A stretch of 64,000 bases of DNA from an uncultured Bacillota bacterium (GTDB lineage Bacteria; Sysuimicrobiota; Sysuimicrobiia; Sysuimicrobiales; Segetimicrobiaceae): positions 704,001-768,000 of the forward strand of contig CAWDRG010000017.1 in the NCBI GenBank assembly GCA_963804645.1, read 5' to 3'. Under the pieces are notes generated by a model. The model searched no databases. It was not told the origin of the DNA and saw only the letters and a program-made list of their open reading frames with translations. This document shows, one piece after another, positions 1 to 64,000 of the stretch (positions are counted from its first letter, which is position 1; each line of letters starts with the position of its first letter). The translations under genes were made by a program, and so were the position numbers.

Positions 1-633
1 GGTGTCGGGGCTGCGCCTGGGGATTCCGGCCGAGGCCTGGGAGTCCAACGATCCCGAGGTAGTGCGGTCTGGTGGACGACGCGGTCGCGGTGCTCGCCAC
101 GCTCGGGATGACGACCCGTCGCATCATCCGCCCGGCTTCCGCGATGCCCTGTGGGGCAACGTGCTCAGCGGGCTGGAGATCATGGAGATCGCGGGGACGT
201 TGCCGCCCCCTAGCCAGCGGACGACGCGCTGGGCGCGTACATGGGCGTGCGGGCGCGAGGCTACCACGCGCGCCTCATCACGCTGGGGATGCGCATCCGG
301 CGGGCGGCGCAGGCCCAGTACGCTGAGATCTTCCGTCAGGTCGACCTGATCGTCACGCCGACCGTCCCGGCGACAGCCCCGCTCTTGACCGAGGACGCAT
401 CCCCTGGGCGCGTGCCGATGAACTCTTTGCGGAAATGCCGGCTCGATACACACGCGTTTTCAACTTCGTCGGGAACCCAGCGATCACCGTGCCGTGTGGA
501 TTCACCGCGCAGGGCCTGCCGGTGGGCCTGCATCTCGCCGGGCGACCCGTTCGACGAATGCACGGCCCTCAGGGCAGGCCACGCGTACGAGCGGGCGACA
601 AGCTGGCACCGGCGCCAGCCGGAGCTTTCGTGA
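1..633 (+). CDS. Amidase-signature (GatA-like) protein, 3' part, frameshifted
   Basis: Fragments in different frames join into a typical amidase C-terminus: GLRLGIP...DPEV, FRQVDLIVTPTVPATAP, YTRVFNFVGNPAITVPCGFTAQGLPVGLHLAGRP, FDECTALRAGHAYERATSWH. Stop TGA at 631-633; 5' end lies outside the window. Confidence 0.85.
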
Positions 634-754
634 CGCCGGTGCCCACCACCGCGCACACGTCGTCGAGGAACCCGCAGGCTCACTCGACCCGGTTCTCCAG
701 GCCTCGCGCCCGACGCGGGATGACAAGGCTCGATGTGGCTCGAGACGACACCAC

Positions 755-1682
755 ATGACCGGCTACTTGCTCCGCCGCCTGTCGTACTCCCTGATCGCGT
801 TCTGGGGCGTGCTGACGATCGTTTTACCCTCCTGCACATCACCGGGGATCCCGCCGCGCTGCTCGCCGGCGACCTCGCGACGCCGGATATCCTCCAGCAG
901 ATCCGGCACGCCTATGGGCTCGACCAGCCGCTGCCCGTCCAGTACGTGCAGTTTCTCGGCCAGATCGTGCAGGGCAACTTCGGGTACTCCTACCGTCAGA
1001 GTCTTCCCGTGCTCGAGCTCATCGGCGGGCATATCGGCCCGACGATCGAGCTGGCCGTCTCGGCGCTGGTCGTCACGGTGCTGTCGGCATGCCGCTCGGG
1101 GTGATCGCGGGCGCCAACCGGGGATCGCCGGTCGACACGACTGCGATGTTGGCGTCGCTGTTCGGCCTGAGCATCCCAAGCTTCTGGCTGGGGTTGATGC
1201 TGATCATCGTCTTCGGCGTGCTGCTCGGCTGGCTGCCCGTTTCAGGGTACGGTGGCCTGAACCACCTGATCATGCCGGCCGTGGTGCTCGGGGGCTTCGA
1301 GGCCGCGCAGTTCAGCCGCCTAACGCGCACCGGCCTGCTGGAGGTCCTCGCGCAGGACTACGTCCGGACCGCCCGCGCCAAAGGACTCGCTCCGCGCTGG
1401 TGCTGATCAAGCATGCGCTGCGCAACGCCGCGCTGCCCGGTGCTCACGATTGTCGGGATGGGGTTCGGCCGGATGCTCGGCGGCGCGGTCGTCGTCGAGA
1501 CGATCTTCGCGTGGCCGGGCATGGGACGTCTCGGCGTCCAGGCCGTGCTCGCCCGAGATTTTCCGGTCGTCCTCGGGACGGTCGTGATCGGTGCCGCGAT
1601 CTTCCTGGCGGTCAATTTCTTCGTGGACATGAGCTATGGCTGGATTGACCCTCGCCTTCGGACCGGCGCGAGCGACGCGTAA
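755..1682 (+). CDS. Peptide/nickel ABC transporter permease (DppB/OppB type), frameshifted
   Basis: MTGYLLRRL..., GDPAALL, YGLDQPLPVQY, SIPSFWLG, QDYVRTARAKG, GGAVVVETIFAWPGMG, WIDPRLR, spread over several frames (shifts near 825, 1088, 1395, 1435). Confidence 0.88.
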
Positions 1683-2564
1683 GCGCGAGCGCGGGTTCTT
1701 GCGCCGCCTCACCGGCAACGCGTCCGGGTGGGTCACCTGCGCCCTGCTCGTGGTCCTGTTTGTCGCGGGGTTCGGCGCGTCGTGGATCGTCCCGTACAAT
1801 CCGTCCGCGCAGGACCTCGTCGTCGCGCTCCACACGCCGTCGCTCAACCCCGCGAACGGACACGTCCATCTCCTCGGCACGGACAAGCTCGGGCGCGACG
1901 TGCTGAGCCGCGTCCTCGTGGGGCTGCGCGTCTCGCTTCGGTGGCGTTTGCCGTGGTGCCGCTCTCCGCCGCCGTAGGCGTCGCGATGGGTGTCCTCAGC
2001 GGCTACATGGGCGGGCACGCCGATCTGGCACTGATGCGGGTCGTGGACGCACAGATGGCGATCCCCGCCCTGCTGCTGATGATCGCCGTGATCGCCGCGC
2101 TCGGCCCGGGGCTCGCGCAGATCGTCGGCGTGCTGGCGATCGCGGGATGGCCGATCTACGCCCGCGTCATCCGGAGCGAGGTCATCGGACTGCGCCAGCG
2201 AGAGTTCGTGGCCGCCGCGACGGCGGTCGGGGTCCCCAATAGGCGGATCATGATCCGCCACGTGGCGCCGAACGTGCTCCCGACCGTGATCGTCCTGGCC
2301 ACGCTGCAGCTGCCGATCGTGATCGTCTCCGAGGCCGCCCTGAGCTTCCTCGGGCTGGGCATCCAGCCCCCGACGCCGAGCCTCGGCCAAATGCTTGCCG
2401 AGGCTCAGGACGTGATCTGGCAGGCATGGTGGCTCCCCGTGATTCCGGGGGCCATGATCAGCATCGTCGTCCTGGTCTTCAACCTCCTGGGAGACCGCGT
2501 CCGCGACATTCTGGATCCCCGGCTGCGCGGCATCGCGTACACCCAACCGCGGCTGGGCCGGTAG
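1636..2564 (+). CDS. Peptide/nickel ABC transporter permease (DppC/OppC type), one frameshift near 1940
   Basis: HLLGTDKLGRDVLSR, EFVAAATAVG, RHVAPN, EAALSFLGLG, FNLLGDRVRDILDPR. Start position is uncertain. Confidence 0.88.
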
Positions 2565-3060
2565 TCACCGGGCGCACGCCGTCAGGCGCGGCGGGAAGCC
2601 CCCGCCGGCGGGCGCCGCCCGGCCGCCGCGGCGCCGCAAACACTACCCGCGCCCCCAGCCGGAGTCCGAGATCTTCCCCCGTCACCGCGCGCGCCACAGC
2701 GATCACAATGTTCATGTGATTCGGCATGTGCGTGAGATCGTATCCCGCCACGCGGCCGAGGGTCCGGCGTCCGACCCGCACCTCGTCACCGACGAGCACC
2801 ACGCCGCCGTTCCGGAACTCGACGAAACCGAGGTACGCGATCCGGTTGACGGTCGCGCCGGGACGCGCGCCCGGCTCGTCGGTCGCGATCAATTCGTGGA
2901 CCGCGTGCGCGACGACGGCTCGAGACGGCTGCGGGATCAGCTCGAGATGCCGCTTGGCGACATACCCCCGCAGCACCACGACCAGGCTCCCGGACACCGG
3001 TACCCTGTCCGCGTACGCGTCGGCCCCGATCAACTTCGCGCCGTACGGATCCCGAGACAC
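2479..3060 (-). CDS. DUF6917-like protein
   Basis: LELIPQPSRAV..HELI.TDE...PG..VNRIAYLGFVEF..GGV...GD...GYDLTHMPNHMNI pattern. The low-complexity tail overlapping dppC may be a frameshift artefact. Confidence 0.65.
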   Translation of the reverse strand: MSRDPYGAKLIGADAYADRVPVSGSLVVVLRGYVAKRHLELIPQPSRAVVAHAVHELIATDEPGARPGATVNRIAYLGFVEFRNGGVVLVGDEVRVGRRTLGRVAGYDLTHMPNHMNIVIAVARAVTGEDLGLRLGARVVFAAPRRPGGARRRGLPAAPDGVRPVTTGPAAVGCTRCRAAGDPECRGRGLPGG

Positions 3061-3087
3061 CCCGCGCCTCCTACCGCGTCCGCCGCG

Positions 3088-4062
3088 TTACACGGCGAGG
3101 ACGGTCCCGATTCCGCGCGCCTGCGCCCGCCGGTACAACTCCACCGCCGTCGCGAGATCCTCTAAGGCGACCCCGAGATTGAACACCAAGATCCGGTCGT
3201 CGGCCCGCCGCCGCCCTGGCGCGCGGCCCGCCACCACATGTCCCAGCTCCGCGCTGACTTCGCGCACCGCGGTAAAAAACCCGTCCCGCTTCATGTCGTC
3301 GATCTGCTGCACATCGTCCGCGACGATCGTGTCCATCGCCGAGACCGCCCCGGGCGCCCAGAACGAGTCGCGGTTCACGGACACGCCGAGCGCGCCGGGC
3401 GCGAGCCACTCGAGCTCGATCGGGTGGGGGCCGCGGATGTTGGGACCCGCGGTGATGATAATGTCGGCGCCGATCACCGCCTCGCGCGGGTCAGCCGCCC
3501 GCCGCGCGTCGAGGCCGAGCCGCGTCGACGCGTCGGCGACCAGCCTGTCCGCCGCCTCCGGGCTGACGTCGTAGGCTCGCACCGCGGCCACCGTAGGAAC
3601 CGCGAGCCGCAGCGCCTCCAGGTTGCTGCGCCCCTGCACCCCACACCCGAGAATCGCCACCGTGCTCGCCCCCTCACGGGCGAGCGCCCGGGCCGCGAGT
3701 CCGGTCGCCGCGCCCGTCCGCGCGGCCGTAATCCACGCGGAGTTCATGATCGCCAGCGGCGCTCCCGTCTCGGCATCGCTGAGGATGTACAACCCCTGGA
3801 CGTACGGGAGCCCGCGCGCCGGCGCACCGGGATTGCCGCTGTTCCATTTGCACCCGGCGGCCCCAAGCGCCGGAATGTAGCAGGGCATCGCACAGAAGAA
3901 CGAGTCCGCGCTGCGGACGATCCAACACTTCCCCGGCATCGTGGCACGCCCGGCCGCGTGCTCCGAGAACGCATGCCGCAGCAGCTCGATGATGTCCGGC
4001 ACGCCGAGATTCAACGACTCGAGATCGCCGCGGTTCAGGTACAGCACGGTCTGATCGGACAT
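3088..4062 (-). CDS. Ornithine cyclodeaminase/mu-crystallin family protein
   Basis: ETGAPLA...WITAARTGAA, Rossmann GCGVQG, ELGHVVAG..PGR, NLGVALEDLA. Confidence 0.9.
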   Translation of the reverse strand: MSDQTVLYLNRGDLESLNLGVPDIIELLRHAFSEHAAGRATMPGKCWIVRSADSFFCAMPCYIPALGAAGCKWNSGNPGAPARGLPYVQGLYILSDAETGAPLAIMNSAWITAARTGAATGLAARALAREGASTVAILGCGVQGRSNLEALRLAVPTVAAVRAYDVSPEAADRLVADASTRLGLDARRAADPREAVIGADIIITAGPNIRGPHPIELEWLAPGALGVSVNRDSFWAPGAVSAMDTIVADDVQQIDDMKRDGFFTAVREVSAELGHVVAGRAPGRRRADDRILVFNLGVALEDLATAVELYRRAQARGIGTVLAV

Positions 4063-4092
4063 TCGGCGCCTCCGCCTCTGACGCGAGCCGAG

Positions 4093-5469
4093 TCAGGCGA
4101 GCGGCTTGCCGTCGCCCGGGCACCGGACGGCCTTCGACGCGCAGCGTACGGTCCAGGCCCATGCTCGCCAGCACCGTGCCGATGTCCGCCGGCGTCTTGC
4201 GCCGCAGCGGGATCTCGTCCATCGTGGCGAGGCGGAGCGCAAGGCGCGCGACCCGGATCGCCTCCATCTCGATGGTCTGCCCCGAGACTTTGTCGAGCGT
4301 GTCCATCGCCGTATGGCCGAAGCCCCGGAAGGCGGCGGCCGACTGGCCGGCCGGCTCCGAAAACAGAATGCCCGCGGGGACGCCGTACGCCGTGAACGAG
4401 TAGTGATCGGAGTGCAGCCAGAGCGACGCCTCGTCGGACACCGGGCCCTCGAACAGGCCGCCGAGAAAGTCGAGCGCGTCCGGCCAAGCCGGCACGTAGA
4501 GGGTGGCGTTCGCGCTTCGGGCGGAACCGTCGAGATTGAGCATGAACCGCATCGGATCGGCTTTGTGGCGTTCGACGAAGTAGCGCGACCCATGGAGTCC
4601 CATCTCTTCGCCGGCAAACGCCACGAACCGAAGTGTCCGCTTGAACTGGTCCTTGTAGCGGCCGAGCATCCGCGCCGTCTCCATCAACACCGCGCTTCCG
4701 GCGCCGTTGTCCATCGCGCCCTGCCCGATGTCGTGCCCGTCGTAGTGCGCCCCGAGGACAACGATCTCCTCCGGACTCCGCGTGCCCTTGAAGTCCGCGA
4801 CCACATTGTTCGACGTCACGGAATGATTCTCGTTGGTCGAGGTCACGCGCAGCCGAACGGGGCCGCGTTTCGCGAGCCGCTGCAGCGCGTAGCCCTCTTC
4901 GTACGAGACCGCGATAGCCGGAATCTCGCAGTAATATCCAAACCGGCCGGATCCGGTCTCCGCCAGACCGCCCGGCGACGCGCGCATCCAGATGAAGCCG
5001 ACCGCGCCGGCATCCAGCGCCCGGCCCAGTTTTTCGGTCCGGTGCATGCGGAGCGACGACGAACGTGGGGACGCCGTGTTCGCCATCACGATGGCGCCCT
5101 TCATCGCCTCCCGCTTCTCGTCGTACGTCTTGGGGTCGCCGGGGCCCACGTCGACCAGCGGGCCTTCCACGTCTCCCGGCGGACAATACGGAAGGGCGAT
5201 GCAGTTGATCGGCGCGTTCGATCGGGCTCGTCACCGACGCGCTGGGTTTCCTTGCGGGTCCACCCCTTCGTGCTGAAGCTCTCGATCACCGCCGAATCCG
5301 CCCCGGTCGCGGCGAACCGGTCGCGGATGAACTCCGCGGCGGCGTGTTCCTGCGGCGTCCCGAGGAACCGCGGCCCAAATCGATCCACCAAGTCCTCGAC
5401 GTACGCGCGGCCCGCGGTTGAGAAGTACAACTCCCCGACGATCTCTCGATCCATCTCCTCAAGCGTCAC
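4093..5469 (-). CDS. M28 peptidase with PA domain, canonical subtype A (copy A1), frameshifted
   Basis: GAHYD..GAMDNGAG, FAGEEMG, NLDG, SDH, GHTAMD. GTG start after GGAGGAGG. Shifts near 5235, 5210 and 4116 when aligned to the intact paralogs. Confidence 0.85.
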
Positions 5470-5685
5470 GATCGTGACCTCCTCCGTGAGCGTGGCGGCA
5501 TCCGACCAGGCGGCGGCATGCCATCTGGGCCTCCCACATCCATTGCCCACCGTCGACCGACACCGTGTGGCCCACCACGGTGTCCTCGTTCCGCCTCCAG
5601 ACCAGCACGCGCGCTCGGTCCACGGCGCGCCGGTAGCCCCCGCGGCCGTCGCTGCGTCGAACGGTCGTGGGGTCCTCCGGTGTGC

Positions 5686-7386
5686 TCAGGTCGCGGCCGG
5701 CTCCGCGGACGCGGCCGGCGCCTGTGCGAGAAACCGTTCAACGCGCCGGCAGGCCTGACGCAGCGCGTGCGTCACCTCGTTACGCGCCCGAGCAAGATCA
5801 ACCGTCAGCAACTTGGCCGCGTCCGAGTCCGGATCCAGCGCCGCGAGACGCTGCGCGGGCTGGAGGGTCGGCAGAAAACCGCTGGCGCCGCCGGGGTCGT
5901 GCGCAAAGCGCCCCGTGATCTGGTAGGTCGGCGCGATCAGAATGCGTCCAAGATCGTGCACACAGGCGTTCGCGGCCTTGGTAACCTCCCAGTCGGCCCC
6001 GGCACCCGAGCGCACTGAGTTCAAGCGCCCGCACAGCGCCTCGAGCTCTCCCGCGGCCTGGAGCGCCGGCGTCAGGTCGAACTTCCCGCCGCACCGCTGG
6101 GCCAGCGTCTCGAGGTGCGTGCGGATGTCTGCGGCGGTGGCCGCGTAGTCGAGCGGCACGACGGGGTCTGTCAGCAGCCGGCCGAGGGCCAGGTAGTAGA
6201 TGGTGGCGTCCCGGACGAGGCGCGCCGGATCAATCTTGTCGACCGTGTCGTCCACCGTGTGAATCCACCACCCGAAGCTTCGGTCCGGCTGCCGCGACAC
6301 TTCGCCGAACATCGACGGGACGCCGACGCCCCAGAACGATTCGTCGCTCGTACGCCGCATGCGCTCGACCGGTGCCGTACCGCCGGCCGCGGTGGCGAGC
6401 GCCCACCCCGCCAGCGCGCTCAGTTCGACCATGGCGGTCGTGACGATGAGGTCGGCGCCCATGGCGCCGACGACATCGATATTGACGTGCGCCACGCAGT
6501 GCTGCTCGAGATCGAACCAGCAGTTGTCGGCGTACCAGGCGGACCCCGAGTACCGCCCGTGCGAGTGTCCGGACCAAAAGGCCAGCCGCAGGTCCCGCCG
6601 CAGGTCGGCGCGCCGCCCCGCGAACAACCGCATCATCTCCAACATGACCGCGTTCGCGCTCGCGTTGTCCATGGCGCCTTTGTGCCAGCTGTCGATGTGG
6701 CCCGAGAACAGCACGTACTTGCCCGGATCGGAATCGGGATGTCCGGCATGCAGGTCGCCGATGACGATCGGCGTCCGCGTCCACCGCGTGTCGACGTGGG
6801 CGCGCAGGTGCACGCGCACCGGCCCCGCGGCGCACAGGCCGCGCAGGCTCTCCCCGTCGGCCTGCGCCACGGAGAGCATCGGCGTGTGGGGCAGCGCGGC
6901 CACGGTGTGTTCCCCGGGACTGCCCCACACCGACGAGCAGATCATCTCCCCGATCACCGGGCCGCTCGTAAAGATCGCCGCGGCGACGCCGGCGCGGTCC
7001 ACGTTCGCGGCCGTGTCGGGCGAGGCCTTGGCGCCGACGAGCACGATCCGCCCGGAGAGCCCGGCCAGCGACGCGGGGCGCGCATCCGGGACGTAGACTA
7101 GGTCCCCCTCGAGGCCCGCCTCGGGTGTCGACGCGGCCATCGCGAGCGTGACGCACGGCACCGCCCGGCGGGTCGGAGCCAGCACCGTCAGGGACGCCTC
7201 CCCGGGCAGACTGATATAGGCGTCGTGCATCAAGATCGTGGCGCTGCAGCCCACCGCCTTCAGCTGCGCTTCGACGTAGCGCGCCGCCGCCAACTCCTCG
7301 GGGCTGCCCGCCGAGCGCGTCCAGCGGGTAATGGCCCGCACGTCGCTCATCATCCGATCGGCCGAGACTGCGTCTGCGTGAGCCAT
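5686..7386 (-). CDS. M28-family PA-domain hydrolase, non-canonical subtype B (copy B1)
   Basis: SGHIDSW..GAMDN, FWSGHSHGRYSGS in place of GEE, NID, WWIHTVDD. 566 aa with a long C-terminal extension. Confidence 0.85.
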   Translation of the reverse strand: MAHADAVSADRMMSDVRAITRWTRSAGSPEELAAARYVEAQLKAVGCSATILMHDAYISLPGEASLTVLAPTRRAVPCVTLAMAASTPEAGLEGDLVYVPDARPASLAGLSGRIVLVGAKASPDTAANVDRAGVAAAIFTSGPVIGEMICSSVWGSPGEHTVAALPHTPMLSVAQADGESLRGLCAAGPVRVHLRAHVDTRWTRTPIVIGDLHAGHPDSDPGKYVLFSGHIDSWHKGAMDNASANAVMLEMMRLFAGRRADLRRDLRLAFWSGHSHGRYSGSAWYADNCWFDLEQHCVAHVNIDVVGAMGADLIVTTAMVELSALAGWALATAAGGTAPVERMRRTSDESFWGVGVPSMFGEVSRQPDRSFGWWIHTVDDTVDKIDPARLVRDATIYYLALGRLLTDPVVPLDYAATAADIRTHLETLAQRCGGKFDLTPALQAAGELEALCGRLNSVRSGAGADWEVTKAANACVHDLGRILIAPTYQITGRFAHDPGGASGFLPTLQPAQRLAALDPDSDAAKLLTVDLARARNEVTHALRQACRRVERFLAQAPAASAEPAAT

Positions 7387-7448
7387 CTCGTCTCCCCGCC
7401 CCCGTCCTGCCCGTGTGCGCGGTGCGGCCGAACGGCCGCGGTGGCGCC

Positions 7449-8816
7449 CTACCGCTCGCCCGGCAGCGCGCGCTGCTCGTAGCGGAGCACTTCGTCGAGG
7501 CCCATCCCCTCGAGCACCGCGCGCACGTGCGCCGGCGTTTGGCGCGCGAGCGACAGCGTGTCGAGGCTCAAAAGGCGCAGCGCCAGCCGCGCGACCCGGC
7601 TCGCCTCCATCTCGATCGCCTCACCGGAGACTTTGTCGAGCGTGTCCATGGCGGTGTGTCCATAGCCGCGCACGGCCGCGGCCGACGAGCCGGCCGGCTG
7701 ATCCGACATCACGATGGCGGCGGGAATGCCCTGTGCGCTGAAGTAGTAGTGATCCGAGTGCAGCCACAGCGCCGCATCGTCGTCGACCGGACCGTCGTAC
7801 AGGCCGCCGACAAAGTCCACGGCGTCGGGGAACGCCGGCGCCATGTGGAGCCGCGCGGTCAGGCTGCGGGCGGCGCCGTCCAGATTCAACATGAACCGGA
7901 TCGGCTCCGCGCCGTGCCTGGTCGCGTATTCGTGCGATCCGTGCAGCCCCAACTCCTCGCCGGCAAAGGCGACGAACCGCAGGGTGCGCTGGAACTGGGA
8001 GCGGTACGGGCGGAGCACTCGCGCCACCTCCATCAACACCGCCACCCCGGCGCCGTTGTCCATGGCGCCCTGGCCGATATCGTGCCCGTCGTAGTGGGCC
8101 CCCAGCACGATCAGTTCCTCGGGGTGCGTGCGCCCGCGAAACTCTGCGACCACATTCTGGGTCGACACCATGCGGTTCTCGTTTGTGGAGTGAATCGCCA
8201 CGACGGCGGGCCCACGCGCGGACAGGCGCTGCAGCGCGTACCCATCCTCGTACGACACCGCGATCGCCGGGATCTCGCAAAACCGGCCGATCTGCGCCGC
8301 CCCGGTCTCCGGGAGGCCGCCGGGCAGGCCGCGCATCCAGATGAATCCGACCGCCCCGGCGTCGAGCGCTCTGCCCAGCTTCTCGGTCCGGTGCATGCGG
8401 GAGCCCCGCGACCTCGGCGTGACCGTGGTCGCCATTACGATCGCGCCCTTCATGGCCCCACGGAGCTCGGCATACGTCGCGGGGTCACCGGCGCCAACGT
8501 CCAGAAGCGGACCTTCTACGTCGCCCGTCGGGCAGTACGGCAGCGCGATGCAGTTGACGGCGCGCTCCACGGGCCGGCGCACGAGCAAGCGCGTCTCCTT
8601 GCGGATCCATCCCGGGCAGGTGAAGGATTCAAGCGCGGCGGAGTCTGCGCCGTACCCGGCGAACCGGTCGCGGATGAACTCCGCCGCCGGACGCTCCTGC
8701 GAGCTTCCCAGAAACCGCGACCCGAAGCGATCGACGAGCTCTTCGAGAAACCGCTTGCCCTCGGACGAGAAGTAGAGATCCCCGACGATCGCGCGATCCA
8801 TCTCGGCAAGCGTCAA
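7449..8816 (-). CDS. M28 peptidase with PA domain, subtype A (copy A2)
   Basis: GAHYDGHDIGQGAMDNGAG, FAGEELG, NLDG, SDH, GHTAMD. TTG start after GGGAGG. Confidence 0.9.
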   Translation of the reverse strand: MTLAEMDRAIVGDLYFSSEGKRFLEELVDRFGSRFLGSSQERPAAEFIRDRFAGYGADSAALESFTCPGWIRKETRLLVRRPVERAVNCIALPYCPTGDVEGPLLDVGAGDPATYAELRGAMKGAIVMATTVTPRSRGSRMHRTEKLGRALDAGAVGFIWMRGLPGGLPETGAAQIGRFCEIPAIAVSYEDGYALQRLSARGPAVVAIHSTNENRMVSTQNVVAEFRGRTHPEELIVLGAHYDGHDIGQGAMDNGAGVAVLMEVARVLRPYRSQFQRTLRFVAFAGEELGLHGSHEYATRHGAEPIRFMLNLDGAARSLTARLHMAPAFPDAVDFVGGLYDGPVDDDAALWLHSDHYYFSAQGIPAAIVMSDQPAGSSAAAVRGYGHTAMDTLDKVSGEAIEMEASRVARLALRLLSLDTLSLARQTPAHVRAVLEGMGLDEVLRYEQRALPGER

Positions 8817-8897
8817 CCCGCGTCCTCCCAACCCCCTGAGTTCCGCACGACCACGAGCCGGCGCAGCGTACGCCTGTCGCGATCTGCCGGCGACGGC

Positions 8898-9200
8898 CTA
8901 CAACATCAACTGCAGGGCCTCGCGCCCCGTCATCCCGGGCCGCACCCCCAGGGCCTGAGCCGCTGCGGTGCAGTCCCGGACCTTGGCGTCGAGAATGTCC
9001 TCGATTTCGCGCACCCCGGTCACGCGCGCTCCGACGACTTGCCGCTCGGGGTGCATCGCGTCGAGGATTGTCACATCGAAGAGGCCGCACCCGACGAAGC
9101 CCTTGGCGGTGCTGATGGTGAGATCCCGCGCCTTCGGCAGCTCCACCATCACCCCGATGGCCACCCCGCCCGCGAGCGCCACCGGCCGCACATCGATCAC
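8898..9200 (-). CDS. YunC/DUF1805 family protein
   Basis: 100 aa with KGFVGCG.FDV..L....ARVTGV..IED.LDA.V...T..A..LGV..GMTGREAL. GTGA overlap with the upstream gene. Confidence 0.8.
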   Translation of the reverse strand: MIDVRPVALAGGVAIGVMVELPKARDLTISTAKGFVGCGLFDVTILDAMHPERQVVGARVTGVREIEDILDAKVRDCTAAAQALGVRPGMTGREALQLML

Positions 9201-10687
9201 GAACGCACCGCCTCCTTGCGTGCGGTCGCGATGCCGGAGTACTTGCCGATGATCTCAAGCGAGCGGAACAGCGCGCGCACCATCGCGCGCGCTTCGGGCT
9301 CCAGGAGCGCGCCCTCCTCGTCGCTCGTGCCGAGGCCGGGCGAGATGAAGATGTTCGCGTCGTAGCCGATCGTCGGCACCAAGCCCGCCGCCTTCATCGC
9401 GTTCTGCACGATGTTCGTGCCGGAGTACATGTCCTCGATGCTGAAGATCGGGAACCCGGGACCGGCGCCGTCCCACGTCCGCTCGTAGTTGATCTCGATC
9501 GCCATCGAGTTGACCGACTTGGTGATCAGCCACCCGTCCCCGTACTGCCGCAGGTCGCTCTTCTTGAACTCCTCGAGCGTGATCTCGTGGAGCGTGTCGA
9601 GCGGGTCGAGCATGACCTCTTTCTGCTCGAGCAGCACGCGCATCGCCGCGAGGCCGCCAAGCAGCGCCTCCTTGCCGGGATCCACCGTCACGTACGCCGC
9701 CTTGCCGTACGAGCCGGTCGTGCCCCACCGGTCGCCGTGGATGCCGAGCGCCCGCCGGATCGGCACCATCACGTCCTCGCGGCCGATGATCAGCCCCACC
9801 GTCGGGGCGCCCGCGGCCTTATCCATGCTGTAGGTCATGATGTCGGCACCCGTGGCGCGCAGATCCGTGCCGAGAAACGGGGTGCCCCAGGCGTTGTCGG
9901 TCACATAGGGCACGTTGTACTGGTGCGCCAGCGCGGCGATCTTCTGCTGCAGCAGCGGGGTGCCGGCGTGATCCTTCGCCCCGTAGCCGTACCCCGGCGT
10001 ATCGTATCCGAGCGACGCGAATCCGACGAGCGAGCCGACGTGCGCCGCGGCATGCTGGGCCAGGACGGCGGCGGTGCCGCTGACATCGGTCCCGGTCAGC
10101 AGCGGCACGGGATGGTACTTGATCCCGTGGCACGGGTAGCGGGCCCCGACCATCGGCACGATCACGGTGTCGAGGTTCTCGAGCCGCTTCCCATAGAATC
10201 CCAACTCCCCCGCGGTGGCGCCGCGGTCCGCGTACAAGTCCTTGTACCGCGGCGGGAACGGACGCCCGTACCCGGCCTGGTGATGCATGTGCCGCTCGTA
10301 CGGCGCGATGTACCGCGCACGGTAGTTGTCGCCGCGGCCCGTGAACGGCGGGCTGAACAGGACGTCGAAGCTGACCCACAGCGCGGCCTCGCACGTCGCG
10401 ATCATCGCCCCGTCGTAGTCGTCGCCGTAATAGCTCTTCACGATCCGGCGGACGTCCGCCGCGAGCGCGGAGTTTTGGATCACCTTCCGCGATCCGGCGT
10501 CCATCGCGCTGGTCACCGCGCGCGTCAGCAGCCCGTGACATCCCGACACGGCGCCCGTGAATCCGAGGTTGCCGCGCATCTCGTCGGTGACGCCGGCGTC
10601 GGTCGCCGCCTTCCGGACGTCCGCGTAGATCTTGTCGGCGTTCTTGGCCAGGTTGTCGTAAAGGTCATAACGGAACGTTGTGCTCAC
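9197..10687 (-). CDS. Fold-type I PLP-dependent enzyme, SelA-like
   Basis: VPYVTDNAWG (PLP Asp) and YSMDKAAGAPTVGLIIG (Schiff-base Lys, resembling SelA FSGDKxxGGPQxGIIxG). 496 aa; RBS GGAGGG. Confidence 0.7.
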   Translation of the reverse strand: MSTTFRYDLYDNLAKNADKIYADVRKAATDAGVTDEMRGNLGFTGAVSGCHGLLTRAVTSAMDAGSRKVIQNSALAADVRRIVKSYYGDDYDGAMIATCEAALWVSFDVLFSPPFTGRGDNYRARYIAPYERHMHHQAGYGRPFPPRYKDLYADRGATAGELGFYGKRLENLDTVIVPMVGARYPCHGIKYHPVPLLTGTDVSGTAAVLAQHAAAHVGSLVGFASLGYDTPGYGYGAKDHAGTPLLQQKIAALAHQYNVPYVTDNAWGTPFLGTDLRATGADIMTYSMDKAAGAPTVGLIIGREDVMVPIRRALGIHGDRWGTTGSYGKAAYVTVDPGKEALLGGLAAMRVLLEQKEVMLDPLDTLHEITLEEFKKSDLRQYGDGWLITKSVNSMAIEINYERTWDGAGPGFPIFSIEDMYSGTNIVQNAMKAAGLVPTIGYDANIFISPGLGTSDEEGALLEPEARAMVRALFRSLEIIGKYSGIATARKEAVRS

Positions 10688-10834
10688 CGGTCATCCCTCC
10701 GAAACCGTCGCTGGGCGCGGCCAGGCGGCCGACGCGCGGAACACCCGTTCGGGGCCTTTCACACTCTGCTGCGCTGCATTACTTGTCTGGACGCGGGCGG
10801 CGTTCCTGCGTCGGCGCCCCCGTTCCCGCGGCCG

Positions 10835-11986
10835 CTAGAACAGGTTGGCCTCCTTGTGCAGCTCGCCCGCGAACCGTCCCAGCCGGAACGGGGCGGGGTC
10901 GAGCGAGGTCGCCGCCCCGTCCAGAATCTCCTCGCTGATCAGCCTGCCGATCGCGGGCGCGTGCATGAACCCCTTGCCGTTGTCGCCGCACGCCAGGACC
11001 AGGCCGTCCACTCCCTCGACGCGGCCCAGGATCGGGTGGTAGTCGGGCGTGAGCGCGCGCAGCCCGACGTAGGTGCGCCGCAGCGGCGCGTGCATCAGGC
11101 TGGGGATCCGGCGTGCGGCGGCGGATAGCACGCGCTCGACCCCGTCCATGTCGACGTCGAGGCCGAACCCCGGGCGGGTATCCTTGTCCGTGCCGCCGAG
11201 CAGCAGATCGCCGCGGCCGGTGCGGTGCATGTTGAAGCCGGTCTCCGTGTCGGTCGTCAGGGGGAGCTCCACGTCGAGCTCGGGGACCCGGGCGACGACG
11301 CAGACCTGGCGGCGGAAGGGCTGCGCCGGCACGTCCACGCCGGCGAGCCGCGCGATCTCGGCCGAGTAGGGGCCGGCCGCGATGACCACGGTGCCGGCCT
11401 CGAACGCGTCCGTCGGCGTGCGGACCCCGGTGATCCGGCCCCCGGTCGTCCGGAAGCCGACGACCTCCTGCTCGAACCGGATCTCCGCGCCCCACGTCCG
11501 GGCCCGGGCCGAATACCCCTGCACGGCGGCCGCGGGCTCCGCGGACCCGTCCTCGGCGCAGTACGCCGCGCCGATCAGGTCGTCGGTGCGCAACCCTGGG
11601 ACCAACTGGGCCGCGTCGCGCGGGCCGATGATCTCGCTCGGCACCCCGAACGAGCGCTGGAGCGCCACGCCGTCGCGCAGGCTCTCGAGGATGCTCGGGG
11701 TCGCCGTCAGAAACAGATACCCGTTTTGACGGAAATGGACGGAATATCCGGTCGCGTCCTCGAAGGCGCGGTACTCGGGAATGCTGAGCTGGCTCAACCG
11801 GATGTTCGCCTCGGTCGTAAACTGCGCGCGGATGCCGCCGGCCGCCTTGGCCGTGGATCCGGTCCCCAGCATCGACTCGCGCTCGAGCAGCGTCACCCGC
11901 AGGCCGCGATCCCGGCGCAGCAGATGGTAGGCGATGCTGCATCCCACCACGCCCCCGCCGATAATGACGACATCCGCTCGTTCCAC
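10835..11986 (-). CDS. FAD-dependent oxidoreductase, DAO/sarcosine oxidase beta-like
   Basis: DVVIIGGGVVG, GSTAKAAGGIR, GLRALTPDYHPILG, GKGFMHAPAIG. Confidence 0.92.
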   Translation of the reverse strand: MERADVVIIGGGVVGCSIAYHLLRRDRGLRVTLLERESMLGTGSTAKAAGGIRAQFTTEANIRLSQLSIPEYRAFEDATGYSVHFRQNGYLFLTATPSILESLRDGVALQRSFGVPSEIIGPRDAAQLVPGLRTDDLIGAAYCAEDGSAEPAAAVQGYSARARTWGAEIRFEQEVVGFRTTGGRITGVRTPTDAFEAGTVVIAAGPYSAEIARLAGVDVPAQPFRRQVCVVARVPELDVELPLTTDTETGFNMHRTGRGDLLLGGTDKDTRPGFGLDVDMDGVERVLSAAARRIPSLMHAPLRRTYVGLRALTPDYHPILGRVEGVDGLVLACGDNGKGFMHAPAIGRLISEEILDGAATSLDPAPFRLGRFAGELHKEANLF

Positions 11987-12069
11987 GTGACTCCCCCTCG
12001 CGATCTCAGATCTGCTGACGCGGCCGGGGTCCCCGCCGACGCGCGGCGCCCCGCCGCGGGTCGAGGCGC

Positions 12070-13176
12070 TCAGGAGGACGCCGAGCGCGCGCGCTGGCTC
12101 GCGTCGTGGCCCTCGTGGGGATACACGGCTTCGTTCAGCGCGCGCAGCTCCTCGATGTTCGCCGGGCCGCGCCCGCGCCGCCCCGCTTCGAGATCATGGA
12201 TGAGGTCGATCACCCGCTCGTTCAGCGGGGTCGCCAGCCCGTGCGCGCGGGCGACGTCGACCACAACGCCGAGCTGCGCGTCGATCTCGGTCGGGCGGTG
12301 CTTGATCACCATGTCGCGCCAGATCCCGTTGTGCGTGTTCAACGACTGCCGGTTCACGATGACGCGCTGGTCGAGGCAGCGGTGGATCGCCGCCCAGTCC
12401 CGGGGCGTCGTGAACCGCATCGCGTCGGCGTCGTACCCGCTGAAGCCGACGGACCGCACGCCCTCCGCGTCCGCCACGCGGACGATCTCGCCCGCCAGGT
12501 TCGCGAGCAGCGACCGGCTGCGGGGATCCGCAAACGCGTCTCCCATGCTGTCGTCGATCGTCGCGGTCGCGAACAGCATGGACACGTACCCGAGCTTGCC
12601 CCACAGATGCCCCCAGATGTTGTCCGTCAGCTGCGTATGCTCGAGAAACGCCTCCCGGAAGATCGCTCCGAGCCGCTCGAGCCGGTCCGTCATGCGTCCG
12701 TCGAGCTCGCCGAGATAGAGCTCGGCCCGGCTGGACAGCTTGATGCGCCCGGGGCCGAGGTAATCGGCCCCGAAGTTCACGAACGCCCCCATCGTGCGCT
12801 CCGCGCCGACCCGCTGCGCGATCTGGCGCTCGTTGAGGCCGTTCTGCAGCGACACGATCACGCCGCGGGCGTCCAGGAGGGGCGCCACCGCCTCGAGCGC
12901 CGCCGCGGTGTGGTGCGCCTTCACGGCCAGCAGCACCGTCTCGAGCGGACGCCCGTCGAGCGCGCCCGCCAGGCCGGCCGGCGTGACCGCGGGCACCCGC
13001 ACCCGAAACGTCGACTGCCCCTCGACGCTCAACCCGTCCCGCGCGATCGCCTCGACGTGCGGCAGCAGGCTGTCGACGAAGAGCACGTCGTGGCCGGCGC
13101 GGGCGAAGTGCGCGCCCACCGATCCGCCGATGCCGCCGGCGCCCACCACCACGAACCGACTTGGGGACCTCGCCAC
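12070..13176 (-). CDS. Ketopantoate reductase (ApbA/PanE)-like oxidoreductase, copy 1
   Basis: GAGGIG, LAVKA, SLQNG, LWGKL, RPTEID. GTG start after GGAGG. Confidence 0.88.
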   Translation of the reverse strand: MARSPSRFVVVGAGGIGGSVGAHFARAGHDVLFVDSLLPHVEAIARDGLSVEGQSTFRVRVPAVTPAGLAGALDGRPLETVLLAVKAHHTAAALEAVAPLLDARGVIVSLQNGLNERQIAQRVGAERTMGAFVNFGADYLGPGRIKLSSRAELYLGELDGRMTDRLERLGAIFREAFLEHTQLTDNIWGHLWGKLGYVSMLFATATIDDSMGDAFADPRSRSLLANLAGEIVRVADAEGVRSVGFSGYDADAMRFTTPRDWAAIHRCLDQRVIVNRQSLNTHNGIWRDMVIKHRPTEIDAQLGVVVDVARAHGLATPLNERVIDLIHDLEAGRRGRGPANIEELRALNEAVYPHEGHDASQRARSASS

Positions 13177-13290
13177 TCCCGAGACCTCCGCCCGCAGCGC
13201 ATTTCGCGGTCCACCGCACGCGCCGTCCATGCGGCCGCCGGCCGCCCGAACGGACCGCAGCCGTCGACACGGCGCTGGGGTGATCCGCTA

Positions 13291-13318
13291 CTTCCCCCCG
13301 CGCGGGGCGGTTCCCTCC
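13291..13318 (-). promoter_or_regulatory. Putative sigmaH-like promoter GGAGGG-N18-GAAG
   Basis: Intergenic, sense to PanE-like copy 1. Same geometry as five other sites in the window. Confidence 0.4.
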
Positions 13319-13340
13319 GCGTACGGCGCCCCGCCCCGGC

Positions 13341-14444
13341 TCACGCGGTGCCCGGATGGCCCCGCCGGCTCGCCGCGCGGTCGTCCGACGGATAGCACCG
13401 ATCGTTCAGGACCCGGAGCTCCTCAAGATTCGCGGGCTGCCGCACGCGCCGCCCCTCCTCGAGGTCGTGGATCACCTCGATCAGGCGGGCGTTCAAAGGC
13501 ACCGCCAGCCCGTGCGCCGCCGCGATCTCCGCGAGAAGGCCCAGATGCGCATCCACCTCGGTGCGCCGGTGCTTCATCGCCATGTCGCGCCACATGCCGC
13601 ACCGCGCGTTGATCGATGCGCGGTTCACGACCACGCGCCGGTCGAGGCTGCGGTGAATGGCCGCCCACTCCCGGGGCACGACAAACCGCATCGCGTCCGG
13701 GTCGTACCCGGCGAATCCTTCGCACCGCACGCCCTCGGCATCCGCCACGCGGACGACCTCCCCGGCGAGGTTCGCAAACAGCGCACGGTTGTCGAGGTCG
13801 GCAAACGCATCGCCCATCGTCTCGTCGGTCGTCGCATTCGCGAACAGCATCGACACGTACCCGAGCTTGCCCCACAGATGGCCCCAGATATTGCCGGTCA
13901 GCTGCGTGTGCTCAAGCACGGCCGTGCGGAAGATCGCCCCGAGCTGCTCGAGCCGGTCCGTGATGCGCCCGTCCAACTCCCCCAGGTACAGCTCGGCCCG
14001 GCTCGACATCAACACCCGGCCGGGCGCGAGATAGTCGGCGCCGAAGTTCACGAACGCGCCGATCGTGCGGTGGGCGCCGATCCGTTCGGCGATGAGGCGC
14101 TCGTTCAGCCCGTTCTGCATCGACACGACGACGCTGTGCGCGTCCAGCAGCGGCACGACCGGGCCGAGCGCCGCCGCCGTATCCTGCGCGTTGACCGCCA
14201 GAAGCACCGTCCGCGGGGCGCGCCCGGCCAGCACCGATGCCAGCGCGTCGGGGGTGGTGGCCGGCACGCGCACGTGAAAACTAGCCGCCCCCTCGACCGC
14301 GAGCCCGCCGACGGCGATCGCACGGACGTGATCGCGCACTCGGTCGACGAGGAGCACCTCGTATCCGGCGCGGGCCAGGTGCGCCCCGGTCACCCCGCCG
14401 ATGCCGCCGGCGCCGATCACGATGAACTGCGGCGCCACGGTCAC
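13341..14444 (-). CDS. Ketopantoate reductase-like oxidoreductase, copy 2
   Basis: GAGGIG, SMQNG, LWGKL, RRTEVD. Close paralog of copy 1. Confidence 0.88.
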   Translation of the reverse strand: MTVAPQFIVIGAGGIGGVTGAHLARAGYEVLLVDRVRDHVRAIAVGGLAVEGAASFHVRVPATTPDALASVLAGRAPRTVLLAVNAQDTAAALGPVVPLLDAHSVVVSMQNGLNERLIAERIGAHRTIGAFVNFGADYLAPGRVLMSSRAELYLGELDGRITDRLEQLGAIFRTAVLEHTQLTGNIWGHLWGKLGYVSMLFANATTDETMGDAFADLDNRALFANLAGEVVRVADAEGVRCEGFAGYDPDAMRFVVPREWAAIHRSLDRRVVVNRASINARCGMWRDMAMKHRRTEVDAHLGLLAEIAAAHGLAVPLNARLIEVIHDLEEGRRVRQPANLEELRVLNDRCYPSDDRAASRRGHPGTA

Positions 14445-14460
14445 GGCAGGCGCACCGTCC

Positions 14461-16155
14461 TCATGACGCCGCGCCCGCCAGGAAGGACTCCACGCGCCGG
14501 CACGCCCGGCGCAGCGCGTACACGAGCGCGTTGCGCGCCCGGACGAGATCCACGAGCAGCCGCTTCGCCTCGTCGGAGTCGGCGGCCGCCGCGGCGAGAC
14601 GCGGAACGGCGCCGAGCGTCGGCAGCCACGCCGGCGACAGCGCCCCGTCGTGCGCGAAGCGGCCGGCCCCCTGGTGAAGCGCCGGCACGAGCATGCGTCC
14701 CAGGTCGCGCAGGCACGCATTCACCGCGCGTGCGCGAGCGCCGCCGGATCCGGTCGCTGCCACGTCCGCGAGGCGCCTGCACCGCGCCTCGAGATCCGCC
14801 GCGGCCGCGAGGGCCGGGGAGAGATCGAACCTGCCGCCGCCCGCCTCCGCGAGAGACGCCAGGTGTTCGCGGACGGCGGCCGCGCACGATGCGTAGTCCA
14901 GCGGCAGCACGGGATCGGTCAGCAGGCGTTCGACGGCCGCGAGATAGATCTGCGTGTCCCGCACGAGCCGCGCGGCCTCCAGTTTGTCCGGCGTATCCTC
15001 GGCCGTGTGCAGCCACCACCCGAAGGTGCCGTCCGGCTGCCGCGAGACCTCGCCGAACAGCGACGGGACACCGATCCCCCAGAACGATTCGTCGTTGGAC
15101 CGGGACACCCGATCGACCGGGGCCCGCTCGCCGGTGGCCTCCACCATCGCCCACTCCGCCAGCGCGGCCGCCTCTCCGGTGGCCCGCGTGACCAGACGGT
15201 CGGCGCCGGCGGCCCCGATCACGTCGACGTTCACGTGCAGCACGCAGTGCTGCTCCAGATCGAACCAGTGGTGGTCCGCGTACCACGCCGACGAGGAATA
15301 CCCGCCGTGCGAGTGCCCGGACCAAAACGCGACGCGGAGCCCGCGCCGCAGCGACGACCGGCCGGATGCGAGCAGCCGCGCGATCTCGAGCATCGCCGCG
15401 TTGGCGCCCGCGTTGTCCATCGCCCCCCGGTACCAGGCGTCGAGATGGCCGGAGAGCAGCACGTACGCGCCGGGCTCCGCCTCGGGGTGACCCGGCGCCA
15501 AATCACCGATAACGATGGGGGTGCGCGTCCAGCCGGTGTGCACCGCCGCGGCGGCATGGATCTCGACCCGGCCCTCCGCGCACAGGGCTGCGAGCGCCGC
15601 ACCGTCCTCGCGCGCGACCGAAAGGAGCGGGAGACCGACCAGGTCGTGCACGGTGCGCTCCGACGGATTGCCCCACACGGGGGATACGCACATCTCCTGG
15701 GCGAGGCGCCCGCCGACGAACACGACGCCGCGGGCTCCGGCAGCCGCCGCGTTGCACACCGCCTGCTTCGCCGCCCGCTCGGACGGACTCGCCCGGTCGA
15801 CCAGCACGTACCGTCCGGCGGCGCCCGCCGCGGCCAGCTCCGCCGGGCTCCCGGTGCCGCCGTCGACGATCTCGGCCGAGTCGCCCTCCGGCCCGGTGGA
15901 CGCGCCCATCGAATGCGTGATGCACGGCACCTCGCGCGCCGCCGGCGCGACCACCCGCAGGCGCGCCTCGCCCGGCACGCTGATGTACGCGTCGTGCGTC
16001 AGCGTCCTCGCGGCCAGCCCGGCGGACGCCAACCGGCCCTCGACGTAGGCGGCGGCGCGCCGCTCGTCCTCCGTCCCCGCCTCGCGCCGCCATCTGGCGA
16101 TCGCGCGCGCCTCGTCCATCAACCGCCCGGCCGATACCTGATCGAGGCTGCTCAC
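14461..16155 (-). CDS. M28-family PA-domain hydrolase, non-canonical subtype B (copy B2)
   Basis: SGHLDAW..GAMDN, FWSGHSHGGYSSS, NVD, WWLHTAED. Colinear paralog of 5686-7386. Confidence 0.85.
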   Translation of the reverse strand: MSSLDQVSAGRLMDEARAIARWRREAGTEDERRAAAYVEGRLASAGLAARTLTHDAYISVPGEARLRVVAPAAREVPCITHSMGASTGPEGDSAEIVDGGTGSPAELAAAGAAGRYVLVDRASPSERAAKQAVCNAAAAGARGVVFVGGRLAQEMCVSPVWGNPSERTVHDLVGLPLLSVAREDGAALAALCAEGRVEIHAAAAVHTGWTRTPIVIGDLAPGHPEAEPGAYVLLSGHLDAWYRGAMDNAGANAAMLEIARLLASGRSSLRRGLRVAFWSGHSHGGYSSSAWYADHHWFDLEQHCVLHVNVDVIGAAGADRLVTRATGEAAALAEWAMVEATGERAPVDRVSRSNDESFWGIGVPSLFGEVSRQPDGTFGWWLHTAEDTPDKLEAARLVRDTQIYLAAVERLLTDPVLPLDYASCAAAVREHLASLAEAGGGRFDLSPALAAAADLEARCRRLADVAATGSGGARARAVNACLRDLGRMLVPALHQGAGRFAHDGALSPAWLPTLGAVPRLAAAAADSDEAKRLLVDLVRARNALVYALRRACRRVESFLAGAAS

Positions 16156-16180
16156 ACCGCGCTCCTCCCGGCCCCGGAGC

Positions 16181-17551
16181 CTACCCCTCCCCCGGCAGCC
16201 TGCGGCCTTCGTACCGGAGGACGCGGTCCAGTTCCCGCACGGCCAGCACGGCGGCGATCTCCTGCGGTGTCTTGCGCCGCATCGGGATCTCGTCGACGGT
16301 CACCAGCCGGAAGGCGAGCCGCGCGACGCGGCTCGCCTCCAGCTCGATTGCCCGCCCGGACACCTTGTCCAGGGTGTCCATCGGGGTGTGCCCAAACCCT
16401 CGCACCGCGGCCGCGGAGGCGCCGGGCGGCTGGTCGGACATCACGATCGCTCCGGGGAATCCCTGCGCCGTGAACGAGTAGTGGTCGGAGTGCAGCCACA
16501 GCGACGCCTCGTAGGGATCGTCGACCACGTCCCCCTCGTACAGCCCCCGCAGAAACTCCAGGCCCTCCGGCCACGCCGGAAAGTGGATCGTGGCGCTCAT
16601 GCTGCGCGCGGATCCGTCCAGATTCAGCATGAACCGGATCGACTCCGCGCGGTGCCGCTCCGCGTGGTGGCGGGAGCCGTGCAGTCCCGTCTCCTCGCCG
16701 GAGAACGCCACGAACCGGAGGGTGCGGAGGAACTCGCCGCGATACGCGCGGAGCGTGCGCGCCACTTCCATGAGCACGGACAGGCCGGCGCCGTTGTCCA
16801 TCGCGCCCTGGCCGATGTCGTGGGCGTCGTAATGCGCGCCGAGGACGATCACGTCCTCCGGCCAGCGCGTGCCCTTGAACTCCGCCACCAGATTGTGGGA
16901 CGTCACGGGGCAGTTTTGGTTCGCGGATGTGATCCGCAGCCGCGCGGGCCCGCGCCCGGCCAACCGCTGGAGTTCGTACCCGTGCTCGTAGGACACCGCG
17001 ACCGCCGGGGCCTCCGCGGCGAACCCCAACCGCGTGGGGCCGGCCTCCGGCAGACCGCCGGGCACGCCCCGCATCCAGATGAAGCCGACGGCACCCGCGT
17101 CGAACGCCCGCCCGACCTTCTCGAGCAGATTCATCCGGACGCGCGCGAACCGCGGAATGGCCGTCGTCGCCATGACGATCGCGTCCCGCATCGCGGGCCG
17201 CAGCGCCTCAAACGTGCGCGGATCGCCGGGCCCGACGTCGACCAGCGGGCCTTCCACCACGCCCGGCGGAGAGTACGGCAGCGCGATGCAAGGGATGTCG
17301 CGGACGACCGGGGCCACGGCCGCGAGGTGGGTCTCGCCGCGCGTCCATCCGGGACAGGTAAACGTCTCGGTCGCCACCGAGTCGGCGCCGAGGCCTTCGA
17401 AGCGCTCCCGGATGAACGCCGCCGCCGCGTGCTCCTGGGGGCTGCCGTGAAACCGGGGGCCGAAGCGGTCCACGAGCTCCTCGACGAACGCCAGTCCGCC
17501 AGTGGAGAAGTGCAGGGCGCCCACGATCTCACGGTCGATCCGCTCAAGCAT
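16181..17551 (-). CDS. M28 peptidase with PA domain, subtype A (copy A3)
   Basis: GAHYDAHDIGQGAMDNGAG, FSGEETG, NLDG, SDH, GHTPMD. Confidence 0.9.
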   Translation of the reverse strand: MLERIDREIVGALHFSTGGLAFVEELVDRFGPRFHGSPQEHAAAAFIRERFEGLGADSVATETFTCPGWTRGETHLAAVAPVVRDIPCIALPYSPPGVVEGPLVDVGPGDPRTFEALRPAMRDAIVMATTAIPRFARVRMNLLEKVGRAFDAGAVGFIWMRGVPGGLPEAGPTRLGFAAEAPAVAVSYEHGYELQRLAGRGPARLRITSANQNCPVTSHNLVAEFKGTRWPEDVIVLGAHYDAHDIGQGAMDNGAGLSVLMEVARTLRAYRGEFLRTLRFVAFSGEETGLHGSRHHAERHRAESIRFMLNLDGSARSMSATIHFPAWPEGLEFLRGLYEGDVVDDPYEASLWLHSDHYSFTAQGFPGAIVMSDQPPGASAAAVRGFGHTPMDTLDKVSGRAIELEASRVARLAFRLVTVDEIPMRRKTPQEIAAVLAVRELDRVLRYEGRRLPGEG

Positions 17552-17671
17552 GCCGTCTCTCCTCCGCAGCGTGGAATCAGGTGGGCGGCGAGGCCGCGCG
17601 CGGCCGTGCCGCGCCGATCCCCCGTCGGACTCCGCCGCGGGGCGGCCCGAGCCGTCGACGCGCGCGGGCCG

Positions 17672-19216
17672 CTACTTCGCGGCGAACGACGCGGTCGCGA
17701 CCGTGATCTCGTAGTCCGGCCGCGGCGTCCAGATCAAGTCCTTCCGCAGGCCGTAGACGTTCGGCGCGGTAAACAAGGAGATGTCGGGCGCTTCGTTCTC
17801 GAACAGGGCCTGCGCGTGAAAGTACAGCTCCTTCGCGGCGGCCGGATCCAAGGTCGCCTTGGCCTGCTCCAGGATCGTATCGAACTCCGGATTGCGGTAG
17901 AGCGACGTCGGGCCCTTGCTGTAGAACATGTTGCTCGGCGTCTCGCCGGCGGATCCGATGCGGTCGGTCGACCGGAGAAACACGACGTCCTCGGGCACGT
18001 TCTTCGTGACGTTCGTCTGGGTCAGCAGCACCCCGACCTCACGAATGTTCACGGTCGTGTGCAGCCCGATCGCCTGCAGCTGCGCCGCGACGGCGAGCGT
18101 AATGTCGCGGTCCCCGGGATAGGTCCCGGACGGCGTCACAAAGCTGATGTCAATCCCGTTCGGATACCCGGCCTGGCGCAGCAGCGCCCGGGCCCGCGCG
18201 GGATCGTACGGATACGGGATGATCGCCGGATCGCACGCCTGGGCGCCGGGCGTGCAGAACGTGGCGACGGGCGTGCCGACGCCGCCCATGATGCTGGAGA
18301 TCAAGATCTTGCGATCCACCGCGTAGTTGATCGCCTGCCGCACCAGCTTATTGGAGAGCGGACGGTTCGGCGGCGTGTTCCACAGGTTGAAGAGCAGGAA
18401 GTAGATGCCGTTGCTCGCCCCGGAGACCAGCTTCAATTTCGCGTTGTGCCGGATCGGATCGAACTCGCTCGGCGGAATCAGGTTGATGAGGTCCACCGAT
18501 CCCGCGAGCAGCTCCGCCAGCCGCGACGCTTCGCTCGGAATCGCCCGGAACGTCACGTGATCGATCTTGGGCTTGCCGCCCCAGTAGTCGGGATTCGCCT
18601 CGATCTCAATGTGGTCGTCGACCATGTGGTTGACAAACCGGTACGGGCCGGTGCCCACGGGATGCCGTCCGAGCGCATCTTCGCCGTTCTGCTGGACGTA
18701 CTGCGGGGGCTCCATCCAGCCGTAATGGGCGAGGTATTGGGGCAGCAGCGGCCACGTGTACTTCGTGTGGATCCGGACGGTGGAGTCGTCGACGACCTCG
18801 ACGCTGTCGATCGGGCTGAGGGCGCTCGCCGCCTCCCACTTCGTCTTCGGGTCGCGGGCTCGGTCCAGCGAGAATTTGACCGCGTTCGCATCAAAGGTCT
18901 CGCCGTCCTGGAACTTCACGCCGTGACGCAGCTTGAACTCCCACGTCATGGGGCCCACCACCTGCCAGGACACGGCCAGGCCGGGCACCGGCCGCAGGTT
19001 GACGTCCGTGCCCACCAGGGGGTCGTAGATATTGATCAACATGCTGTACGAGAGGATCGATCCCGTCTTGTAGGGATCCCCGGAGTGAATGTCCTCGGAC
19101 TCCCCGATCACGAGCGAGTTGGGCGTCTGCGCGGTGGCGAGCGCGGCGCCGCCCGCGTTGGCGCCCCACCACGCGATCAACGCACACAGCAAAATACTGA
19201 CAGCGCGCCGTTCCAT
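17672..19216 (-). CDS. ABC transporter substrate-binding protein, family 5 (DppA-like)
   Basis: Signal peptide MERRAVSILLCALIAWWG...A, PGLAVSW, FKLRHGVKFQDG, PVGTGPY, VRQAINYAVD, YDPARARALL..AGY. Confidence 0.93.
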   Translation of the reverse strand: MERRAVSILLCALIAWWGANAGGAALATAQTPNSLVIGESEDIHSGDPYKTGSILSYSMLINIYDPLVGTDVNLRPVPGLAVSWQVVGPMTWEFKLRHGVKFQDGETFDANAVKFSLDRARDPKTKWEAASALSPIDSVEVVDDSTVRIHTKYTWPLLPQYLAHYGWMEPPQYVQQNGEDALGRHPVGTGPYRFVNHMVDDHIEIEANPDYWGGKPKIDHVTFRAIPSEASRLAELLAGSVDLINLIPPSEFDPIRHNAKLKLVSGASNGIYFLLFNLWNTPPNRPLSNKLVRQAINYAVDRKILISSIMGGVGTPVATFCTPGAQACDPAIIPYPYDPARARALLRQAGYPNGIDISFVTPSGTYPGDRDITLAVAAQLQAIGLHTTVNIREVGVLLTQTNVTKNVPEDVVFLRSTDRIGSAGETPSNMFYSKGPTSLYRNPEFDTILEQAKATLDPAAAKELYFHAQALFENEAPDISLFTAPNVYGLRKDLIWTPRPDYEITVATASFAAK

Positions 19217-19290
19217 GCGCTCGGCCCCCCTGCCCGCGTTGTGGGTCGGATCTCGATCGAGGTCGTACACCGTGCCGCTGGAGAGCCGTG

Positions 19291-19318
19291 CTTCGTCCCG
19301 GGAGGAGAGATCCCCTCC
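19291..19318 (-). promoter_or_regulatory. Putative sigmaH-like promoter GGAGGG-N18-GAAG
   Basis: About 75 bp upstream of the SBP start, at the head of the long minus-strand cluster. Confidence 0.4.
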
Positions 19319-19474
19319 AGCCCCTAACAGTACCCCGTCGCGCGGCGCGCACCGGTGCGTCACGTGCGCCCGCCGCACACCAACGGGTTGATCCCGCGTA
19401 GGGAGTACCGTGCCGAGCACCGCATCCAGGTCGATGATGAACCGGACCGACGTCTGTCGCGTCTCGGCGGCCGC

Positions 19475-20461
19475 ATGAGCGAATCCCAGACGCTGGTGCT
19501 GTCGGCGGCCGACGTCCACGCGTGCCTCGATCCCGCGGCGGTCCCCGCGACGGTCGAAGCGACGCTCCGCGCGCTGGCGGAGGGCGCCGCGGACGCCGCC
19601 CCCCGCTCGTTTCTGCCCGTGGGAGACGGCGCCTTCATCGCGATGCCTGGGCACCTCCGCAGTCGACGGATCGCCGGCGTCAAGTGGGCCTCCACGCTCA
19701 ACGGCAATCCGGAGCGAGGGCTGCCGAAGGTCCGCGCGGCCGTCCTGCTCTGCGACGCGGAGACCGGACAGCTCGGCGCGATCCTCGACGCCAGGGAGAT
19801 CACCGCGCTCAGGACCGGAGCGCTCGCGGCGGTCGCCGCGAAATACTGCGCCCGCACCGGGGCCGCCGTCGCGGCGATCATCGGCTTCGGCGCGGTGGGC
19901 AAGGGCGCCCTGCGGGCGCTCGTCGAGATGTGCTCTCTGCGGGAGATCCGGGTATTCGGGCCGCGGCGCGAGGCGGTGGCCGCCGATGCCGCGGAGGCGG
20001 CCGCCGCCTCGGGGGTCCCGGTGGTACCGGCGGCGTCGATTCGGGACGCCGTCCGCGACGCCGACATCGTGGTGACGGCCGCCGGGCTCCGCGCGGACGC
20101 CCCGTTTCTCGAGGACGCCTGGATCCGCCCGGGGACGGTCGTGTGCGGCCTCGGGTCGTACCAGGAGGTCGACGGCGCACTGGTGACGCGCGCCGACAAG
20201 CTCGTGGTCGACGACTGGGACGCCAGCGCGCACCGGGGGCAGTTCGCTCCGCTGGTCGCCGCGGGGCGCCTGCGGCGGGAAGACGTGTACGCGGAACTGC
20301 CGGAGATCGTCTGCGGAGCGAAGCGCGGCCGATCGTCCGAGCGCGAGATCATCGTCGCGAGCCTGCTCGGGCGCGGGGTGTTCGATCTCGCGATCGCCGC
20401 CGATATCGTCGAGCAGGCGCGGCGCCTTGGCGTCGGGCAGCACGTCGGCATCGAATCGTGA
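19475..20461 (+). CDS. Ornithine cyclodeaminase/mu-crystallin family protein (second copy)
   Basis: GVKW....GNPERGLP, ETG, ITALRTGA, GFGAVG, ELPEIV.GAKRGR, GRGVFDLA. Confidence 0.9.
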   Translation: MSESQTLVLSAADVHACLDPAAVPATVEATLRALAEGAADAAPRSFLPVGDGAFIAMPGHLRSRRIAGVKWASTLNGNPERGLPKVRAAVLLCDAETGQLGAILDAREITALRTGALAAVAAKYCARTGAAVAAIIGFGAVGKGALRALVEMCSLREIRVFGPRREAVAADAAEAAAASGVPVVPAASIRDAVRDADIVVTAAGLRADAPFLEDAWIRPGTVVCGLGSYQEVDGALVTRADKLVVDDWDASAHRGQFAPLVAAGRLRREDVYAELPEIVCGAKRGRSSEREIIVASLLGRGVFDLAIAADIVEQARRLGVGQHVGIES

Positions 20462-20468
20462 CCGGCAC

Positions 20469-21710
20469 ATGAGCGGTTCCCGGCAGGTCACGATCATCGG
20501 CGGCGGCATCGTCGGGATCTGCTGTGCGCTCGCGCTGCGGCGCGACGGCCACGCGGTCACCGTGCTCGACCCCACCCCGGGGGACGGCGCGTCGAAGAGC
20601 AACGCCGGATTCATCTCCTCCGGGAGCTGCGTCCCGATCGCCACCCCCGGCATCGTACAGCGCGTGCCCAAGATGCTGCTGGATCCGCTGGCTCCACTCG
20701 CCATCCGCTGGAGCTATCTGCCGTGGATCGCGCCGTGGCTCGTCCGATTCGTGCGGGCCAGCGCGCCCGCGCGCGTCGAGGCGGCGTCCGTCGCGCTCAA
20801 CGAACTCACCGCCATCGCGCGGGACTGCTACGCGTCGCTCACCGCGGGGACCCCGGCCGCCGAGCACATCCGCACGGGCGGCGTGCTCTACGTCTACCAG
20901 AGCGACGCGTCTTTCGCGGGCGCCGAGTGGGGGTTGGAACTGCGCCGGCGGCGCGGGGTGCGGTTCGAGCTGCTGCACGGAGCCGAGGTCCGCGACCTGG
21001 AGCCCGCCTTGGCCCCGTCCGTGCGCCACGCGGTGTTCTACCGCGAGACGAAGTTCGCCCCGGATCCACGCGCGCTCGTGCTGGCCCTCGCCGAGGAGTT
21101 CACGCGCCTCGGCGGCACCGTGGTCAGGGAAGCCGTGACCGACGTGACGGTCCGCCCGGACGGCCCGCACGCGGTCGACACCACCGGAGGCCGGCGCGAG
21201 GCCGAGGTCGTGGTGTTGGCGGCCGGCGCCTGGTCGCGCCGCCTCGCGGCGCGTCTCGGCGCCCGCGTGCCGCTGGACACGGAGCGCGGGTACGTCGCCA
21301 TGCTCCCCCACCCCGGCGCTCCTCCGCGGCTTCCCGTCCTCTCGGGTGACTACAGCTTCGCGATCACCCCGACGGACGCGGGACTCCGCCTGTCCGGCAC
21401 GGTCGAGCTGGCGGGCCTGCAGGCACCGCCGAACTACGCCCGCGCCCGAAAGCTGATCGACGGAGCGATGCGGGTGCTGGGCTCCATCGATCCCACGGAC
21501 GCCACCTACGCGATGGCATTCCGCCCGTCGATGCCGGATTCACTGCCGGTCATCGGCCCCTCGCCCCGCTGTCCTTCGGTGTTCTTCGCCTTCGGGCACG
21601 GCCACATCGGGTTGACGTGCGGTGCGGTCACGGGCCAGCTGGTGGCGGAGATGGTCGGCGGACGGCCGACCACGATCGACGTCGCGCCGTTTCGGGCGGA
21701 TCGGTTCTAG
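20469..21710 (+). CDS. D-amino acid dehydrogenase (DadA)-family flavoprotein
   Basis: IIGGGIVG, GASKSNAG, ERGY, RPSMPDSLPVIG, FGHGHIGLT..AVTG. Confidence 0.9.
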   Translation: MSGSRQVTIIGGGIVGICCALALRRDGHAVTVLDPTPGDGASKSNAGFISSGSCVPIATPGIVQRVPKMLLDPLAPLAIRWSYLPWIAPWLVRFVRASAPARVEAASVALNELTAIARDCYASLTAGTPAAEHIRTGGVLYVYQSDASFAGAEWGLELRRRRGVRFELLHGAEVRDLEPALAPSVRHAVFYRETKFAPDPRALVLALAEEFTRLGGTVVREAVTDVTVRPDGPHAVDTTGGRREAEVVVLAAGAWSRRLAARLGARVPLDTERGYVAMLPHPGAPPRLPVLSGDYSFAITPTDAGLRLSGTVELAGLQAPPNYARARKLIDGAMRVLGSIDPTDATYAMAFRPSMPDSLPVIGPSPRCPSVFFAFGHGHIGLTCGAVTGQLVAEMVGGRPTTIDVAPFRADRF

Positions 21711-21740
21711 GCGGCGTTCCACCCCGTTCGGAGACCCCGG

Positions 21741-22829
21741 CTACACGCTCCCCTGCGCGGCGAGACGGGCCAGCCGCGCGCGCCAGGCCGGCAGCACGTC
21801 GGGGTTGCTCAGGTACAGCGGCGGCTCACCCGCCAGCCCGCGCGCCAGGTTCTCGGCGACGGTGCGGAGGCTCGCGTCGGCCCCCTCGATGCCGTTGCCC
21901 GCGTTGTGCGGTGTGAGGATCAGGCGGTCGCCGCACAGGACGCGCAGCGGACTGTCGGCGGGCAGCGGCTCCGCGGCGAAGACATCCAGCGCCGCGCCGG
22001 CGATCCGCCGGTCGACGAGCGCCCGCGTCAGGGCACCCTCGTCGACCAGGCCGCCCCGCGACATGTTGATCAGAAACGCGGTCGGCTTCATCAGCCGCAG
22101 CTGCGCGTCCCCGATCAAGCCCCGCGTCTCGGGCGAAAGAAACGCGTGCAGCGAGATCACGTCGGACTCGCGCAGCACCGTCTCGAGCGGCACCAGGCGT
22201 CCGCAGGCGGCCTCGATCCGCGACGTGTCCGTGTACGGGTCGGCCACGAGCAGCCGCACCTCCCAGCCCTGCAGCCGGGCGGCCACCGCCGCGCCCACCC
22301 GACCAAACCCGACGAGCCCGACCGTCTTGCCCCGGATCATGCGCCCGTCGTGCGGGCCGCTCCAGCCCGACTCGAGCAGCGAACGCTCCTTCTGCCGAAT
22401 CTGCTTCATCAGCACGCCGAGGCACGCTACCGTCGCTTCGGCGACCCCGAGGTAGTTCTCGGGCTGTGCCGCGAACCCGATCGGGATGCCGAGCTCCGTC
22501 GCGCTCGCCACGTCGATGTTCTCGAGGCCGAGCCACGGGCTGACGAGGACGCGGAGGCGGCCCGCGGCGGCGAGGACGTCACGCGAATAGTTCTCCTGCG
22601 CTGACGTCACGATCGCGTCCATCCGCCCAAACAGCGCGGCGAGCTCCGCGCGCGGGAACTCCATCTGCACCCCGGGCGCCGCGCGCGGCCCGACCGTGAC
22701 GTCGTACCCGGCGGTGCGCAGGTACGCCGCGACCCGCTCGAAGTTGGGCCCGAAGTTGAACACATTGCCGGACAGAAACACCCGGTGCGGTCCGCCGGGC
22801 GGAGCGCTCGGCAGCATCTCGTTGTCCAT
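21741..22829 (-). CDS. D-isomer-specific 2-hydroxyacid dehydrogenase (SerA-like)
   Basis: GKTVGLVGFGRVG, LINMSRGGLVDE, AALDVFAAEP, LTPHNAG. Confidence 0.92.
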   Translation of the reverse strand: MDNEMLPSAPPGGPHRVFLSGNVFNFGPNFERVAAYLRTAGYDVTVGPRAAPGVQMEFPRAELAALFGRMDAIVTSAQENYSRDVLAAAGRLRVLVSPWLGLENIDVASATELGIPIGFAAQPENYLGVAEATVACLGVLMKQIRQKERSLLESGWSGPHDGRMIRGKTVGLVGFGRVGAAVAARLQGWEVRLLVADPYTDTSRIEAACGRLVPLETVLRESDVISLHAFLSPETRGLIGDAQLRLMKPTAFLINMSRGGLVDEGALTRALVDRRIAGAALDVFAAEPLPADSPLRVLCGDRLILTPHNAGNGIEGADASLRTVAENLARGLAGEPPLYLSNPDVLPAWRARLARLAAQGSV

Positions 22830-22871
22830 GCGCTGACCCCTTCGCGCCGTCGCCGATCGCGCGGCGCGGCC

Positions 22872-24510
22872 CTATTTGAAGATCGAGAAGTTGATTTCGC
22901 GCGCGGTGATGAACTCGAGCAGCGCCGGCACGCCGTCCTGGGTCTTCCGCACGGCGCGCTGGATCGCCGGCACGATCTCCCCGACCTCGGTGACCCGCTC
23001 CCCGTGTCCGCCGAGGTCTCGCGCGACCGCCGCGTAGTTCCCGGAGATGTTGATGCTGCCGTACTTTTCGGCGGCCACGGGCATGACCGGCAGTTCGATC
23101 GCCATCTGCGAGTTGTTGAACAGCACCGAAAGAATCGGGATGCGCTCGCGCACGGCCGTCTCGAAGTCCATGCCGGTGAAGCCGATCGCGGCGTCGCCCC
23201 ACACGTTGACGCAGAGCTTGTCGGGCGCCTGCAGCTTGGCGCCCATCGCCAGCCCCAGGCCGTACCCGAGTTGGGTCGTCTTGCCCCAGCCGATGTAGGA
23301 GAGCGGGGTCGTGGGCTGCCAGAACGGCGAGATCTGATCGCGCGGGCTTCCGGCGTCGTGGGTGATGATGGTATTCGGCACGTCCAACGTGTGCAGCAGA
23401 TCCCAGATCACGCGGTACGGGGACAGCGGCGTCTCGGTCGAGGTCAGCTTCGGCATCCAGTCCTTCAGCCACGCGGCCCGGGCGTCCGCGATCTCCTTGG
23501 CGGTCCGTGCCGCCACCTCTCGACGAGGCTCGCGCACCCGGTCCTTGACCGCGGCGAGCAGCGCCTCCAGCGTCAACGCGGCGTCGCCGAGGAGAACGTG
23601 GTCGGCCGGCAGATCCTTGCCGACATCCGACGGATCGAGCGTCGCGTGCACGATGACCTTCCCCGCCGGGATCTTGACCCCGTAGACGGTCGTCGCAAAG
23701 CTGCAGCCGATCCCGAAGATCACGTCCGCCCGCTGGAGAAAGTCGTAGACGGGCTTCGGCATCGACGCGGCCGCCCGAGCCGAGCGACAAGGCGTGATCC
23801 TCGGGGAACGCGCTCTTCCCCGCGAGGCTTGTCGTCACCGGCGTCCCGAGCCATTCGGCCAGCTCGCGCAGCGCGGCCCAGGCGCGGGCGTAGTGCACGC
23901 CCTGGCCGGCATAGACGACCGGACGCTTTGCGCCGATCAGCAGCTCCGCGACCCGCTCGACTTCCCGGGGATCCGGCCCCGAGCGGGCGGCCACCACGGG
24001 GCGGTACACGAGCGGCTCCGCCACGTCCTCGGCGGTGACGTCGACCGGAAACTCGACGACGACCGGGCGCGGGCGGCCGTTGCGCACCTGCGAGAACGCG
24101 CGGTACATCGCCGCCGGCGCCTCGCTGCCGAGCAGCACCTGCTCCGACCACTTGCTGATGTGCCGGTAGTTCAGGGCGGCGTTGAAGTTCGGCGCGACGT
24201 TCGTCAGGCGGCGCGCGTAGCCTTCCGGCAGGACCAGGATCGGCACCGAGTCCCCGTACGCCTGCGCGATCCCCCCGAACGAATTCTCCGCGCCCGGCCC
24301 GTGCTGCATCGCGAAGACCCCGATGTGCCGGCCCGACGACGTGCGGCTCACCGCGTCGGCCATGTGCAGGCCGGTCCGCTCCTGGCGCACGATGATCGTG
24401 CGGACGTCCGCGATCGCCGCGGCTTCGATGATCGCGTTCGTGGGATATCCGACGAGAAACTGAACGCCTTCCCGCTTCAGAATCTCTGCAACAATGGCCG
24501 CCACGCGCAT
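22872..24510 (-). CDS. ThDP-dependent enzyme (acetolactate synthase-like), one frameshift near 23767
   Basis: RQERTGLHMAD, HGPGAEN, RPRPVVVEFP, then a second frame MPKPV...WGDAAIG...FNN (ThDP-binding motif). Confidence 0.88.
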
Positions 24511-24535
24511 CCGTGGGTTCCCCCCGTTTCGTCGG

Positions 24536-25618
24536 TCACCGGACGGTCGCGCCGTCCGCCGGATAGGTTGCCGCGTCCAGCACGGCCAGCTCGTCCACGT
24601 TCGCGAGGCCGCGCTCGCGCCGGCCCTGCTCCAGGTCGTGAATGATCGCGATCAGCCGTTCGTTCAGCGGCAGCGTCAGGCCGTGCGTGCGTCCGATCGC
24701 CACGACCGCGCCCATGTGCTCATCGATCTCCGTCGGCCGGTGCCGTACGGCCAGATCGCGCCACACTCCGCTCCTGGGCTTCAGCGACTTGCGGTTGACG
24801 GCGACCCGTTGGTCGATCACCCGGTTGATGCCCGCCCAGTCTCTGGGCGTGGTGAATCGCATCACGTCCGGATCGTACCCGGCGAAGCCCTCGCACCGCA
24901 CGCCCTCCGCGTCCGAGACGCGCACGATCTCCCCCGCGAGGTTGGCGAGCATCGGCCGGTAGCACGCGGCCGCCATGACGTCCGCCTGCGTCTCGTCGGT
25001 CGTCGCCGTCGCGCACACCATCGCCACGTAGCCGAGCTTCCCCCAGAGGTACCCCCAGATGTTATCCGTGGTCTGCGTGTGCCCGAGAAACGTCGCCCGG
25101 AACAGGGTGCCGAGCGTCTCAAGGCGCGGCGTCATCCGCCCGTCGAGCTCGCCGAGAAAGAACTCCCCGTGCGCGCCGGAAAACAGGAGGCGGCCCGGGT
25201 CCAGGTAGTCGCCGCCAAAATTGACGAACGAGCCGATCGTCCGGTGCGCCCCGACGCGCGCCGCGATCGCCCGCTCGTTCAGCCCATTCTGCAGCGACAC
25301 GACGTAGCTTCCGTCGCCCATGAGCCGCGCCGCGGGCTCCAGCGCGGACACGGTGTGCTGCGCCTTCACCGCGAGCAGGATCACCTCGGGCGTCCGGCCG
25401 CCCAGCGCGCGCTCCAGACCGTCGGGCCGCACCGCCGGAGCGTGCACGGTGAAGTCGGCGGCGCCCTCGAGGTGCAGGCCAGTCGCGTTGATGGCGTCCA
25501 CGTGCTCGGGGCTGCTGTCCACAAACAACACGGGGTAGCCGGCGCGCACGAGGTGCGCCCCTACCGAACCGCCGACCGCGCCGGCGCCGATCACCGTGAA
25601 ATGCATCGTCTGCTGCAT
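24536..25618 (-). CDS. Ketopantoate reductase-like oxidoreductase, copy 3
   Basis: GAGAVG, LAVKA, SLQNG, LWGKL, RPTEID. Confidence 0.88.
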   Translation of the reverse strand: MQQTMHFTVIGAGAVGGSVGAHLVRAGYPVLFVDSSPEHVDAINATGLHLEGAADFTVHAPAVRPDGLERALGGRTPEVILLAVKAQHTVSALEPAARLMGDGSYVVSLQNGLNERAIAARVGAHRTIGSFVNFGGDYLDPGRLLFSGAHGEFFLGELDGRMTPRLETLGTLFRATFLGHTQTTDNIWGYLWGKLGYVAMVCATATTDETQADVMAAACYRPMLANLAGEIVRVSDAEGVRCEGFAGYDPDVMRFTTPRDWAGINRVIDQRVAVNRKSLKPRSGVWRDLAVRHRPTEIDEHMGAVVAIGRTHGLTLPLNERLIAIIHDLEQGRRERGLANVDELAVLDAATYPADGATVR

Positions 25619-25773
25619 CGCCCTGGACGCTCTCCTCTCGCGCGCAACTGGGCACGCGCGCAGCCCTCTTGCGTGATGCGCTGCGCGTCGATGCCGTGAT
25701 GGGCACACGAAGCAACCGCCGGCGTGGGTGCGATGGTCCCGAACCCCGGGGACGTACGCGAAACATCCCGCCG

Positions 25774-25801
25774 ATTCCACACCCCGGCCGCGATCTCCTC
25801 C
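25774..25801 (-). promoter_or_regulatory. Putative sigmaH-like promoter GGAGGA-N18-GAAT
   Basis: Closest match to the sigmaH consensus in the window; in the divergent intergenic region upstream of PanE-like copy 3. Confidence 0.5.
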
Positions 25802-25931
25802 ACGACGGCACGCCGTCGCCCCGCCGGCGGACGCACCGGCGTGTCGGCCTCTCGCCCGCAGGGCAAGAGTTCGCAGGGCGCGCGGCTAAGAACACCGCTG
25901 CCGCAGGCCCAACGCACCCGAGGGAGGGGAC

Positions 25932-27023
25932 ATGGGAACCGTCAGCTTGGTGGGGGACGTCATGTTCCGCCAGCCGTTCGCGCGCAGCACCGACGCCGCC
26001 ACCCGGGCGTTTCACGCCGCGCTCGAGGCCATGCGCGAGAGCGACCTCGTGGTGGCAAATCTCGAGATGTGCCTGTCCCGTCGGGGCGCCCCCGTCCCGA
26101 AGCGCACCACGCTGCGTCAGGACCCCGACCTCATTCGCGACGTGCAGGCGATGGGCGTGCACGCGGTCACGCTGGCCAACAACCACATGTACGACTACGG
26201 GCCGGACGCGCTCCTCGACACGGTCGAGGCGTGCCGCGCGGCCGGCCTCGCGTACTGCGGCGCCGGCGCGGATCTGGAGGCCGCCCTCGCGCCCGCCCTC
26301 CTCCGCGCGGGTGAGGTCCCCGTCGCCGTGCTGAACGTCGCGACGACGCTTCCGATCGAGTCCGCAGCGCGGCCCGGCAAGCCCGGCATCGCGCCGATCG
26401 AGGTCACGTACGCGTTCGAGCTCGACATCAACCTGATGGTCGAACAGCCGGGCACCGTGCCGGTCGTGCACACCGAGGTGGTGCCGAAAGACCAGGCTGC
26501 GGTGTGCGACCGCGTCGCGGCGCTGCGCGGCGCCGGCCATACCGTGCTCGTCGCGATTCACTGGGGCGCGGCGGAACGATGGATGTCCCCCCTGCGGGGA
26601 TGGACCGGACCGAATCAATCGAGCCTGAAGCCGCTCGGGGCGCGGTATCTCGCCGACTACCAACGCCCGCTCGGGCACGCGCTGGTGGACGCGGGCGCCG
26701 AGCTCGTGTTCGGCCACCACTCGCACGCGCTGGCGCCGGTCGAGGTGTACCGCGGCAAAGCAATCGTCCACAGCGCCGGGAACTTCCTGTTCGAGACTCC
26801 GACGCCGGTGCTGATGGCGCCGGAGTCCGTGATCGTGCAGGCACACTTCGGCGCTCGCCCCGGCCTCGTCGTCGTCCCCGTGGTCCTGAATCGCCGCGGA
26901 TTCCCGGAGCTGGCGACCGGGGACGAGGCGCAGCGTGTGATCGGCTGGCTTGGGGAGCTGTCGCGGGAGTTCGGGACCGTGTTCGTTCCGGAAGGCGACC
27001 GCGCGCGTCTCGTCCTGGCCTGA
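25932..27023 (+). CDS. CapA/PGA_cap family metallophosphatase-fold protein
   Basis: GDVM, ANLE, LANNHMYDYG, IHWG, GHHSH, SAGNFLF. RBS AGGGAGG. No N-terminal TM segment or signal peptide. Confidence 0.9.
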   Translation: MGTVSLVGDVMFRQPFARSTDAATRAFHAALEAMRESDLVVANLEMCLSRRGAPVPKRTTLRQDPDLIRDVQAMGVHAVTLANNHMYDYGPDALLDTVEACRAAGLAYCGAGADLEAALAPALLRAGEVPVAVLNVATTLPIESAARPGKPGIAPIEVTYAFELDINLMVEQPGTVPVVHTEVVPKDQAAVCDRVAALRGAGHTVLVAIHWGAAERWMSPLRGWTGPNQSSLKPLGARYLADYQRPLGHALVDAGAELVFGHHSHALAPVEVYRGKAIVHSAGNFLFETPTPVLMAPESVIVQAHFGARPGLVVVPVVLNRRGFPELATGDEAQRVIGWLGELSREFGTVFVPEGDRARLVLA

Positions 27024-27179
27024 GGCGCGACGCCGGTCGGGCGTGGATCGGGATCAGACGATCACGACGCCCTCGTCATGTTCGAGCGCCACGACCGCGC
27101 GCCCCTTCACCTCGCGTCACAGCTCCGCGGGCGGCGGATCCGCACCGCAGGCATCTTAATGAATCTCGCATAGTATAGT

Positions 27180-27261
27180 TGCGTATTTCGCTGATCGTGA
27201 TCACTGATTTCGCTCGATCGTGATCACCCGTTTCGGTGATCGTGATCGGAGCGAAGCGACG
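27180..27261 (+). repeat. IS21-family-like terminal repeat array (orphan end)
   Basis: Starts TGCGTATTTCG. Three direct repeats TTTCG(C/G)T(C)GATCGTGATC at 27186, 27208 and 27231, then GGAGCGAAGCGACG. Confidence 0.7.
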
Positions 27262-27726
27262 ATCCCGGAGCAGCGCCGCCAGCAGGCGGCGCGGATGTTC
27301 GCGCGCGGTGATCTCCAAGCGGCCGTCGCCCGCGCGCTGCGGGTCAGCCGGCAAAGCGTGAGCCGCTGGTACGACGCCCTGCAGCGCGGCGGCGCCGCCG
27401 CGTTGCAGGGCGTCGGCCGGGCTGGGTGCAAGCCACGCCTCACCCCGACGCAACTGGCGCACGTCGACCAGGCGCTCCGCGCGGGCACCCGCGCGCACAG
27501 ATTTGCGACGGACCTCTGGACGCTGCCACGGGTCGCGACGGTAATCGAGCGGCGCACGGGGGTGACTTATCATCCGGGCCATGTCTGGCGGGTCCTCCGG
27601 GCGCTCGGCTGGACGCTCCAGCGACCGGCGACACAAGCGCGCGAGCGCAACGCAGCCACGATTCGCGACTGGGTTGCCCACCGCTGGCCGGCGGTAAAAA
27701 AAACTATCGCGGAAACCCCGCGCTAG
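27220..27726 (+). pseudogene. IS630 transposase N-terminal HTH part (orfA)
   Basis: QAAVARALRVSRQSVSRW, GCKPRLT, LWTLPRV..VI....GV.YHPGHVWRVL..LGWTLQRP..QARER...W....WPAVKK, ending at the A8 slippery run near 27696-27703. Confidence 0.88.
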
Positions 27727-27798
27727 CAAGTTGTCAGCGCCTACGCCCGCTCATCCGTCGGTAGGAGGCGGTCGGCTGGCTCCCGAACCCACGGTCTG

Positions 27799-29130
27799 AT
27801 GCATCGCGTGCTCTCCGCCTTGGCAGCCGCGGCGGTCTGGTCGCTGGCGCTCAGCGTTGGCTGCGGAGCGGCGCCGGTCGCACCGGCCGATCGTGTCGTC
27901 TACGTTGACGGCTCGTCGGAAAAATTGTGCCAACTCGTCGGCGAAACCGATCGGCAGTCTGGTCAATCGACGGCCAACCGAACGGCCACACGATTCGGGT
28001 TGATCGGCAGCGACCTCGGCTATTCATTCGAGCACGACGGGAAGCTATTCTTTCTGTTCGGTGACTCAGTGCCGACCCCCAAATTCCGCGGGCGACCCAA
28101 CGGTCCCACAGATCCGCCCCGCACGCGTGACGATAACGACGCCATCGCGTTCACGTCGGATACTGCATCGGACAGGTGCCCAACGCTCGAGTTCATCCGC
28201 AACGCGATCGGTGCCTACAAGAACCCAGTCGTCCTGAACGCCCAGGATCGGCCGGTCATCACGCTCGCGGGCGACGAGGTCCCGACCGCAGGCATCAGTG
28301 AGAACGGGCGGATGTACGTGATCTTCGGGACGGATAGCCCCACGCACTTCGAAAAGCCCCCGAACCACCTTGTCTTTGCCACGCGCACGGTAATGGCGGT
28401 GTCGGACGACGACGCGAATACGTGGCGCTACTTATATGATTTCTCGAAGGGACCCGATGCGAAGTTCATCAACACGGCGATCGCCGAGGGGGCAGACGGG
28501 TATCTCTACTTCTGGGGGACCCGGGGGGGTCCGTTCTACTACAAGAGCCCCGCGTTCATGGCGCGCATGCAGGCCGCCGACCTTGGTAGACTTGACGGCG
28601 CGCAGTCGTTGGAGTACCTCGCGGACGTGAGTGCAGACGGGCGCCCGCGGTTCTCCAAGTCCGAGGCCGATGCCGCGCCGCTCTTCCACGACTATCTGCA
28701 GGACGCTTCCCAACCACACGACTGCATGGGCGAACTCGGCGTCCACTGGAACGGGTTCGTCAAGCGCTGGGTGATGCTGTACAACTGTCTGAACGACACG
28801 CCCGGGGCGCCTCGCGGGATCCGGATGCGCGTGTCGGAGCGGCCGTGGGGACCGTGGAGTGCGCCGCAGACGATCTTTAGTCCGGACAGGGATCGCGGAT
28901 ACTGCGTCTTCATGCACCGGGCGGTGGACGCCCGCAATCCGAAGCCGTGCGACGACCTGGCCGGGCCGGACCGGGCGGGCGTGTCGGGCCGCGCGTACGG
29001 GCCGTACGTCATCTCCCGCTTCACCACCGGCGACGCCGCCCAGGGCACCTCGACGTTGTACTACACGATGTCGACCTGGAACCCGTACACCCAGGTCATC
29101 ATGAGGAGCACCATCCGGCTCTCACCATAG
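27799..29130 (+). CDS. Secreted DUF4185-domain protein
   Basis: Hydrophobic N-terminus with possible lipobox LSVGC. GSDLG...LFFLFGDS, PTAGI, GELGVHW, PWGPWSAP, YGPY, YYTMSTWNPY. Visibly less GC-rich than the flanks. Confidence 0.75.
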   Translation: MHRVLSALAAAAVWSLALSVGCGAAPVAPADRVVYVDGSSEKLCQLVGETDRQSGQSTANRTATRFGLIGSDLGYSFEHDGKLFFLFGDSVPTPKFRGRPNGPTDPPRTRDDNDAIAFTSDTASDRCPTLEFIRNAIGAYKNPVVLNAQDRPVITLAGDEVPTAGISENGRMYVIFGTDSPTHFEKPPNHLVFATRTVMAVSDDDANTWRYLYDFSKGPDAKFINTAIAEGADGYLYFWGTRGGPFYYKSPAFMARMQAADLGRLDGAQSLEYLADVSADGRPRFSKSEADAAPLFHDYLQDASQPHDCMGELGVHWNGFVKRWVMLYNCLNDTPGAPRGIRMRVSERPWGPWSAPQTIFSPDRDRGYCVFMHRAVDARNPKPCDDLAGPDRAGVSGRAYGPYVISRFTTGDAAQGTSTLYYTMSTWNPYTQVIMRSTIRLSP

Positions 29131-29347
29131 AGCTCGAACGTCGCGAACCCTCGACGAGGACTCGAGCACTCGCGACCCCCCGGTCTTCCTCGATGGCCCG
29201 ATGCTCGCCCGCGCGCGGTCTCCGGTTCCGACCAGTTGGCCTGGGATCGGGATCGACCGGGTCGGCGGCGTCCGAGGCATGCCCATCGACACCGGGAAAG
29301 GCCCCGCCGCAAGACAGAGAAAGAACAGCGGGTGCCCGGGCAGTGCC

Positions 29348-29593
29348 GCCAGCGGCCTCGGCAAGGCGGCCGAGGTCCACGCCCGTTCCGGTTCCCAGGC
29401 CGTCGAGCATGGAGACGAGATCCCTGGTGGCCACGTTGCGCGACGTGCTCCGAGCATGCGGCCACCCCCCGAGCCTCCCGGCCGAAGCGTCGACGACCGT
29501 CACCCCGCAGGCACGCGCCGCCAGCACCTTCGCGAGGCCCATGCCGCGGGTGTTGTGAGAGCGCACGGCCAGGACCCGCACGGGGAGCTCCTC
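29348..29593 (-). pseudogene. HMG-CoA lyase-like C-terminal fragment
   Basis: Degenerate HxHDTRG...D.S.GGLGGCP....GNVATED...L...G..TGVDL motifs (RSHNTRG, GRLGGWP, RNVATRD). No N-terminal half. Confidence 0.75.
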
Positions 29594-29627
29594 CGACGGG
29601 TACACTACGTCCTCGGGTGCAAGACGT

Positions 29628-29693
29628 GTGATGGATCCCGAGGAGGCGGCAGTCATTCGCCGAATCGTTGAAATCTACCAGAACGGCCTCTCC
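29628..29693 (+). pseudogene. Possible large serine recombinase remnant
   Basis: DPEEAAVIRRIVEIYQNGLS resembles the first helix of the recombinase domain, but the match is only about 22 aa. Confidence 0.35.
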
Positions 29694-30079
29694 ACCCCGC
29701 ACCACGACCTCCACGTGGACGTACGCTCATGGGATGGCCCTCAACCACAACCAACGGCTGTCGCAAGAAGGCGAACGGTACCCGCAATAGTCCGCTGTAC
29801 ATTGGCCACGTGGTCTGGCGTCGATTAGGAAGACGTCGTCGTCTAAAGCATGATTCTCGCGGGGCTATCTAGTGCTACAAAGTCACATTTAGGATGAGTC
29901 ATTGTTGATCACGCCGAGCACGAATTGGCCGCACACGATGCAGCGACCGGTCCAGGTCTTCAGGAGATACTGTAGTTGCGCCCGCACCTGCGGGACGGTG
30001 GGGACGCGCGCCGTTTTTTTGTGCGAAACCACAGCTGATGCCGGCGCCCGTCCCACCGGAAGCCGAGCGCAGCGCGCAG

Positions 30080-30445
30080 CGCACCGCGCCCGGGGACTGT
30101 ACGCGCCATCGCGTCCTCGCGGTGTTGAAGGCGCTAGCCCGTCATCTCCGCGGCCGGCGCGCGATCTTGATCTGGGATCAGCTGCCGGCGCACAAAAGTG
30201 TGTTGGTCCGCGACTGGCTCGCCGCGCAACGCCCCTGGCTGCAGGTCGAGTGGCTCCCCGGGTACGCGCCGGAGCTGAACCCCGCCGAACCCATGTGGAG
30301 TAACGTCAAGGGGACGGAGTTGGCGAACCGCTGCTCCGATGATCTGGCTGATGCCGCCTCGGCCCTCCGGCGCGGCATGCGCCGCGCGCGCCGGTCCCGC
30401 ACCCTCGCGTGGGCGTTCCTGCGCCATACCGGCCTTTCTTCTTTA
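30080..30445 (+). pseudogene. IS630 transposase C-terminal DDE part, lacking the first Asp region
   Basis: ILIWDQLPAH, EWLPGYAPELNPAEPMWSNVK (DDE_3 signature), AFLRHTGL adjacent to the right inverted repeat. Confidence 0.88.
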
Positions 30446-30475
30446 TCGAGTTGTCACTGTATTATACGAGACTCA

Positions 30476-31288
30476 TTAGGTGAACTTCGCGATCCCCAAC
30501 GAATACCCGCCGTCGACGAACAGCACCGCGCCGGTCATGTAGCTGGCCTCCGGGCTCGCGAGAAACGCGACGACCGACGCGATCTCCTCGACCCCGCCGG
30601 TCCGGCCGAGGGGGATCCGGTCCATCTGCGCCCGGCGCTGCACCTGCTTCACCGGATCGCTCATGCTCGCCGTTTCGCGCTCCGTCATCACCACGCCGGG
30701 CGCCACCACGCATACGCGAAACCCGTAGGGGGCGAGCTCGATCGCGATCACGCGGGACATCTGGTTGATCGCCGCCTTCGACGCCTGGTACTGGAGGTTG
30801 TTCGGCCGCGCGACCTCGCTGCTCGCCGACGAGATGTTGATGATGACGCCCGGCCGCCCGGCCGCGATCGCTCGCTTCGCGAAGCGCTGCGAGCACAGAA
30901 ACACCCCGCGCACGTTCGTCTCCATCGCCCGATCAAAGTTCTCCACGGTCACGTCGAGAAACGGGGTCGGGACGTTGAAGATCACCGCCGCGTTGTTCAC
31001 TAAGCAATCCGCGTGACCGAACTCGCGGTAGGCCGCGTCGAGCAGGGACTCGACCTCGGACGGAGACCGGACGTCGCACCGCACGCCGATCGCCCGCACG
31101 CCGGTCGACGCGAGCTGCTGGGCGGCCTGGGCCACCTCCGCCTCGAGAATATCGGCGAGCACGACGCTGTAGCCGCGCTCGCCCAGCATGCGGGCGATGC
31201 CGTAGCCGATCCCGCGCGCGGCGCCGGTCACGATCGCGACGCTTCCCGCGGCTGCGTCCGTGGCCTGCGAGTGCTGGGGTGTCGTCAC
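30476..31288 (-). CDS. Classical SDR oxidoreductase
   Basis: TGAARGIG, NNA, NISS, YQASK, PG, PLGR, YMTG..LFVDGG. Confidence 0.93.
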   Translation of the reverse strand: MTTPQHSQATDAAAGSVAIVTGAARGIGYGIARMLGERGYSVVLADILEAEVAQAAQQLASTGVRAIGVRCDVRSPSEVESLLDAAYREFGHADCLVNNAAVIFNVPTPFLDVTVENFDRAMETNVRGVFLCSQRFAKRAIAAGRPGVIINISSASSEVARPNNLQYQASKAAINQMSRVIAIELAPYGFRVCVVAPGVVMTERETASMSDPVKQVQRRAQMDRIPLGRTGGVEEIASVVAFLASPEASYMTGAVLFVDGGYSLGIAKFT

Positions 31289-31395
31289 CGCCGCCTCCTC
31301 ATCACGTCAACGCGTGGGCCGCGAGCCGCCCCGCCGGCGGCGGTCCGCGGGTCCCCGGTCTGGCGCGGCGCGGTCCCGCCGCAGGCTCGAACGAG

Positions 31396-33123
31396 TTACC
31401 AGCCGACGGCGTACGCCATGCGCCGTGGATCGGCGCCTCCGGCCAACACCCCTTCCGACCGGTCCAGGGCGGCCGCGCACACGGCGCCGGCGCCCGGCGC
31501 CCAGGCGGGCCACGCGGCGACCCGGTGGCCCATCGCCCCGAGAGCGTCCCGCACGGCCGGCGCGATGCGCGCCTCCGCGCGAAGCGCTCCGGGGTCGTAG
31601 GGATGCGGGTGTGACGATCCGGGGAAGCTGTAGGACGCGACCCTCGGCGCCTCGATCGCCTCCTGCACGTCCATCCCGTGGTCGAGCAGGTTGACGAGGA
31701 ACTGCACCATCGCCTGCGGCTGGACGTCGAGCCCCGGCGTCCCGTACGGCATGAACACGTGGCCGTCTTTCATGACCAAGCCCGGACTGGGGCTGAGGCG
31801 GGGCCGCTTGCCCGGCGCGATGGCACTCGGGTGCGCAGGATCCGCCCACGACTGGTGACCGCGGCCCGACACGATAAACCCGTACCCCGGCACCAGCGGC
31901 GTCCCGCCGACCCCGTCGCTCGGCGTCGCCGAAAACGCGTTCCCATCCCGGTCGAGGACACACAGGTAGCTGGTGTCCGGGGGCTGCGGTCCGCGGAGGG
32001 GGACCGGGCGTGCCGCCGCCGGCCCACGCGCCGTCGCCTGCTGATACCGCCACGGATCTCCGGGTTCGGGCATGCCCGGGGACGCTCGCGAGGGGTCGAT
32101 CCGATCGCGCCACTCCGCGGCGTACGCCTTCGACAGCAGCCCCTCGATAGGCACCTCGACGAAGCGAGGATCTCCGTAGTAGGCATGCCGGTCGGCAAAC
32201 GCCGCCTTCAGGGCCTCCACGATCAGATGCAGGCTCTCGGCGGAATTGTGGGCCAGGGACTGGAGATCGAAGCCCTCGAGGATGTTGAGCGTCTCCGGAA
32301 CGACCGGGCCCTGGCACCACGGCCCGCACGCGAAGACGTCGAAGCCGCGGTAGCTCGTCCGCACCGGCGGTTCGACCGCCACGTCAAAGCCGGAGAGGTC
32401 GTCGACGTCGAGGAGCCCGCCCATCTCCTGGTTCAGCGACACCATCCGCTGCGCGATCTCCCCGGTGTAGAAGCGGTCCCGCGCCGCCCGCAGGCCGGCG
32501 ACGCGGCTGTGCCCCCGCTCCGCTTCAACCAGCAGGCGCAGCGTACTGCCCACGTCCCGCTGGACCAGCAGCTCTCCCGGGTGCGGCGTGCGGCCCCGGC
32601 TCAGGTAGACCTCGCGGGACGCCGGCCACTGCGCCAGGCGGGCCGCGGCGCTCGCGAGATTGGCCGCGAGAAACCGGTTCACCGGGAATCCTTCCTCGGC
32701 GAGCTCGATCGCAGGCGCGGCCACGGCTCCCAGGGGCATCGTGCCGTACTCCGCGAGCGCCCGCAGCCACGCGCCGATCGCCGCCGGCATCACGGTGGTG
32801 AGAATCCCCCCGGACAGGTCGGCGCGCCGCTTTGTGAGCTCCTCGATCGTCGCGGCCTTCGGCCACCAGCCGAGCCCGCTGATCGTCACGACGACCCGGC
32901 TTTGCGCCGTCCGGAGAATGATGGGCGCCACGCCGCCGATGTTCGTCAGATCCGGCTGCACGACGTTGAGACACAATCCGGTCGCGACGCCCGCGTCGAC
33001 GACGTTGCCGCCCATCTCGAGGACACGCGCCCCCGCCATGCTCGCCAAATAGTGTCCCGACGTCACCACGTACTTGCGGCTGAGCACGGGCGGACGCGTG
33101 GTGGGAAGCGCATCGAACTCCAT
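31396..33123 (-). CDS. Gamma-glutamyltransferase family Ntn hydrolase (no signal peptide)
   Basis: GGNVVDA, APAIELAEEGFPV, AFADR..YYGDP, DTSY...DRDGN (Thr nucleophile), PGKRP, GTPG, GGADPRR. Confidence 0.92.
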   Translation of the reverse strand: MEFDALPTTRPPVLSRKYVVTSGHYLASMAGARVLEMGGNVVDAGVATGLCLNVVQPDLTNIGGVAPIILRTAQSRVVVTISGLGWWPKAATIEELTKRRADLSGGILTTVMPAAIGAWLRALAEYGTMPLGAVAAPAIELAEEGFPVNRFLAANLASAAARLAQWPASREVYLSRGRTPHPGELLVQRDVGSTLRLLVEAERGHSRVAGLRAARDRFYTGEIAQRMVSLNQEMGGLLDVDDLSGFDVAVEPPVRTSYRGFDVFACGPWCQGPVVPETLNILEGFDLQSLAHNSAESLHLIVEALKAAFADRHAYYGDPRFVEVPIEGLLSKAYAAEWRDRIDPSRASPGMPEPGDPWRYQQATARGPAAARPVPLRGPQPPDTSYLCVLDRDGNAFSATPSDGVGGTPLVPGYGFIVSGRGHQSWADPAHPSAIAPGKRPRLSPSPGLVMKDGHVFMPYGTPGLDVQPQAMVQFLVNLLDHGMDVQEAIEAPRVASYSFPGSSHPHPYDPGALRAEARIAPAVRDALGAMGHRVAAWPAWAPGAGAVCAAALDRSEGVLAGGADPRRMAYAVGW

Positions 33124-33192
33124 CGGGCGTACCCCCCAGTTCAAGTTGCGACACGTCATGGCGGCGGGCGAGGCGCCGCCAGACTAGACGGT

Positions 33193-33222
33193 GCCGGGGG
33201 CGCACGCGGGTGCGCCCCCGGC
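33193..33222. terminator. 13-bp perfect hairpin after the SBP gene (mRNA stabiliser or attenuator)
   Basis: GCCGGGGGCGCAC-gcgg-GTGCGCCCCCGGC; no U-tract. Confidence 0.55.
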
Positions 33223-33256
33223 CCTCAGGCGTGCATCGGTCCGAGCCCGCGAGGCG

Positions 33257-34858
33257 TTACTTGAGCGACACCAGATCCAGCCGCCACAGCCCGGTGACGG
33301 GAAACTGCACGAACCCGTCGACGTTCGCGCGGGCCGCGCGCACGAGCTGCAGGTTGTTGACAAAGATCCACGGCGCGTCGTCGTGCGTGATCGCGTTGAT
33401 CTCCTTGTACATCTCGGCCCGGCGCGCCTGATCGGTGATGGAGCGCGCCTGCGCGAACAGCTGGCTCACCACCGGATTGTGGTACCGGCCGTAGTTCGAC
33501 CCGGCAAACGCGTGCGACGCCTCGTTGTAATCAAACCGCACGCTCAGCATGTTGTCGGGGTCGCCGTTGTCCCCCGACCCACCGAACAGCGCCATCCCCT
33601 GCCAGGGGGTGTGGCGGATCTTGTCCAGGTACGCGCCGAACTCGAACTGCTGAATCCGGACGGTGACGCCCACCTTCGCGAGGTACGGCTGCACGGCTTC
33701 CGCCAGCTTGTCGCCGCCCGCCGGATTGTACGACCGCGCGCTGGAATACGTGAGCAGGTCCGTCGTGAACCCGTTCGGGTAGCCCGCCTCGGCGAGCAGC
33801 TTCTTCGCCATGTCGGGATCGTACGGGTACGGCTTCACCGCCGGGTTGTACGCCCAGTACGGGGCGGACACGGCCTGGCTCGAGGTGGCCGCGCCGGCGT
33901 AGAGCCCCTTGTTGATCGCGTCCTTGTCCACCGCGTAGTTCATCGCCTTCCGAACCCGCACGTCGTTGAACGGCGCGGCGTCGACCGCCATCCCGACTCC
34001 GAGCGTCAGCAGCGCCGGTGCCCGCATCAGCTTCAAGGCCTTGTTCCCGCTGATCCGGTCGTAGTCCGAGGGGAGCACATCGAGCACGATCTGGACCTGA
34101 TTGCGCTCGAGCGCCAGCAACCGCGTCGTGCTCTCGGGGATGATCTGAAACACCACCCGATCCATCTTCGGGCGCCCGCGCCAGTACGTCGGGTTTGCCG
34201 CCAGGGTCACGTGGTCCGACGGCGCCATCTCGACAAACTTGAACGGACCGGTCCCGACCGGATGATTGGCCATATCGCAGCCGTACTGCTTGGTCACCGC
34301 CGGGCTCATGATGCCGGACGAGACCATCGCCAGGCTCGCGAGGAACCCCGCGTTCGGCACCGGCAGCGTGAACCGCACCGTCGACGCATCAACCGCCTCG
34401 ATCTTCGCGGCCGTCCCGGCCGCCACCGATCCGAATGTGAAACCGTCAAACGACGCCACGCCTTTCAACCCCGGCACGTAGCAGGGATTCTGCGGGTTAA
34501 CCGCGCGATCAAGGTCCGCGGCGACCGCCTGCGCGGTCACCGGCGTGCCGTCCTGGAACGTCACCCCGCTGCGCAGCTTGAACGTGTACGTCTTGCCGTC
34601 CGGCGAGATCGTCCAGCTCTCCGCGAGCCCGGGCGCCGGAACGGTCGACCCCAGCTTGTAGCTGACCGGCGAGTCGTAGATGGAAGATTCGATATACCAC
34701 GATTCGTTGTCCAGGTTCGTCTGCGGATCCAACCCGGTCGGGTCCCCCTGCAGCGCCACGACAAGGGTCTTCGGCGCCTGGGCGTCCGCCAGACTCCACA
34801 ACCCGGCGGCGAACACAACCATGAGCATGATAATCAGACCTCGATGGAACATGCGCAT
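33257..34858 (-). CDS. ABC transporter substrate-binding protein, family 5 (DppA-like)
   Basis: Signal peptide ...ADA-Q, PGLAESWTISPDG, HPVGTGPFKF, VRKAMNYAVD, YDPDMAKKLLAEAGY. Confidence 0.94.
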   Translation of the reverse strand: MRMFHRGLIIMLMVVFAAGLWSLADAQAPKTLVVALQGDPTGLDPQTNLDNESWYIESSIYDSPVSYKLGSTVPAPGLAESWTISPDGKTYTFKLRSGVTFQDGTPVTAQAVAADLDRAVNPQNPCYVPGLKGVASFDGFTFGSVAAGTAAKIEAVDASTVRFTLPVPNAGFLASLAMVSSGIMSPAVTKQYGCDMANHPVGTGPFKFVEMAPSDHVTLAANPTYWRGRPKMDRVVFQIIPESTTRLLALERNQVQIVLDVLPSDYDRISGNKALKLMRAPALLTLGVGMAVDAAPFNDVRVRKAMNYAVDKDAINKGLYAGAATSSQAVSAPYWAYNPAVKPYPYDPDMAKKLLAEAGYPNGFTTDLLTYSSARSYNPAGGDKLAEAVQPYLAKVGVTVRIQQFEFGAYLDKIRHTPWQGMALFGGSGDNGDPDNMLSVRFDYNEASHAFAGSNYGRYHNPVVSQLFAQARSITDQARRAEMYKEINAITHDDAPWIFVNNLQLVRAARANVDGFVQFPVTGLWRLDLVSLK

Positions 34859-34924
34859 CGTTCGTTGTTCCTCCCTCTGTTGGCCTCAGATGGTCGGGCG
34901 AGATGTGCGGTGTGTGTTCTACGC

Positions 34925-34951
34925 GTTCGGTACGCGGGCTCGGTCTCCTGC
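34925..34951 (-). promoter_or_regulatory. Putative sigmaH-like promoter GCAGGA-N17-GAAC
   Basis: About 65 bp upstream of the SBP start, in the fixX-SBP gap. Confidence 0.45.
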
Positions 34952-34979
34952 CCCCGGCGCCCATCCGGGCGCGGGGCGC

Positions 34980-35264
34980 CTACCCGTTCTGCCACTCGAT
35001 TCCGAACCCGCCGCGCGGCAGCCGCCAGTCGATGTTGCGGTAGGGGCAACCCAGCACGCATGTCGTGCACTCGATGCAGTTCTCGAAGGACACGGCGATC
35101 TTCTCGCCGTCCCACGCGTACACGTTGGCGGGGCAAAAGGTCGTGCAGGGGCGCTTCCACTCCCCGCCGCACCGGTCGAGGCACGTGTCCGCGCGCGTGA
35201 TCGAGATATGGCTCTGCTTGTCGTGCTTCCAGTGCAGCGTGTAGAGCTTCTCCTCGATCTTCAT
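34980..35264 (-). CDS. fixX: Ferredoxin-like protein FixX
   Basis: SHI...C...C....C..FCPANVY, CIECTTC...C, IDWRLPRGGFGI. ATGA overlap with fixC. Confidence 0.92.
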   Translation of the reverse strand: MKIEEKLYTLHWKHDKQSHISITRADTCLDRCGGEWKRPCTTFCPANVYAWDGEKIAVSFENCIECTTCVLGCPYRNIDWRLPRGGFGIEWQNG

Positions 35265-36568
35265 CGCATCGCCCTCCACCCGTCGATCGCGTCGTGCAGC
35301 AGCTGCCACCACGGCCGGCGTGCGAGCACGCGCCGGAGGATCCGCCGCTGCTTCTCGCGCTTGCTGGTCCCGTCGACCGTCAGCATCTCCTGCACCGCTT
35401 CATTCAGGATCGCCGGGTAGAGCTCGAGCAGCTCCGGCCGCCGCTCCGCCAGCTCCGGGAGGCGTTCGTACTTGCGCAGATCTTGCAGCACGAACGACGC
35501 CTCGAGGAGGTCCCGGTAGGTCGACAGCGTCCGCGCCGACCAGTCGCCCGCCCGCTTCGCCTGGATCGCGGTCTCGCCCGCCATGCGGCCGGCCGCCATC
35601 GCGAGGTTGCTGCCTTCGCGGTGGAGGTTGTTGACCATCATCGCCGCGTCGCCCACGACGAGCACGCCGTCGCCGTACAGCCGGGGCATCGCGCGGAACC
35701 CGCCCTCCGGGATCGCGTGGCCGAGGTACTCGCGGACCTCGCCGCCGCGCAGCAGCGGGGCGACGAGCGGGTGCGTCTTGAACCCCTCAAGCAGATCCCA
35801 GGGGGTGATGCGCGTTTGGGCGAAGTGCGCGATCAAGGCACCGATCCCCACGGACAGCGACTCTTTGTTGGTGTAGACGAACCCGTACCCCGCCATGCCG
35901 CGCGTGACCGAGCCGTAGACCTCGATCGTCGCCCCGTGTCCCGGCTCCAGGTTGAAGCGCTCCTCGATCGTGCCCGCCGGCAGCGCGATGATCTCCTTGA
36001 CGACGAGCGCCATCTCGGTCGCCTCGAGCGGCCGCGACAGCCCCGCCTTCTGCACCAGGAACGAGTTGGCGCCGTCGGCGATGACGACGAGCGACGCCCG
36101 CAGGTCGCCGTCCTCGCGCCCCGTGCGCACGCCCACGACGCGCCCCTGCTCCTGGATCAGATCCACGACGGTGGTGCCGGGAACGAGCAGCACCCCCGCG
36201 GCCTCGGCCTGCGCGGCAAACCACGCGTCGAACGGCACGCGCAGCACCGTGAACGCGTTCGGCGGATCGGCGGAGGCCGCGTGGGGCACGTGCCGCTGGC
36301 CGAGCGTGACGGCGCTGTCGGGGGTGGTCATCCACACGCGCTCGTCCGTGACGACGCGTTCGATCGGGGCCTCGGGCCAGCTGTCGGGCACCACGTCGGC
36401 CAGCATCCGGCCGTACATGACGCCGCCCATCACGTTCTTCTGGCCGGGCCGCTCCGCGCGCTCGAACAGCACGACGCTCAGCCCGGCCCGCGCCATCGTC
36501 AGCGCGGCCGACGTGCCGCCGGGGCCGGCCCCGACGACGATCGCGTCGAACTGCTCGTCGGAACCCAT
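35261..36568 (-). CDS. fixC: ETF:quinone oxidoreductase FixC
   Basis: FDAIVVGAGPGG, PGQKNVMGG, FTVLR..FD.W, GFVYTNKESLSVG, IPEGG, GDAA, EGSNLA. Confidence 0.92.
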   Translation of the reverse strand: MGSDEQFDAIVVGAGPGGTSAALTMARAGLSVVLFERAERPGQKNVMGGVMYGRMLADVVPDSWPEAPIERVVTDERVWMTTPDSAVTLGQRHVPHAASADPPNAFTVLRVPFDAWFAAQAEAAGVLLVPGTTVVDLIQEQGRVVGVRTGREDGDLRASLVVIADGANSFLVQKAGLSRPLEATEMALVVKEIIALPAGTIEERFNLEPGHGATIEVYGSVTRGMAGYGFVYTNKESLSVGIGALIAHFAQTRITPWDLLEGFKTHPLVAPLLRGGEVREYLGHAIPEGGFRAMPRLYGDGVLVVGDAAMMVNNLHREGSNLAMAAGRMAGETAIQAKRAGDWSARTLSTYRDLLEASFVLQDLRKYERLPELAERRPELLELYPAILNEAVQEMLTVDGTSKREKQRRILRRVLARRPWWQLLHDAIDGWRAMR

Positions 36569-36579
36569 GTCGCTGGTTT

Positions 36580-38013
36580 CTACTTGAGCGCCAGGACCGC
36601 CTGCTGCACGAAGTCCCAGAACCCTCCCGGGAGGATCCCGAGCCAGAGCACCCCGACCGCGGCGAGGGCGAGCGCGACGCCGACCGGGAAGTTCGCCCGC
36701 ACCGTGACCCCCTCGGGGGTCCCGGGGCTCAGCGCGACGTAGGCGACGCGGAAGTAGTAGTACACGGAGACCACGCTCGTAAGCACCGCGACGATCGCGA
36801 GCGCCGTCTGCCCGCCGGCCAGTGCCGCCCGGAACAGATACAGCTTGCCGAGGAAGCCGCCGGTGGGCGGGAGCCCGGCGAGCGAGAGCATGCACAGCAC
36901 GAGCACCCCGCCGGCCCAGGGCGCGCGCCAGAACAGCCCCGCGAGGTCCTCGAGCCGGTCCGCCTCCTCGCCGCGGCGCTCGAGCAGCACCACCACTCCG
37001 AACGCGCCCAGGTTCATCACCGTGTACACGAGGAGGTAGTACAGCACGGCCGGGACGCCGACGGCGGCGGGCGCAGCGATCCCGATGAGCAGGTAGCCCG
37101 CGTGCGCGATGCCGGAGTACGCCAGGAGGCGCTTGAGGTTGGTCTGGAACAGCGCGGCCAAGTTGCCGAGGATCAGCGTCGCGATCGCGATCGCCGCGAG
37201 CACCGGCACCCACGTGGCGGCGAGCTGCGGCAGCGCGAGCGGAAACACGCGCAGGAGGCCGCCGAACGCCCCGACCTTCGCGACCACGGACATGAACGCC
37301 GTGGCCGGGAGCGGTGCGCCCTCGTAGACGTCGGGCGCCCACGCGTGAAACGGCACCAGCGCCGCTTCAAACCCGAGCCCGATCGTCAGGAGCGCGATGC
37401 CGACCCCGAGCAGCGGCGACAGCGGGGCCTGCCCGATCTGCGCGAGGTCGAGCGTGCCGGTCGCGCCGTAGATCAGCGCGATCCCGTACACGAAGAACGC
37501 GGTCGCAAACGCTCCCAGCAGCAGGTACTTCAGCCCCGCTTCCTGCGAGCGCGGGCTGCGCGCCGCCAGGCCCGCGAGCGTGTACAGCGGGAAGCTCAGG
37601 ATCTCGAGGCCGAGGAACAGGACGACGAGGTTGCGGCTCGCCCCCATGAGAATCGCGCCCGCGGCGGAGAACAGGACGAGCGCGTAGTACTCGCCCTGCG
37701 GCAGGTGGAACCGCCGGAGATAACCCGGGGCGAGCAGCACCGCGAGCCCCGCACCGACCAGCGCGGCGAGCGTAATCGCCTGCGTCAGGTGGTCGCGCAC
37801 GTACATGCCCCCGAACGCGACCGGATCCGCCGGCAGCCCCACGTTGAGGGCCAGCGCGACGCACACGCCGATGAGAGCCAGCCACGTTGTGGCCGGGCCG
37901 CGCGGCGCCTCGAGCCGCGGTCCGGTCGCCCACGTATCGGCCAGCAGGACCACGAACGCGGTTGCGACGAGCGCGAGCTCCGGTCCGATGTGCGCGAGAT
38001 CTCCCCAGGGCAT
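36580..38013 (-). CDS. nuoN: NADH-quinone oxidoreductase subunit N
   Basis: Multi-TM; EAGLKYLLLG, PFHAWAPDVYEGAP, KRLLAYSGIAHAGY. Confidence 0.95.
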   Translation of the reverse strand: MPWGDLAHIGPELALVATAFVVLLADTWATGPRLEAPRGPATTWLALIGVCVALALNVGLPADPVAFGGMYVRDHLTQAITLAALVGAGLAVLLAPGYLRRFHLPQGEYYALVLFSAAGAILMGASRNLVVLFLGLEILSFPLYTLAGLAARSPRSQEAGLKYLLLGAFATAFFVYGIALIYGATGTLDLAQIGQAPLSPLLGVGIALLTIGLGFEAALVPFHAWAPDVYEGAPLPATAFMSVVAKVGAFGGLLRVFPLALPQLAATWVPVLAAIAIATLILGNLAALFQTNLKRLLAYSGIAHAGYLLIGIAAPAAVGVPAVLYYLLVYTVMNLGAFGVVVLLERRGEEADRLEDLAGLFWRAPWAGGVLVLCMLSLAGLPPTGGFLGKLYLFRAALAGGQTALAIVAVLTSVVSVYYYFRVAYVALSPGTPEGVTVRANFPVGVALALAAVGVLWLGILPGGFWDFVQQAVLALK

Positions 38014-39552
38014 CTAGCGCGCCGCCTGTCCCGCGGGCCGGTCGGCCCGCGCCACCGCGTGCGCCGGCTGCGCGGACGCCGTCACCCGGCTCAGCAGGGC
38101 GTTGACCGTGGCCGCGCTCCGATCGAGAAACGGCTGCGGGAAGAAGCCGACCCAGAAGATCGCCGCGATGATCGGGATGAACAGCAGCAGTTCGCGTGGG
38201 CGCAGGTCGGGCATGCCGCGCAGGTCTTCCCGCACCGGCCCGTGGAACACCCGGCCGACGAACCCGAGCAGATACGCCACCGCAGCGACGACGCCGAGGG
38301 TCGCCAGCACCGCCGCCTCGGGCCGCGCCTGGAACGTCCCGAGCAAAATCAGAAACTCCCCGATGAACCCGTTCGTGCCCGGCAGCGCGAGGGAGGAAAG
38401 CACGACGATCATCGCCACCGCGGCGAGCGCCGGCACGAGCGCGGCGATGCCGCCGTACTCCTGCGTGCGCGCGCGGCCGGTCCGCTCGATGAGCATACCC
38501 GCGAGCAGAAAGAGCGCGCCCGTGCTCACGCCGTGATTGATCATCTGGATCAGGCTGCCCTGCACGGCGGTCGCGTCGAGCGCGAAGATCCCGAGCAGGA
38601 TGAACCCCATGTGGCTCATGCTGCCGTATGCGAGCAGCCGGCGCATGTCGCCCTGGGCCCACGCCACGCTTCCGCCGTAGAGGATCCCGACGATGGCCAG
38701 CCCGGAGAGCAGCGGCCCGAACGCGCGCGACGCCTCCGGGAACAGCGGCAGGCAGAATCGCAGGAGCCCGTAGGCCCCCGCCTTCGCCATGAGCCCCGCC
38801 AGCAGCACGGTCACGACCGCCGGCGCCTCCGCGTACGCGTCGGGCAGCCAGCTGTGCAGCGGCCAGACGGGCATCTTGATCGCAAACGCGACCGCGAACG
38901 CCAGGAACAGGACCGTCTCGGCGGTGCCGGTCAGCCCGAGCGGATGGGAGAGAAGCGTCGGCAGATCGAACGTCGAGCCGCCGGGTTGGTGCGCGGACTG
39001 GAGGTAGACCGCGATGATCGCCAGCAGCATGAGCACACTGCCCGCCATCGTGTACAGGAAGAACTTGATCGCCGCCGGAGAGCGCCGCGGACCGCCCCAG
39101 AGCGCGATCAAGAAGTACATCGGAACGAGCATCGCCTCCCAGAACACGTAGAACAGCACGAGGTCCTGCGCCATGAACGTCCCGAGCAGGCCGGCCTCGA
39201 GCAGCAGCAGCATCACGACAAACGCCTTCGGGCGCTCCCGCACTTGGGTGCCCGCGGCCACGAGCGCGATCGGGAACAGGAACGCGACGAGCGCCACAAG
39301 GCTCACCGACAGGCCGTCTACGCCGAGGTGGTAGCCGAGGCCGAGCGACGAAACCCATGCCGCGCGCTCCTCGAACTGCAGCGCGGCGCTGCCCGGCGCG
39401 AAGTGCGCCCAGACCCACGCCGCCGCCGCAAACACCGCGAGCATCGCGGTCAGCGCGGCGGCGCGCGCGCCGCGCTCGCTGAGGGCGCTCGCCGCCACGA
39501 CCGCCCCGAGGAGCGGCAGCGCGATGAGGAGCGTCAGCGGACCCGGCGTCAC
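38014..39552 (-). CDS. nuoM: NADH-quinone oxidoreductase subunit M
   Basis: FYVFWE, KFFLYT, KMPVWPLHSWLPDAY.EAP, LPGTNGFIGEF. Confidence 0.95.
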   Translation of the reverse strand: MTPGPLTLLIALPLLGAVVAASALSERGARAAALTAMLAVFAAAAWVWAHFAPGSAALQFEERAAWVSSLGLGYHLGVDGLSVSLVALVAFLFPIALVAAGTQVRERPKAFVVMLLLLEAGLLGTFMAQDLVLFYVFWEAMLVPMYFLIALWGGPRRSPAAIKFFLYTMAGSVLMLLAIIAVYLQSAHQPGGSTFDLPTLLSHPLGLTGTAETVLFLAFAVAFAIKMPVWPLHSWLPDAYAEAPAVVTVLLAGLMAKAGAYGLLRFCLPLFPEASRAFGPLLSGLAIVGILYGGSVAWAQGDMRRLLAYGSMSHMGFILLGIFALDATAVQGSLIQMINHGVSTGALFLLAGMLIERTGRARTQEYGGIAALVPALAAVAMIVVLSSLALPGTNGFIGEFLILLGTFQARPEAAVLATLGVVAAVAYLLGFVGRVFHGPVREDLRGMPDLRPRELLLFIPIIAAIFWVGFFPQPFLDRSAATVNALLSRVTASAQPAHAVARADRPAGQAAR

Positions 39553-41433
39553 CGCGACACCCAGTACACGAGGATCGCCAGCACCCCGACCAGCGCGTAC
39601 GCGGCGTACTGCCGCAGAAAGCCGGTCTCGAGGCGGCTGAGGTCGCGGCCCGCGCGGCCGACCCCGCGCCCGAGGCCGGTCACCGCCCCGTCGAGTTCGT
39701 CCCGGTCGAACACGGCGAGGAGCCGCGCCGTGCCCTGGACCGGCCGGACGATCAGCGCGTTGTACAGGTCCTCGATGTAGAACTGGTGCGCGAGCAGCGC
39801 GTGGATCGCGCGGGACCCGCCGCGCACCAGGCGCTTGTCATAGATCAGCCACGCGACCACCAGGCCCGCGAGCGCGACCACGACGCTCGCGCCGACCAGG
39901 ACCACCTCGCCCCGCGTCGACTCCGCGGGCAGCGGACCGGCGCCGGCGGCCAGGACCGGCGCGAGGAACCGCGCCAGATCGCCGGGGCTCGTGAACGACA
40001 GGCCGAGCAGGCCGCCGAACAGCGTGAGCACCGCGAGCACGTCCATCGGCACCATCATGATCCTGGGTGACTCGTGCGGCGCGTGCCCCGCGGCGGCCGG
40101 CTGCCGCGGGCTGCCGAGGAACGTCATCACGAACGCGCGGACGATGTAGATCGCGGTGAGACCGGCAGCCGCCAGCCCGACCGCCCAGAGGGCCACGTGG
40201 CCGTAGTGGAAGTCGGCGGAGAGAATCTCGTCCTTGCTGAAGAACCCCGTGAACGGCGGGATGCCGGCGAGCGCCAGCGCGCCGATCGCGAACAAGCAGC
40301 GTCGTACGCGGCAGCGGCCGGGCGAGCCCGCCCATCTGCCGCATGTCGGTGGTGCCCCCGAGCGCATGCATCACGCTGCCCGCGGCGAGGAACAGCAGCG
40401 CTTTGAAGAACGCGTGCGACGTCAGATGGAAGATGCCGGCGCCCCACGCGCCGACCCCGACCGCGAGGAACATGTAGCCGAGCTGGCTGATCGTCGAATA
40501 CGCGAGGACGCGCTTCAGATCGTTCTCGACGAGCGCCCAGCAGGCGGCAAAGATCGCGGTGGCGCCGCCGACGACCGCCACCACCTCCATCGCCAGCGGC
40601 GCGCGCAGGTAGACGGCGTGCAGCCGCACGATCATGAACACGCCCGCGGTCACCATCGTCGCGGCGTGGATCAATGCGCTGACCGGAGTCGGGCCCTCCA
40701 TCGCGTCGGGCAGCCAGATGTAGAGCGGCAGCTGCGCGGACTTCCCGGTCGCGCCCAGGAACAGCAGCAGGCACAGCAGCGTCGCCGCGGTGCCCCCGAG
40801 CGGCAGCCGCGCGATCGCGCTGCGGGTCAGGATCCCGAAGTCCGACGTCCCGAAGATGCCGAACGCGAGAAAGATGCCGAGCAGGAAGCCGACGTCGCCG
40901 AGCCGGGTCACGAGAAACGCCTTGACCCCCGCCGCGGCCGCCGCGGGCCGCGTGAACCAGAACGCGATCAGCAGGTAGCTGCACAGCCCGACGCCTTCCC
41001 AGCCGATGAACATCACGACGAGGTTCGCGGCCAGCACCAGCGTGAGCATCGCCGCCGTAAACAGGTTCAGGTAGGAGAAGTACCGGGCGAACCCCTCGTC
41101 GTCGGCCATGTAGCCGACGGAGTAGAGGTGAATCAGCCCGCCGACGCCGGTGACGATCAGCGCCATCGTGACCGACAGCGGGTCGATCAGGAGGCGCATG
41201 GGCACGTCGATCGGCCCGGCCGTGAACCAATGGTACAGATCCACCTGGAACGAGCGCGCCTCCGGCGGCAGCGCCTCGAGCGTGCGCAGCAGGACGACCG
41301 ACAGGACGAACGACGCGGCGACCGTGCCGCAGCCGAGCACCGCGGCGGCCCCCCGCCCCCAGCGGCGTCCCCACAGGCCGTTCGCGGCCCATCCGAGGAG
41401 CGGAAACAGCGGGACCCAGATCGCGGCGGTCAT
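39549..41433 (-). CDS. nuoL: NADH-quinone oxidoreductase subunit L, one frameshift near 40297
   Basis: GWEGVGLCSY, KSAQLPL..WLPDAMEGPTPVSALIHAATMV, HAFFKALLFL; continues in another frame as GFFSKDEI. Confidence 0.93.
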
Positions 41434-41436
41434 CCG

Positions 41437-41742
41437 CTATCCCCGCAGCAGGTCGACATCGTCGACGTCCACGGTGTCGCGGGCGCGAAAGATATTCACG
41501 ATGATCGCGAGCCCGATCACGACCTCGGCGGCCGCCACCACCAGCACGAAGAACACCACGATCTGGCCGTCGACAGCCCCCCGGACCCGCGCGAACGTCA
41601 CCAGCGTGAGGTTCACCGCGTTCAGCATCAACTCGACGGACATGAACACGACGAGGGCCGACCGGCGCACGAGCACGCCGAGCGTGCCGAGCGCAAACAG
41701 GACCGCGCTGAGCCCGAGATAGCAGACCGCGGGCACGCTCAC
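41437..41742 (-). CDS. nuoK: NADH-quinone oxidoreductase subunit K
   Basis: [23 protein letters not shown]. Confidence 0.95.
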
Positions 41743-42269
41743 CGCCCGACGACCCCGCGCCGCGCGGGCGGCGCGCCCAAGGGCGCCGGGCGCTTGCTGA
41801 GCGCCACCGCGCCGATCATCCCCACGATCAGCACGATCGACGCGGCCTCAAACGGCAGGGCGTACACGGTGAACAGCGCCCGGCCGACCTGCTGCACCGT
41901 GCCGTAGTCCGCGCCGACGGAGGCCGCCGGGCCCCGCACGGTGGCGGCCGCGGCGACCAGCAGCGCGGCGAACGCGGCGCTCAGCACGATCGCGAGCGCC
42001 GGCGGCAGCACGCGGTCGGGACGCCCCTCGCCGCTGCGCGTGTTCAGGAGCATGACGATAAACACGAACAGGACCACGATGGCACCGGCGTAGATGATCA
42101 CCTGGAGCGCGGCGATAAACTGCGCGCCGAGCAGCAGGTAATCCGCGGCGAGGCTGATCAGCACGAGCAGCAGGCCCAGCACGCTGTGCACCGGCTCCCG
42201 CGCCGCGATGACGCCCACGCCGCCGGCGAGCGCGAGCACCGCCGTGACGGCGAACAGGACCCCTTCCAC
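41739..42269 (-). CDS. nuoJ: NADH-quinone oxidoreductase subunit J
   Basis: [27 protein letters not shown]. Confidence 0.93.
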
Positions 42270-42323
42270 GCAGTACGCCTCCCCCACGCGCCCCCGTCCC
42301 CCGGCCGGGCCGGGCGGGCGGCG

Positions 42324-42845
42324 CTAGACCTCGCGGTGCGGATCTCGCCCGGATTCCCCCGGATAGCTTTCTTGCAGCCGGTCCTTCGTGTAGATCAGCG
42401 ACTCCCGCGTGTACCCGCTCAGCTCGTACTCGTGCCCCAGCACGATGGCGCCGGTGGGACACGCCTCCTCGCACATGCCGCAGAAGATGCAGCGGAGCAT
42501 GTTGATCTGAAAGTCCGCCGCGTAGCGCTCCCCCTTGGAGTGCGGCGCGAGCTCGTCGTTTTCCGCGGCCTTGACGAAGATCGATTGGCTGGGACACACG
42601 ATCACGCACAGCTCGCACCCGACGCAGCGCTCCATGCCGTCGGCGAACAGCGTGAGGTAGTGGCGCCCCTTGAACCGCGGCTTGACGACCGTGTGCTGCT
42701 CCGGATACCGGATCGTGACCGGCGGGCGGAAGAAGTACCGGCCGACGATGACGAGGCCGCTCAGCATCTTCCACGCCCGGTGGATGTGCCGCAGCGCCTT
42801 CAGCACCTTCCACGCCCGGCCGACGCGCCGCAACTCCTCGCCCAC
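42324..42845 (-). CDS. nuoI: NADH-quinone oxidoreductase subunit I
   Basis: TIRYPE, CVGCELC...CP and CIFCGMC...CP. Confidence 0.95.
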   Translation of the reverse strand: MGEELRRVGRAWKVLKALRHIHRAWKMLSGLVIVGRYFFRPPVTIRYPEQHTVVKPRFKGRHYLTLFADGMERCVGCELCVIVCPSQSIFVKAAENDELAPHSKGERYAADFQINMLRCIFCGMCEEACPTGAIVLGHEYELSGYTRESLIYTKDRLQESYPGESGRDPHREV

Positions 42846-42847
42846 CG

Positions 42848-43834
42848 CTACACCCCTCCCCGCCACACGATCAAGGCGCCGGTGACGGCCAGGTTCAGCA
42901 CGCCGAGCGGGATCAGCACTTTCCAACCGAAGCCCATCAGCTGATCGTAGCGCAGGCGCGGCAGCGTCGCGCGCACGAGGATGAAGAAGCAGACGACCGC
43001 AAACACCTTGATCGCAAACCAGAGAAACGGCCAGAGCCAGGGCCCCTGCCAGCCGCCGAGGAACAGGGTCGTGACGAGCGCGCCCACAGTGATGATCCCG
43101 ATGTACTCCGCGAGGTAGAACATCGCGAACTTGAAGCCGCCGTACTCGGTCTGGAACCCGGCGATCAGCTCCTGCTCCGACTCCGGCAGATCGAACGGCG
43201 CGCGGTTCGTCTCGGCAAACGAGGCGATCAGGAACAACACGAACGCGAGCGGCTGCTTCAGGATGAACCACCCGTGCGCCTGCGCGTGAACGATGTCGAC
43301 CAGGCTCAGCGAGTTCGCGACCAGGACGACCCCCAGCACCGCGAGCCCCAGCACCAGCTCGTAGGAGATGACCTGCGCGCTGCTGCGGAGTCCCCCGAGG
43401 ATCGCGTACTTGTTGTCGGACGCCCAGCCGCCGAGGATGATGCCGTACACGCCGACGCTGCTTGCGCCGAGCACGAGCAGGATCGCCACGTTCACGTCCG
43501 CGACGTACAACGTGATTTCGCGGCCGAACAGGTGGATCGGGGGGGCAATCGGGATCACGGCGTAGACGAACAGCGCCGCGACCGCGGAGATCAGGGGCGC
43601 GACCTGATAGACCAGCGGGTCGGCGCCCCCCGGCATGAAGTTCTCTTTAAAGATGAGCTTGATCCCGTCGGCGAGCGGCTGCATGAGGCCGAACGGGCCG
43701 ACCCGGTCCGGGCCGATGCGGAGCTGAAACTTCGCCAAGAGGCGCCGCTCCAGCAGCGTCACGTAGGCGAACGCGGTCAAGACGCCGACGAGGATGACGG
43801 CGCTCCGGACGACGTCGATCGCGAGGCTCACCAC
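42848..43834 (-). CDS. nuoH: NADH-quinone oxidoreductase subunit H
   Basis: [45 protein letters not shown]. Confidence 0.96.
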
Positions 43835-43853
43835 CGGCCCCGCTCCCTCCCGT

Positions 43854-46319
43854 TCACGCCGCGCCTCCGACCGGACGCACGGTGACCTCGACCGGCCCGC
43901 GCTCGTCCAGCAGGCTGGAGACCGGCGCGCTCTCGTAGCCGCGCGGCACGTACGCGTGCCCGGGGTGGAGCGTCGGGAGCACGCGCGCCGGAAGCCGCAG
44001 CGCCCCGCGTGCGGAGCGCACGTCGCACACCATCGCGTCCGCCACGCCGAGCCGGGCCGCGTCGTCGGGATGCAGCCCGACGAACGGCTCCCCCGCCTGG
44101 CCGCGGATCCCCGGACAGCGCAGCGCCATCGTGCCCCGGTCGAAGAGCCGCGTGCCGACCACGAGCGCGAGGCCGCCGTTCCGCACCGGCGCCGGCGGTT
44201 CGCCCGCGGCCGACGGCGCGGCCGCGGCGGAACGCGGCGGGGTGAGGCACGCGTCCTCCGCCCACCCGGGGATCAAACGCGCGATCTCCGAGCCGACGTC
44301 GTCCGGCGACGCGAACGCGAGCACATCGCCGAGGCGCGCCGCGAGCGCGGAGAAGATCTGGCCGTCCGATCGCGCGGTGCCGGGGCCCTGGACGGCGGCG
44401 TCCTGCCGCTGGATCCGGCCCTCGATGTTCCCCACGGTCCCGCTATGCTCGGCGTAGGTCAGGACCGGCAGCACGACGTCCGCCTCCCGGGCGGTGCGCG
44501 TCAGAAACAGGTCGTGCACGACGAGCAGCCCCAACCGGGCCCGCGCCTCCGCCCACGCCCGCGCGTCCGGATAATCCAGCGCCGGGTCCGCGCCCACAAC
44601 GTAGAGCACGCGCAGCGCGCCCGCTCGCGCGGCCTCCAGCATGCCCCGCGCCGTCCGGCCCGGCGCCGGCGGGATCGGCCGGCCCCAGACCGCCTCGACC
44701 GCCGCGCGCGCCTGCGCATCCGCGATCGGGCGGTACCCCGGCAGCATGTCCGGCAGCAGGCCGAGCGCCTGCGCGCCGCCGCTGTTGCCGCGTCCAGCGA
44801 GCAGCCCCGACTGCAGCGCGGGCAGCGAGGACCGCATCGCGTCGAGCGCCGCGAGCACGTCGGCGGCGCCGGGACGCTCAAGCGCCCCGCGTCCGATCAA
44901 CACGAGCGGCCGAGCCGCCCCCGCGAGCGCCTGCTGCGCCGCGCGCAGGAGGTCCGCGGGCACGCCGGTCGCCGCGGCCGCATCTTCCGCGGTCAGGCGG
45001 CCAGCGAGCGCGTCGAGCAGCGCGCGTTCGGTCCCGGCCCGGTGGGTCAGCGAGTGGGTCGCCCACCGCGCGATCTCCAGCTGCCACGGGTTGGCGATGA
45101 TGAGGCGCGCCCCCCGATCGACGGCCTTCTTCACGCGCAGCCAGATGATCGGGTACTCTTCGGTCAGGTCGCAGCCGACGACGACGATCGCGTCCGCGCG
45201 CTCGACGTCCGCGATCGAACCCGGCAGCCCCCAGGGCGCGTCCGCGGTCGGCAGCGGGTGGGCGGTATCCGACCGGAAGTCGATGGAGTTCGTCCCCACC
45301 AGGCCGCGGAAGAACCTGAGCAGCAGGTAGTTGTCCTCGTTGGTCGAGCGCGTGCCGCCGAGCACGCCGACCGCGTCCCCCGGCGTGTCTCGAAGGGACC
45401 CGGCGATCCGGTCGAGCGCCTCGTCCCACGTCGCTTCCACCAACTGTCCGTCGCGGCGCACGAGCGGGGTGCGGAGGCGCTCCGGGCTGACCACGAAGTC
45501 GTACCCGAAGAACCCCTTGTCGCACAGCCAGACGTCGTTCGTCTCCGGATGCTCGCGCGACCGCGTCCGCGTCAGGTCGTTGCCGCGGACGTTGAGGGTC
45601 GTGGCGCAACCGCACCCGCAGTGCGGGCAGATGCTCTTGACGGCCGTGTTGTCCCACGGCCGAGAGCGGAAGCGGTAGGTCGCGCTCGTCAGCGCGCCGA
45701 CGGGGCAGATCTCCATCGTGTTGCCGATGAACTTACTCTGCACCGGGGCCATCCCCGGCGTAGCGATCTGATCGTGGAAGCCGCGCTCGAACCCCTGGAG
45801 CGCGTCGTCGCCGGCGATCAGCTCCCCGAAGCGGACGCAGCGCCAGCACAGGATGCACCGCTCGCGGTCCAGCACCAGCACCGAGCTCATCCGGATGTGC
45901 TTCCGGAACGTCCGCTTGACCTCGACGAACCGGCTCTCGCCCGGCCCGAACTTGAGCGTGTTGTCCTGCAGCGGGCACTCGCCGCCCTTGTCGCAGATCG
46001 GGCAGTCGAGCGGGTGATTCGCCAGCAGCAGCTCGAGAATCGACCGCTGGCCCGCCCGGGCCTTCTCCGACGTCGTGTGGACGACCATCCCGTCCGCGGC
46101 GTCGAAGCTGCACGACGCGGCCAGCTTCGGGGCCTTCTCGATCTCGACGAGGCACACCCGGCACGCCCCGAGCGGCGCCATCCGGTCGTGGTAGCAGAAC
46201 GTCGGAATCTCGATGCCCGCCTGATGCGCCGCCGTGTAAATCGTCGTCCCCTTGGGCACGACGACCTCGCGGCCGTCGATCGTGAGGCGGATCATCGGGA
46301 TCGCCGGGGCGCTGCTCAT
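43854..46319 (-). CDS. nuoG: NADH-quinone oxidoreductase subunit G
   Basis: FCYH..GACRVC, NHPLDCPICDKGGECPLQD, CILCWRCVR, CPVGAL, and the N7-type motif CPHCGCGC...C. Confidence 0.95.
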   Translation of the reverse strand: MSSAPAIPMIRLTIDGREVVVPKGTTIYTAAHQAGIEIPTFCYHDRMAPLGACRVCLVEIEKAPKLAASCSFDAADGMVVHTTSEKARAGQRSILELLLANHPLDCPICDKGGECPLQDNTLKFGPGESRFVEVKRTFRKHIRMSSVLVLDRERCILCWRCVRFGELIAGDDALQGFERGFHDQIATPGMAPVQSKFIGNTMEICPVGALTSATYRFRSRPWDNTAVKSICPHCGCGCATTLNVRGNDLTRTRSREHPETNDVWLCDKGFFGYDFVVSPERLRTPLVRRDGQLVEATWDEALDRIAGSLRDTPGDAVGVLGGTRSTNEDNYLLLRFFRGLVGTNSIDFRSDTAHPLPTADAPWGLPGSIADVERADAIVVVGCDLTEEYPIIWLRVKKAVDRGARLIIANPWQLEIARWATHSLTHRAGTERALLDALAGRLTAEDAAAATGVPADLLRAAQQALAGAARPLVLIGRGALERPGAADVLAALDAMRSSLPALQSGLLAGRGNSGGAQALGLLPDMLPGYRPIADAQARAAVEAVWGRPIPPAPGRTARGMLEAARAGALRVLYVVGADPALDYPDARAWAEARARLGLLVVHDLFLTRTAREADVVLPVLTYAEHSGTVGNIEGRIQRQDAAVQGPGTARSDGQIFSALAARLGDVLAFASPDDVGSEIARLIPGWAEDACLTPPRSAAAAPSAAGEPPAPVRNGGLALVVGTRLFDRGTMALRCPGIRGQAGEPFVGLHPDDAARLGVADAMVCDVRSARGALRLPARVLPTLHPGHAYVPRGYESAPVSSLLDERGPVEVTVRPVGGAA

Positions 46320-46341
46320 CGGTACGACTCCTTCGGGGCCG

Positions 46342-47628
46342 TCACGCCGATCCCCCGGCGGCGGCGACCGGCGCGGGGGTCACCCCGCAGCTGCCCGTCT
46401 TGATGTGGTAGACGTATTCGTCGCGGAAGTACCGGAGCGACGCGCGCAGCGCCGGCGGGATGCTCTCGCCGAGCGCGCACAGGCAGAGCCCCGTGATGTT
46501 CTGCGCGACGCTGTCCATCAGGTCGAGGTCCTCCATCCGCCCGTGCCCGTCGAGGATCCGGTCGAGGACCTGGGACAGCCAGACCGAGCCCTCGCGGCAC
46601 GGCGTGCACTTGCCGCACGATTCGTCCCGGTAGAACTCGATCGTCCGCCGGATCACCGCGGGAATGCACGTGGTGTCGTCCATGACGATGATCGCGCTCG
46701 ACCCGAGCATCGACCCGATCTTCGCGAGCGAGTCGAAGTCCGCCGGCGTGTCCAGGTACTCGGCGGTCAGGATCGCCGCGGACGATCCGCCCGGAAACAC
46801 CGCCTTGAACGTCCGCCCCGGCCGGAGACCGCCGGCGTGCTCGAAGATGATCTGGCGCAGCGGGGTGCCGATCGGCAGCTCCTTGACGCCCGGCCGCATC
46901 ACGTGCCCCGAGACGGAATACAGCACGGGCGGCCCGTACGCCTTGTAGCCGTCCGGGCCGAGCGCCACGATGTGCGGGATGTGGGCCATCGTCTCGGCGT
47001 TGTTGAGCACCGTCGGCCGGTCGTACAGACCCCGTACCGCGGGGTAGTAGGGCGGCTTCACCCGGGGCTCGCCGCGGCGGCCCTCGAGGCTCTCGAGGAG
47101 CGCCGTCTCCTCGCCGCACTCGTACGACCCGGCGCCGCGGTGCAGGACGACGTCCAGATCGAACCCGGTCCCGAAGATGTTCTTGCCGAAGAACCCCCGC
47201 GCGTAGGCGCCCTCGAGCGCGCGGCTCAGGCGCGCGCCCCCGAGGAACATCTCCCCGCGCACGTAGATGAACGCCTTGTGCACCCCGTTCGCGTACGCGG
47301 AGATCAAGACGCCCTCGAGGATCTGGTGCGGATCGCCTTCGATCAGCGTGCGGTCCTTGAACGTCCCGGGCTCACCTTCGTCGGCGTTGACGACCAGGTA
47401 CCGCGTATCGCCCTCGCGCTTCGGGGTCAGCTTCCACTTCCGGCCCGTCGGGAATCCGGCGCCGCCCCGCCCTCGGAGCCCGGACGCCTCGACCATCGCG
47501 ACCAGCTCGTCCGGCGTCAATTCCTTGAGCGCCCGCTCGGCGGCCCGGTACCCGCCGGTCGACACGTACACGTCGACCGAGTCGCGGTCCGGCTCCCCGA
47601 CGTACTTCATCAGCAGCAGCCCGGGCAT
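46342..47628 (-). CDS. nuoF: NADH-quinone oxidoreductase subunit F
   Basis: SGLRGRGGAGFPTG.KW, NADEGEPGTFKDR, GAGSYECGEETAL, ESCGKCTPCREG. Confidence 0.96.
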   Translation of the reverse strand: MPGLLLMKYVGEPDRDSVDVYVSTGGYRAAERALKELTPDELVAMVEASGLRGRGGAGFPTGRKWKLTPKREGDTRYLVVNADEGEPGTFKDRTLIEGDPHQILEGVLISAYANGVHKAFIYVRGEMFLGGARLSRALEGAYARGFFGKNIFGTGFDLDVVLHRGAGSYECGEETALLESLEGRRGEPRVKPPYYPAVRGLYDRPTVLNNAETMAHIPHIVALGPDGYKAYGPPVLYSVSGHVMRPGVKELPIGTPLRQIIFEHAGGLRPGRTFKAVFPGGSSAAILTAEYLDTPADFDSLAKIGSMLGSSAIIVMDDTTCIPAVIRRTIEFYRDESCGKCTPCREGSVWLSQVLDRILDGHGRMEDLDLMDSVAQNITGLCLCALGESIPPALRASLRYFRDEYVYHIKTGSCGVTPAPVAAAGGSA

Positions 47629-48101
47629 CAGGACAGCCCCCGCAGCAGCTCGTCAAGCGCGGTGGTCGTCACCCGCGGGCGGCGGTCCTCATCGACCAGC
47701 AGGACCGGGGCCTCCTCGCACGCGCCTAGGCACTCGACGGCCTCGACGAGCACGCGCCCATCGGGCGTGGTCTCGCCCGGGCGCACGTTCAGGCGCGCAC
47801 ACACGTGGTGCAGGACCTCCTCCGCCCCGTTCAGGTAGCAGGACAGGTTCGTGCAGACCCGGATCTTGTGGCGGCCGACGGGCTCGGTGAAGAACATCGT
47901 GTAGTAGCTGGCGACCGACGCCACCTCGGGCAGCGTGAGGCCGAGGGCGTCGGCCACGTCCTCCATCGCGTCCGGAGGAAGGTAGCCGACCTGGTCCTGC
48001 GCGAGGTGCAGCGCCGGCAGCAGCGCCGATTGCGCGCGCGGGTACAGCGCCCGGGCCCGGGCGATTCGCTCGAGCGTCGACGGACTGAGCACGCGCGCCA
48101 C
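47628..48101 (-). CDS. nuoE: NADH-quinone oxidoreductase subunit E
   Basis: VCTNLSC...ECLGAC..AP 2Fe-2S motif. Confidence 0.95.
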   Translation of the reverse strand: MARVLSPSTLERIARARALYPRAQSALLPALHLAQDQVGYLPPDAMEDVADALGLTLPEVASVASYYTMFFTEPVGRHKIRVCTNLSCYLNGAEEVLHHVCARLNVRPGETTPDGRVLVEAVECLGACEEAPVLLVDEDRRPRVTTTALDELLRGLS

Positions 48102-49273
48102 TAGCGGTCCACGTCCCCGAGCACGATGTCGATGCTGGCGATCGCCACGACGACGTCGGCGAGCGGCCGGTCCTTCAGCATCACCGGCAGCGTCTGGAGA
48201 TTGTAGAACGAGGGCGCGCGGACGTGCACGCGCACCGGCTTGTTGCTGCCGTCGCTCACGATGAAATACCCTTTTTCGCCCCGCGGGGACTCGGTCGCCA
48301 CGTAGCTCTCCCCGGCCGGCGGGTGCATCCCTTCGCTCACGAGCTTGAACTGGTGAATCACCGCCTCCATGCTGCGCGCGAGCTCGGCGCGCGGCGGGAG
48401 CGCGATCTTGCGGTCGTTCGTGATCCAGGGTCCGTCCGGGAGGCGGTCGAGCGCCTGCTGCGCGATCCGCCGGGCTTGGCGCATCTCTTCGATCCGCACC
48501 CGGTAGCGCGCGTACGCGTCGCCGCCGGTCTCCACCGCGACGTCGAACTCGAACTCCTCGTACCCGCCGTACGGCGCGAGCTTCCGGAAATCATGCACCA
48601 CCCCGGAGCCCCGCAGGACCGGCCCGGTGGCCCCGAGCGCGATCGCGTCCTCGCGCGAGAGGGGCGCCACGCCCTCGAGGCGCTCCCGCCAGATCAGGTT
48701 GTCCTTCAACAGCCGCTCGTACTCGTCGAACCGGCCCGCGAGATAGTCGAGGTAGTCGCGCGCCGCGGGGATGAACTCCTCCGGGACGTCCTCGGCGACC
48801 CCGCCGGCCCGGAAATAGCCCGGCATCATGCGCTGGCCGCTGACCATTTCGGAGAGGTCCAAGAACCGCTCCCGGTCCTGGATGCAGTACAGAAACAGGC
48901 TGCTGACGTTCAGGTCCATGCCGCCCGCGCCCAGGTAGATCAGGTGGCTCGCGATTCGGGCCATCTCGCACATCAGGACGCGGATGTACTTCGCGCGGCG
49001 CGGCGGCTCGATGCCGAGCAGGCGCTCGAGCGATTGGAAGTACGCCATCTCCTCGTTGTAGTTGGCGAGGTACTCGATCCGGTCGACCAACGTGACGTTC
49101 TGGTGGTAGGTGCGGGTCTCCATTTCCTTCTCGATCCCGGTGTGGAGATAGCCCATCACCGGCGTGCACCCGCGGACGATCTCCCCTTCGAGCTCGAGGA
49201 CGAGCCGCAGCACCCCGTGGGTGCTCGGGTGCTGCGGCCCCATGTTGATCGTCAGCGTTTCGGTCGTCGGCAT
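48101..49273 (-). CDS. nuoD: NADH-quinone oxidoreductase subunit D
   Basis: NMGPQHPSTHGVLRL, GYLHTGIEK, ESPRGE, RAPSF, DIVLGDVDR. Confidence 0.96.
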   Translation of the reverse strand: MPTTETLTINMGPQHPSTHGVLRLVLELEGEIVRGCTPVMGYLHTGIEKEMETRTYHQNVTLVDRIEYLANYNEEMAYFQSLERLLGIEPPRRAKYIRVLMCEMARIASHLIYLGAGGMDLNVSSLFLYCIQDRERFLDLSEMVSGQRMMPGYFRAGGVAEDVPEEFIPAARDYLDYLAGRFDEYERLLKDNLIWRERLEGVAPLSREDAIALGATGPVLRGSGVVHDFRKLAPYGGYEEFEFDVAVETGGDAYARYRVRIEEMRQARRIAQQALDRLPDGPWITNDRKIALPPRAELARSMEAVIHQFKLVSEGMHPPAGESYVATESPRGEKGYFIVSDGSNKPVRVHVRAPSFYNLQTLPVMLKDRPLADVVVAIASIDIVLGDVDR

Positions 49274-49278
49274 CCGGG

Positions 49279-49839
49279 TCACCCGCGCACGGGGGGCGTC
49301 TCGCCGCCGGAGCCGGACGGGCTGTGCGGCGGAAAGTACGGGATGATCTCGCTCGGCACTTTGGGCGTGTGCCCCTTGAACTCGACCGGCTCCTCGAACA
49401 GCGCGAAATCGCGCCGCAGCGGATGGCCTTCCCAATCGTCCGGCATCAAAATGCGCCGGAGATCCGGGTGGCCCTCGAAGCGGACCCCGTACATATCGAA
49501 GACCTCGCGCTCCGGAAACCCCGCCCCCGGGTAGATCCCGGTCGCGGTGGGCAGGGTCGGCGGCTCCCCCTCGGCGAGCGCTTTGACGGTCAGCCGGTCG
49601 GCGGTCCCGGCGCGGCCGAGCAGATACAGCACCTCGAAGCGCGGCTCGACGGGCAGCCGATCCCACGCCGTGACGTCCACGCACATGTCGAGCCCGAGCG
49701 CCTCGCGCGCGGCGCGCAGGACGTCGAGCAGCACGTCCACCGGTACCAGCACGGTCGCGCGTCCGCGGTCGTCCCGCGGAGTGAGACGGTCCCAGGGCAC
49801 ATGGGGGCGCAGCCGCTCGAGGATCGACGTTTCGCTCAT
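49279..49839 (-). CDS. nuoC: NADH-quinone oxidoreductase subunit C
   Basis: EREVFDMYG..F.GHPDLRRILMP..W.GHPLRRDF. Confidence 0.95.
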   Translation of the reverse strand: MSETSILERLRPHVPWDRLTPRDDRGRATVLVPVDVLLDVLRAAREALGLDMCVDVTAWDRLPVEPRFEVLYLLGRAGTADRLTVKALAEGEPPTLPTATGIYPGAGFPEREVFDMYGVRFEGHPDLRRILMPDDWEGHPLRRDFALFEEPVEFKGHTPKVPSEIIPYFPPHSPSGSGGETPPVRG

Positions 49840-49852
49840 CGGATCGGCCGGC

Positions 49853-50344
49853 TCAGGTCGCGCGCGCGGCGGGAGTCCCCTCTTGGATCTTCTGCTGGAG
49901 CATGCGCAGGCCGTGCAGCAGCGCCTCGGGGCGCGGCGGGCAGCCGGCCACGTAGACGTCGACCGGCACGATCTTGTCGACGCCCTGCACGATGGCGTAG
50001 TTGTTGTAGAGGCCGCCCGTGCTGGCGCAGTCGCCCATCGCGATGACCCATTTCGGCTCCAGCATCTGATCGTAGATGTGCCGGAGCACCGGCGCCATCT
50101 TCTGGCTCACGCGCCCGGAGACGATCAGCAGATCGGACTGCCGCGGCGAGGCGCGGAACAGCTCCGATCCGAAGCGCGAGATATCGAACCGCGGCGCGGC
50201 CGCGCACATCATCTCGATCGCGCAGCAGGCGAGCCCGAACTGCGCCGGCCACACCGAGTTCCCGCGCGCCCACGCGACCAGCTTGTCGATCGTCGTCGTC
50301 AGGACGTTGCGCTCGAGATCGCGTTCGGAGGTGCTCACTCCCAT
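49853..50344 (-). CDS. nuoB: NADH-quinone oxidoreductase subunit B
   Basis: [34 protein letters not shown]. Confidence 0.96.
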
Positions 50345-50688
50345 TGCAGCGCTCCCCGCTTGAGGACGTAGAGATAGCCGAGAACGAGGATCGCAAGGAA
50401 CGCGAACATTTCCCCGAGCCCGAGCCGCCCGAGTTCCCGCAGCAGCACCGCCCACGGGTACACGAACACGATCTCGACGTCGAACAGGATGAACAGCATG
50501 GCGATCAGGTAGTAGCGAACGGGCACCCGGTCCCGCGCGCTGCCGGTCGGCCAGACGCCCGACTCGTAGGGCAGCTCCTTCTGGAGCGTCGGACGCCGCA
50601 CCCCGACGAGGAAATGCAGGCCCAGCACCGCGCCAGCGATCAGAACGGCGACGACCAGGTGCACGAGCACGGGGACGTATGCCGACAT
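50335..50688 (-). CDS. nuoA: NADH-quinone oxidoreductase subunit A
   Basis: [30 protein letters not shown]. Confidence 0.95.
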
Positions 50689-50767
50689 CGCAACCTCTTC
50701 CGACGGCGCCAAACTCGCGGGCGCCGGACACCCCTCAACGCGTCAAATCAATGAAACCAGAAGGGCC

Positions 50768-51922
50768 TCACGGTGTCAACGACGGCGCGCCCTGGCGCAC
50801 CGACGCCACGACGCGCCGCAGCGCCCCGATCGCGTAGTCGACGTCCGCCTCGGTCGTGTGCCGCCCGAGCGTCAACCGCACGCCACCCGCGGCGAGCTCC
50901 GGGGGCAACCCAAGCGCGAGCAGCACGTGCGAGGGGTCGAGGCTGCCCGCGCTGCACGCCGATCCCGAACTGCCGGCGACCCCCTGCAGATCCAGTCCGA
51001 TCACGAGCGACTGGCCGTCCGTCCCCTCGAAGGACACATTGACGTTGTTCGGCAGCCGAGGCTCCCGGGCGCCGTTGAGCCTCGCCCCGGGGATCGCGAG
51101 CGCCCCCTCGATCAACCGGTCGCGGAGCGCCGAGACGCGGACCACTTCCTCCGCCATCTCGTCCGCCGCGATCCCGAACGCCGCTCCCAACCCCACGATC
51201 CCGGGCACGTTCTCCGTGCCCCCACGGCGGCCCCGCTCGTGGTCCCCGCCGTGCTGGACGCGTGCGAGCGGCGTGCCGGCGCGCACGTACAGCGCGCCGA
51301 CGCCCTTCGGCCCGTACCGCTTGTGGCCCGACAGCGACAGCAGGTCCACGCCCAACTCCCCCACCGACATCGGGAGCGCGCCCGCCATCTGCGTCGCATC
51401 GCTGTGAAACGGGATGCCCCGTTCCCGGGTCAGCCGGCCGATCTCCGCGATCGGCTGCAGCGTGCCCACCTCGTTGTTCGCGGCCATGATCGACACCAGC
51501 GCCGTGTCCGCCCGCAGCGCCTGCCGCACATCGTCCGGATCAATCAAGCCTCCGCCGTCCACCGGCACGTAGGTCACGGTCCACCCGCGGCCCTCGAGAA
51601 ACCGGCACGCCTCCAGCACCGCGTGGTGTTCGATGCCCGAGGTCACCAGATGGCGGCCCCGCGCCTCCTGCGCCAGCGCGACCCCGATCACCGCGAGATT
51701 ATCGGCCTCCGTGGCCCCACTCGTGAACACGATCTCGCCCGGGCGGGCCCCGATGACCGCGGCCACGCGGACCCGCGCCTGATCGACCGCCGCCCGCGCG
51801 TCCTGGCCGAACGCGTGGAGACTGCTGGCGTTCCCCGGCACCGCCGTAAAGAACGGCAGCATCGCCTCGAGCACCCGGGGCTCGACCGGCGTGGTTGCGG
51901 CGTGGTCCAAATACACGCGCAT
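50768..51922 (-). CDS. iscS: Cysteine desulfurase, IscS/NifS type
   Basis: YLDHAATTP, FTSGATE, SGHK.YGPKG, GSACS (class I catalytic Cys). Confidence 0.93.
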   Translation of the reverse strand: MRVYLDHAATTPVEPRVLEAMLPFFTAVPGNASSLHAFGQDARAAVDQARVRVAAVIGARPGEIVFTSGATEADNLAVIGVALAQEARGRHLVTSGIEHHAVLEACRFLEGRGWTVTYVPVDGGGLIDPDDVRQALRADTALVSIMAANNEVGTLQPIAEIGRLTRERGIPFHSDATQMAGALPMSVGELGVDLLSLSGHKRYGPKGVGALYVRAGTPLARVQHGGDHERGRRGGTENVPGIVGLGAAFGIAADEMAEEVVRVSALRDRLIEGALAIPGARLNGAREPRLPNNVNVSFEGTDGQSLVIGLDLQGVAGSSGSACSAGSLDPSHVLLALGLPPELAAGGVRLTLGRHTTEADVDYAIGALRRVVASVRQGAPSLTP

Positions 51923-51930
51923 TCCGGACC

Positions 51931-52275
51931 CTACACCCGTCCCTTTCGCTTGGCGCTGCGCGGAAGCGATACCGCCACGACCCGGCGATACCGGGGAAGC
52001 GGCTTCGGCCGCTCGACGATCCGTTTGGCGTGGACTTCCGCCCCCGCCCGATCCCGTAACAGGAGCCGCTTGACCTCGGCCAGGGGGAGCCGCCGCGTGC
52101 GAACCAGATGGGCGGCGCGCTGCAGGGCGTCGACGTCGGCCCACGAGTACGCGGCACCCGAGCGCCGGCCTGGCGGGATCCCGAGCGCCTCCCACCGTGC
52201 CAGGGTCCGGCGGGACAGACCCGTCAGGCCCGCCACCACGGGCGCCTGCAGAACGCGGGACTCCAGATCCTGCAT
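51931..52275 (-). CDS. Small MerR-type HTH protein
   Basis: VAGLTGLSRRTLARWEALG..P.R...A.YSWADV..L. RBS GGGAGG; 8 bp upstream of iscS. Confidence 0.75.
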   Translation of the reverse strand: MQDLESRVLQAPVVAGLTGLSRRTLARWEALGIPPGRRSGAAYSWADVDALQRAAHLVRTRRLPLAEVKRLLLRDRAGAEVHAKRIVERPKPLPRYRRVVAVSLPRSAKRKGRV

Positions 52276-52317
52276 CGAGGACCTCCCAAATCGGTGTTCT
52301 GGGGAGAATGGACTGCT

Positions 52318-52326
52318 AGTATATCA
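52318..52326 (-). promoter_or_regulatory. Extended -10 element TGaTATACT for the merR-iscS-nuo run
   Basis: AT-rich patch about 45 bp upstream of the MerR-like start. Confidence 0.5.
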
Positions 52327-52504
52327 ACCGTTAATGGGTGCGGACAGGGGTGTTGGCCGAGATTTGGAAAAAATGTGGCACGCGGCGGGAGACCCGCACG
52401 ACGGTTCGATGGTCGGCCGCGTGCCTGCGCCGTCCGGGGAGGGTGCGTCAGCCGGGGATCGCTCCGGTAGCCCGCCGCGGGCGGACGGACGGCGCCGGAT
52501 CACG

Positions 52505-52532
52505 GCAGGAAGACCCGCATAAAGCTCCGAAC
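52505..52532 (+). promoter_or_regulatory. Putative sigmaH-like promoter GCAGGA-N18-GAAC
   Basis: 80 bp upstream of the small ORF at 52612. Confidence 0.45.
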
Positions 52533-52611
52533 TGGCCTCCCCGAGCCGGTACGCCACGGTGCGGCGAGGTCGAATGCGCGGCGATCGCATCCGCGAACGC
52601 GGGGAGGCACC

Positions 52612-52758
52612 ATGACCGACACCGATACGGACGCCGCCCGCACCACCCAAACGTTGCGGCGCCTCGACGCGGAGACCGACGCCGTCGAGTCCGCGCAGCC
52701 ACGCGTGGCGCACGCCGGCGGGCGTCCGCCGGTCAGGGCACCGAGACCGCCGGTCTAA
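52612..52758 (+). CDS. Small 48-aa ORF missing from the ORF track
   Basis: GGGGAGG immediately upstream of ATG; MTDTDTDAARTTQTLRRLDAETDAVESAQPRVAHAGGRPPVRAPRPPV-TAA; 22 bp before the next gene. Confidence 0.5.
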   Translation: MTDTDTDAARTTQTLRRLDAETDAVESAQPRVAHAGGRPPVRAPRPPV

Positions 52759-52780
52759 TCCGTCAAGAGCATCCCCGACG

Positions 52781-53158
52781 ATGGCCGACGAGGCGCTCTC
52801 GCTCGAGGACGTGCAGCGGATTCTGACCGACCTTTACGCGGCACTCCGCGATCCCGCATCCCAACGCCTGCACTCGTCGCGGATCGACGACCTCGCAACG
52901 GAGATCCAGGCGAAACTGTCGGAGCTGCAGGCGCTCGTGGTCTCGCTGCGGGACCTCGAGCGCCGCGATCCCCTCGACAACGATCCCGCCGCGATCGCCC
53001 AGCGGTACCGGCACACCATGATGATCAGTGAGGTCGAGCGCTACTGCGAGACGGAACTGAAGGCAAAGACCGACTCGCTGCAGAATGACCTGCTGCCGAT
53101 GCCCGACGCCGAGGCGCTCGCAAAGAAGATCCAGGAGATCCTCCGGGGCGACGAGTGA
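52781..53158 (+). CDS. Hypothetical helical/coiled-coil protein
   Basis: 125 aa, GC3-rich codons, L/E/D-rich composition unlike the shadow ORFs. Confidence 0.8.
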   Translation: MADEALSLEDVQRILTDLYAALRDPASQRLHSSRIDDLATEIQAKLSELQALVVSLRDLERRDPLDNDPAAIAQRYRHTMMISEVERYCETELKAKTDSLQNDLLPMPDAEALAKKIQEILRGDE

Positions 53159-53311
53159 GGCCGCGCGGGTACACATCGAGCACGACCGGCGCGGCGCCGC
53201 GTGGGGAGTTGCCGCGCCGCTAAGGACGGGCACCGCGCGAGGCAGAGGACGGATGGAACCGCAGGGGTCGGACCGACGCCGGCATGATGCGTCCGGGAAA
53301 GGGTGACTCGC

Positions 53312-53968
53312 ATGGCGACTTGGGAAGAACTGTTCGCGCAGCGCATCCCCGTGGAACAGGCGGCGCCGCTCTTGTCCCGAGCCGGCGCCGATCTCGACGG
53401 GCTCCTCGCCAATACGCCCCACGTGGAGGAGCACGTGCTCGCCATCCTCGAGAAACGGCTCGGCGGCACGATCGACGCGGACACGTGGACCGCGGTGGAC
53501 GCCGCCCTGGCGAACTATCTCGGGGGCGCGGCGGCACTCGTGTCGTGGGTCGGCAGGGCCGACCAAACGAATCGGCTGCATGAGGCGGAAACGCGGGTCC
53601 CACCCCTCGTCGCCGGACTGCTCCGGACGATCCTTGGCCTATACGGCCGCGAGCTGCGGCTGGCCTACGAGCGCTGGCGCGAGCTTCCGAACGACTGGGT
53701 CCGCATGAACCGCGACGTGTTCTACGACGAAATCGAAAAGCGCTACCTGCTGCGCGTCGCGATCGAGAAACAGAACGGCGAGACGTTCGTTCTCGAGGCC
53801 CGACCCGGCTCGATGCTGCGGCTGATTACCTCGCTCGTGGTCACCGCAAAACACGCCAGCACGCCGGGGGCGTTCGACCCTCCAAGCATCACGGCGTTCA
53901 ACGAGGCGGTCGGCCAGCTGCAGCAGCTGTTCGCGCCGCCGCCGGACCAGCCGACGCCGGCGCCCTGA
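53312..53968 (+). CDS. Hypothetical protein (helical N-domain plus beta-beta-beta-alpha-like C-domain)
   Basis: 218 aa with normal coding bias; no family recognised with confidence. Confidence 0.8.
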   Translation: MATWEELFAQRIPVEQAAPLLSRAGADLDGLLANTPHVEEHVLAILEKRLGGTIDADTWTAVDAALANYLGGAAALVSWVGRADQTNRLHEAETRVPPLVAGLLRTILGLYGRELRLAYERWRELPNDWVRMNRDVFYDEIEKRYLLRVAIEKQNGETFVLEARPGSMLRLITSLVVTAKHASTPGAFDPPSITAFNEAVGQLQQLFAPPPDQPTPAP

Positions 53969-53981
53969 ACCGCGGGGGACG

Positions 53982-54824
53982 CTACGCGAGCGGGCGCATC
54001 GTGCGCGTGCGCCGCGCGAACGTCGCGGTCTCGCCGTAGCCGGCGGCGCGCGCGACCCCGACGGCACGATCGAAGTCGCGAGCGACGTCCTCCGGCAGGT
54101 GCGCGTCGGAGTTGATGAGCGTCGGCACGCCGGCCCGGAAGCATGCCCGCAGGAACGCCGGCGCCGGGTAGATCTCTCCGACCGGCTTCCGCCAGCCCGC
54201 GGTGTTGATTTCGACGCACACGCCCGCCGCCGCGAACGCGCGGGCGGCCGATTCGTAGAGATCGGTGACGTCCTCGGCGGGCCGATGGCCGAAGACCTTA
54301 ATGACATCCGCGTGGCCGATCCAATCGAAGAACCCGGTGCCCGCGGCGGCCTCGATCAGCCGGAAATACTCCCGGTACACCTGGAGGGCGTCCCGGCGCG
54401 CCCACTCCCCGTCCCAGTCCGGGTTGTCGAAGCCCCACCACGGATCGCCGGGCGCGTCCGGCGGAATCCAGTGCACCGATCCGATCGCATAATCCCACGG
54501 GTACGCGCGGAGCACCCGCTCGAGCGCGGGCTCGTAGCCTGGGAGAAAATCCCACTCCAGGCCGAGCTTGACCGGCATCCCCGCGCGGCGCGCGTCCTCG
54601 ATGAGCCGCAGATAGGACTCCAGGCTCTCGGTGCACTCGCGGTCCACCCACCCGCCGGCGGCGTCGCTCGAGGGATACATCGCGCGGCACTCCCGAAACC
54701 GGTGCGGGTGCTCGCTGAACCCGATCTCATCGAGTCCCTGGGCGCGCGCCCGCTCGACAAACCGGCCGAGCCACTCGAGTGTCCAGGGGCCCCGTTCCAG
54801 ATGCATGTGGTAGTCGGTGCGCAC
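53982..54824 (-). CDS. PHP-family histidinol-phosphatase-like (HisJ/HisK)
   Basis: DYHMH, SEH, GLE.D, DYAIGSVH, GHAD..K, EINTAG.RKP..E.YP, SDAH.P. Confidence 0.88.
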   Translation of the reverse strand: MRTDYHMHLERGPWTLEWLGRFVERARAQGLDEIGFSEHPHRFRECRAMYPSSDAAGGWVDRECTESLESYLRLIEDARRAGMPVKLGLEWDFLPGYEPALERVLRAYPWDYAIGSVHWIPPDAPGDPWWGFDNPDWDGEWARRDALQVYREYFRLIEAAAGTGFFDWIGHADVIKVFGHRPAEDVTDLYESAARAFAAAGVCVEINTAGWRKPVGEIYPAPAFLRACFRAGVPTLINSDAHLPEDVARDFDRAVGVARAAGYGETATFARRTRTMRPLA

Positions 54825-54829
54825 CGCGG

Positions 54830-55534
54830 CTACTCCATCCGGCCCGCGCGGACCCGCTGCGCGAACGTGCTGCCGGCCGGATGGTCGCTCGCCGCGAGTT
54901 CCTGGGCGACCGCTTCGGCGTCGTAGGTCACCCGGACGATCTCCGCGCGCCACCGTCCGCCGTCGAGCGTGAGGATCGCCCACGCCGGACGCGGGATGCC
55001 GTCGAAGGGCAGCCCAACGCTGCCGACGTTGACGACCGTCCCTTCCGGAACCTCCCGGACGTACGGCCGGTGAATGTGTCCGTAGGCGAGGGTCTGGGCG
55101 CGCGCCTCCCGCAGCATCCCGGTCAGCACGTCGGGGGGCGCGTCCGGATTGACGGAGTCCGTGGTACTGGTGGGCGTCGCGTGCACCAGCACGAGCGTCG
55201 GTCCGCCGGCCGGCTCGATGCGCCTGGACATCGGCAGCGCCCGAAGGGCCGCGAGATCGTCGTCTGTCAGCTTCGCGCGGGTCCACTCCGTCATCGCGAG
55301 CGCGGGACCGGGCGGCGCGGCGAGCCCGGCGACCCACTGGTCGGTGTTGCCGATGATCGCCGGGAAGTTCCGCGCGCGCAGCAGCGCCATCGCCTCGCGC
55401 GGCCGGGGCCCGCCGAAGGCGAGGTCTCCGCCGTTCAGGATCTGGTCGAAGGGGCCGCGGGCCCGTACGTCGGCGAGCACGGCCTCGAGGGCCCGCACGT
55501 TGCCGTGGACGTCTGAGAGGATCGCGATGCGCAT
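54830..55534 (-). CDS. Metallophosphoesterase (YfcE-like)
   Basis: SDVHGN, GD, GNTD, VHATP, GHIH, NVGSVG. Confidence 0.92.
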   Translation of the reverse strand: MRIAILSDVHGNVRALEAVLADVRARGPFDQILNGGDLAFGGPRPREAMALLRARNFPAIIGNTDQWVAGLAAPPGPALAMTEWTRAKLTDDDLAALRALPMSRRIEPAGGPTLVLVHATPTSTTDSVNPDAPPDVLTGMLREARAQTLAYGHIHRPYVREVPEGTVVNVGSVGLPFDGIPRPAWAILTLDGGRWRAEIVRVTYDAEAVAQELAASDHPAGSTFAQRVRAGRME

Positions 55535-55550
55535 CGGCGGCTCCTTGTGT

Positions 55551-56198
55551 CTATCCGACCTGCCCCGGGCGCGCCGGGGGAACGCCAAACACCGCGTGCA
55601 GGAACCCGGCGATGATGCGGGCCGTGGCGCCCCAGACGACCTGCGGGCCGATCTGATAGAAGTACAGCACCACCGGGTCGCCCTTCCACTCCTGCAGTTC
55701 GGCGCGAACGTGCCGCGGGTCGAGCAGCACCGCGAGCGGCGCCAGGATGACGGCGCGCACCTCACGGGCACTGAGGCGCAGCCGGGTGGGATACGGAATC
55801 TCGCAGACGAACGGGCTGATGACGAATCCGGAAACGCGCACATCCGCATCGTCGAGCCGGCCGAGCAGCCGGACGTCACTCGGGGGGACTCCGATCTCCT
55901 CGGACGTTTCGCGCAGCGCGGCCGCGAGCGGAGCCTCGTCGCCCTCCACCCGCCCGCCCGGAAACGAGATCTGGCCTTTGTGGTGCTCGAGCGTCTCGGT
56001 ACGCTGGGTGAGCACGAGCGCGGGGCCATCGGGAGTGAAGATCACCGGCACGATCACCGCAGCCCGGCGGGCTCCCGTGGCACCCGGATCGGTTCGGGGC
56101 TCGCGGCCCGCGAGGGCGGCCTCGATGCGCGCTCTCAGCGCGTCTGGATCCCGCAGTACCTCGCGGATCTGTGCGGGCGAAGCGTCAGGGCTCGTCAC
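55551..56198 (-). CDS. Nudix hydrolase, CoA pyrophosphatase subfamily
   Basis: LTQR...L.HHKGQISFPGG, Nudix box ALRETSEEIG, VWGATA. GTG start after GGGAGG. Confidence 0.9.
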   Translation of the reverse strand: MTSPDASPAQIREVLRDPDALRARIEAALAGREPRTDPGATGARRAAVIVPVIFTPDGPALVLTQRTETLEHHKGQISFPGGRVEGDEAPLAAALRETSEEIGVPPSDVRLLGRLDDADVRVSGFVISPFVCEIPYPTRLRLSAREVRAVILAPLAVLLDPRHVRAELQEWKGDPVVLYFYQIGPQVVWGATARIIAGFLHAVFGVPPARPGQVG

Positions 56199-56220
56199 GA
56201 ACACCTCCCGAAACGATGTC

Positions 56221-56285
56221 ATCATAGCACAAGACCGCGCGTGCCCAGAAATGGAAAGGAGTTCGGCGACGTAGTGCGGTATAAT
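56221..56285. promoter_or_regulatory. Divergent sigma70-type -10 elements
   Basis: Minus-strand TGcTATGAT (56221-56229) toward the Nudix gene; plus-strand TATAAT (56280-56285) toward the ferredoxin. Confidence 0.55.
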
Positions 56286-56323
56286 GGTCCCGGTGTGACG
56301 ATGAGCCGAAGGAGGCCGCGCGG

Positions 56324-56614
56324 ATGACGTACGTGATCACGGAGCCCTGCGTCGGGACGAAGGACCGGTCGTGCGTGGAAGTGTGCCCGGTGGACTGCAT
56401 CCACCCGAAGGCGGACGAAGACCAGGGTGAGGTGCACCTCTTTATCAACCCCGAGGAGTGCATCGACTGCGGCGCGTGCGAATCGGTGTGTCCGGTGACG
56501 GCGATCTTCGCCGAGGGCGACGTCCCCGACCAGTACAAGAAGTACGTGGAGGAAGGCGCGGACCACTACAAGCTCAGCAAGGAAGAGTTCGAGGCGAAGC
56601 ACGGGCACGTCTAA
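56324..56614 (+). CDS. fdxA: Dicluster (7Fe-type) ferredoxin
   Basis: MTYVITEPC...KD.SCVEVCPVDCI, CIDCGACESVCPV. RBS AAGGAGG. Confidence 0.9.
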   Translation: MTYVITEPCVGTKDRSCVEVCPVDCIHPKADEDQGEVHLFINPEECIDCGACESVCPVTAIFAEGDVPDQYKKYVEEGADHYKLSKEEFEAKHGHV

Positions 56615-56644
56615 TCCGCGACACGCCAGTCCCGAGAGAACGTT

Positions 56645-56669
56645 ACGGGGGCCCGTCGAGGGCCCCCGT
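56645..56669. terminator. 10-bp hairpin between convergent fdx and ltaE
   Basis: ACGGGGGCCC-gtcga-GGGCCCCCGT; no U-tract. Confidence 0.5.
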
Positions 56670-56759
56670 CCTGCTGCACGTGCGCCGCACACTCCTGACC
56701 ACCGAGCGAGATCGCGCCGGCCGTTTCCGGCCGCGCGTCAACGGATCCGGCCGCCAGCC

Positions 56760-57821
56760 CTACTCCCCGGCCGCGCCGGCACGCGCCTTCCCGAGTACTT
56801 CCTGCGCGACCGCGACCGCCCGCTCCACGTCAGTCTGTGACACGTCGAGATGGGTTACCGCCCGGATCCGCGTCGGGCCGCTGGCGCCCATCCGGACGCC
56901 CCGCGCCGCGAGCCGATCCACGACCTCTTTCGCCGTCAGCCCCGTCCCGGCGACATCGAAAAACACCAGGTTCGACTCCACATGGGCGACGTTGAGCGCG
57001 ATGCCCGGAATCTCGGCGAGCCCGCGGGCCAGGATCTTGGCGTTGGTGTGGTCTTCGGGAAGCCGCGCGATGTTGTGGTCGAGCGCGTACAGTCCGGCGG
57101 CGGCGATGATCCCGGCCTGCCGCATCGCCCCGCCCAACAGATGCTTGTACCGGCGCGCCTCCTTGATGAACTCACGATCGCCGGCAACGAGCGCACCGAC
57201 GGGGCAGCCGAGGCCCTTGGTCAGGCAGAACGTCGCCGAGTCATAGCCCAGGGCCTGCTCGTGCGCGGGGATGCCGGAGGCCGCCGCGGCGTTCATAATC
57301 CGCGCGCCGTCCATGTGCGTCGCGAGGTGGTGTTTGTGCGCGGTCTCCGCCACGGCCCGCAGCCGCTCAATCGGCCACACCGTCCCGCCGGCACGATTCG
57401 CGGTCTGTTCGACACAGACGAGGCGCGTCCGCGGACAGTGCGGATCGTCCGCGCGAATCGCGTCGACGACCTGCTGCTCCGTGAACACCCCGCGCACGCC
57501 GTCGATCGGACAAAACGTCGCCCCGGACAAGATCGCCGTTCCGCCGGTCTCCGATGTCGCGATATGCGCGGTGCGCTCCAGGACGACCTCGTCGGTTGGA
57601 CGCGTGTGGACTTTGACCGCGATCGCGTTCGCCATCGTCGCCGACGGCAGGTAGAGGGCCGCCTGCTTGTGCAACAGCGCGGCGACACGCTCCTGCAGCG
57701 CATTCACCGAGGGGTCCTCCTGCCGCTGCTCGTCGCCCACAAGCGCCTGCGCCATGAACGCGCGCATCGCCGCGGACGGCCGGGTCGCGGTGTCGCTACC
57801 GAGATCGATCAGCGTTGTCAC
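56760..57821 (-). CDS. ltaE: Low-specificity L-threonine aldolase
   Basis: SDTAT.P, GD...EDP, HMDGAR, CLTKGLG.PVG, GGAMRQAG, IRAVTH. Confidence 0.9.
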   Translation of the reverse strand: MTTLIDLGSDTATRPSAAMRAFMAQALVGDEQRQEDPSVNALQERVAALLHKQAALYLPSATMANAIAVKVHTRPTDEVVLERTAHIATSETGGTAILSGATFCPIDGVRGVFTEQQVVDAIRADDPHCPRTRLVCVEQTANRAGGTVWPIERLRAVAETAHKHHLATHMDGARIMNAAAASGIPAHEQALGYDSATFCLTKGLGCPVGALVAGDREFIKEARRYKHLLGGAMRQAGIIAAAGLYALDHNIARLPEDHTNAKILARGLAEIPGIALNVAHVESNLVFFDVAGTGLTAKEVVDRLAARGVRMGASGPTRIRAVTHLDVSQTDVERAVAVAQEVLGKARAGAAGE

Positions 57822-58039
57822 GACTACCTCCTCCGGATTCGATCGTGGTCGGCCGGCTCGACCGCCGGATCACACGGCGCATTCGGCGGCACGCCCTCGT
57901 TTCTCCGCACCGCGAGACGGCACCTCCCGCGCGAACACGAGGCACCGCACAGACGTGGGGATGTCGGCCCGCGGCGGCGCCGCGCGAGCGAGCCCCCCAG
58001 CAGCTCCCCTGAGCAACCCGCTCCCCGGAGCAGGCGGGG

Positions 58040-58723
58040 TCAGCGGATCTCGAACCGCTCCCCAGGTTTGAGGACCGCGACCTTCGAGGTCGTGGACGAT
58101 TCCACGCGGCGCTTGAACGCGTCGGCGTCCTGCTTGATGATCGGCCAGGTGTTGTAGTGCTGGGGAATCACGGTGGTGGCCCCCAGCAACTTCGCCGCAG
58201 CCGCCGCGTCTTCCGGACCCATCGTAAAGTTGTCGCCGATCGGCAGGATCGCGACATCCAGCCCGCCCTCGCCGGTCAACCGCATATCCGAGAACAGCGC
58301 GGTGTCGCCCGCGTCGTACACCCGCTTCCCGTCGGTCTCGATCAGCACGCCGCCCGGCATGCCCCCGTACGTTCCATCCGGGAACGAGGACCCGTGAAAC
58401 GCGATGGTCAGCTTCACGCGCCCAAACGGAAAGGCGGCGCCGCCGCCGATATGCAGCGGGTGGGCCTTCTCGACCCCCTGCTTCTGCGCGTAGTTGACGA
58501 TCTCGAAGTTCGCGATGAGCGTGGCCCCGGTCCGCTTGGCGAGCTCGACGGTGTCCCCATAGTGGTCGCCGTGCGCGTGCGTGACGATGATGTACGACGG
58601 CGTGACGTCGGCCGCGGTGACGGGCGCCAGCGGGTTGCCGGTGAAGAACGGGTCGATGAGAATCGTCGTGCCTTTGGTGTCGAGCGCCCAGGTTGAGTGC
58701 CCGTAATACGTGAGCGTGGCCAT
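58040..58723 (-). CDS. MBL-fold metal-dependent hydrolase (UPF0173)
   Basis: GHS, IDPF.TGNP, THAHGDH, GDT.LFSDM, LPIGD.FTMG, HYNT. Confidence 0.92.
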   Translation of the reverse strand: MATLTYYGHSTWALDTKGTTILIDPFFTGNPLAPVTAADVTPSYIIVTHAHGDHYGDTVELAKRTGATLIANFEIVNYAQKQGVEKAHPLHIGGGAAFPFGRVKLTIAFHGSSFPDGTYGGMPGGVLIETDGKRVYDAGDTALFSDMRLTGEGGLDVAILPIGDNFTMGPEDAAAAAKLLGATTVIPQHYNTWPIIKQDADAFKRRVESSTTSKVAVLKPGERFEIR

Positions 58724-58751
58724 GCAGTCTCCCTCCGTCGAGTGGCGCGGT

Positions 58752-59387
58752 CTACTTCTTGCGGGGCTCGCGCGTCTGCGTGATGAGGTACCGGCACCGA
58801 GGCGACCCGGCGAGGATGTGGTCCGTCCGGACCACGTCCGCCCCGAGGGCGTCAGAGAACAGCGCGATCTCACAGGAACACACCTGATGGTACGCGTCGG
58901 CGACGCTGCGGATGGGACAGTTGTGCTCGACCAGGACGAACGTGTCCTTGTCGTGCCGCTCGGCCTCCGCGAGAAAGCCTTCCTCGTTGCGAATCTCGGC
59001 GAGCGCCGCGACCCGCTCCCCCAGGTCCTTGCCGGCGAGCCGAAGCCGGTATTGCTCGAGCAGGCGCTTGCGCCGGTGCTCGAACAGCGCGGTTACCTTC
59101 GCGTCACCGTCGAGCGCGCGGACATCGTCGAGCAACTCGGTCGCGACCTGTTCGTAGGTACGTGGGAAGACCTTATCGCCCTCCGCGGTGATGCTGTAGA
59201 CCCGGCTCGGCCGGCCTTGGCCGCGCCGGACGCCGTCGGACCGTACCTGGGCGTCACGTTCGAGGATGGCCAGGTGCTGCCGCACGCCCATCGGCGTGAT
59301 GGCCAGCCGCTGGCTCAGCTCCTGCACGGTCATCGGACCGTGCCGCTTGATGAGAGAGAGAATTTCACCGCGTGTCGTCGAGGTCAT
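58752..59387 (-). CDS. SufR-like ArsR-HTH regulator
   Basis: ELS..L.ITPMGVRQHL..LE, GRP, FPRTY, HNCPI......VC..E.....C (Fe-S ligand pattern). Confidence 0.8.
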   Translation of the reverse strand: MTSTTRGEILSLIKRHGPMTVQELSQRLAITPMGVRQHLAILERDAQVRSDGVRRGQGRPSRVYSITAEGDKVFPRTYEQVATELLDDVRALDGDAKVTALFEHRRKRLLEQYRLRLAGKDLGERVAALAEIRNEEGFLAEAERHDKDTFVLVEHNCPIRSVADAYHQVCSCEIALFSDALGADVVRTDHILAGSPRCRYLITQTREPRKK

Positions 59388-59410
59388 CGTCCGGCACCTC
59401 GCGTTAGCCT

Positions 59411-59446
59411 CTACAATATTGTAGCAAAAGCTTCGAGGGTTGGCAA
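59411..59446 (-). promoter_or_regulatory. sigma70 promoter TTGCCA-N17-TACAAT overlapped by palindrome CTACAATATTGTAG
   Basis: -35 at 59441-46, -10 at 59418-23 with TG extension, perfect 14-bp palindrome at 59411-24. Confidence 0.75.
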
Positions 59447-59653
59447 AGAAATCATAGTTCATAGTTTACTAATAAGCGCGGGCACGGCTACGGGATACCT
59501 CGGAGGCGCGTGACGCCACTCCTGGTCGAGGGACCCTAGCGCAGGACGCCGGTCGACGCGGCCTGGGTCGTCCGACTCGCGCCCACGCGACCTTTCAACT
59601 TCTGCGCTACAATGGGGGGCGTGACAGCCGCAAGGCCCTCGACGCGGGGAGCG

Positions 59654-60094
59654 CTAGCGATCGTACCAGAGGGTCTGGGGGCGCAGGTTCCTGGAGATCC
59701 CAAGCTGGCTCGCCATCAAGGCGGTCCACGACAGGAACCCTTCGATCATCGCCAGCGCCTCGTCCTCAACCTCATCCGGGTCGAGTGCCGACTGCTGCGC
59801 GTTTCCCAGGAGGTCGCCGATGCCGCCGCAAAACGTCCGCACATCGAGGAGCAGCTCGGTCGCGACGCGCCGCGCCGGCACCCCGACGGTGCGCGGCCGA
59901 TTGGGCGTGGCCCGCAGCCGGGCGCTCTGGGCCGCGGACCACTCCGACAGATCCTCGAGGGCATAGATGGCCTCCCCGGGACCGCGCTCGACGACGACCG
60001 CGACAAAGCCCTGGCACGCCCGCCACACTTGGCGGATGAGACCGGCCAGAAACCGCTTCTCGTATGTCGTAAACCCCTTGACCTGTTTCGGCAC
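59654..60094 (-). CDS. Hypothetical helical protein
   Basis: 146 aa with normal coding bias, divergent from the helicase gene. Confidence 0.7.
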   Translation of the reverse strand: MPKQVKGFTTYEKRFLAGLIRQVWRACQGFVAVVVERGPGEAIYALEDLSEWSAAQSARLRATPNRPRTVGVPARRVATELLLDVRTFCGGIGDLLGNAQQSALDPDEVEDEALAMIEGFLSWTALMASQLGISRNLRPQTLWYDR

Positions 60095-60181
60095 GCAGCG
60101 CCTCGGCGCGGGCGGTTCCCGCGGCCGGTTGGTGTTCGACGCCGCGCCGAAGCCCTCCTGTGACCGCGATCGGATGACGGC

Positions 60182-62485
60182 GTGGCAGACCTAGCGGCGA
60201 TCCTCACGGGCGTCGGCGAGGCGCCCGCCGCTCCGTTCGTCCCGGCCCCGTTCCAGCGCGACGCGCTGGACGCGATTGGGCGGGGCGACGTCGTCGTCTC
60301 CGCGCCCACGGGCAGCGGAAAGACGTGGATCGCGGAGGAGCACATCGCGAGAACGCTCGCGGCCGCGGTGCAGGCGAAGACGGGGCCGCGCCGGGTCTGG
60401 TACACGACGCCGCTCAAAGCCCTATCGAACCAGAAGTTTCGGCGGTTCCAACGGCTGTACGGTGATACCTCGGTCGGCCTGCTCACGGGCGAGCGCCGGA
60501 TCAACGCCCGGGCGCCGGTGCTGGTCGCGACGACTGAGATCCTTCGGAACGTCCTCTACGACGCGCGCACGCAAGATGCGCCGCCGGGCACGATCGTGCT
60601 CGACGAGGCCCACTACCTCTCCGACCCCGAGCGGGGCACCGCGTGGGAGGAGATCCTGCTGCTCGCACCGCGGGAGACGCGCCTGCTCCTCCTGTCGGCA
60701 ACCATCCCAAACGCCGACGTCCTGGCCGCGTGGATGGGGACCGTCCGCGGGCGAGCGCCGGACGTGATCACCCTTGCGGAGCGTGCCGTTCCGCTCGCGG
60801 TCATCCTGACGGACGGGGCCGGGCAGCTGCTCGCGCCCGATCCCGGACGCGTGCGCACCCGGGCGCGCCAGCCGCGGTGGCTGCACGCGGTCAGCGACGC
60901 CCTGGACGCGCACCGCCTGACCCCGGCGATCCTGTTCTACCCAAGCCGGCGCGAGTGTGACGACGCGGCGCGCGCGCTCGGCTCCAAGACCGCCCCGCGC
61001 GCCGGGGAGCGTGCGGCGCGGATCGAGCAGTGGGTCGCGCGCACGCCCCAGCTCGCCACCCACCCGCTGCTGGCCCCGCTCCGCCGCGCCGGAGTGGCGT
61101 CCCATCACGCGGGGCACCTGACGAGCTGGCGGCTCCTCGTCGAGGAACTGCTCGAGGCCGGCCTCGTGCGCGTCGTCTGCGCGACCACGACGCTCGCCGC
61201 GGGGCTCGACGTGCCCGCGCGCACCGTCGTGCTGTCGACGCTGTACCGTCACGGCCCCGCCGGCTCGGAACCGCTCACGCCGACCGAGTTTCACCAGATG
61301 ACCGGCCGTGCCGGACGGCGCGGCCGGGACACGCTCGGGATCGCGGTCGTCGCCTGCGATACCCCGGAGGACGCCCGGGAGGGCCTGGCACTCGCGGATG
61401 CCTCGCCCGATCCCGTCGTCTCGAGATTCACGCCGTCCGACTCGCAGGTGCTCAACCTGCTGGCCCGCGCGCCGATTGCGGACGCCGAGGTCATGCTGCG
61501 CCGCTCGTTTGCCGCATTCCTGCGGGCTCCGGAGATCGCGGCCGCGCGCGCGCGGCTCGCGGCGCTGCCGCCGGACCCGCTCCGCGAGCGGCCCTGCGGC
61601 GACCGGCTCGCCACCCGGGCGAAGTTCGACGACCTCCTGCACCAGCTGCGGCGCGCGCGCCGGCGCAAGGAGGAGGCCGCGGACGAGATTGCGCGCCTCG
61701 GCCAGGCGGTCGTCGCCATGCCGTGCACCGGCTGCACCGTCGTCGACCGCTGCCTGAAGAGCCTCAAGGAACTCGCGATCACGGAACGAGAGCGCCGAGC
61801 GCTGCGCCGCGAACTCGCCGCGCTCGAAGACCGCGAGGTCGGCGAGTTTCGGGCGCGGGCCGGCATGCTGCGCGATCTCGGCTACCTCGACCAGGCCTAC
61901 CGGCTGACCGACGCCGGTCACACCGCGTCCCGCATCCGGCACCCGAGGATGCTGGTCATCGCGGAGGCGATCCGCGCGCGCATCTTCCCGACGAAACCGG
62001 CCGGGCTGGCGTCGGTCGCGGGTGCGCTCGGCACGGAACGGCTCGTCGTGCCGCGCATCCGCCCGCTCATCCGCCACGGCGCGGGGACCGGCCCCGCCCA
62101 GCGTGCGGCGGACCAGATGTGGGACGCCGGGCCCGCGCTCGAGGACGTCACTCGCGCGCTCGCGGCGCTCCGCCGGATCGTCGCGCGCCTCAACGCGGCG
62201 CGGCGGGACGCCGGGCTGCCGCCTGACCCGCTGGAGGACGAGCTGACGCCGACGGGCAGCCAACCCGCGCAGGCGATGTGGCGGGCCTCCGCCGTCGGCG
62301 CGTGGGCATCGGGACGGGCATGGGGAAGCATCACAGCACGCCACCACGTTCCTGACGGCGACCTGCAGCGCCTCATCTGGCAGGCCGCGGAGATTCTCAC
62401 GCAGATGGAGGACCTGCCCGGACATCTGCTCGTCGCCCCGGCCCGAGACGCGCGCACCGGCCTCCTGCGCGCGCCGGTGGTCTGA
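60182..62485 (+). CDS. Ski2/HelY-like DEAH RNA helicase
   Basis: APTGSGKT, TTPLKALSNQK, TTEILRN, DEAH, LSAT, HHAG, QMTGRAGRRG, and C-terminal DSHCT-like DGDLQR. Confidence 0.92.
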   Translation: MADLAAILTGVGEAPAAPFVPAPFQRDALDAIGRGDVVVSAPTGSGKTWIAEEHIARTLAAAVQAKTGPRRVWYTTPLKALSNQKFRRFQRLYGDTSVGLLTGERRINARAPVLVATTEILRNVLYDARTQDAPPGTIVLDEAHYLSDPERGTAWEEILLLAPRETRLLLLSATIPNADVLAAWMGTVRGRAPDVITLAERAVPLAVILTDGAGQLLAPDPGRVRTRARQPRWLHAVSDALDAHRLTPAILFYPSRRECDDAARALGSKTAPRAGERAARIEQWVARTPQLATHPLLAPLRRAGVASHHAGHLTSWRLLVEELLEAGLVRVVCATTTLAAGLDVPARTVVLSTLYRHGPAGSEPLTPTEFHQMTGRAGRRGRDTLGIAVVACDTPEDAREGLALADASPDPVVSRFTPSDSQVLNLLARAPIADAEVMLRRSFAAFLRAPEIAAARARLAALPPDPLRERPCGDRLATRAKFDDLLHQLRRARRRKEEAADEIARLGQAVVAMPCTGCTVVDRCLKSLKELAITERERRALRRELAALEDREVGEFRARAGMLRDLGYLDQAYRLTDAGHTASRIRHPRMLVIAEAIRARIFPTKPAGLASVAGALGTERLVVPRIRPLIRHGAGTGPAQRAADQMWDAGPALEDVTRALAALRRIVARLNAARRDAGLPPDPLEDELTPTGSQPAQAMWRASAVGAWASGRAWGSITARHHVPDGDLQRLIWQAAEILTQMEDLPGHLLVAPARDARTGLLRAPVV

Positions 62486-62532
62486 CGGCAGGATGGACGG
62501 GTCAACGCGCACCGCCCATGACGCCGGTCCCA

Positions 62533-62560
62533 ACAGGGACGGTCCCCGCCGCGGCGGAAT
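62533..62560 (+). promoter_or_regulatory. Putative sigmaH-like promoter ACAGGG-N18-GAAT
   Basis: 36 bp upstream of the CoA transferase start. Confidence 0.4.
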
Positions 62561-62596
62561 CTCTCCAGGGGGATCGACCACCCCGGCAGATCAACC

Positions 62597-63796
62597 ATGA
62601 CGACCGCATCCGGCCCGCTGACCGGCCTCACCGTCCTCGACCTCTCGACCATCGTCTCGGGGGGAACCGCGACATCCATGCTCGCGGACTTCGGCGCGCG
62701 CGTCATCAAGATCGAGCATCCCAAGGCCGGCGACCCGCTGCGGTCGTGGGGGCCGTTTGCCGGCGGCCAGTCGCTGTGGTGGAAGATCATGTCCCGAAAC
62801 AAGCAGTCGATCACGCTGAACCTGAGCCAGGCGCGCGGCCAGGAGCTCCTCGGGGCCATGACCGAGCGGGCCGATCTCCTCGTCGAAAACTTTCGCCCGG
62901 GCACGCTGGAACGATGGGGACTCGACCCGGACCGCCTGCGCGAGCGCGCCCCGCGGCTCATCGTCGTGCGCATCTCCGGCTTCGGACAGACCGGCCCGTA
63001 CCGGCACCGGCCGGGGTTTGGGACGATCGCCGAAGCGATGAGCGGGCTGGTCGCGATCAGCGGCTTTCCGGACTCGCCGCCGCTCGTCCCCGCGCTGCCG
63101 CTCGCCGACGAGATCGCCGGTCTCACGGGCGCCATGGCCGCGATGATGGCCGTCCATCATCGCGATGTCACCGGACGGGGCCAGATCGTCGACGTCAGCC
63201 TGTACGAACCGCTGTTCCGCCTGCTCGTGCCGTACGTGACCCAGTACCACTCGCTCGGGATCCGGGCGCAGCGGATCGGGAACGCCTTCCCGGACGCCGC
63301 GCCCCGCAACCTGTACCGGGCCCGCGATGACACGTGGATCGCCCTCTCGGCGACGAGCCAGCGCGTGTTCGAGCGGCTCGCCGCGGCGATCGAGCGGCCG
63401 GATCTCCTCTCCGACGCCCGGTTCGCGGACAACGCCGGACGCGTGCGGCACCGCGACGCGCTGGACGCGATCATCGCGGAGTGGATGGCCGCCCGCACCG
63501 GGGATGAGGCGCTCGCGCGCCTCGAGGAAAGCGGGGCCGTGGCCGGCCCCGTATACGACGTCCCGCGCATTCTCGAGGATCCCCACTACGCGGCCCGGGA
63601 CGATATCATCGCGGTACCCGACGCGGACGCCGGCGAACTGCGCATGGTCGGCGTCGTGCCGAAGTTCTCCGAGACTCCGGGCGCCGTGCGCACGGCCGGT
63701 CCGGCGCTCGGCGAGCACAACCGCGAGATCTACGGCGGGTGGCTTGGGCTCAGCGACGACGAGATCGCACGGCTTCACCACGAGGAGGTCATCTAA
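62597..63796 (+). CDS. Family III CoA transferase (CaiB/BaiF)
   Basis: PLTGL.VLDL, DFGA.VIKIE, RNKQS, ENFRPG, SGFGQTGPY, LAD (catalytic Asp), P.LGEH. Confidence 0.94.
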   Translation: MTTASGPLTGLTVLDLSTIVSGGTATSMLADFGARVIKIEHPKAGDPLRSWGPFAGGQSLWWKIMSRNKQSITLNLSQARGQELLGAMTERADLLVENFRPGTLERWGLDPDRLRERAPRLIVVRISGFGQTGPYRHRPGFGTIAEAMSGLVAISGFPDSPPLVPALPLADEIAGLTGAMAAMMAVHHRDVTGRGQIVDVSLYEPLFRLLVPYVTQYHSLGIRAQRIGNAFPDAAPRNLYRARDDTWIALSATSQRVFERLAAAIERPDLLSDARFADNAGRVRHRDALDAIIAEWMAARTGDEALARLEESGAVAGPVYDVPRILEDPHYAARDDIIAVPDADAGELRMVGVVPKFSETPGAVRTAGPALGEHNREIYGGWLGLSDDEIARLHHEEVI

Positions 63797-63797
63797 C

Positions 63798-64000
63798 ATG
63801 GCCACACGACGGCGGCCCACCCCGACGAAGCCTCAGCGACGCTCCCGCCCGGCCGCGCCGAAACCGGCGGCGCGGCGCGTGCGGACGCGGCGGGCCCCCG
63901 CCGCAACGCCCGCAGGCGCGCACGCCACCCGGACGCTCGCGGAGTGGGTCGCATCCCGCCACGCGTTCCCGGACGCGACGATCGCGATGGCCCGCCGGTG
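63798..64000 (+). CDS. Partial CDS, possibly MmgE/PrpD family
   Basis: ATG 1 bp after the upstream stop; basic extension, then TRTLAEWV....FPDATIAMARR. Truncated by the window end. Confidence 0.45.
   Translation, partial: MATRRRPTPTKPQRRSRPAAPKPAARRVRTRRAPAATPAGAHATRTLAEWVASRHAFPDATIAMARR

Follow-up and report, generated by a model that had tools for sequence, protein, structure and literature searches.

Introduction

In the DNA studied here, a stretch of 64,000 nucleotides from an uncultured bacterium of the Sysuimicrobiota lineage (the window), a canonical family M28 metallopeptidase gene is twice followed by the gene of a divergent relative, in which the glutamate pair of the active site is replaced. 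Two questions arise from this arrangement: whether the two genes form a two-component system, and what the divergent member does with such an active site. In what follows, A stands for the canonical PA-domain M28 genes, B for the histidine-variant GCPII-like M28 genes, and the numbers 1-3 for their copies.

Organisation of the locus

Two pairs of A followed by B had been reported in a preliminary description, and both were recovered as minus-strand open reading frames in the same places, together with a third A copy (Table 1). The open reading frame of A1 extends over 7449-8831 (460 aa), and its likely start is a TTG at 8816, preceded by GGGAGG and identical with the coordinate of the preliminary description. 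The solute-binding protein has as its best NCBIfam match a GsiB-like model (200 bits, under the cut-off of that model); it is also similar to nickel and opine-metallophore binders in NCBIfam. Three open reading frames (10779-11942, 1407-2546, and 4106-5758) were discarded, as their GC3 pointed to wrong-frame or antisense reading.

Table 1. Features of the locus, with positions counted from the first nucleotide of the window.
Feature	Position	Strand	Evidence and remarks
Family-5 solute-binding protein (Dpp/Opp/Nik type)	17672..19300	-	Pfam SBP_bac_5 9.4e-85; start approximate; heads the minus-strand operon
A2, PA-domain M28 aminopeptidase, canonical, 456 aa, without signal peptide	16181..17551	-	GEETG 16685-16699
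B2, His-variant GCPII-like M28, 564 aa	14461..16155	-	GHSHG 15304-15318
ApbA/PanE-family 2-oxoacid reductase paralog	13341..14444	-	Pfam ApbA + ApbA_C; start approximate
Second ApbA/PanE-family reductase	12070..13230	-	Pfam/NCBIfam
DAO-family FAD oxidoreductase	10835..11986	-	Pfam DAO 3e-77; GC3 fixed the frame
PLP fold-type-I enzyme	9197..10687	-	Weak matches: SelA/DgaE-like, Aminotran_5
DUF1805 protein	8898..9200	-	Pfam 4.5e-19
A1, PA-domain M28 aminopeptidase, canonical	7449..8816	-	GEELG 7947-7961
B1, His-variant GCPII-like M28, 566 aa	5686..7386	-	H274-S275-H276 6559-6567
Further motifs of B1	GHIDSW 6685-6702; GAMDN 6664-6678; HVNID 6475-6489; WWIHT 6256-6270	-	
A3, third canonical A copy	4109..5469 (about)	-	Frameshift near 5191-5240; expected stop absent
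Ornithine cyclodeaminase/mu-crystallin family enzyme, downstream of A3	3088..4062	-	Pfam 2e-52; NCBIfam

The A genes are ordinary cytoplasmic PA-domain M28 aminopeptidases. A1 and A2 score 123 and 114 bits against Pfam Peptidase_M28 (gathering cut-off 21.3), their PA domains were recognised by Pfam at 4.1e-06 and 8.1e-05, and A aligns with the PA-domain M28 structure 3iib from Shewanella at E 1.1e-27. Protein identity is 65% between A1 and A2 and 70% between A3 and A1, while A and B share 24-27%. All canonical M28 residues (HxD, D, EE, D, and H), which had been noted before, are present in A1, A2, and A3 along with the PA domain, and the corresponding H246, D248, D258, E292, E293, D318, and H392 are invariant in 49/49 aligned family members.

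The altered active site of B

B1 and B2, which are 56% identical, also belong to Peptidase_M28 (69.2 bits each, gathering cut-off 21.3). They retain the GHIDSW, GAMDN, HVNID, and WWIHT motifs and carry WSGHSHG in the place where A has GEExG, just as first described. H274-S275 of this motif aligns onto the EE of AGEELG in A (MAFFT), as well as onto the EE of WDAEEFG in GCPII and GCPIII (HMMER). Of the five M28 metal ligands (His, Asp, Glu, Asp, and His), B keeps H230, D240, D304, and H376, and the Glu has become Ser275; the general-base Glu, which is the first of the EE pair, is His274 in B1.

Conservation was evaluated in 152 aligned sequences, which consist of the 150 best matches, B1, and B2. 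H230 and H274 are present in all of them (152/152) and H376 in 149/152. At position 240 there are 147 Asp and 5 Cys, at position 304 148 Asp and 4 Glu, and at position 232 142 Asp and 10 Cys. Position 275, the site of the Glu ligand, is occupied by Ser (133), Glu (13), Thr (4), Phe (1), or Ala (1), and the five sequences with Cys240 all have Glu at 275. WSGHSHG occurs in 117 of 122 close sequences. H276, the second His, is found in only 82/152 sequences, which means that conservation does not extend to the whole 'HSH' triad.

That a ligand Asp is exchanged for Cys or Glu fits continued metal binding. The alignment indicates that the altered site is under selection and that B is a real, conserved non-canonical M28 and no degenerate copy. 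It had been proposed that B uses different chemistry, by means of a histidine base or an altered metal site; this is the leading reading, because the His at the general-base position is invariant and the remaining four ligand positions have been preserved.

Fold and cellular location

The AF2 model of B1 (pLDDT 95.5, pTM 0.94) has helices at 387-555 and contains all three domains of M28B, namely the protease-like, the apical (PA), and the C-terminal helical domain. In Foldseek searches with this model, full-length matches with the same three domains were GCPII and NAALADase L (MEROPS M28B; TMq 0.78-0.81, E about 1e-29), with NAALADase L (4twe_A) at E 2.4e-29 and TMq 0.78 and GCPII at a TMq of up to 0.81. 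The B-family profile matches NAALADase L (4twe) over profile positions 220-549, helical domain included. Pfam reported no TFR_dimer domain in B. GCPII, NAALADase L, and B have the His, bridging Asp, Asp, and His ligand positions in common; however, the catalytic Glu and the ligand Glu of GCPII, E424 and E425 in its numbering, are His and Ser in B, and the identity is about 16%.

While GCPII and NAALADase L are about 750 aa long, B has about 565 aa, is cytoplasmic, and lacks a membrane anchor or signal peptide, so that it departs from the type II membrane/extracellular location of M28B. The earlier observation that signal peptides are absent holds for A1, A2, B1, and B2, whose N-termini have no hydrophobic stretch: the highest 12-residue Kyte-Doolittle mean in the first 60 residues is 0.77-1.54. 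In line with this, the B-family consensus begins at the same residue as B.

By sequence, the nearest relatives of B are PA-domain M28 aminopeptidases such as those of Aneurinibacillus (AM-1, 2ek8), YwaD (6hc6), and Shewanella (3iib), and 2ek8 is matched at E 1.1e-20 by B1 and at 5.1e-35 by the B profile. These enzymes share the protease and PA domains with B; in contrast to B, their EE is canonical and a C-terminal helical domain is absent. Most of their described members are secreted.

The three-domain fold is also common to B and transferrin receptor 1 (TMq 0.75-0.79), which is non-catalytic and has lost the metal ligands. B could be a pseudoenzyme, that is, a non-catalytic binding or scaffold protein resembling the transferrin receptor. 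In favour of this, the catalytic Glu and one ligand Glu are absent from B, and PDB titles label the E424A and E424M forms of GCPII as inactive. However, receptor-like pseudoenzymes lose their metal-ligand residues, whereas in the 152 sequences (150 best matches, B1, and B2) four of the five ligand positions of B are kept in 147-152, H274 is invariant, and the substitutions that do occur are compatible with metal. In addition, up to 10 B paralogs per genome lie inside catabolic and importer operons. A pseudoenzyme thus seems improbable, and a non-catalytic role for B of any kind would be unlikely because the metal ligands are retained.

Distribution of the B family

Matches to B1 at E<=1e-30 comprise at least 461 clusters (50% identity). 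Among 41 related genomes, B is found in 33, with 1-10 copies each, and A in 5; the genome studied here has 7 B paralogs and 3 A genes. B is the main M28 type in this phylum. A B-specific model was not found in NCBIfam, where the best match reached 23.5 bits against a cut-off of 382, and the ESM Atlas matches to B were clusters with generic M28 names only. Literature searches returned no description of the B family, the matches being on eukaryotic M28B or unrelated genomics. The clade to which B1 and B2 belong is large and uncharacterised; its members are cytoplasmic bacterial M28 enzymes with a predicted full GCPII-type architecture.

Association of A and B

The preliminary description regarded A and B as a cytoplasmic complex and the best candidate for an undescribed system. 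Adjacency of A and B was seen only in two of the 41 related genomes (G000 and G004, of one genus) and in a similar record (L001). In this genome, 5/7 B paralogs have no adjoining A, and among B-family loci from other genomes A adjoins B in 1/31. No A was found near the B loci of relatives (0/40). Co-occurrence and adjacency across lineages, as expected of a two-component system, were thus not observed, and the absence of linkage elsewhere, which had been named as evidence against such a system, largely applies. A complex prediction with alignments for B1 (4-552) and A1 (12-460) scored 0.00 against a mark of 0.32 and is counted neither for nor against binding.

A complex may still be restricted to this lineage, with A and B forming a heteromeric enzyme in this genus only. 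All three A genes of the genome flank B genes, and only 25 and 62 nt separate A from B in the two pairs. A1 and B1 are still neighbours in L001 and G004, where the genomic context differs, and G004 also preserves the order solute-binding protein, A2, B2. Three further metagenome contigs may carry both genes (the A and B matches give longest contigs of equal length, 19238, 26408, and 13977). However, five sister species of the same genus (G001, G002, G003, G005, and G006) lack A but carry B (53-55% identity), and A orthologs from other families (55-59% identity) have no adjoining B in 8/8 loci, of which 6 extend 400 nt or more downstream. The same was seen at metagenomic A loci, where B was found in 0/80. 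Moreover, GCPII-type proteins self-dimerise via the helical domain, which A does not have. Overall, a heteromer confined to this genus is very improbable.

The A-B module stays together in two genomic contexts of one genus, and a functional tie particular to this lineage is therefore conceivable. The two enzymes probably draw on one substrate stream, in which a single imported peptide is trimmed sequentially, and do not form an obligate complex. Of the earlier interpretation of B, different chemistry at an altered site is supported and the cytoplasmic A/B complex is not. As a system, the pair brings no new kind of machinery; the interest lies in the B family itself, and the A pairing is a local arrangement.

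Genomic neighbours of B

B genes tend to adjoin genes of Dpp/Opp-type ABC importers. Among 31 B loci of other phyla, 13 have an SBP_bac_5 gene as the next gene downstream, and wherever this was checked two permease genes come after it. Within 5 kb of B, a gene for a family-5 solute-binding protein (SBP5) or a permease is present in 24/40 loci of relatives and at 5/7 B paralogs in this genome, the latter compared with a genome background of 27%. This proximity is less specific than it appears, since the genome is rich in such genes (about 112 SBP5-like and 158 permease-like); paralogs and related genomes are also non-independent samples. Other exopeptidases (M20, M42, and A) are close to B loci as well, and among the 40 loci of relatives an ApbA gene is near 8 and an enolase-superfamily gene near 7. 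A distant His-Glu/Cys clade is flanked by amidinotransferase/DDAH-like genes and an NhaC-type transporter.

Proposed function of B

Taken as a whole, B probably works by itself as a cytoplasmic metallohydrolase of imported small peptides or amides, in which His serves as the acid/base. In such an active enzyme, which may be an exopeptidase, a dipeptidase, or an amidohydrolase, the metal site of H230, D240, and D304 would be intact and the second site weakened or re-ligated; His274 may act as acid/base in place of the lost Glu, or it may help to bind the second metal. B would act alone or as a GCPII-like homodimer, and its substrates, small peptides or peptide-like amides, would be brought in by the Dpp/Opp-type importers. 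In this genus, an A gene probably settled upstream of B, after which the two were duplicated as a module.

Histidine bases have some precedent. Bacillus subtilis DppA (M55) has a natural one, His115, as is proposed for B, but in another fold. In an engineered E151H form of the Aeromonas/Vibrio aminopeptidase, the Glu ligand is kept; this is a laboratory mutant, whereas B is a natural, widespread clade in which the ligand has changed too. The title of a 2005 report by Bzymek speaks of a 'functional E151H' enzyme, and, as far as that title goes, a co-catalytic metallo-aminopeptidase can work with His in the place of its general acid/base. Since the mutant is reported to be more than 1000-fold slower than the wild type, histidine may be a poor substitute for Glu in a pocket that has not co-evolved with it.

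A rival reading is that B, with a mononuclear or otherwise remodelled metal site, does not hydrolyse peptides; B could then be a cyclase, a transferase, an amidohydrolase of ureido, opine-like, or other non-peptide amides, or an enzyme of a non-zinc metal. One of the two sites has lost its Glu ligand in 139/152 sequences (150 best matches, B1, and B2) and the other is intact. Glutaminyl cyclase, an M28 fold with a single metal and non-hydrolytic chemistry, is among the weak matches of the B profile. That enzyme keeps its Glu-Glu pair and works with the other metal site; unlike B, it has no PA or helical domain. Many neighbours of B are also non-peptidases, such as the ApbA-type reductases, DAO oxidases, ornithine cyclodeaminase, and PLP enzyme in the window, the ApbA and enolase-superfamily genes of relatives, and the genes beside the distant clade, and the likeness of the window's solute-binding protein to nickel and opine-metallophore binders points in the same direction. 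Nonetheless, Dpp/Opp-type importers, which usually carry peptides, predominate among the conserved neighbours, exopeptidases are close by, and the fold and four ligands of B are as in hydrolases. Such other chemistry is thus unlikely.

A broader proposal is that B represents a distinct catalytic class of the MH clan, a natural GCPII-fold family in which an invariant His is combined with a lost or rebuilt second metal site. It would have diversified, with up to 10 paralogs in one genome, as a cytoplasmic partner of Dpp/Opp-type importers, and its substrates would be unusual amides, for example peptides with D-residues or gamma linkages, or N-acyl, ureido, or opine-like compounds. This proposal is tentative and rather doubtful at present; if true, the His/Ser site would give a metal requirement, or a pH or leaving-group chemistry, foreign to canonical M28.

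GCPII (PSMA) is a much-studied drug and imaging target, and its mechanism depends on Glu424. A natural clade that has the GCPII architecture with Glu-to-His and Glu-to-Ser changes would offer a ready test of the flexibility of the co-catalytic M28 mechanism. A function for B would also annotate several hundred clusters that are labelled merely 'M28 family peptidase'. Since B is linked with peptide-type ABC importers, which are present in very large numbers, it probably matters for peptide use by these soil and sediment bacteria.

The third A copy

A3 was at one time considered a pseudogene, which was dropped, as an unbroken copy of the same gene (452 aa) lies on metagenome contig L059, which is 95% identical in DNA. 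The break in A3 is therefore an assembly error or specific to the strain.

Gene organization

The window (G+C ~70%) carries a single long gene run on its minus strand, for which frames were picked by third-position G+C and domains were assigned from Pfam and NCBIfam. Every A gene (canonical PA-domain M28 aminopeptidases) and every B gene (GCPII-like M28 proteins with WSGHSHG) matched Peptidase_M28. Identity is 56% between B1 and B2, 65% between A1 and A2, 70% between A3 and A1, and just 24-27% between A and B. A Shine-Dalgarno-like GGAGG precedes each start of A1, A2, B1, and B2, and an N-terminal hydrophobic segment is absent from all four, as inspected. B is predicted to be cytoplasmic since it lacks a signal sequence.

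Features of the window
Feature	Position	Strand	Basis
Dpp-type permease	1089-1682	+	Split by frameshift
DUF6917 protein	2479-3060	-	Pfam/NCBIfam domain
Ornithine-cyclodeaminase-family enzyme	3088-4062	-	Pfam/NCBIfam domain
A3	~4109-5469	-	Peptidase_M28 match
B1	5686-7386	-	Peptidase_M28 match
A1	7449-8816	-	Peptidase_M28 match
DUF1805 protein	8898-9200	-	Pfam/NCBIfam domain
SelA/DgaE-like PLP enzyme	9197-10687	-	Pfam/NCBIfam domain
DAO-type flavoprotein	10835-11986	-	Pfam/NCBIfam domain
ApbA/PanE-type reductase, second of two	12070-13230	-	Pfam/NCBIfam domain
ApbA/PanE-type reductase, first of two	13341-~14444	-	Pfam/NCBIfam domain
B2	14461-16155	-	Peptidase_M28 match
A2	16181-17551	-	Peptidase_M28 match
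Family-5 solute-binding protein	17672-~19300	-	Pfam/NCBIfam domain
TPP enzyme	22579-24510	-	Split by frameshift

In this assembly, A3 contains a frameshift and reads past its expected stop. The gene is intact on metagenome contig L059 (95% identical DNA; 38 gap openings over 5.6 kb against the window) and other window genes are also split by frameshifts; the break is therefore attributed to an indel error or to strain variation and is not taken as a sign of decay. The window assembly probably carries indel errors.

The last 4 nt of the gene for the 496-aa PLP enzyme, whose SelA, DgaE, and Aminotran_5 matches are all weak, also belong to the DUF1805 gene; the two genes look like an uncharacterised pair within the operon.

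Active site and fold of B

The preliminary description, in which A genes with GEExG are followed by B genes with GHSHG, agreed with the alignments at every testable point. The B1 'wsGHSHg' falls on 'WDAEEFG' of GCPII and GCPIII in HMMER alignments, and on 'AGEELG' of A with MAFFT. Therefore, His274 lies at the position of the general-base Glu and Ser275 at that of the metal-ligand Glu. The GCPII forms E424A and E424M are named inactive in PDB titles. The remaining ligand motifs of B (GHIDSW, GAMDN, HVNID, and WWIHT) are present, with four ligand positions kept, and A is fully canonical, its H246, D248, D258, E292, E293, D318, and H392 being invariant in 49/49 aligned relatives.

Searched exhaustively with phmmer, 1.84 billion representatives gave 461 clusters at E<=1e-30. 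Among the best 120 relatives plus B1 and B2, WSGHSHG occurs in 117 of 122 sequences, WSGHSQG in two, and WFGHSHG in one, with no match in two. When the best 150 of the 461 clusters (30-57% identity) were aligned with B1 and B2 (n=152), H230 and the base-position H274 were invariant, and H376 was His in 149. The Asp positions were D240 (Asp 147, Cys 5), D304 (Asp 148, Glu 4), and D232 (Asp 142, Cys 10), and such Asp-to-Cys or Asp-to-Glu swaps at ligand positions would be expected if the site still binds metal. Position 275 is Ser in 133, Glu in 13, Thr in 4, and Phe and Ala in one each; all five sequences carrying Cys240 have Glu275, and 'GHEIA' is combined with 'SAICN' in distant Clostridiales relatives (29-32% identity). 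Position 276 is His in 82, Gln in 29, Thr in 22, and another residue in 19. Since this second His is optional, it is unlikely that the motif serves to build a new His-x-His metal site. The B clade is defined by His at the general-base position, usually with a small residue in place of the ligand Glu.

Records labelled Clostridiales (L027 7367-13498, L028 6520-13450, L037 6387-12947) contain a distant B-like clade with GHE[IV]A, in which the His is followed by a retained Glu, and the bridging Asp is replaced by Cys (SAICN). The gene order at these loci is conserved: a sigma-54 activator, one or two amidinotransferase/DDAH-like genes, the B-like gene, and an NhaC-type transporter.

The AlphaFold2 model of B1 (54 sequences) has a mean pLDDT of 95.5 and a pTM of 0.94. 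Foldseek against the PDB matched it to NAALADase L (4twe; E 2.4e-29, TMq 0.78), to numerous entries for GCPII and GCPIII (TMq reaching 0.81), and to transferrin receptor 1 (TMq 0.75-0.79), over ~700 alignment columns that span all three domains. By sequence alone, the top PDB match of B is 2ek8, a canonical PA-domain aminopeptidase; the PDB holds no closely matching solved chain for B, the top profile match scoring 124 bits. The alignment of the B-family profile with NAALADase L extends over profile positions 220-549, so the C-terminal helical domains of the two are homologous, beyond mere likeness of shape.

Relationship between A and B

A cytoplasmic A/B complex, with B as a non-catalytic partner, had been proposed as an alternative to altered chemistry in B; such an A/B system is not supported, since A genes are few, B occurs mostly without A, and adjacency is confined to one lineage. 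G000, the genome of the window, has seven B paralogs and three A genes, the latter all inside the window, and no A lies near the five B genes outside the A-B pairs. Among 41 genomes (forty relatives and G000), at E<=1e-40, B was found in 33, with 1-10 matches apiece, and A in five; the two are adjacent in G000 and in its congener G004, which has both pairs. Five further members of this genus lack A and carry B (53-55% identity). In the phylum sample, 10/94 genomes have A (E<=1e-60), and at none of eight loci outside G000 and G004 is B beside A (at least 400 nt downstream available in six). B-family proteins are encoded at 31 of 40 loci retrieved with B1 from other phyla, and A adjoins B in one of the 31, L001 (B 85%, A 91% identical); these identities are those of G004:C23, therefore L001 is not independent evidence. 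No B was found in the searched flanks of 80 metagenomic A-family loci (34-69% identity; at least 1.5 kb downstream in 52 and upstream in 49), and no A at the relatives' 40 B loci. Three metagenome contigs may carry both types, since A and B matches give equal longest-contig figures.

The A1-B1 pair stays together in L001 despite a different genomic context, and the order of solute-binding protein, A2, and B2 is kept in G004. Overall, the A-B module is real and confined to one lineage; A is not required by B, nor B by A.

Genomic neighbourhood and possible function of B

B is associated with genes of Dpp/Opp-type importers. A family-5 solute-binding protein (SBP5) gene lies directly downstream of B in 13/31 B-family loci (Methylomirabilota, Rokubacteria, and Binatia), followed by two permease genes where Pfam was run; an ApbA-type reductase is upstream in 7/31. 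Within 5 kb of B at the relatives' 40 loci, SBP5 genes occur at 21, permeases at 19, and either at 24; another B paralog, in most cases encoded on the opposite strand, occurs at nine, ApbA at eight, an enolase-superfamily (MR_MLE) gene at seven, PGA_cap at three, and M20 at two. The five other B genes of G000 neighbour an SBP5 gene, two M20 peptidases with a 2-hydroxyacid dehydrogenase, an SBP5-permease-permease-PGA_cap run, and a luciferase-like monooxygenase. Importer genes lie within 5 kb of 5/7 B paralogs in G000; the background is 27%, because ABC importers of the peptide type are very greatly expanded in this 5.3 Mb genome, where merged tblastn hits give ~112 SBP5-like genes and ~158 genes for Dpp/Opp-type permeases. 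The enrichment near B is real yet modest, and the samples are mutually related. This neighbourhood is compatible with B as a cytoplasmic enzyme acting on imported small peptides or peptide-like compounds.

B is probably catalytically active, with the H230/D240/D304 metal site occupied and with His274 acting as a proton shuttle or helping to hold the second metal; its substrates would be imported peptides or amides, and A and B may work in series in the G000/G004 genus. As a precedent for catalysis with His in place of the general-base Glu, the title of one paper names a 'functional E151H aminopeptidase'. Its rate loss is reported to be ~2000-fold. In DppA, His115 is a natural His base.

NCBIfam, source names, and the ESM Atlas give B no label more specific than 'M28 family peptidase', and in the literature searched, which excluded subscription papers and MEROPS, we found no description of a bacterial GCPII-fold clade with a His/Ser site.

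At nine of the 40 loci, adjacent B paralogs (~52% and ~35% identical to B1) lie on opposite strands by an SBP5-permease-permease operon (e.g. L142 4971-8362, L146 5001-8359, L148 5001-8387, L149, L153, L155), as also at G000:C15:106675-111877. GCPII-type proteins dimerise via the helical domain; therefore, heterodimers between B paralogs are conceivable.

PGA_cap (CapA-like) genes recur near B or SBP5 operons, and in the window a gamma-glutamyltranspeptidase gene comes after a second SBP5 gene (window 25932-27023 (+), 31396-34858 (-); L044 7459-8571; L174-L176), a possible hint of gamma-glutamyl substrates. For one group of B paralogs (L139, L144, L145, L151, L154, L041 5426-6667), an MR_MLE gene is located 1.5-2 kb away, often with SBP5 on the opposite side; dipeptide epimerases and N-acylamino-acid racemases are among the members of the enolase superfamily. 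Two OCD/mu-crystallin, two DAO flavoprotein, and three ApbA-type reductase genes occur within a 25 kb part of the window (3088-4062, 10835-14444, 19355-21710, 24536-25780), which suggests that amino acids of imino, D-, or opine-like type are broken down once freed from imported compounds.
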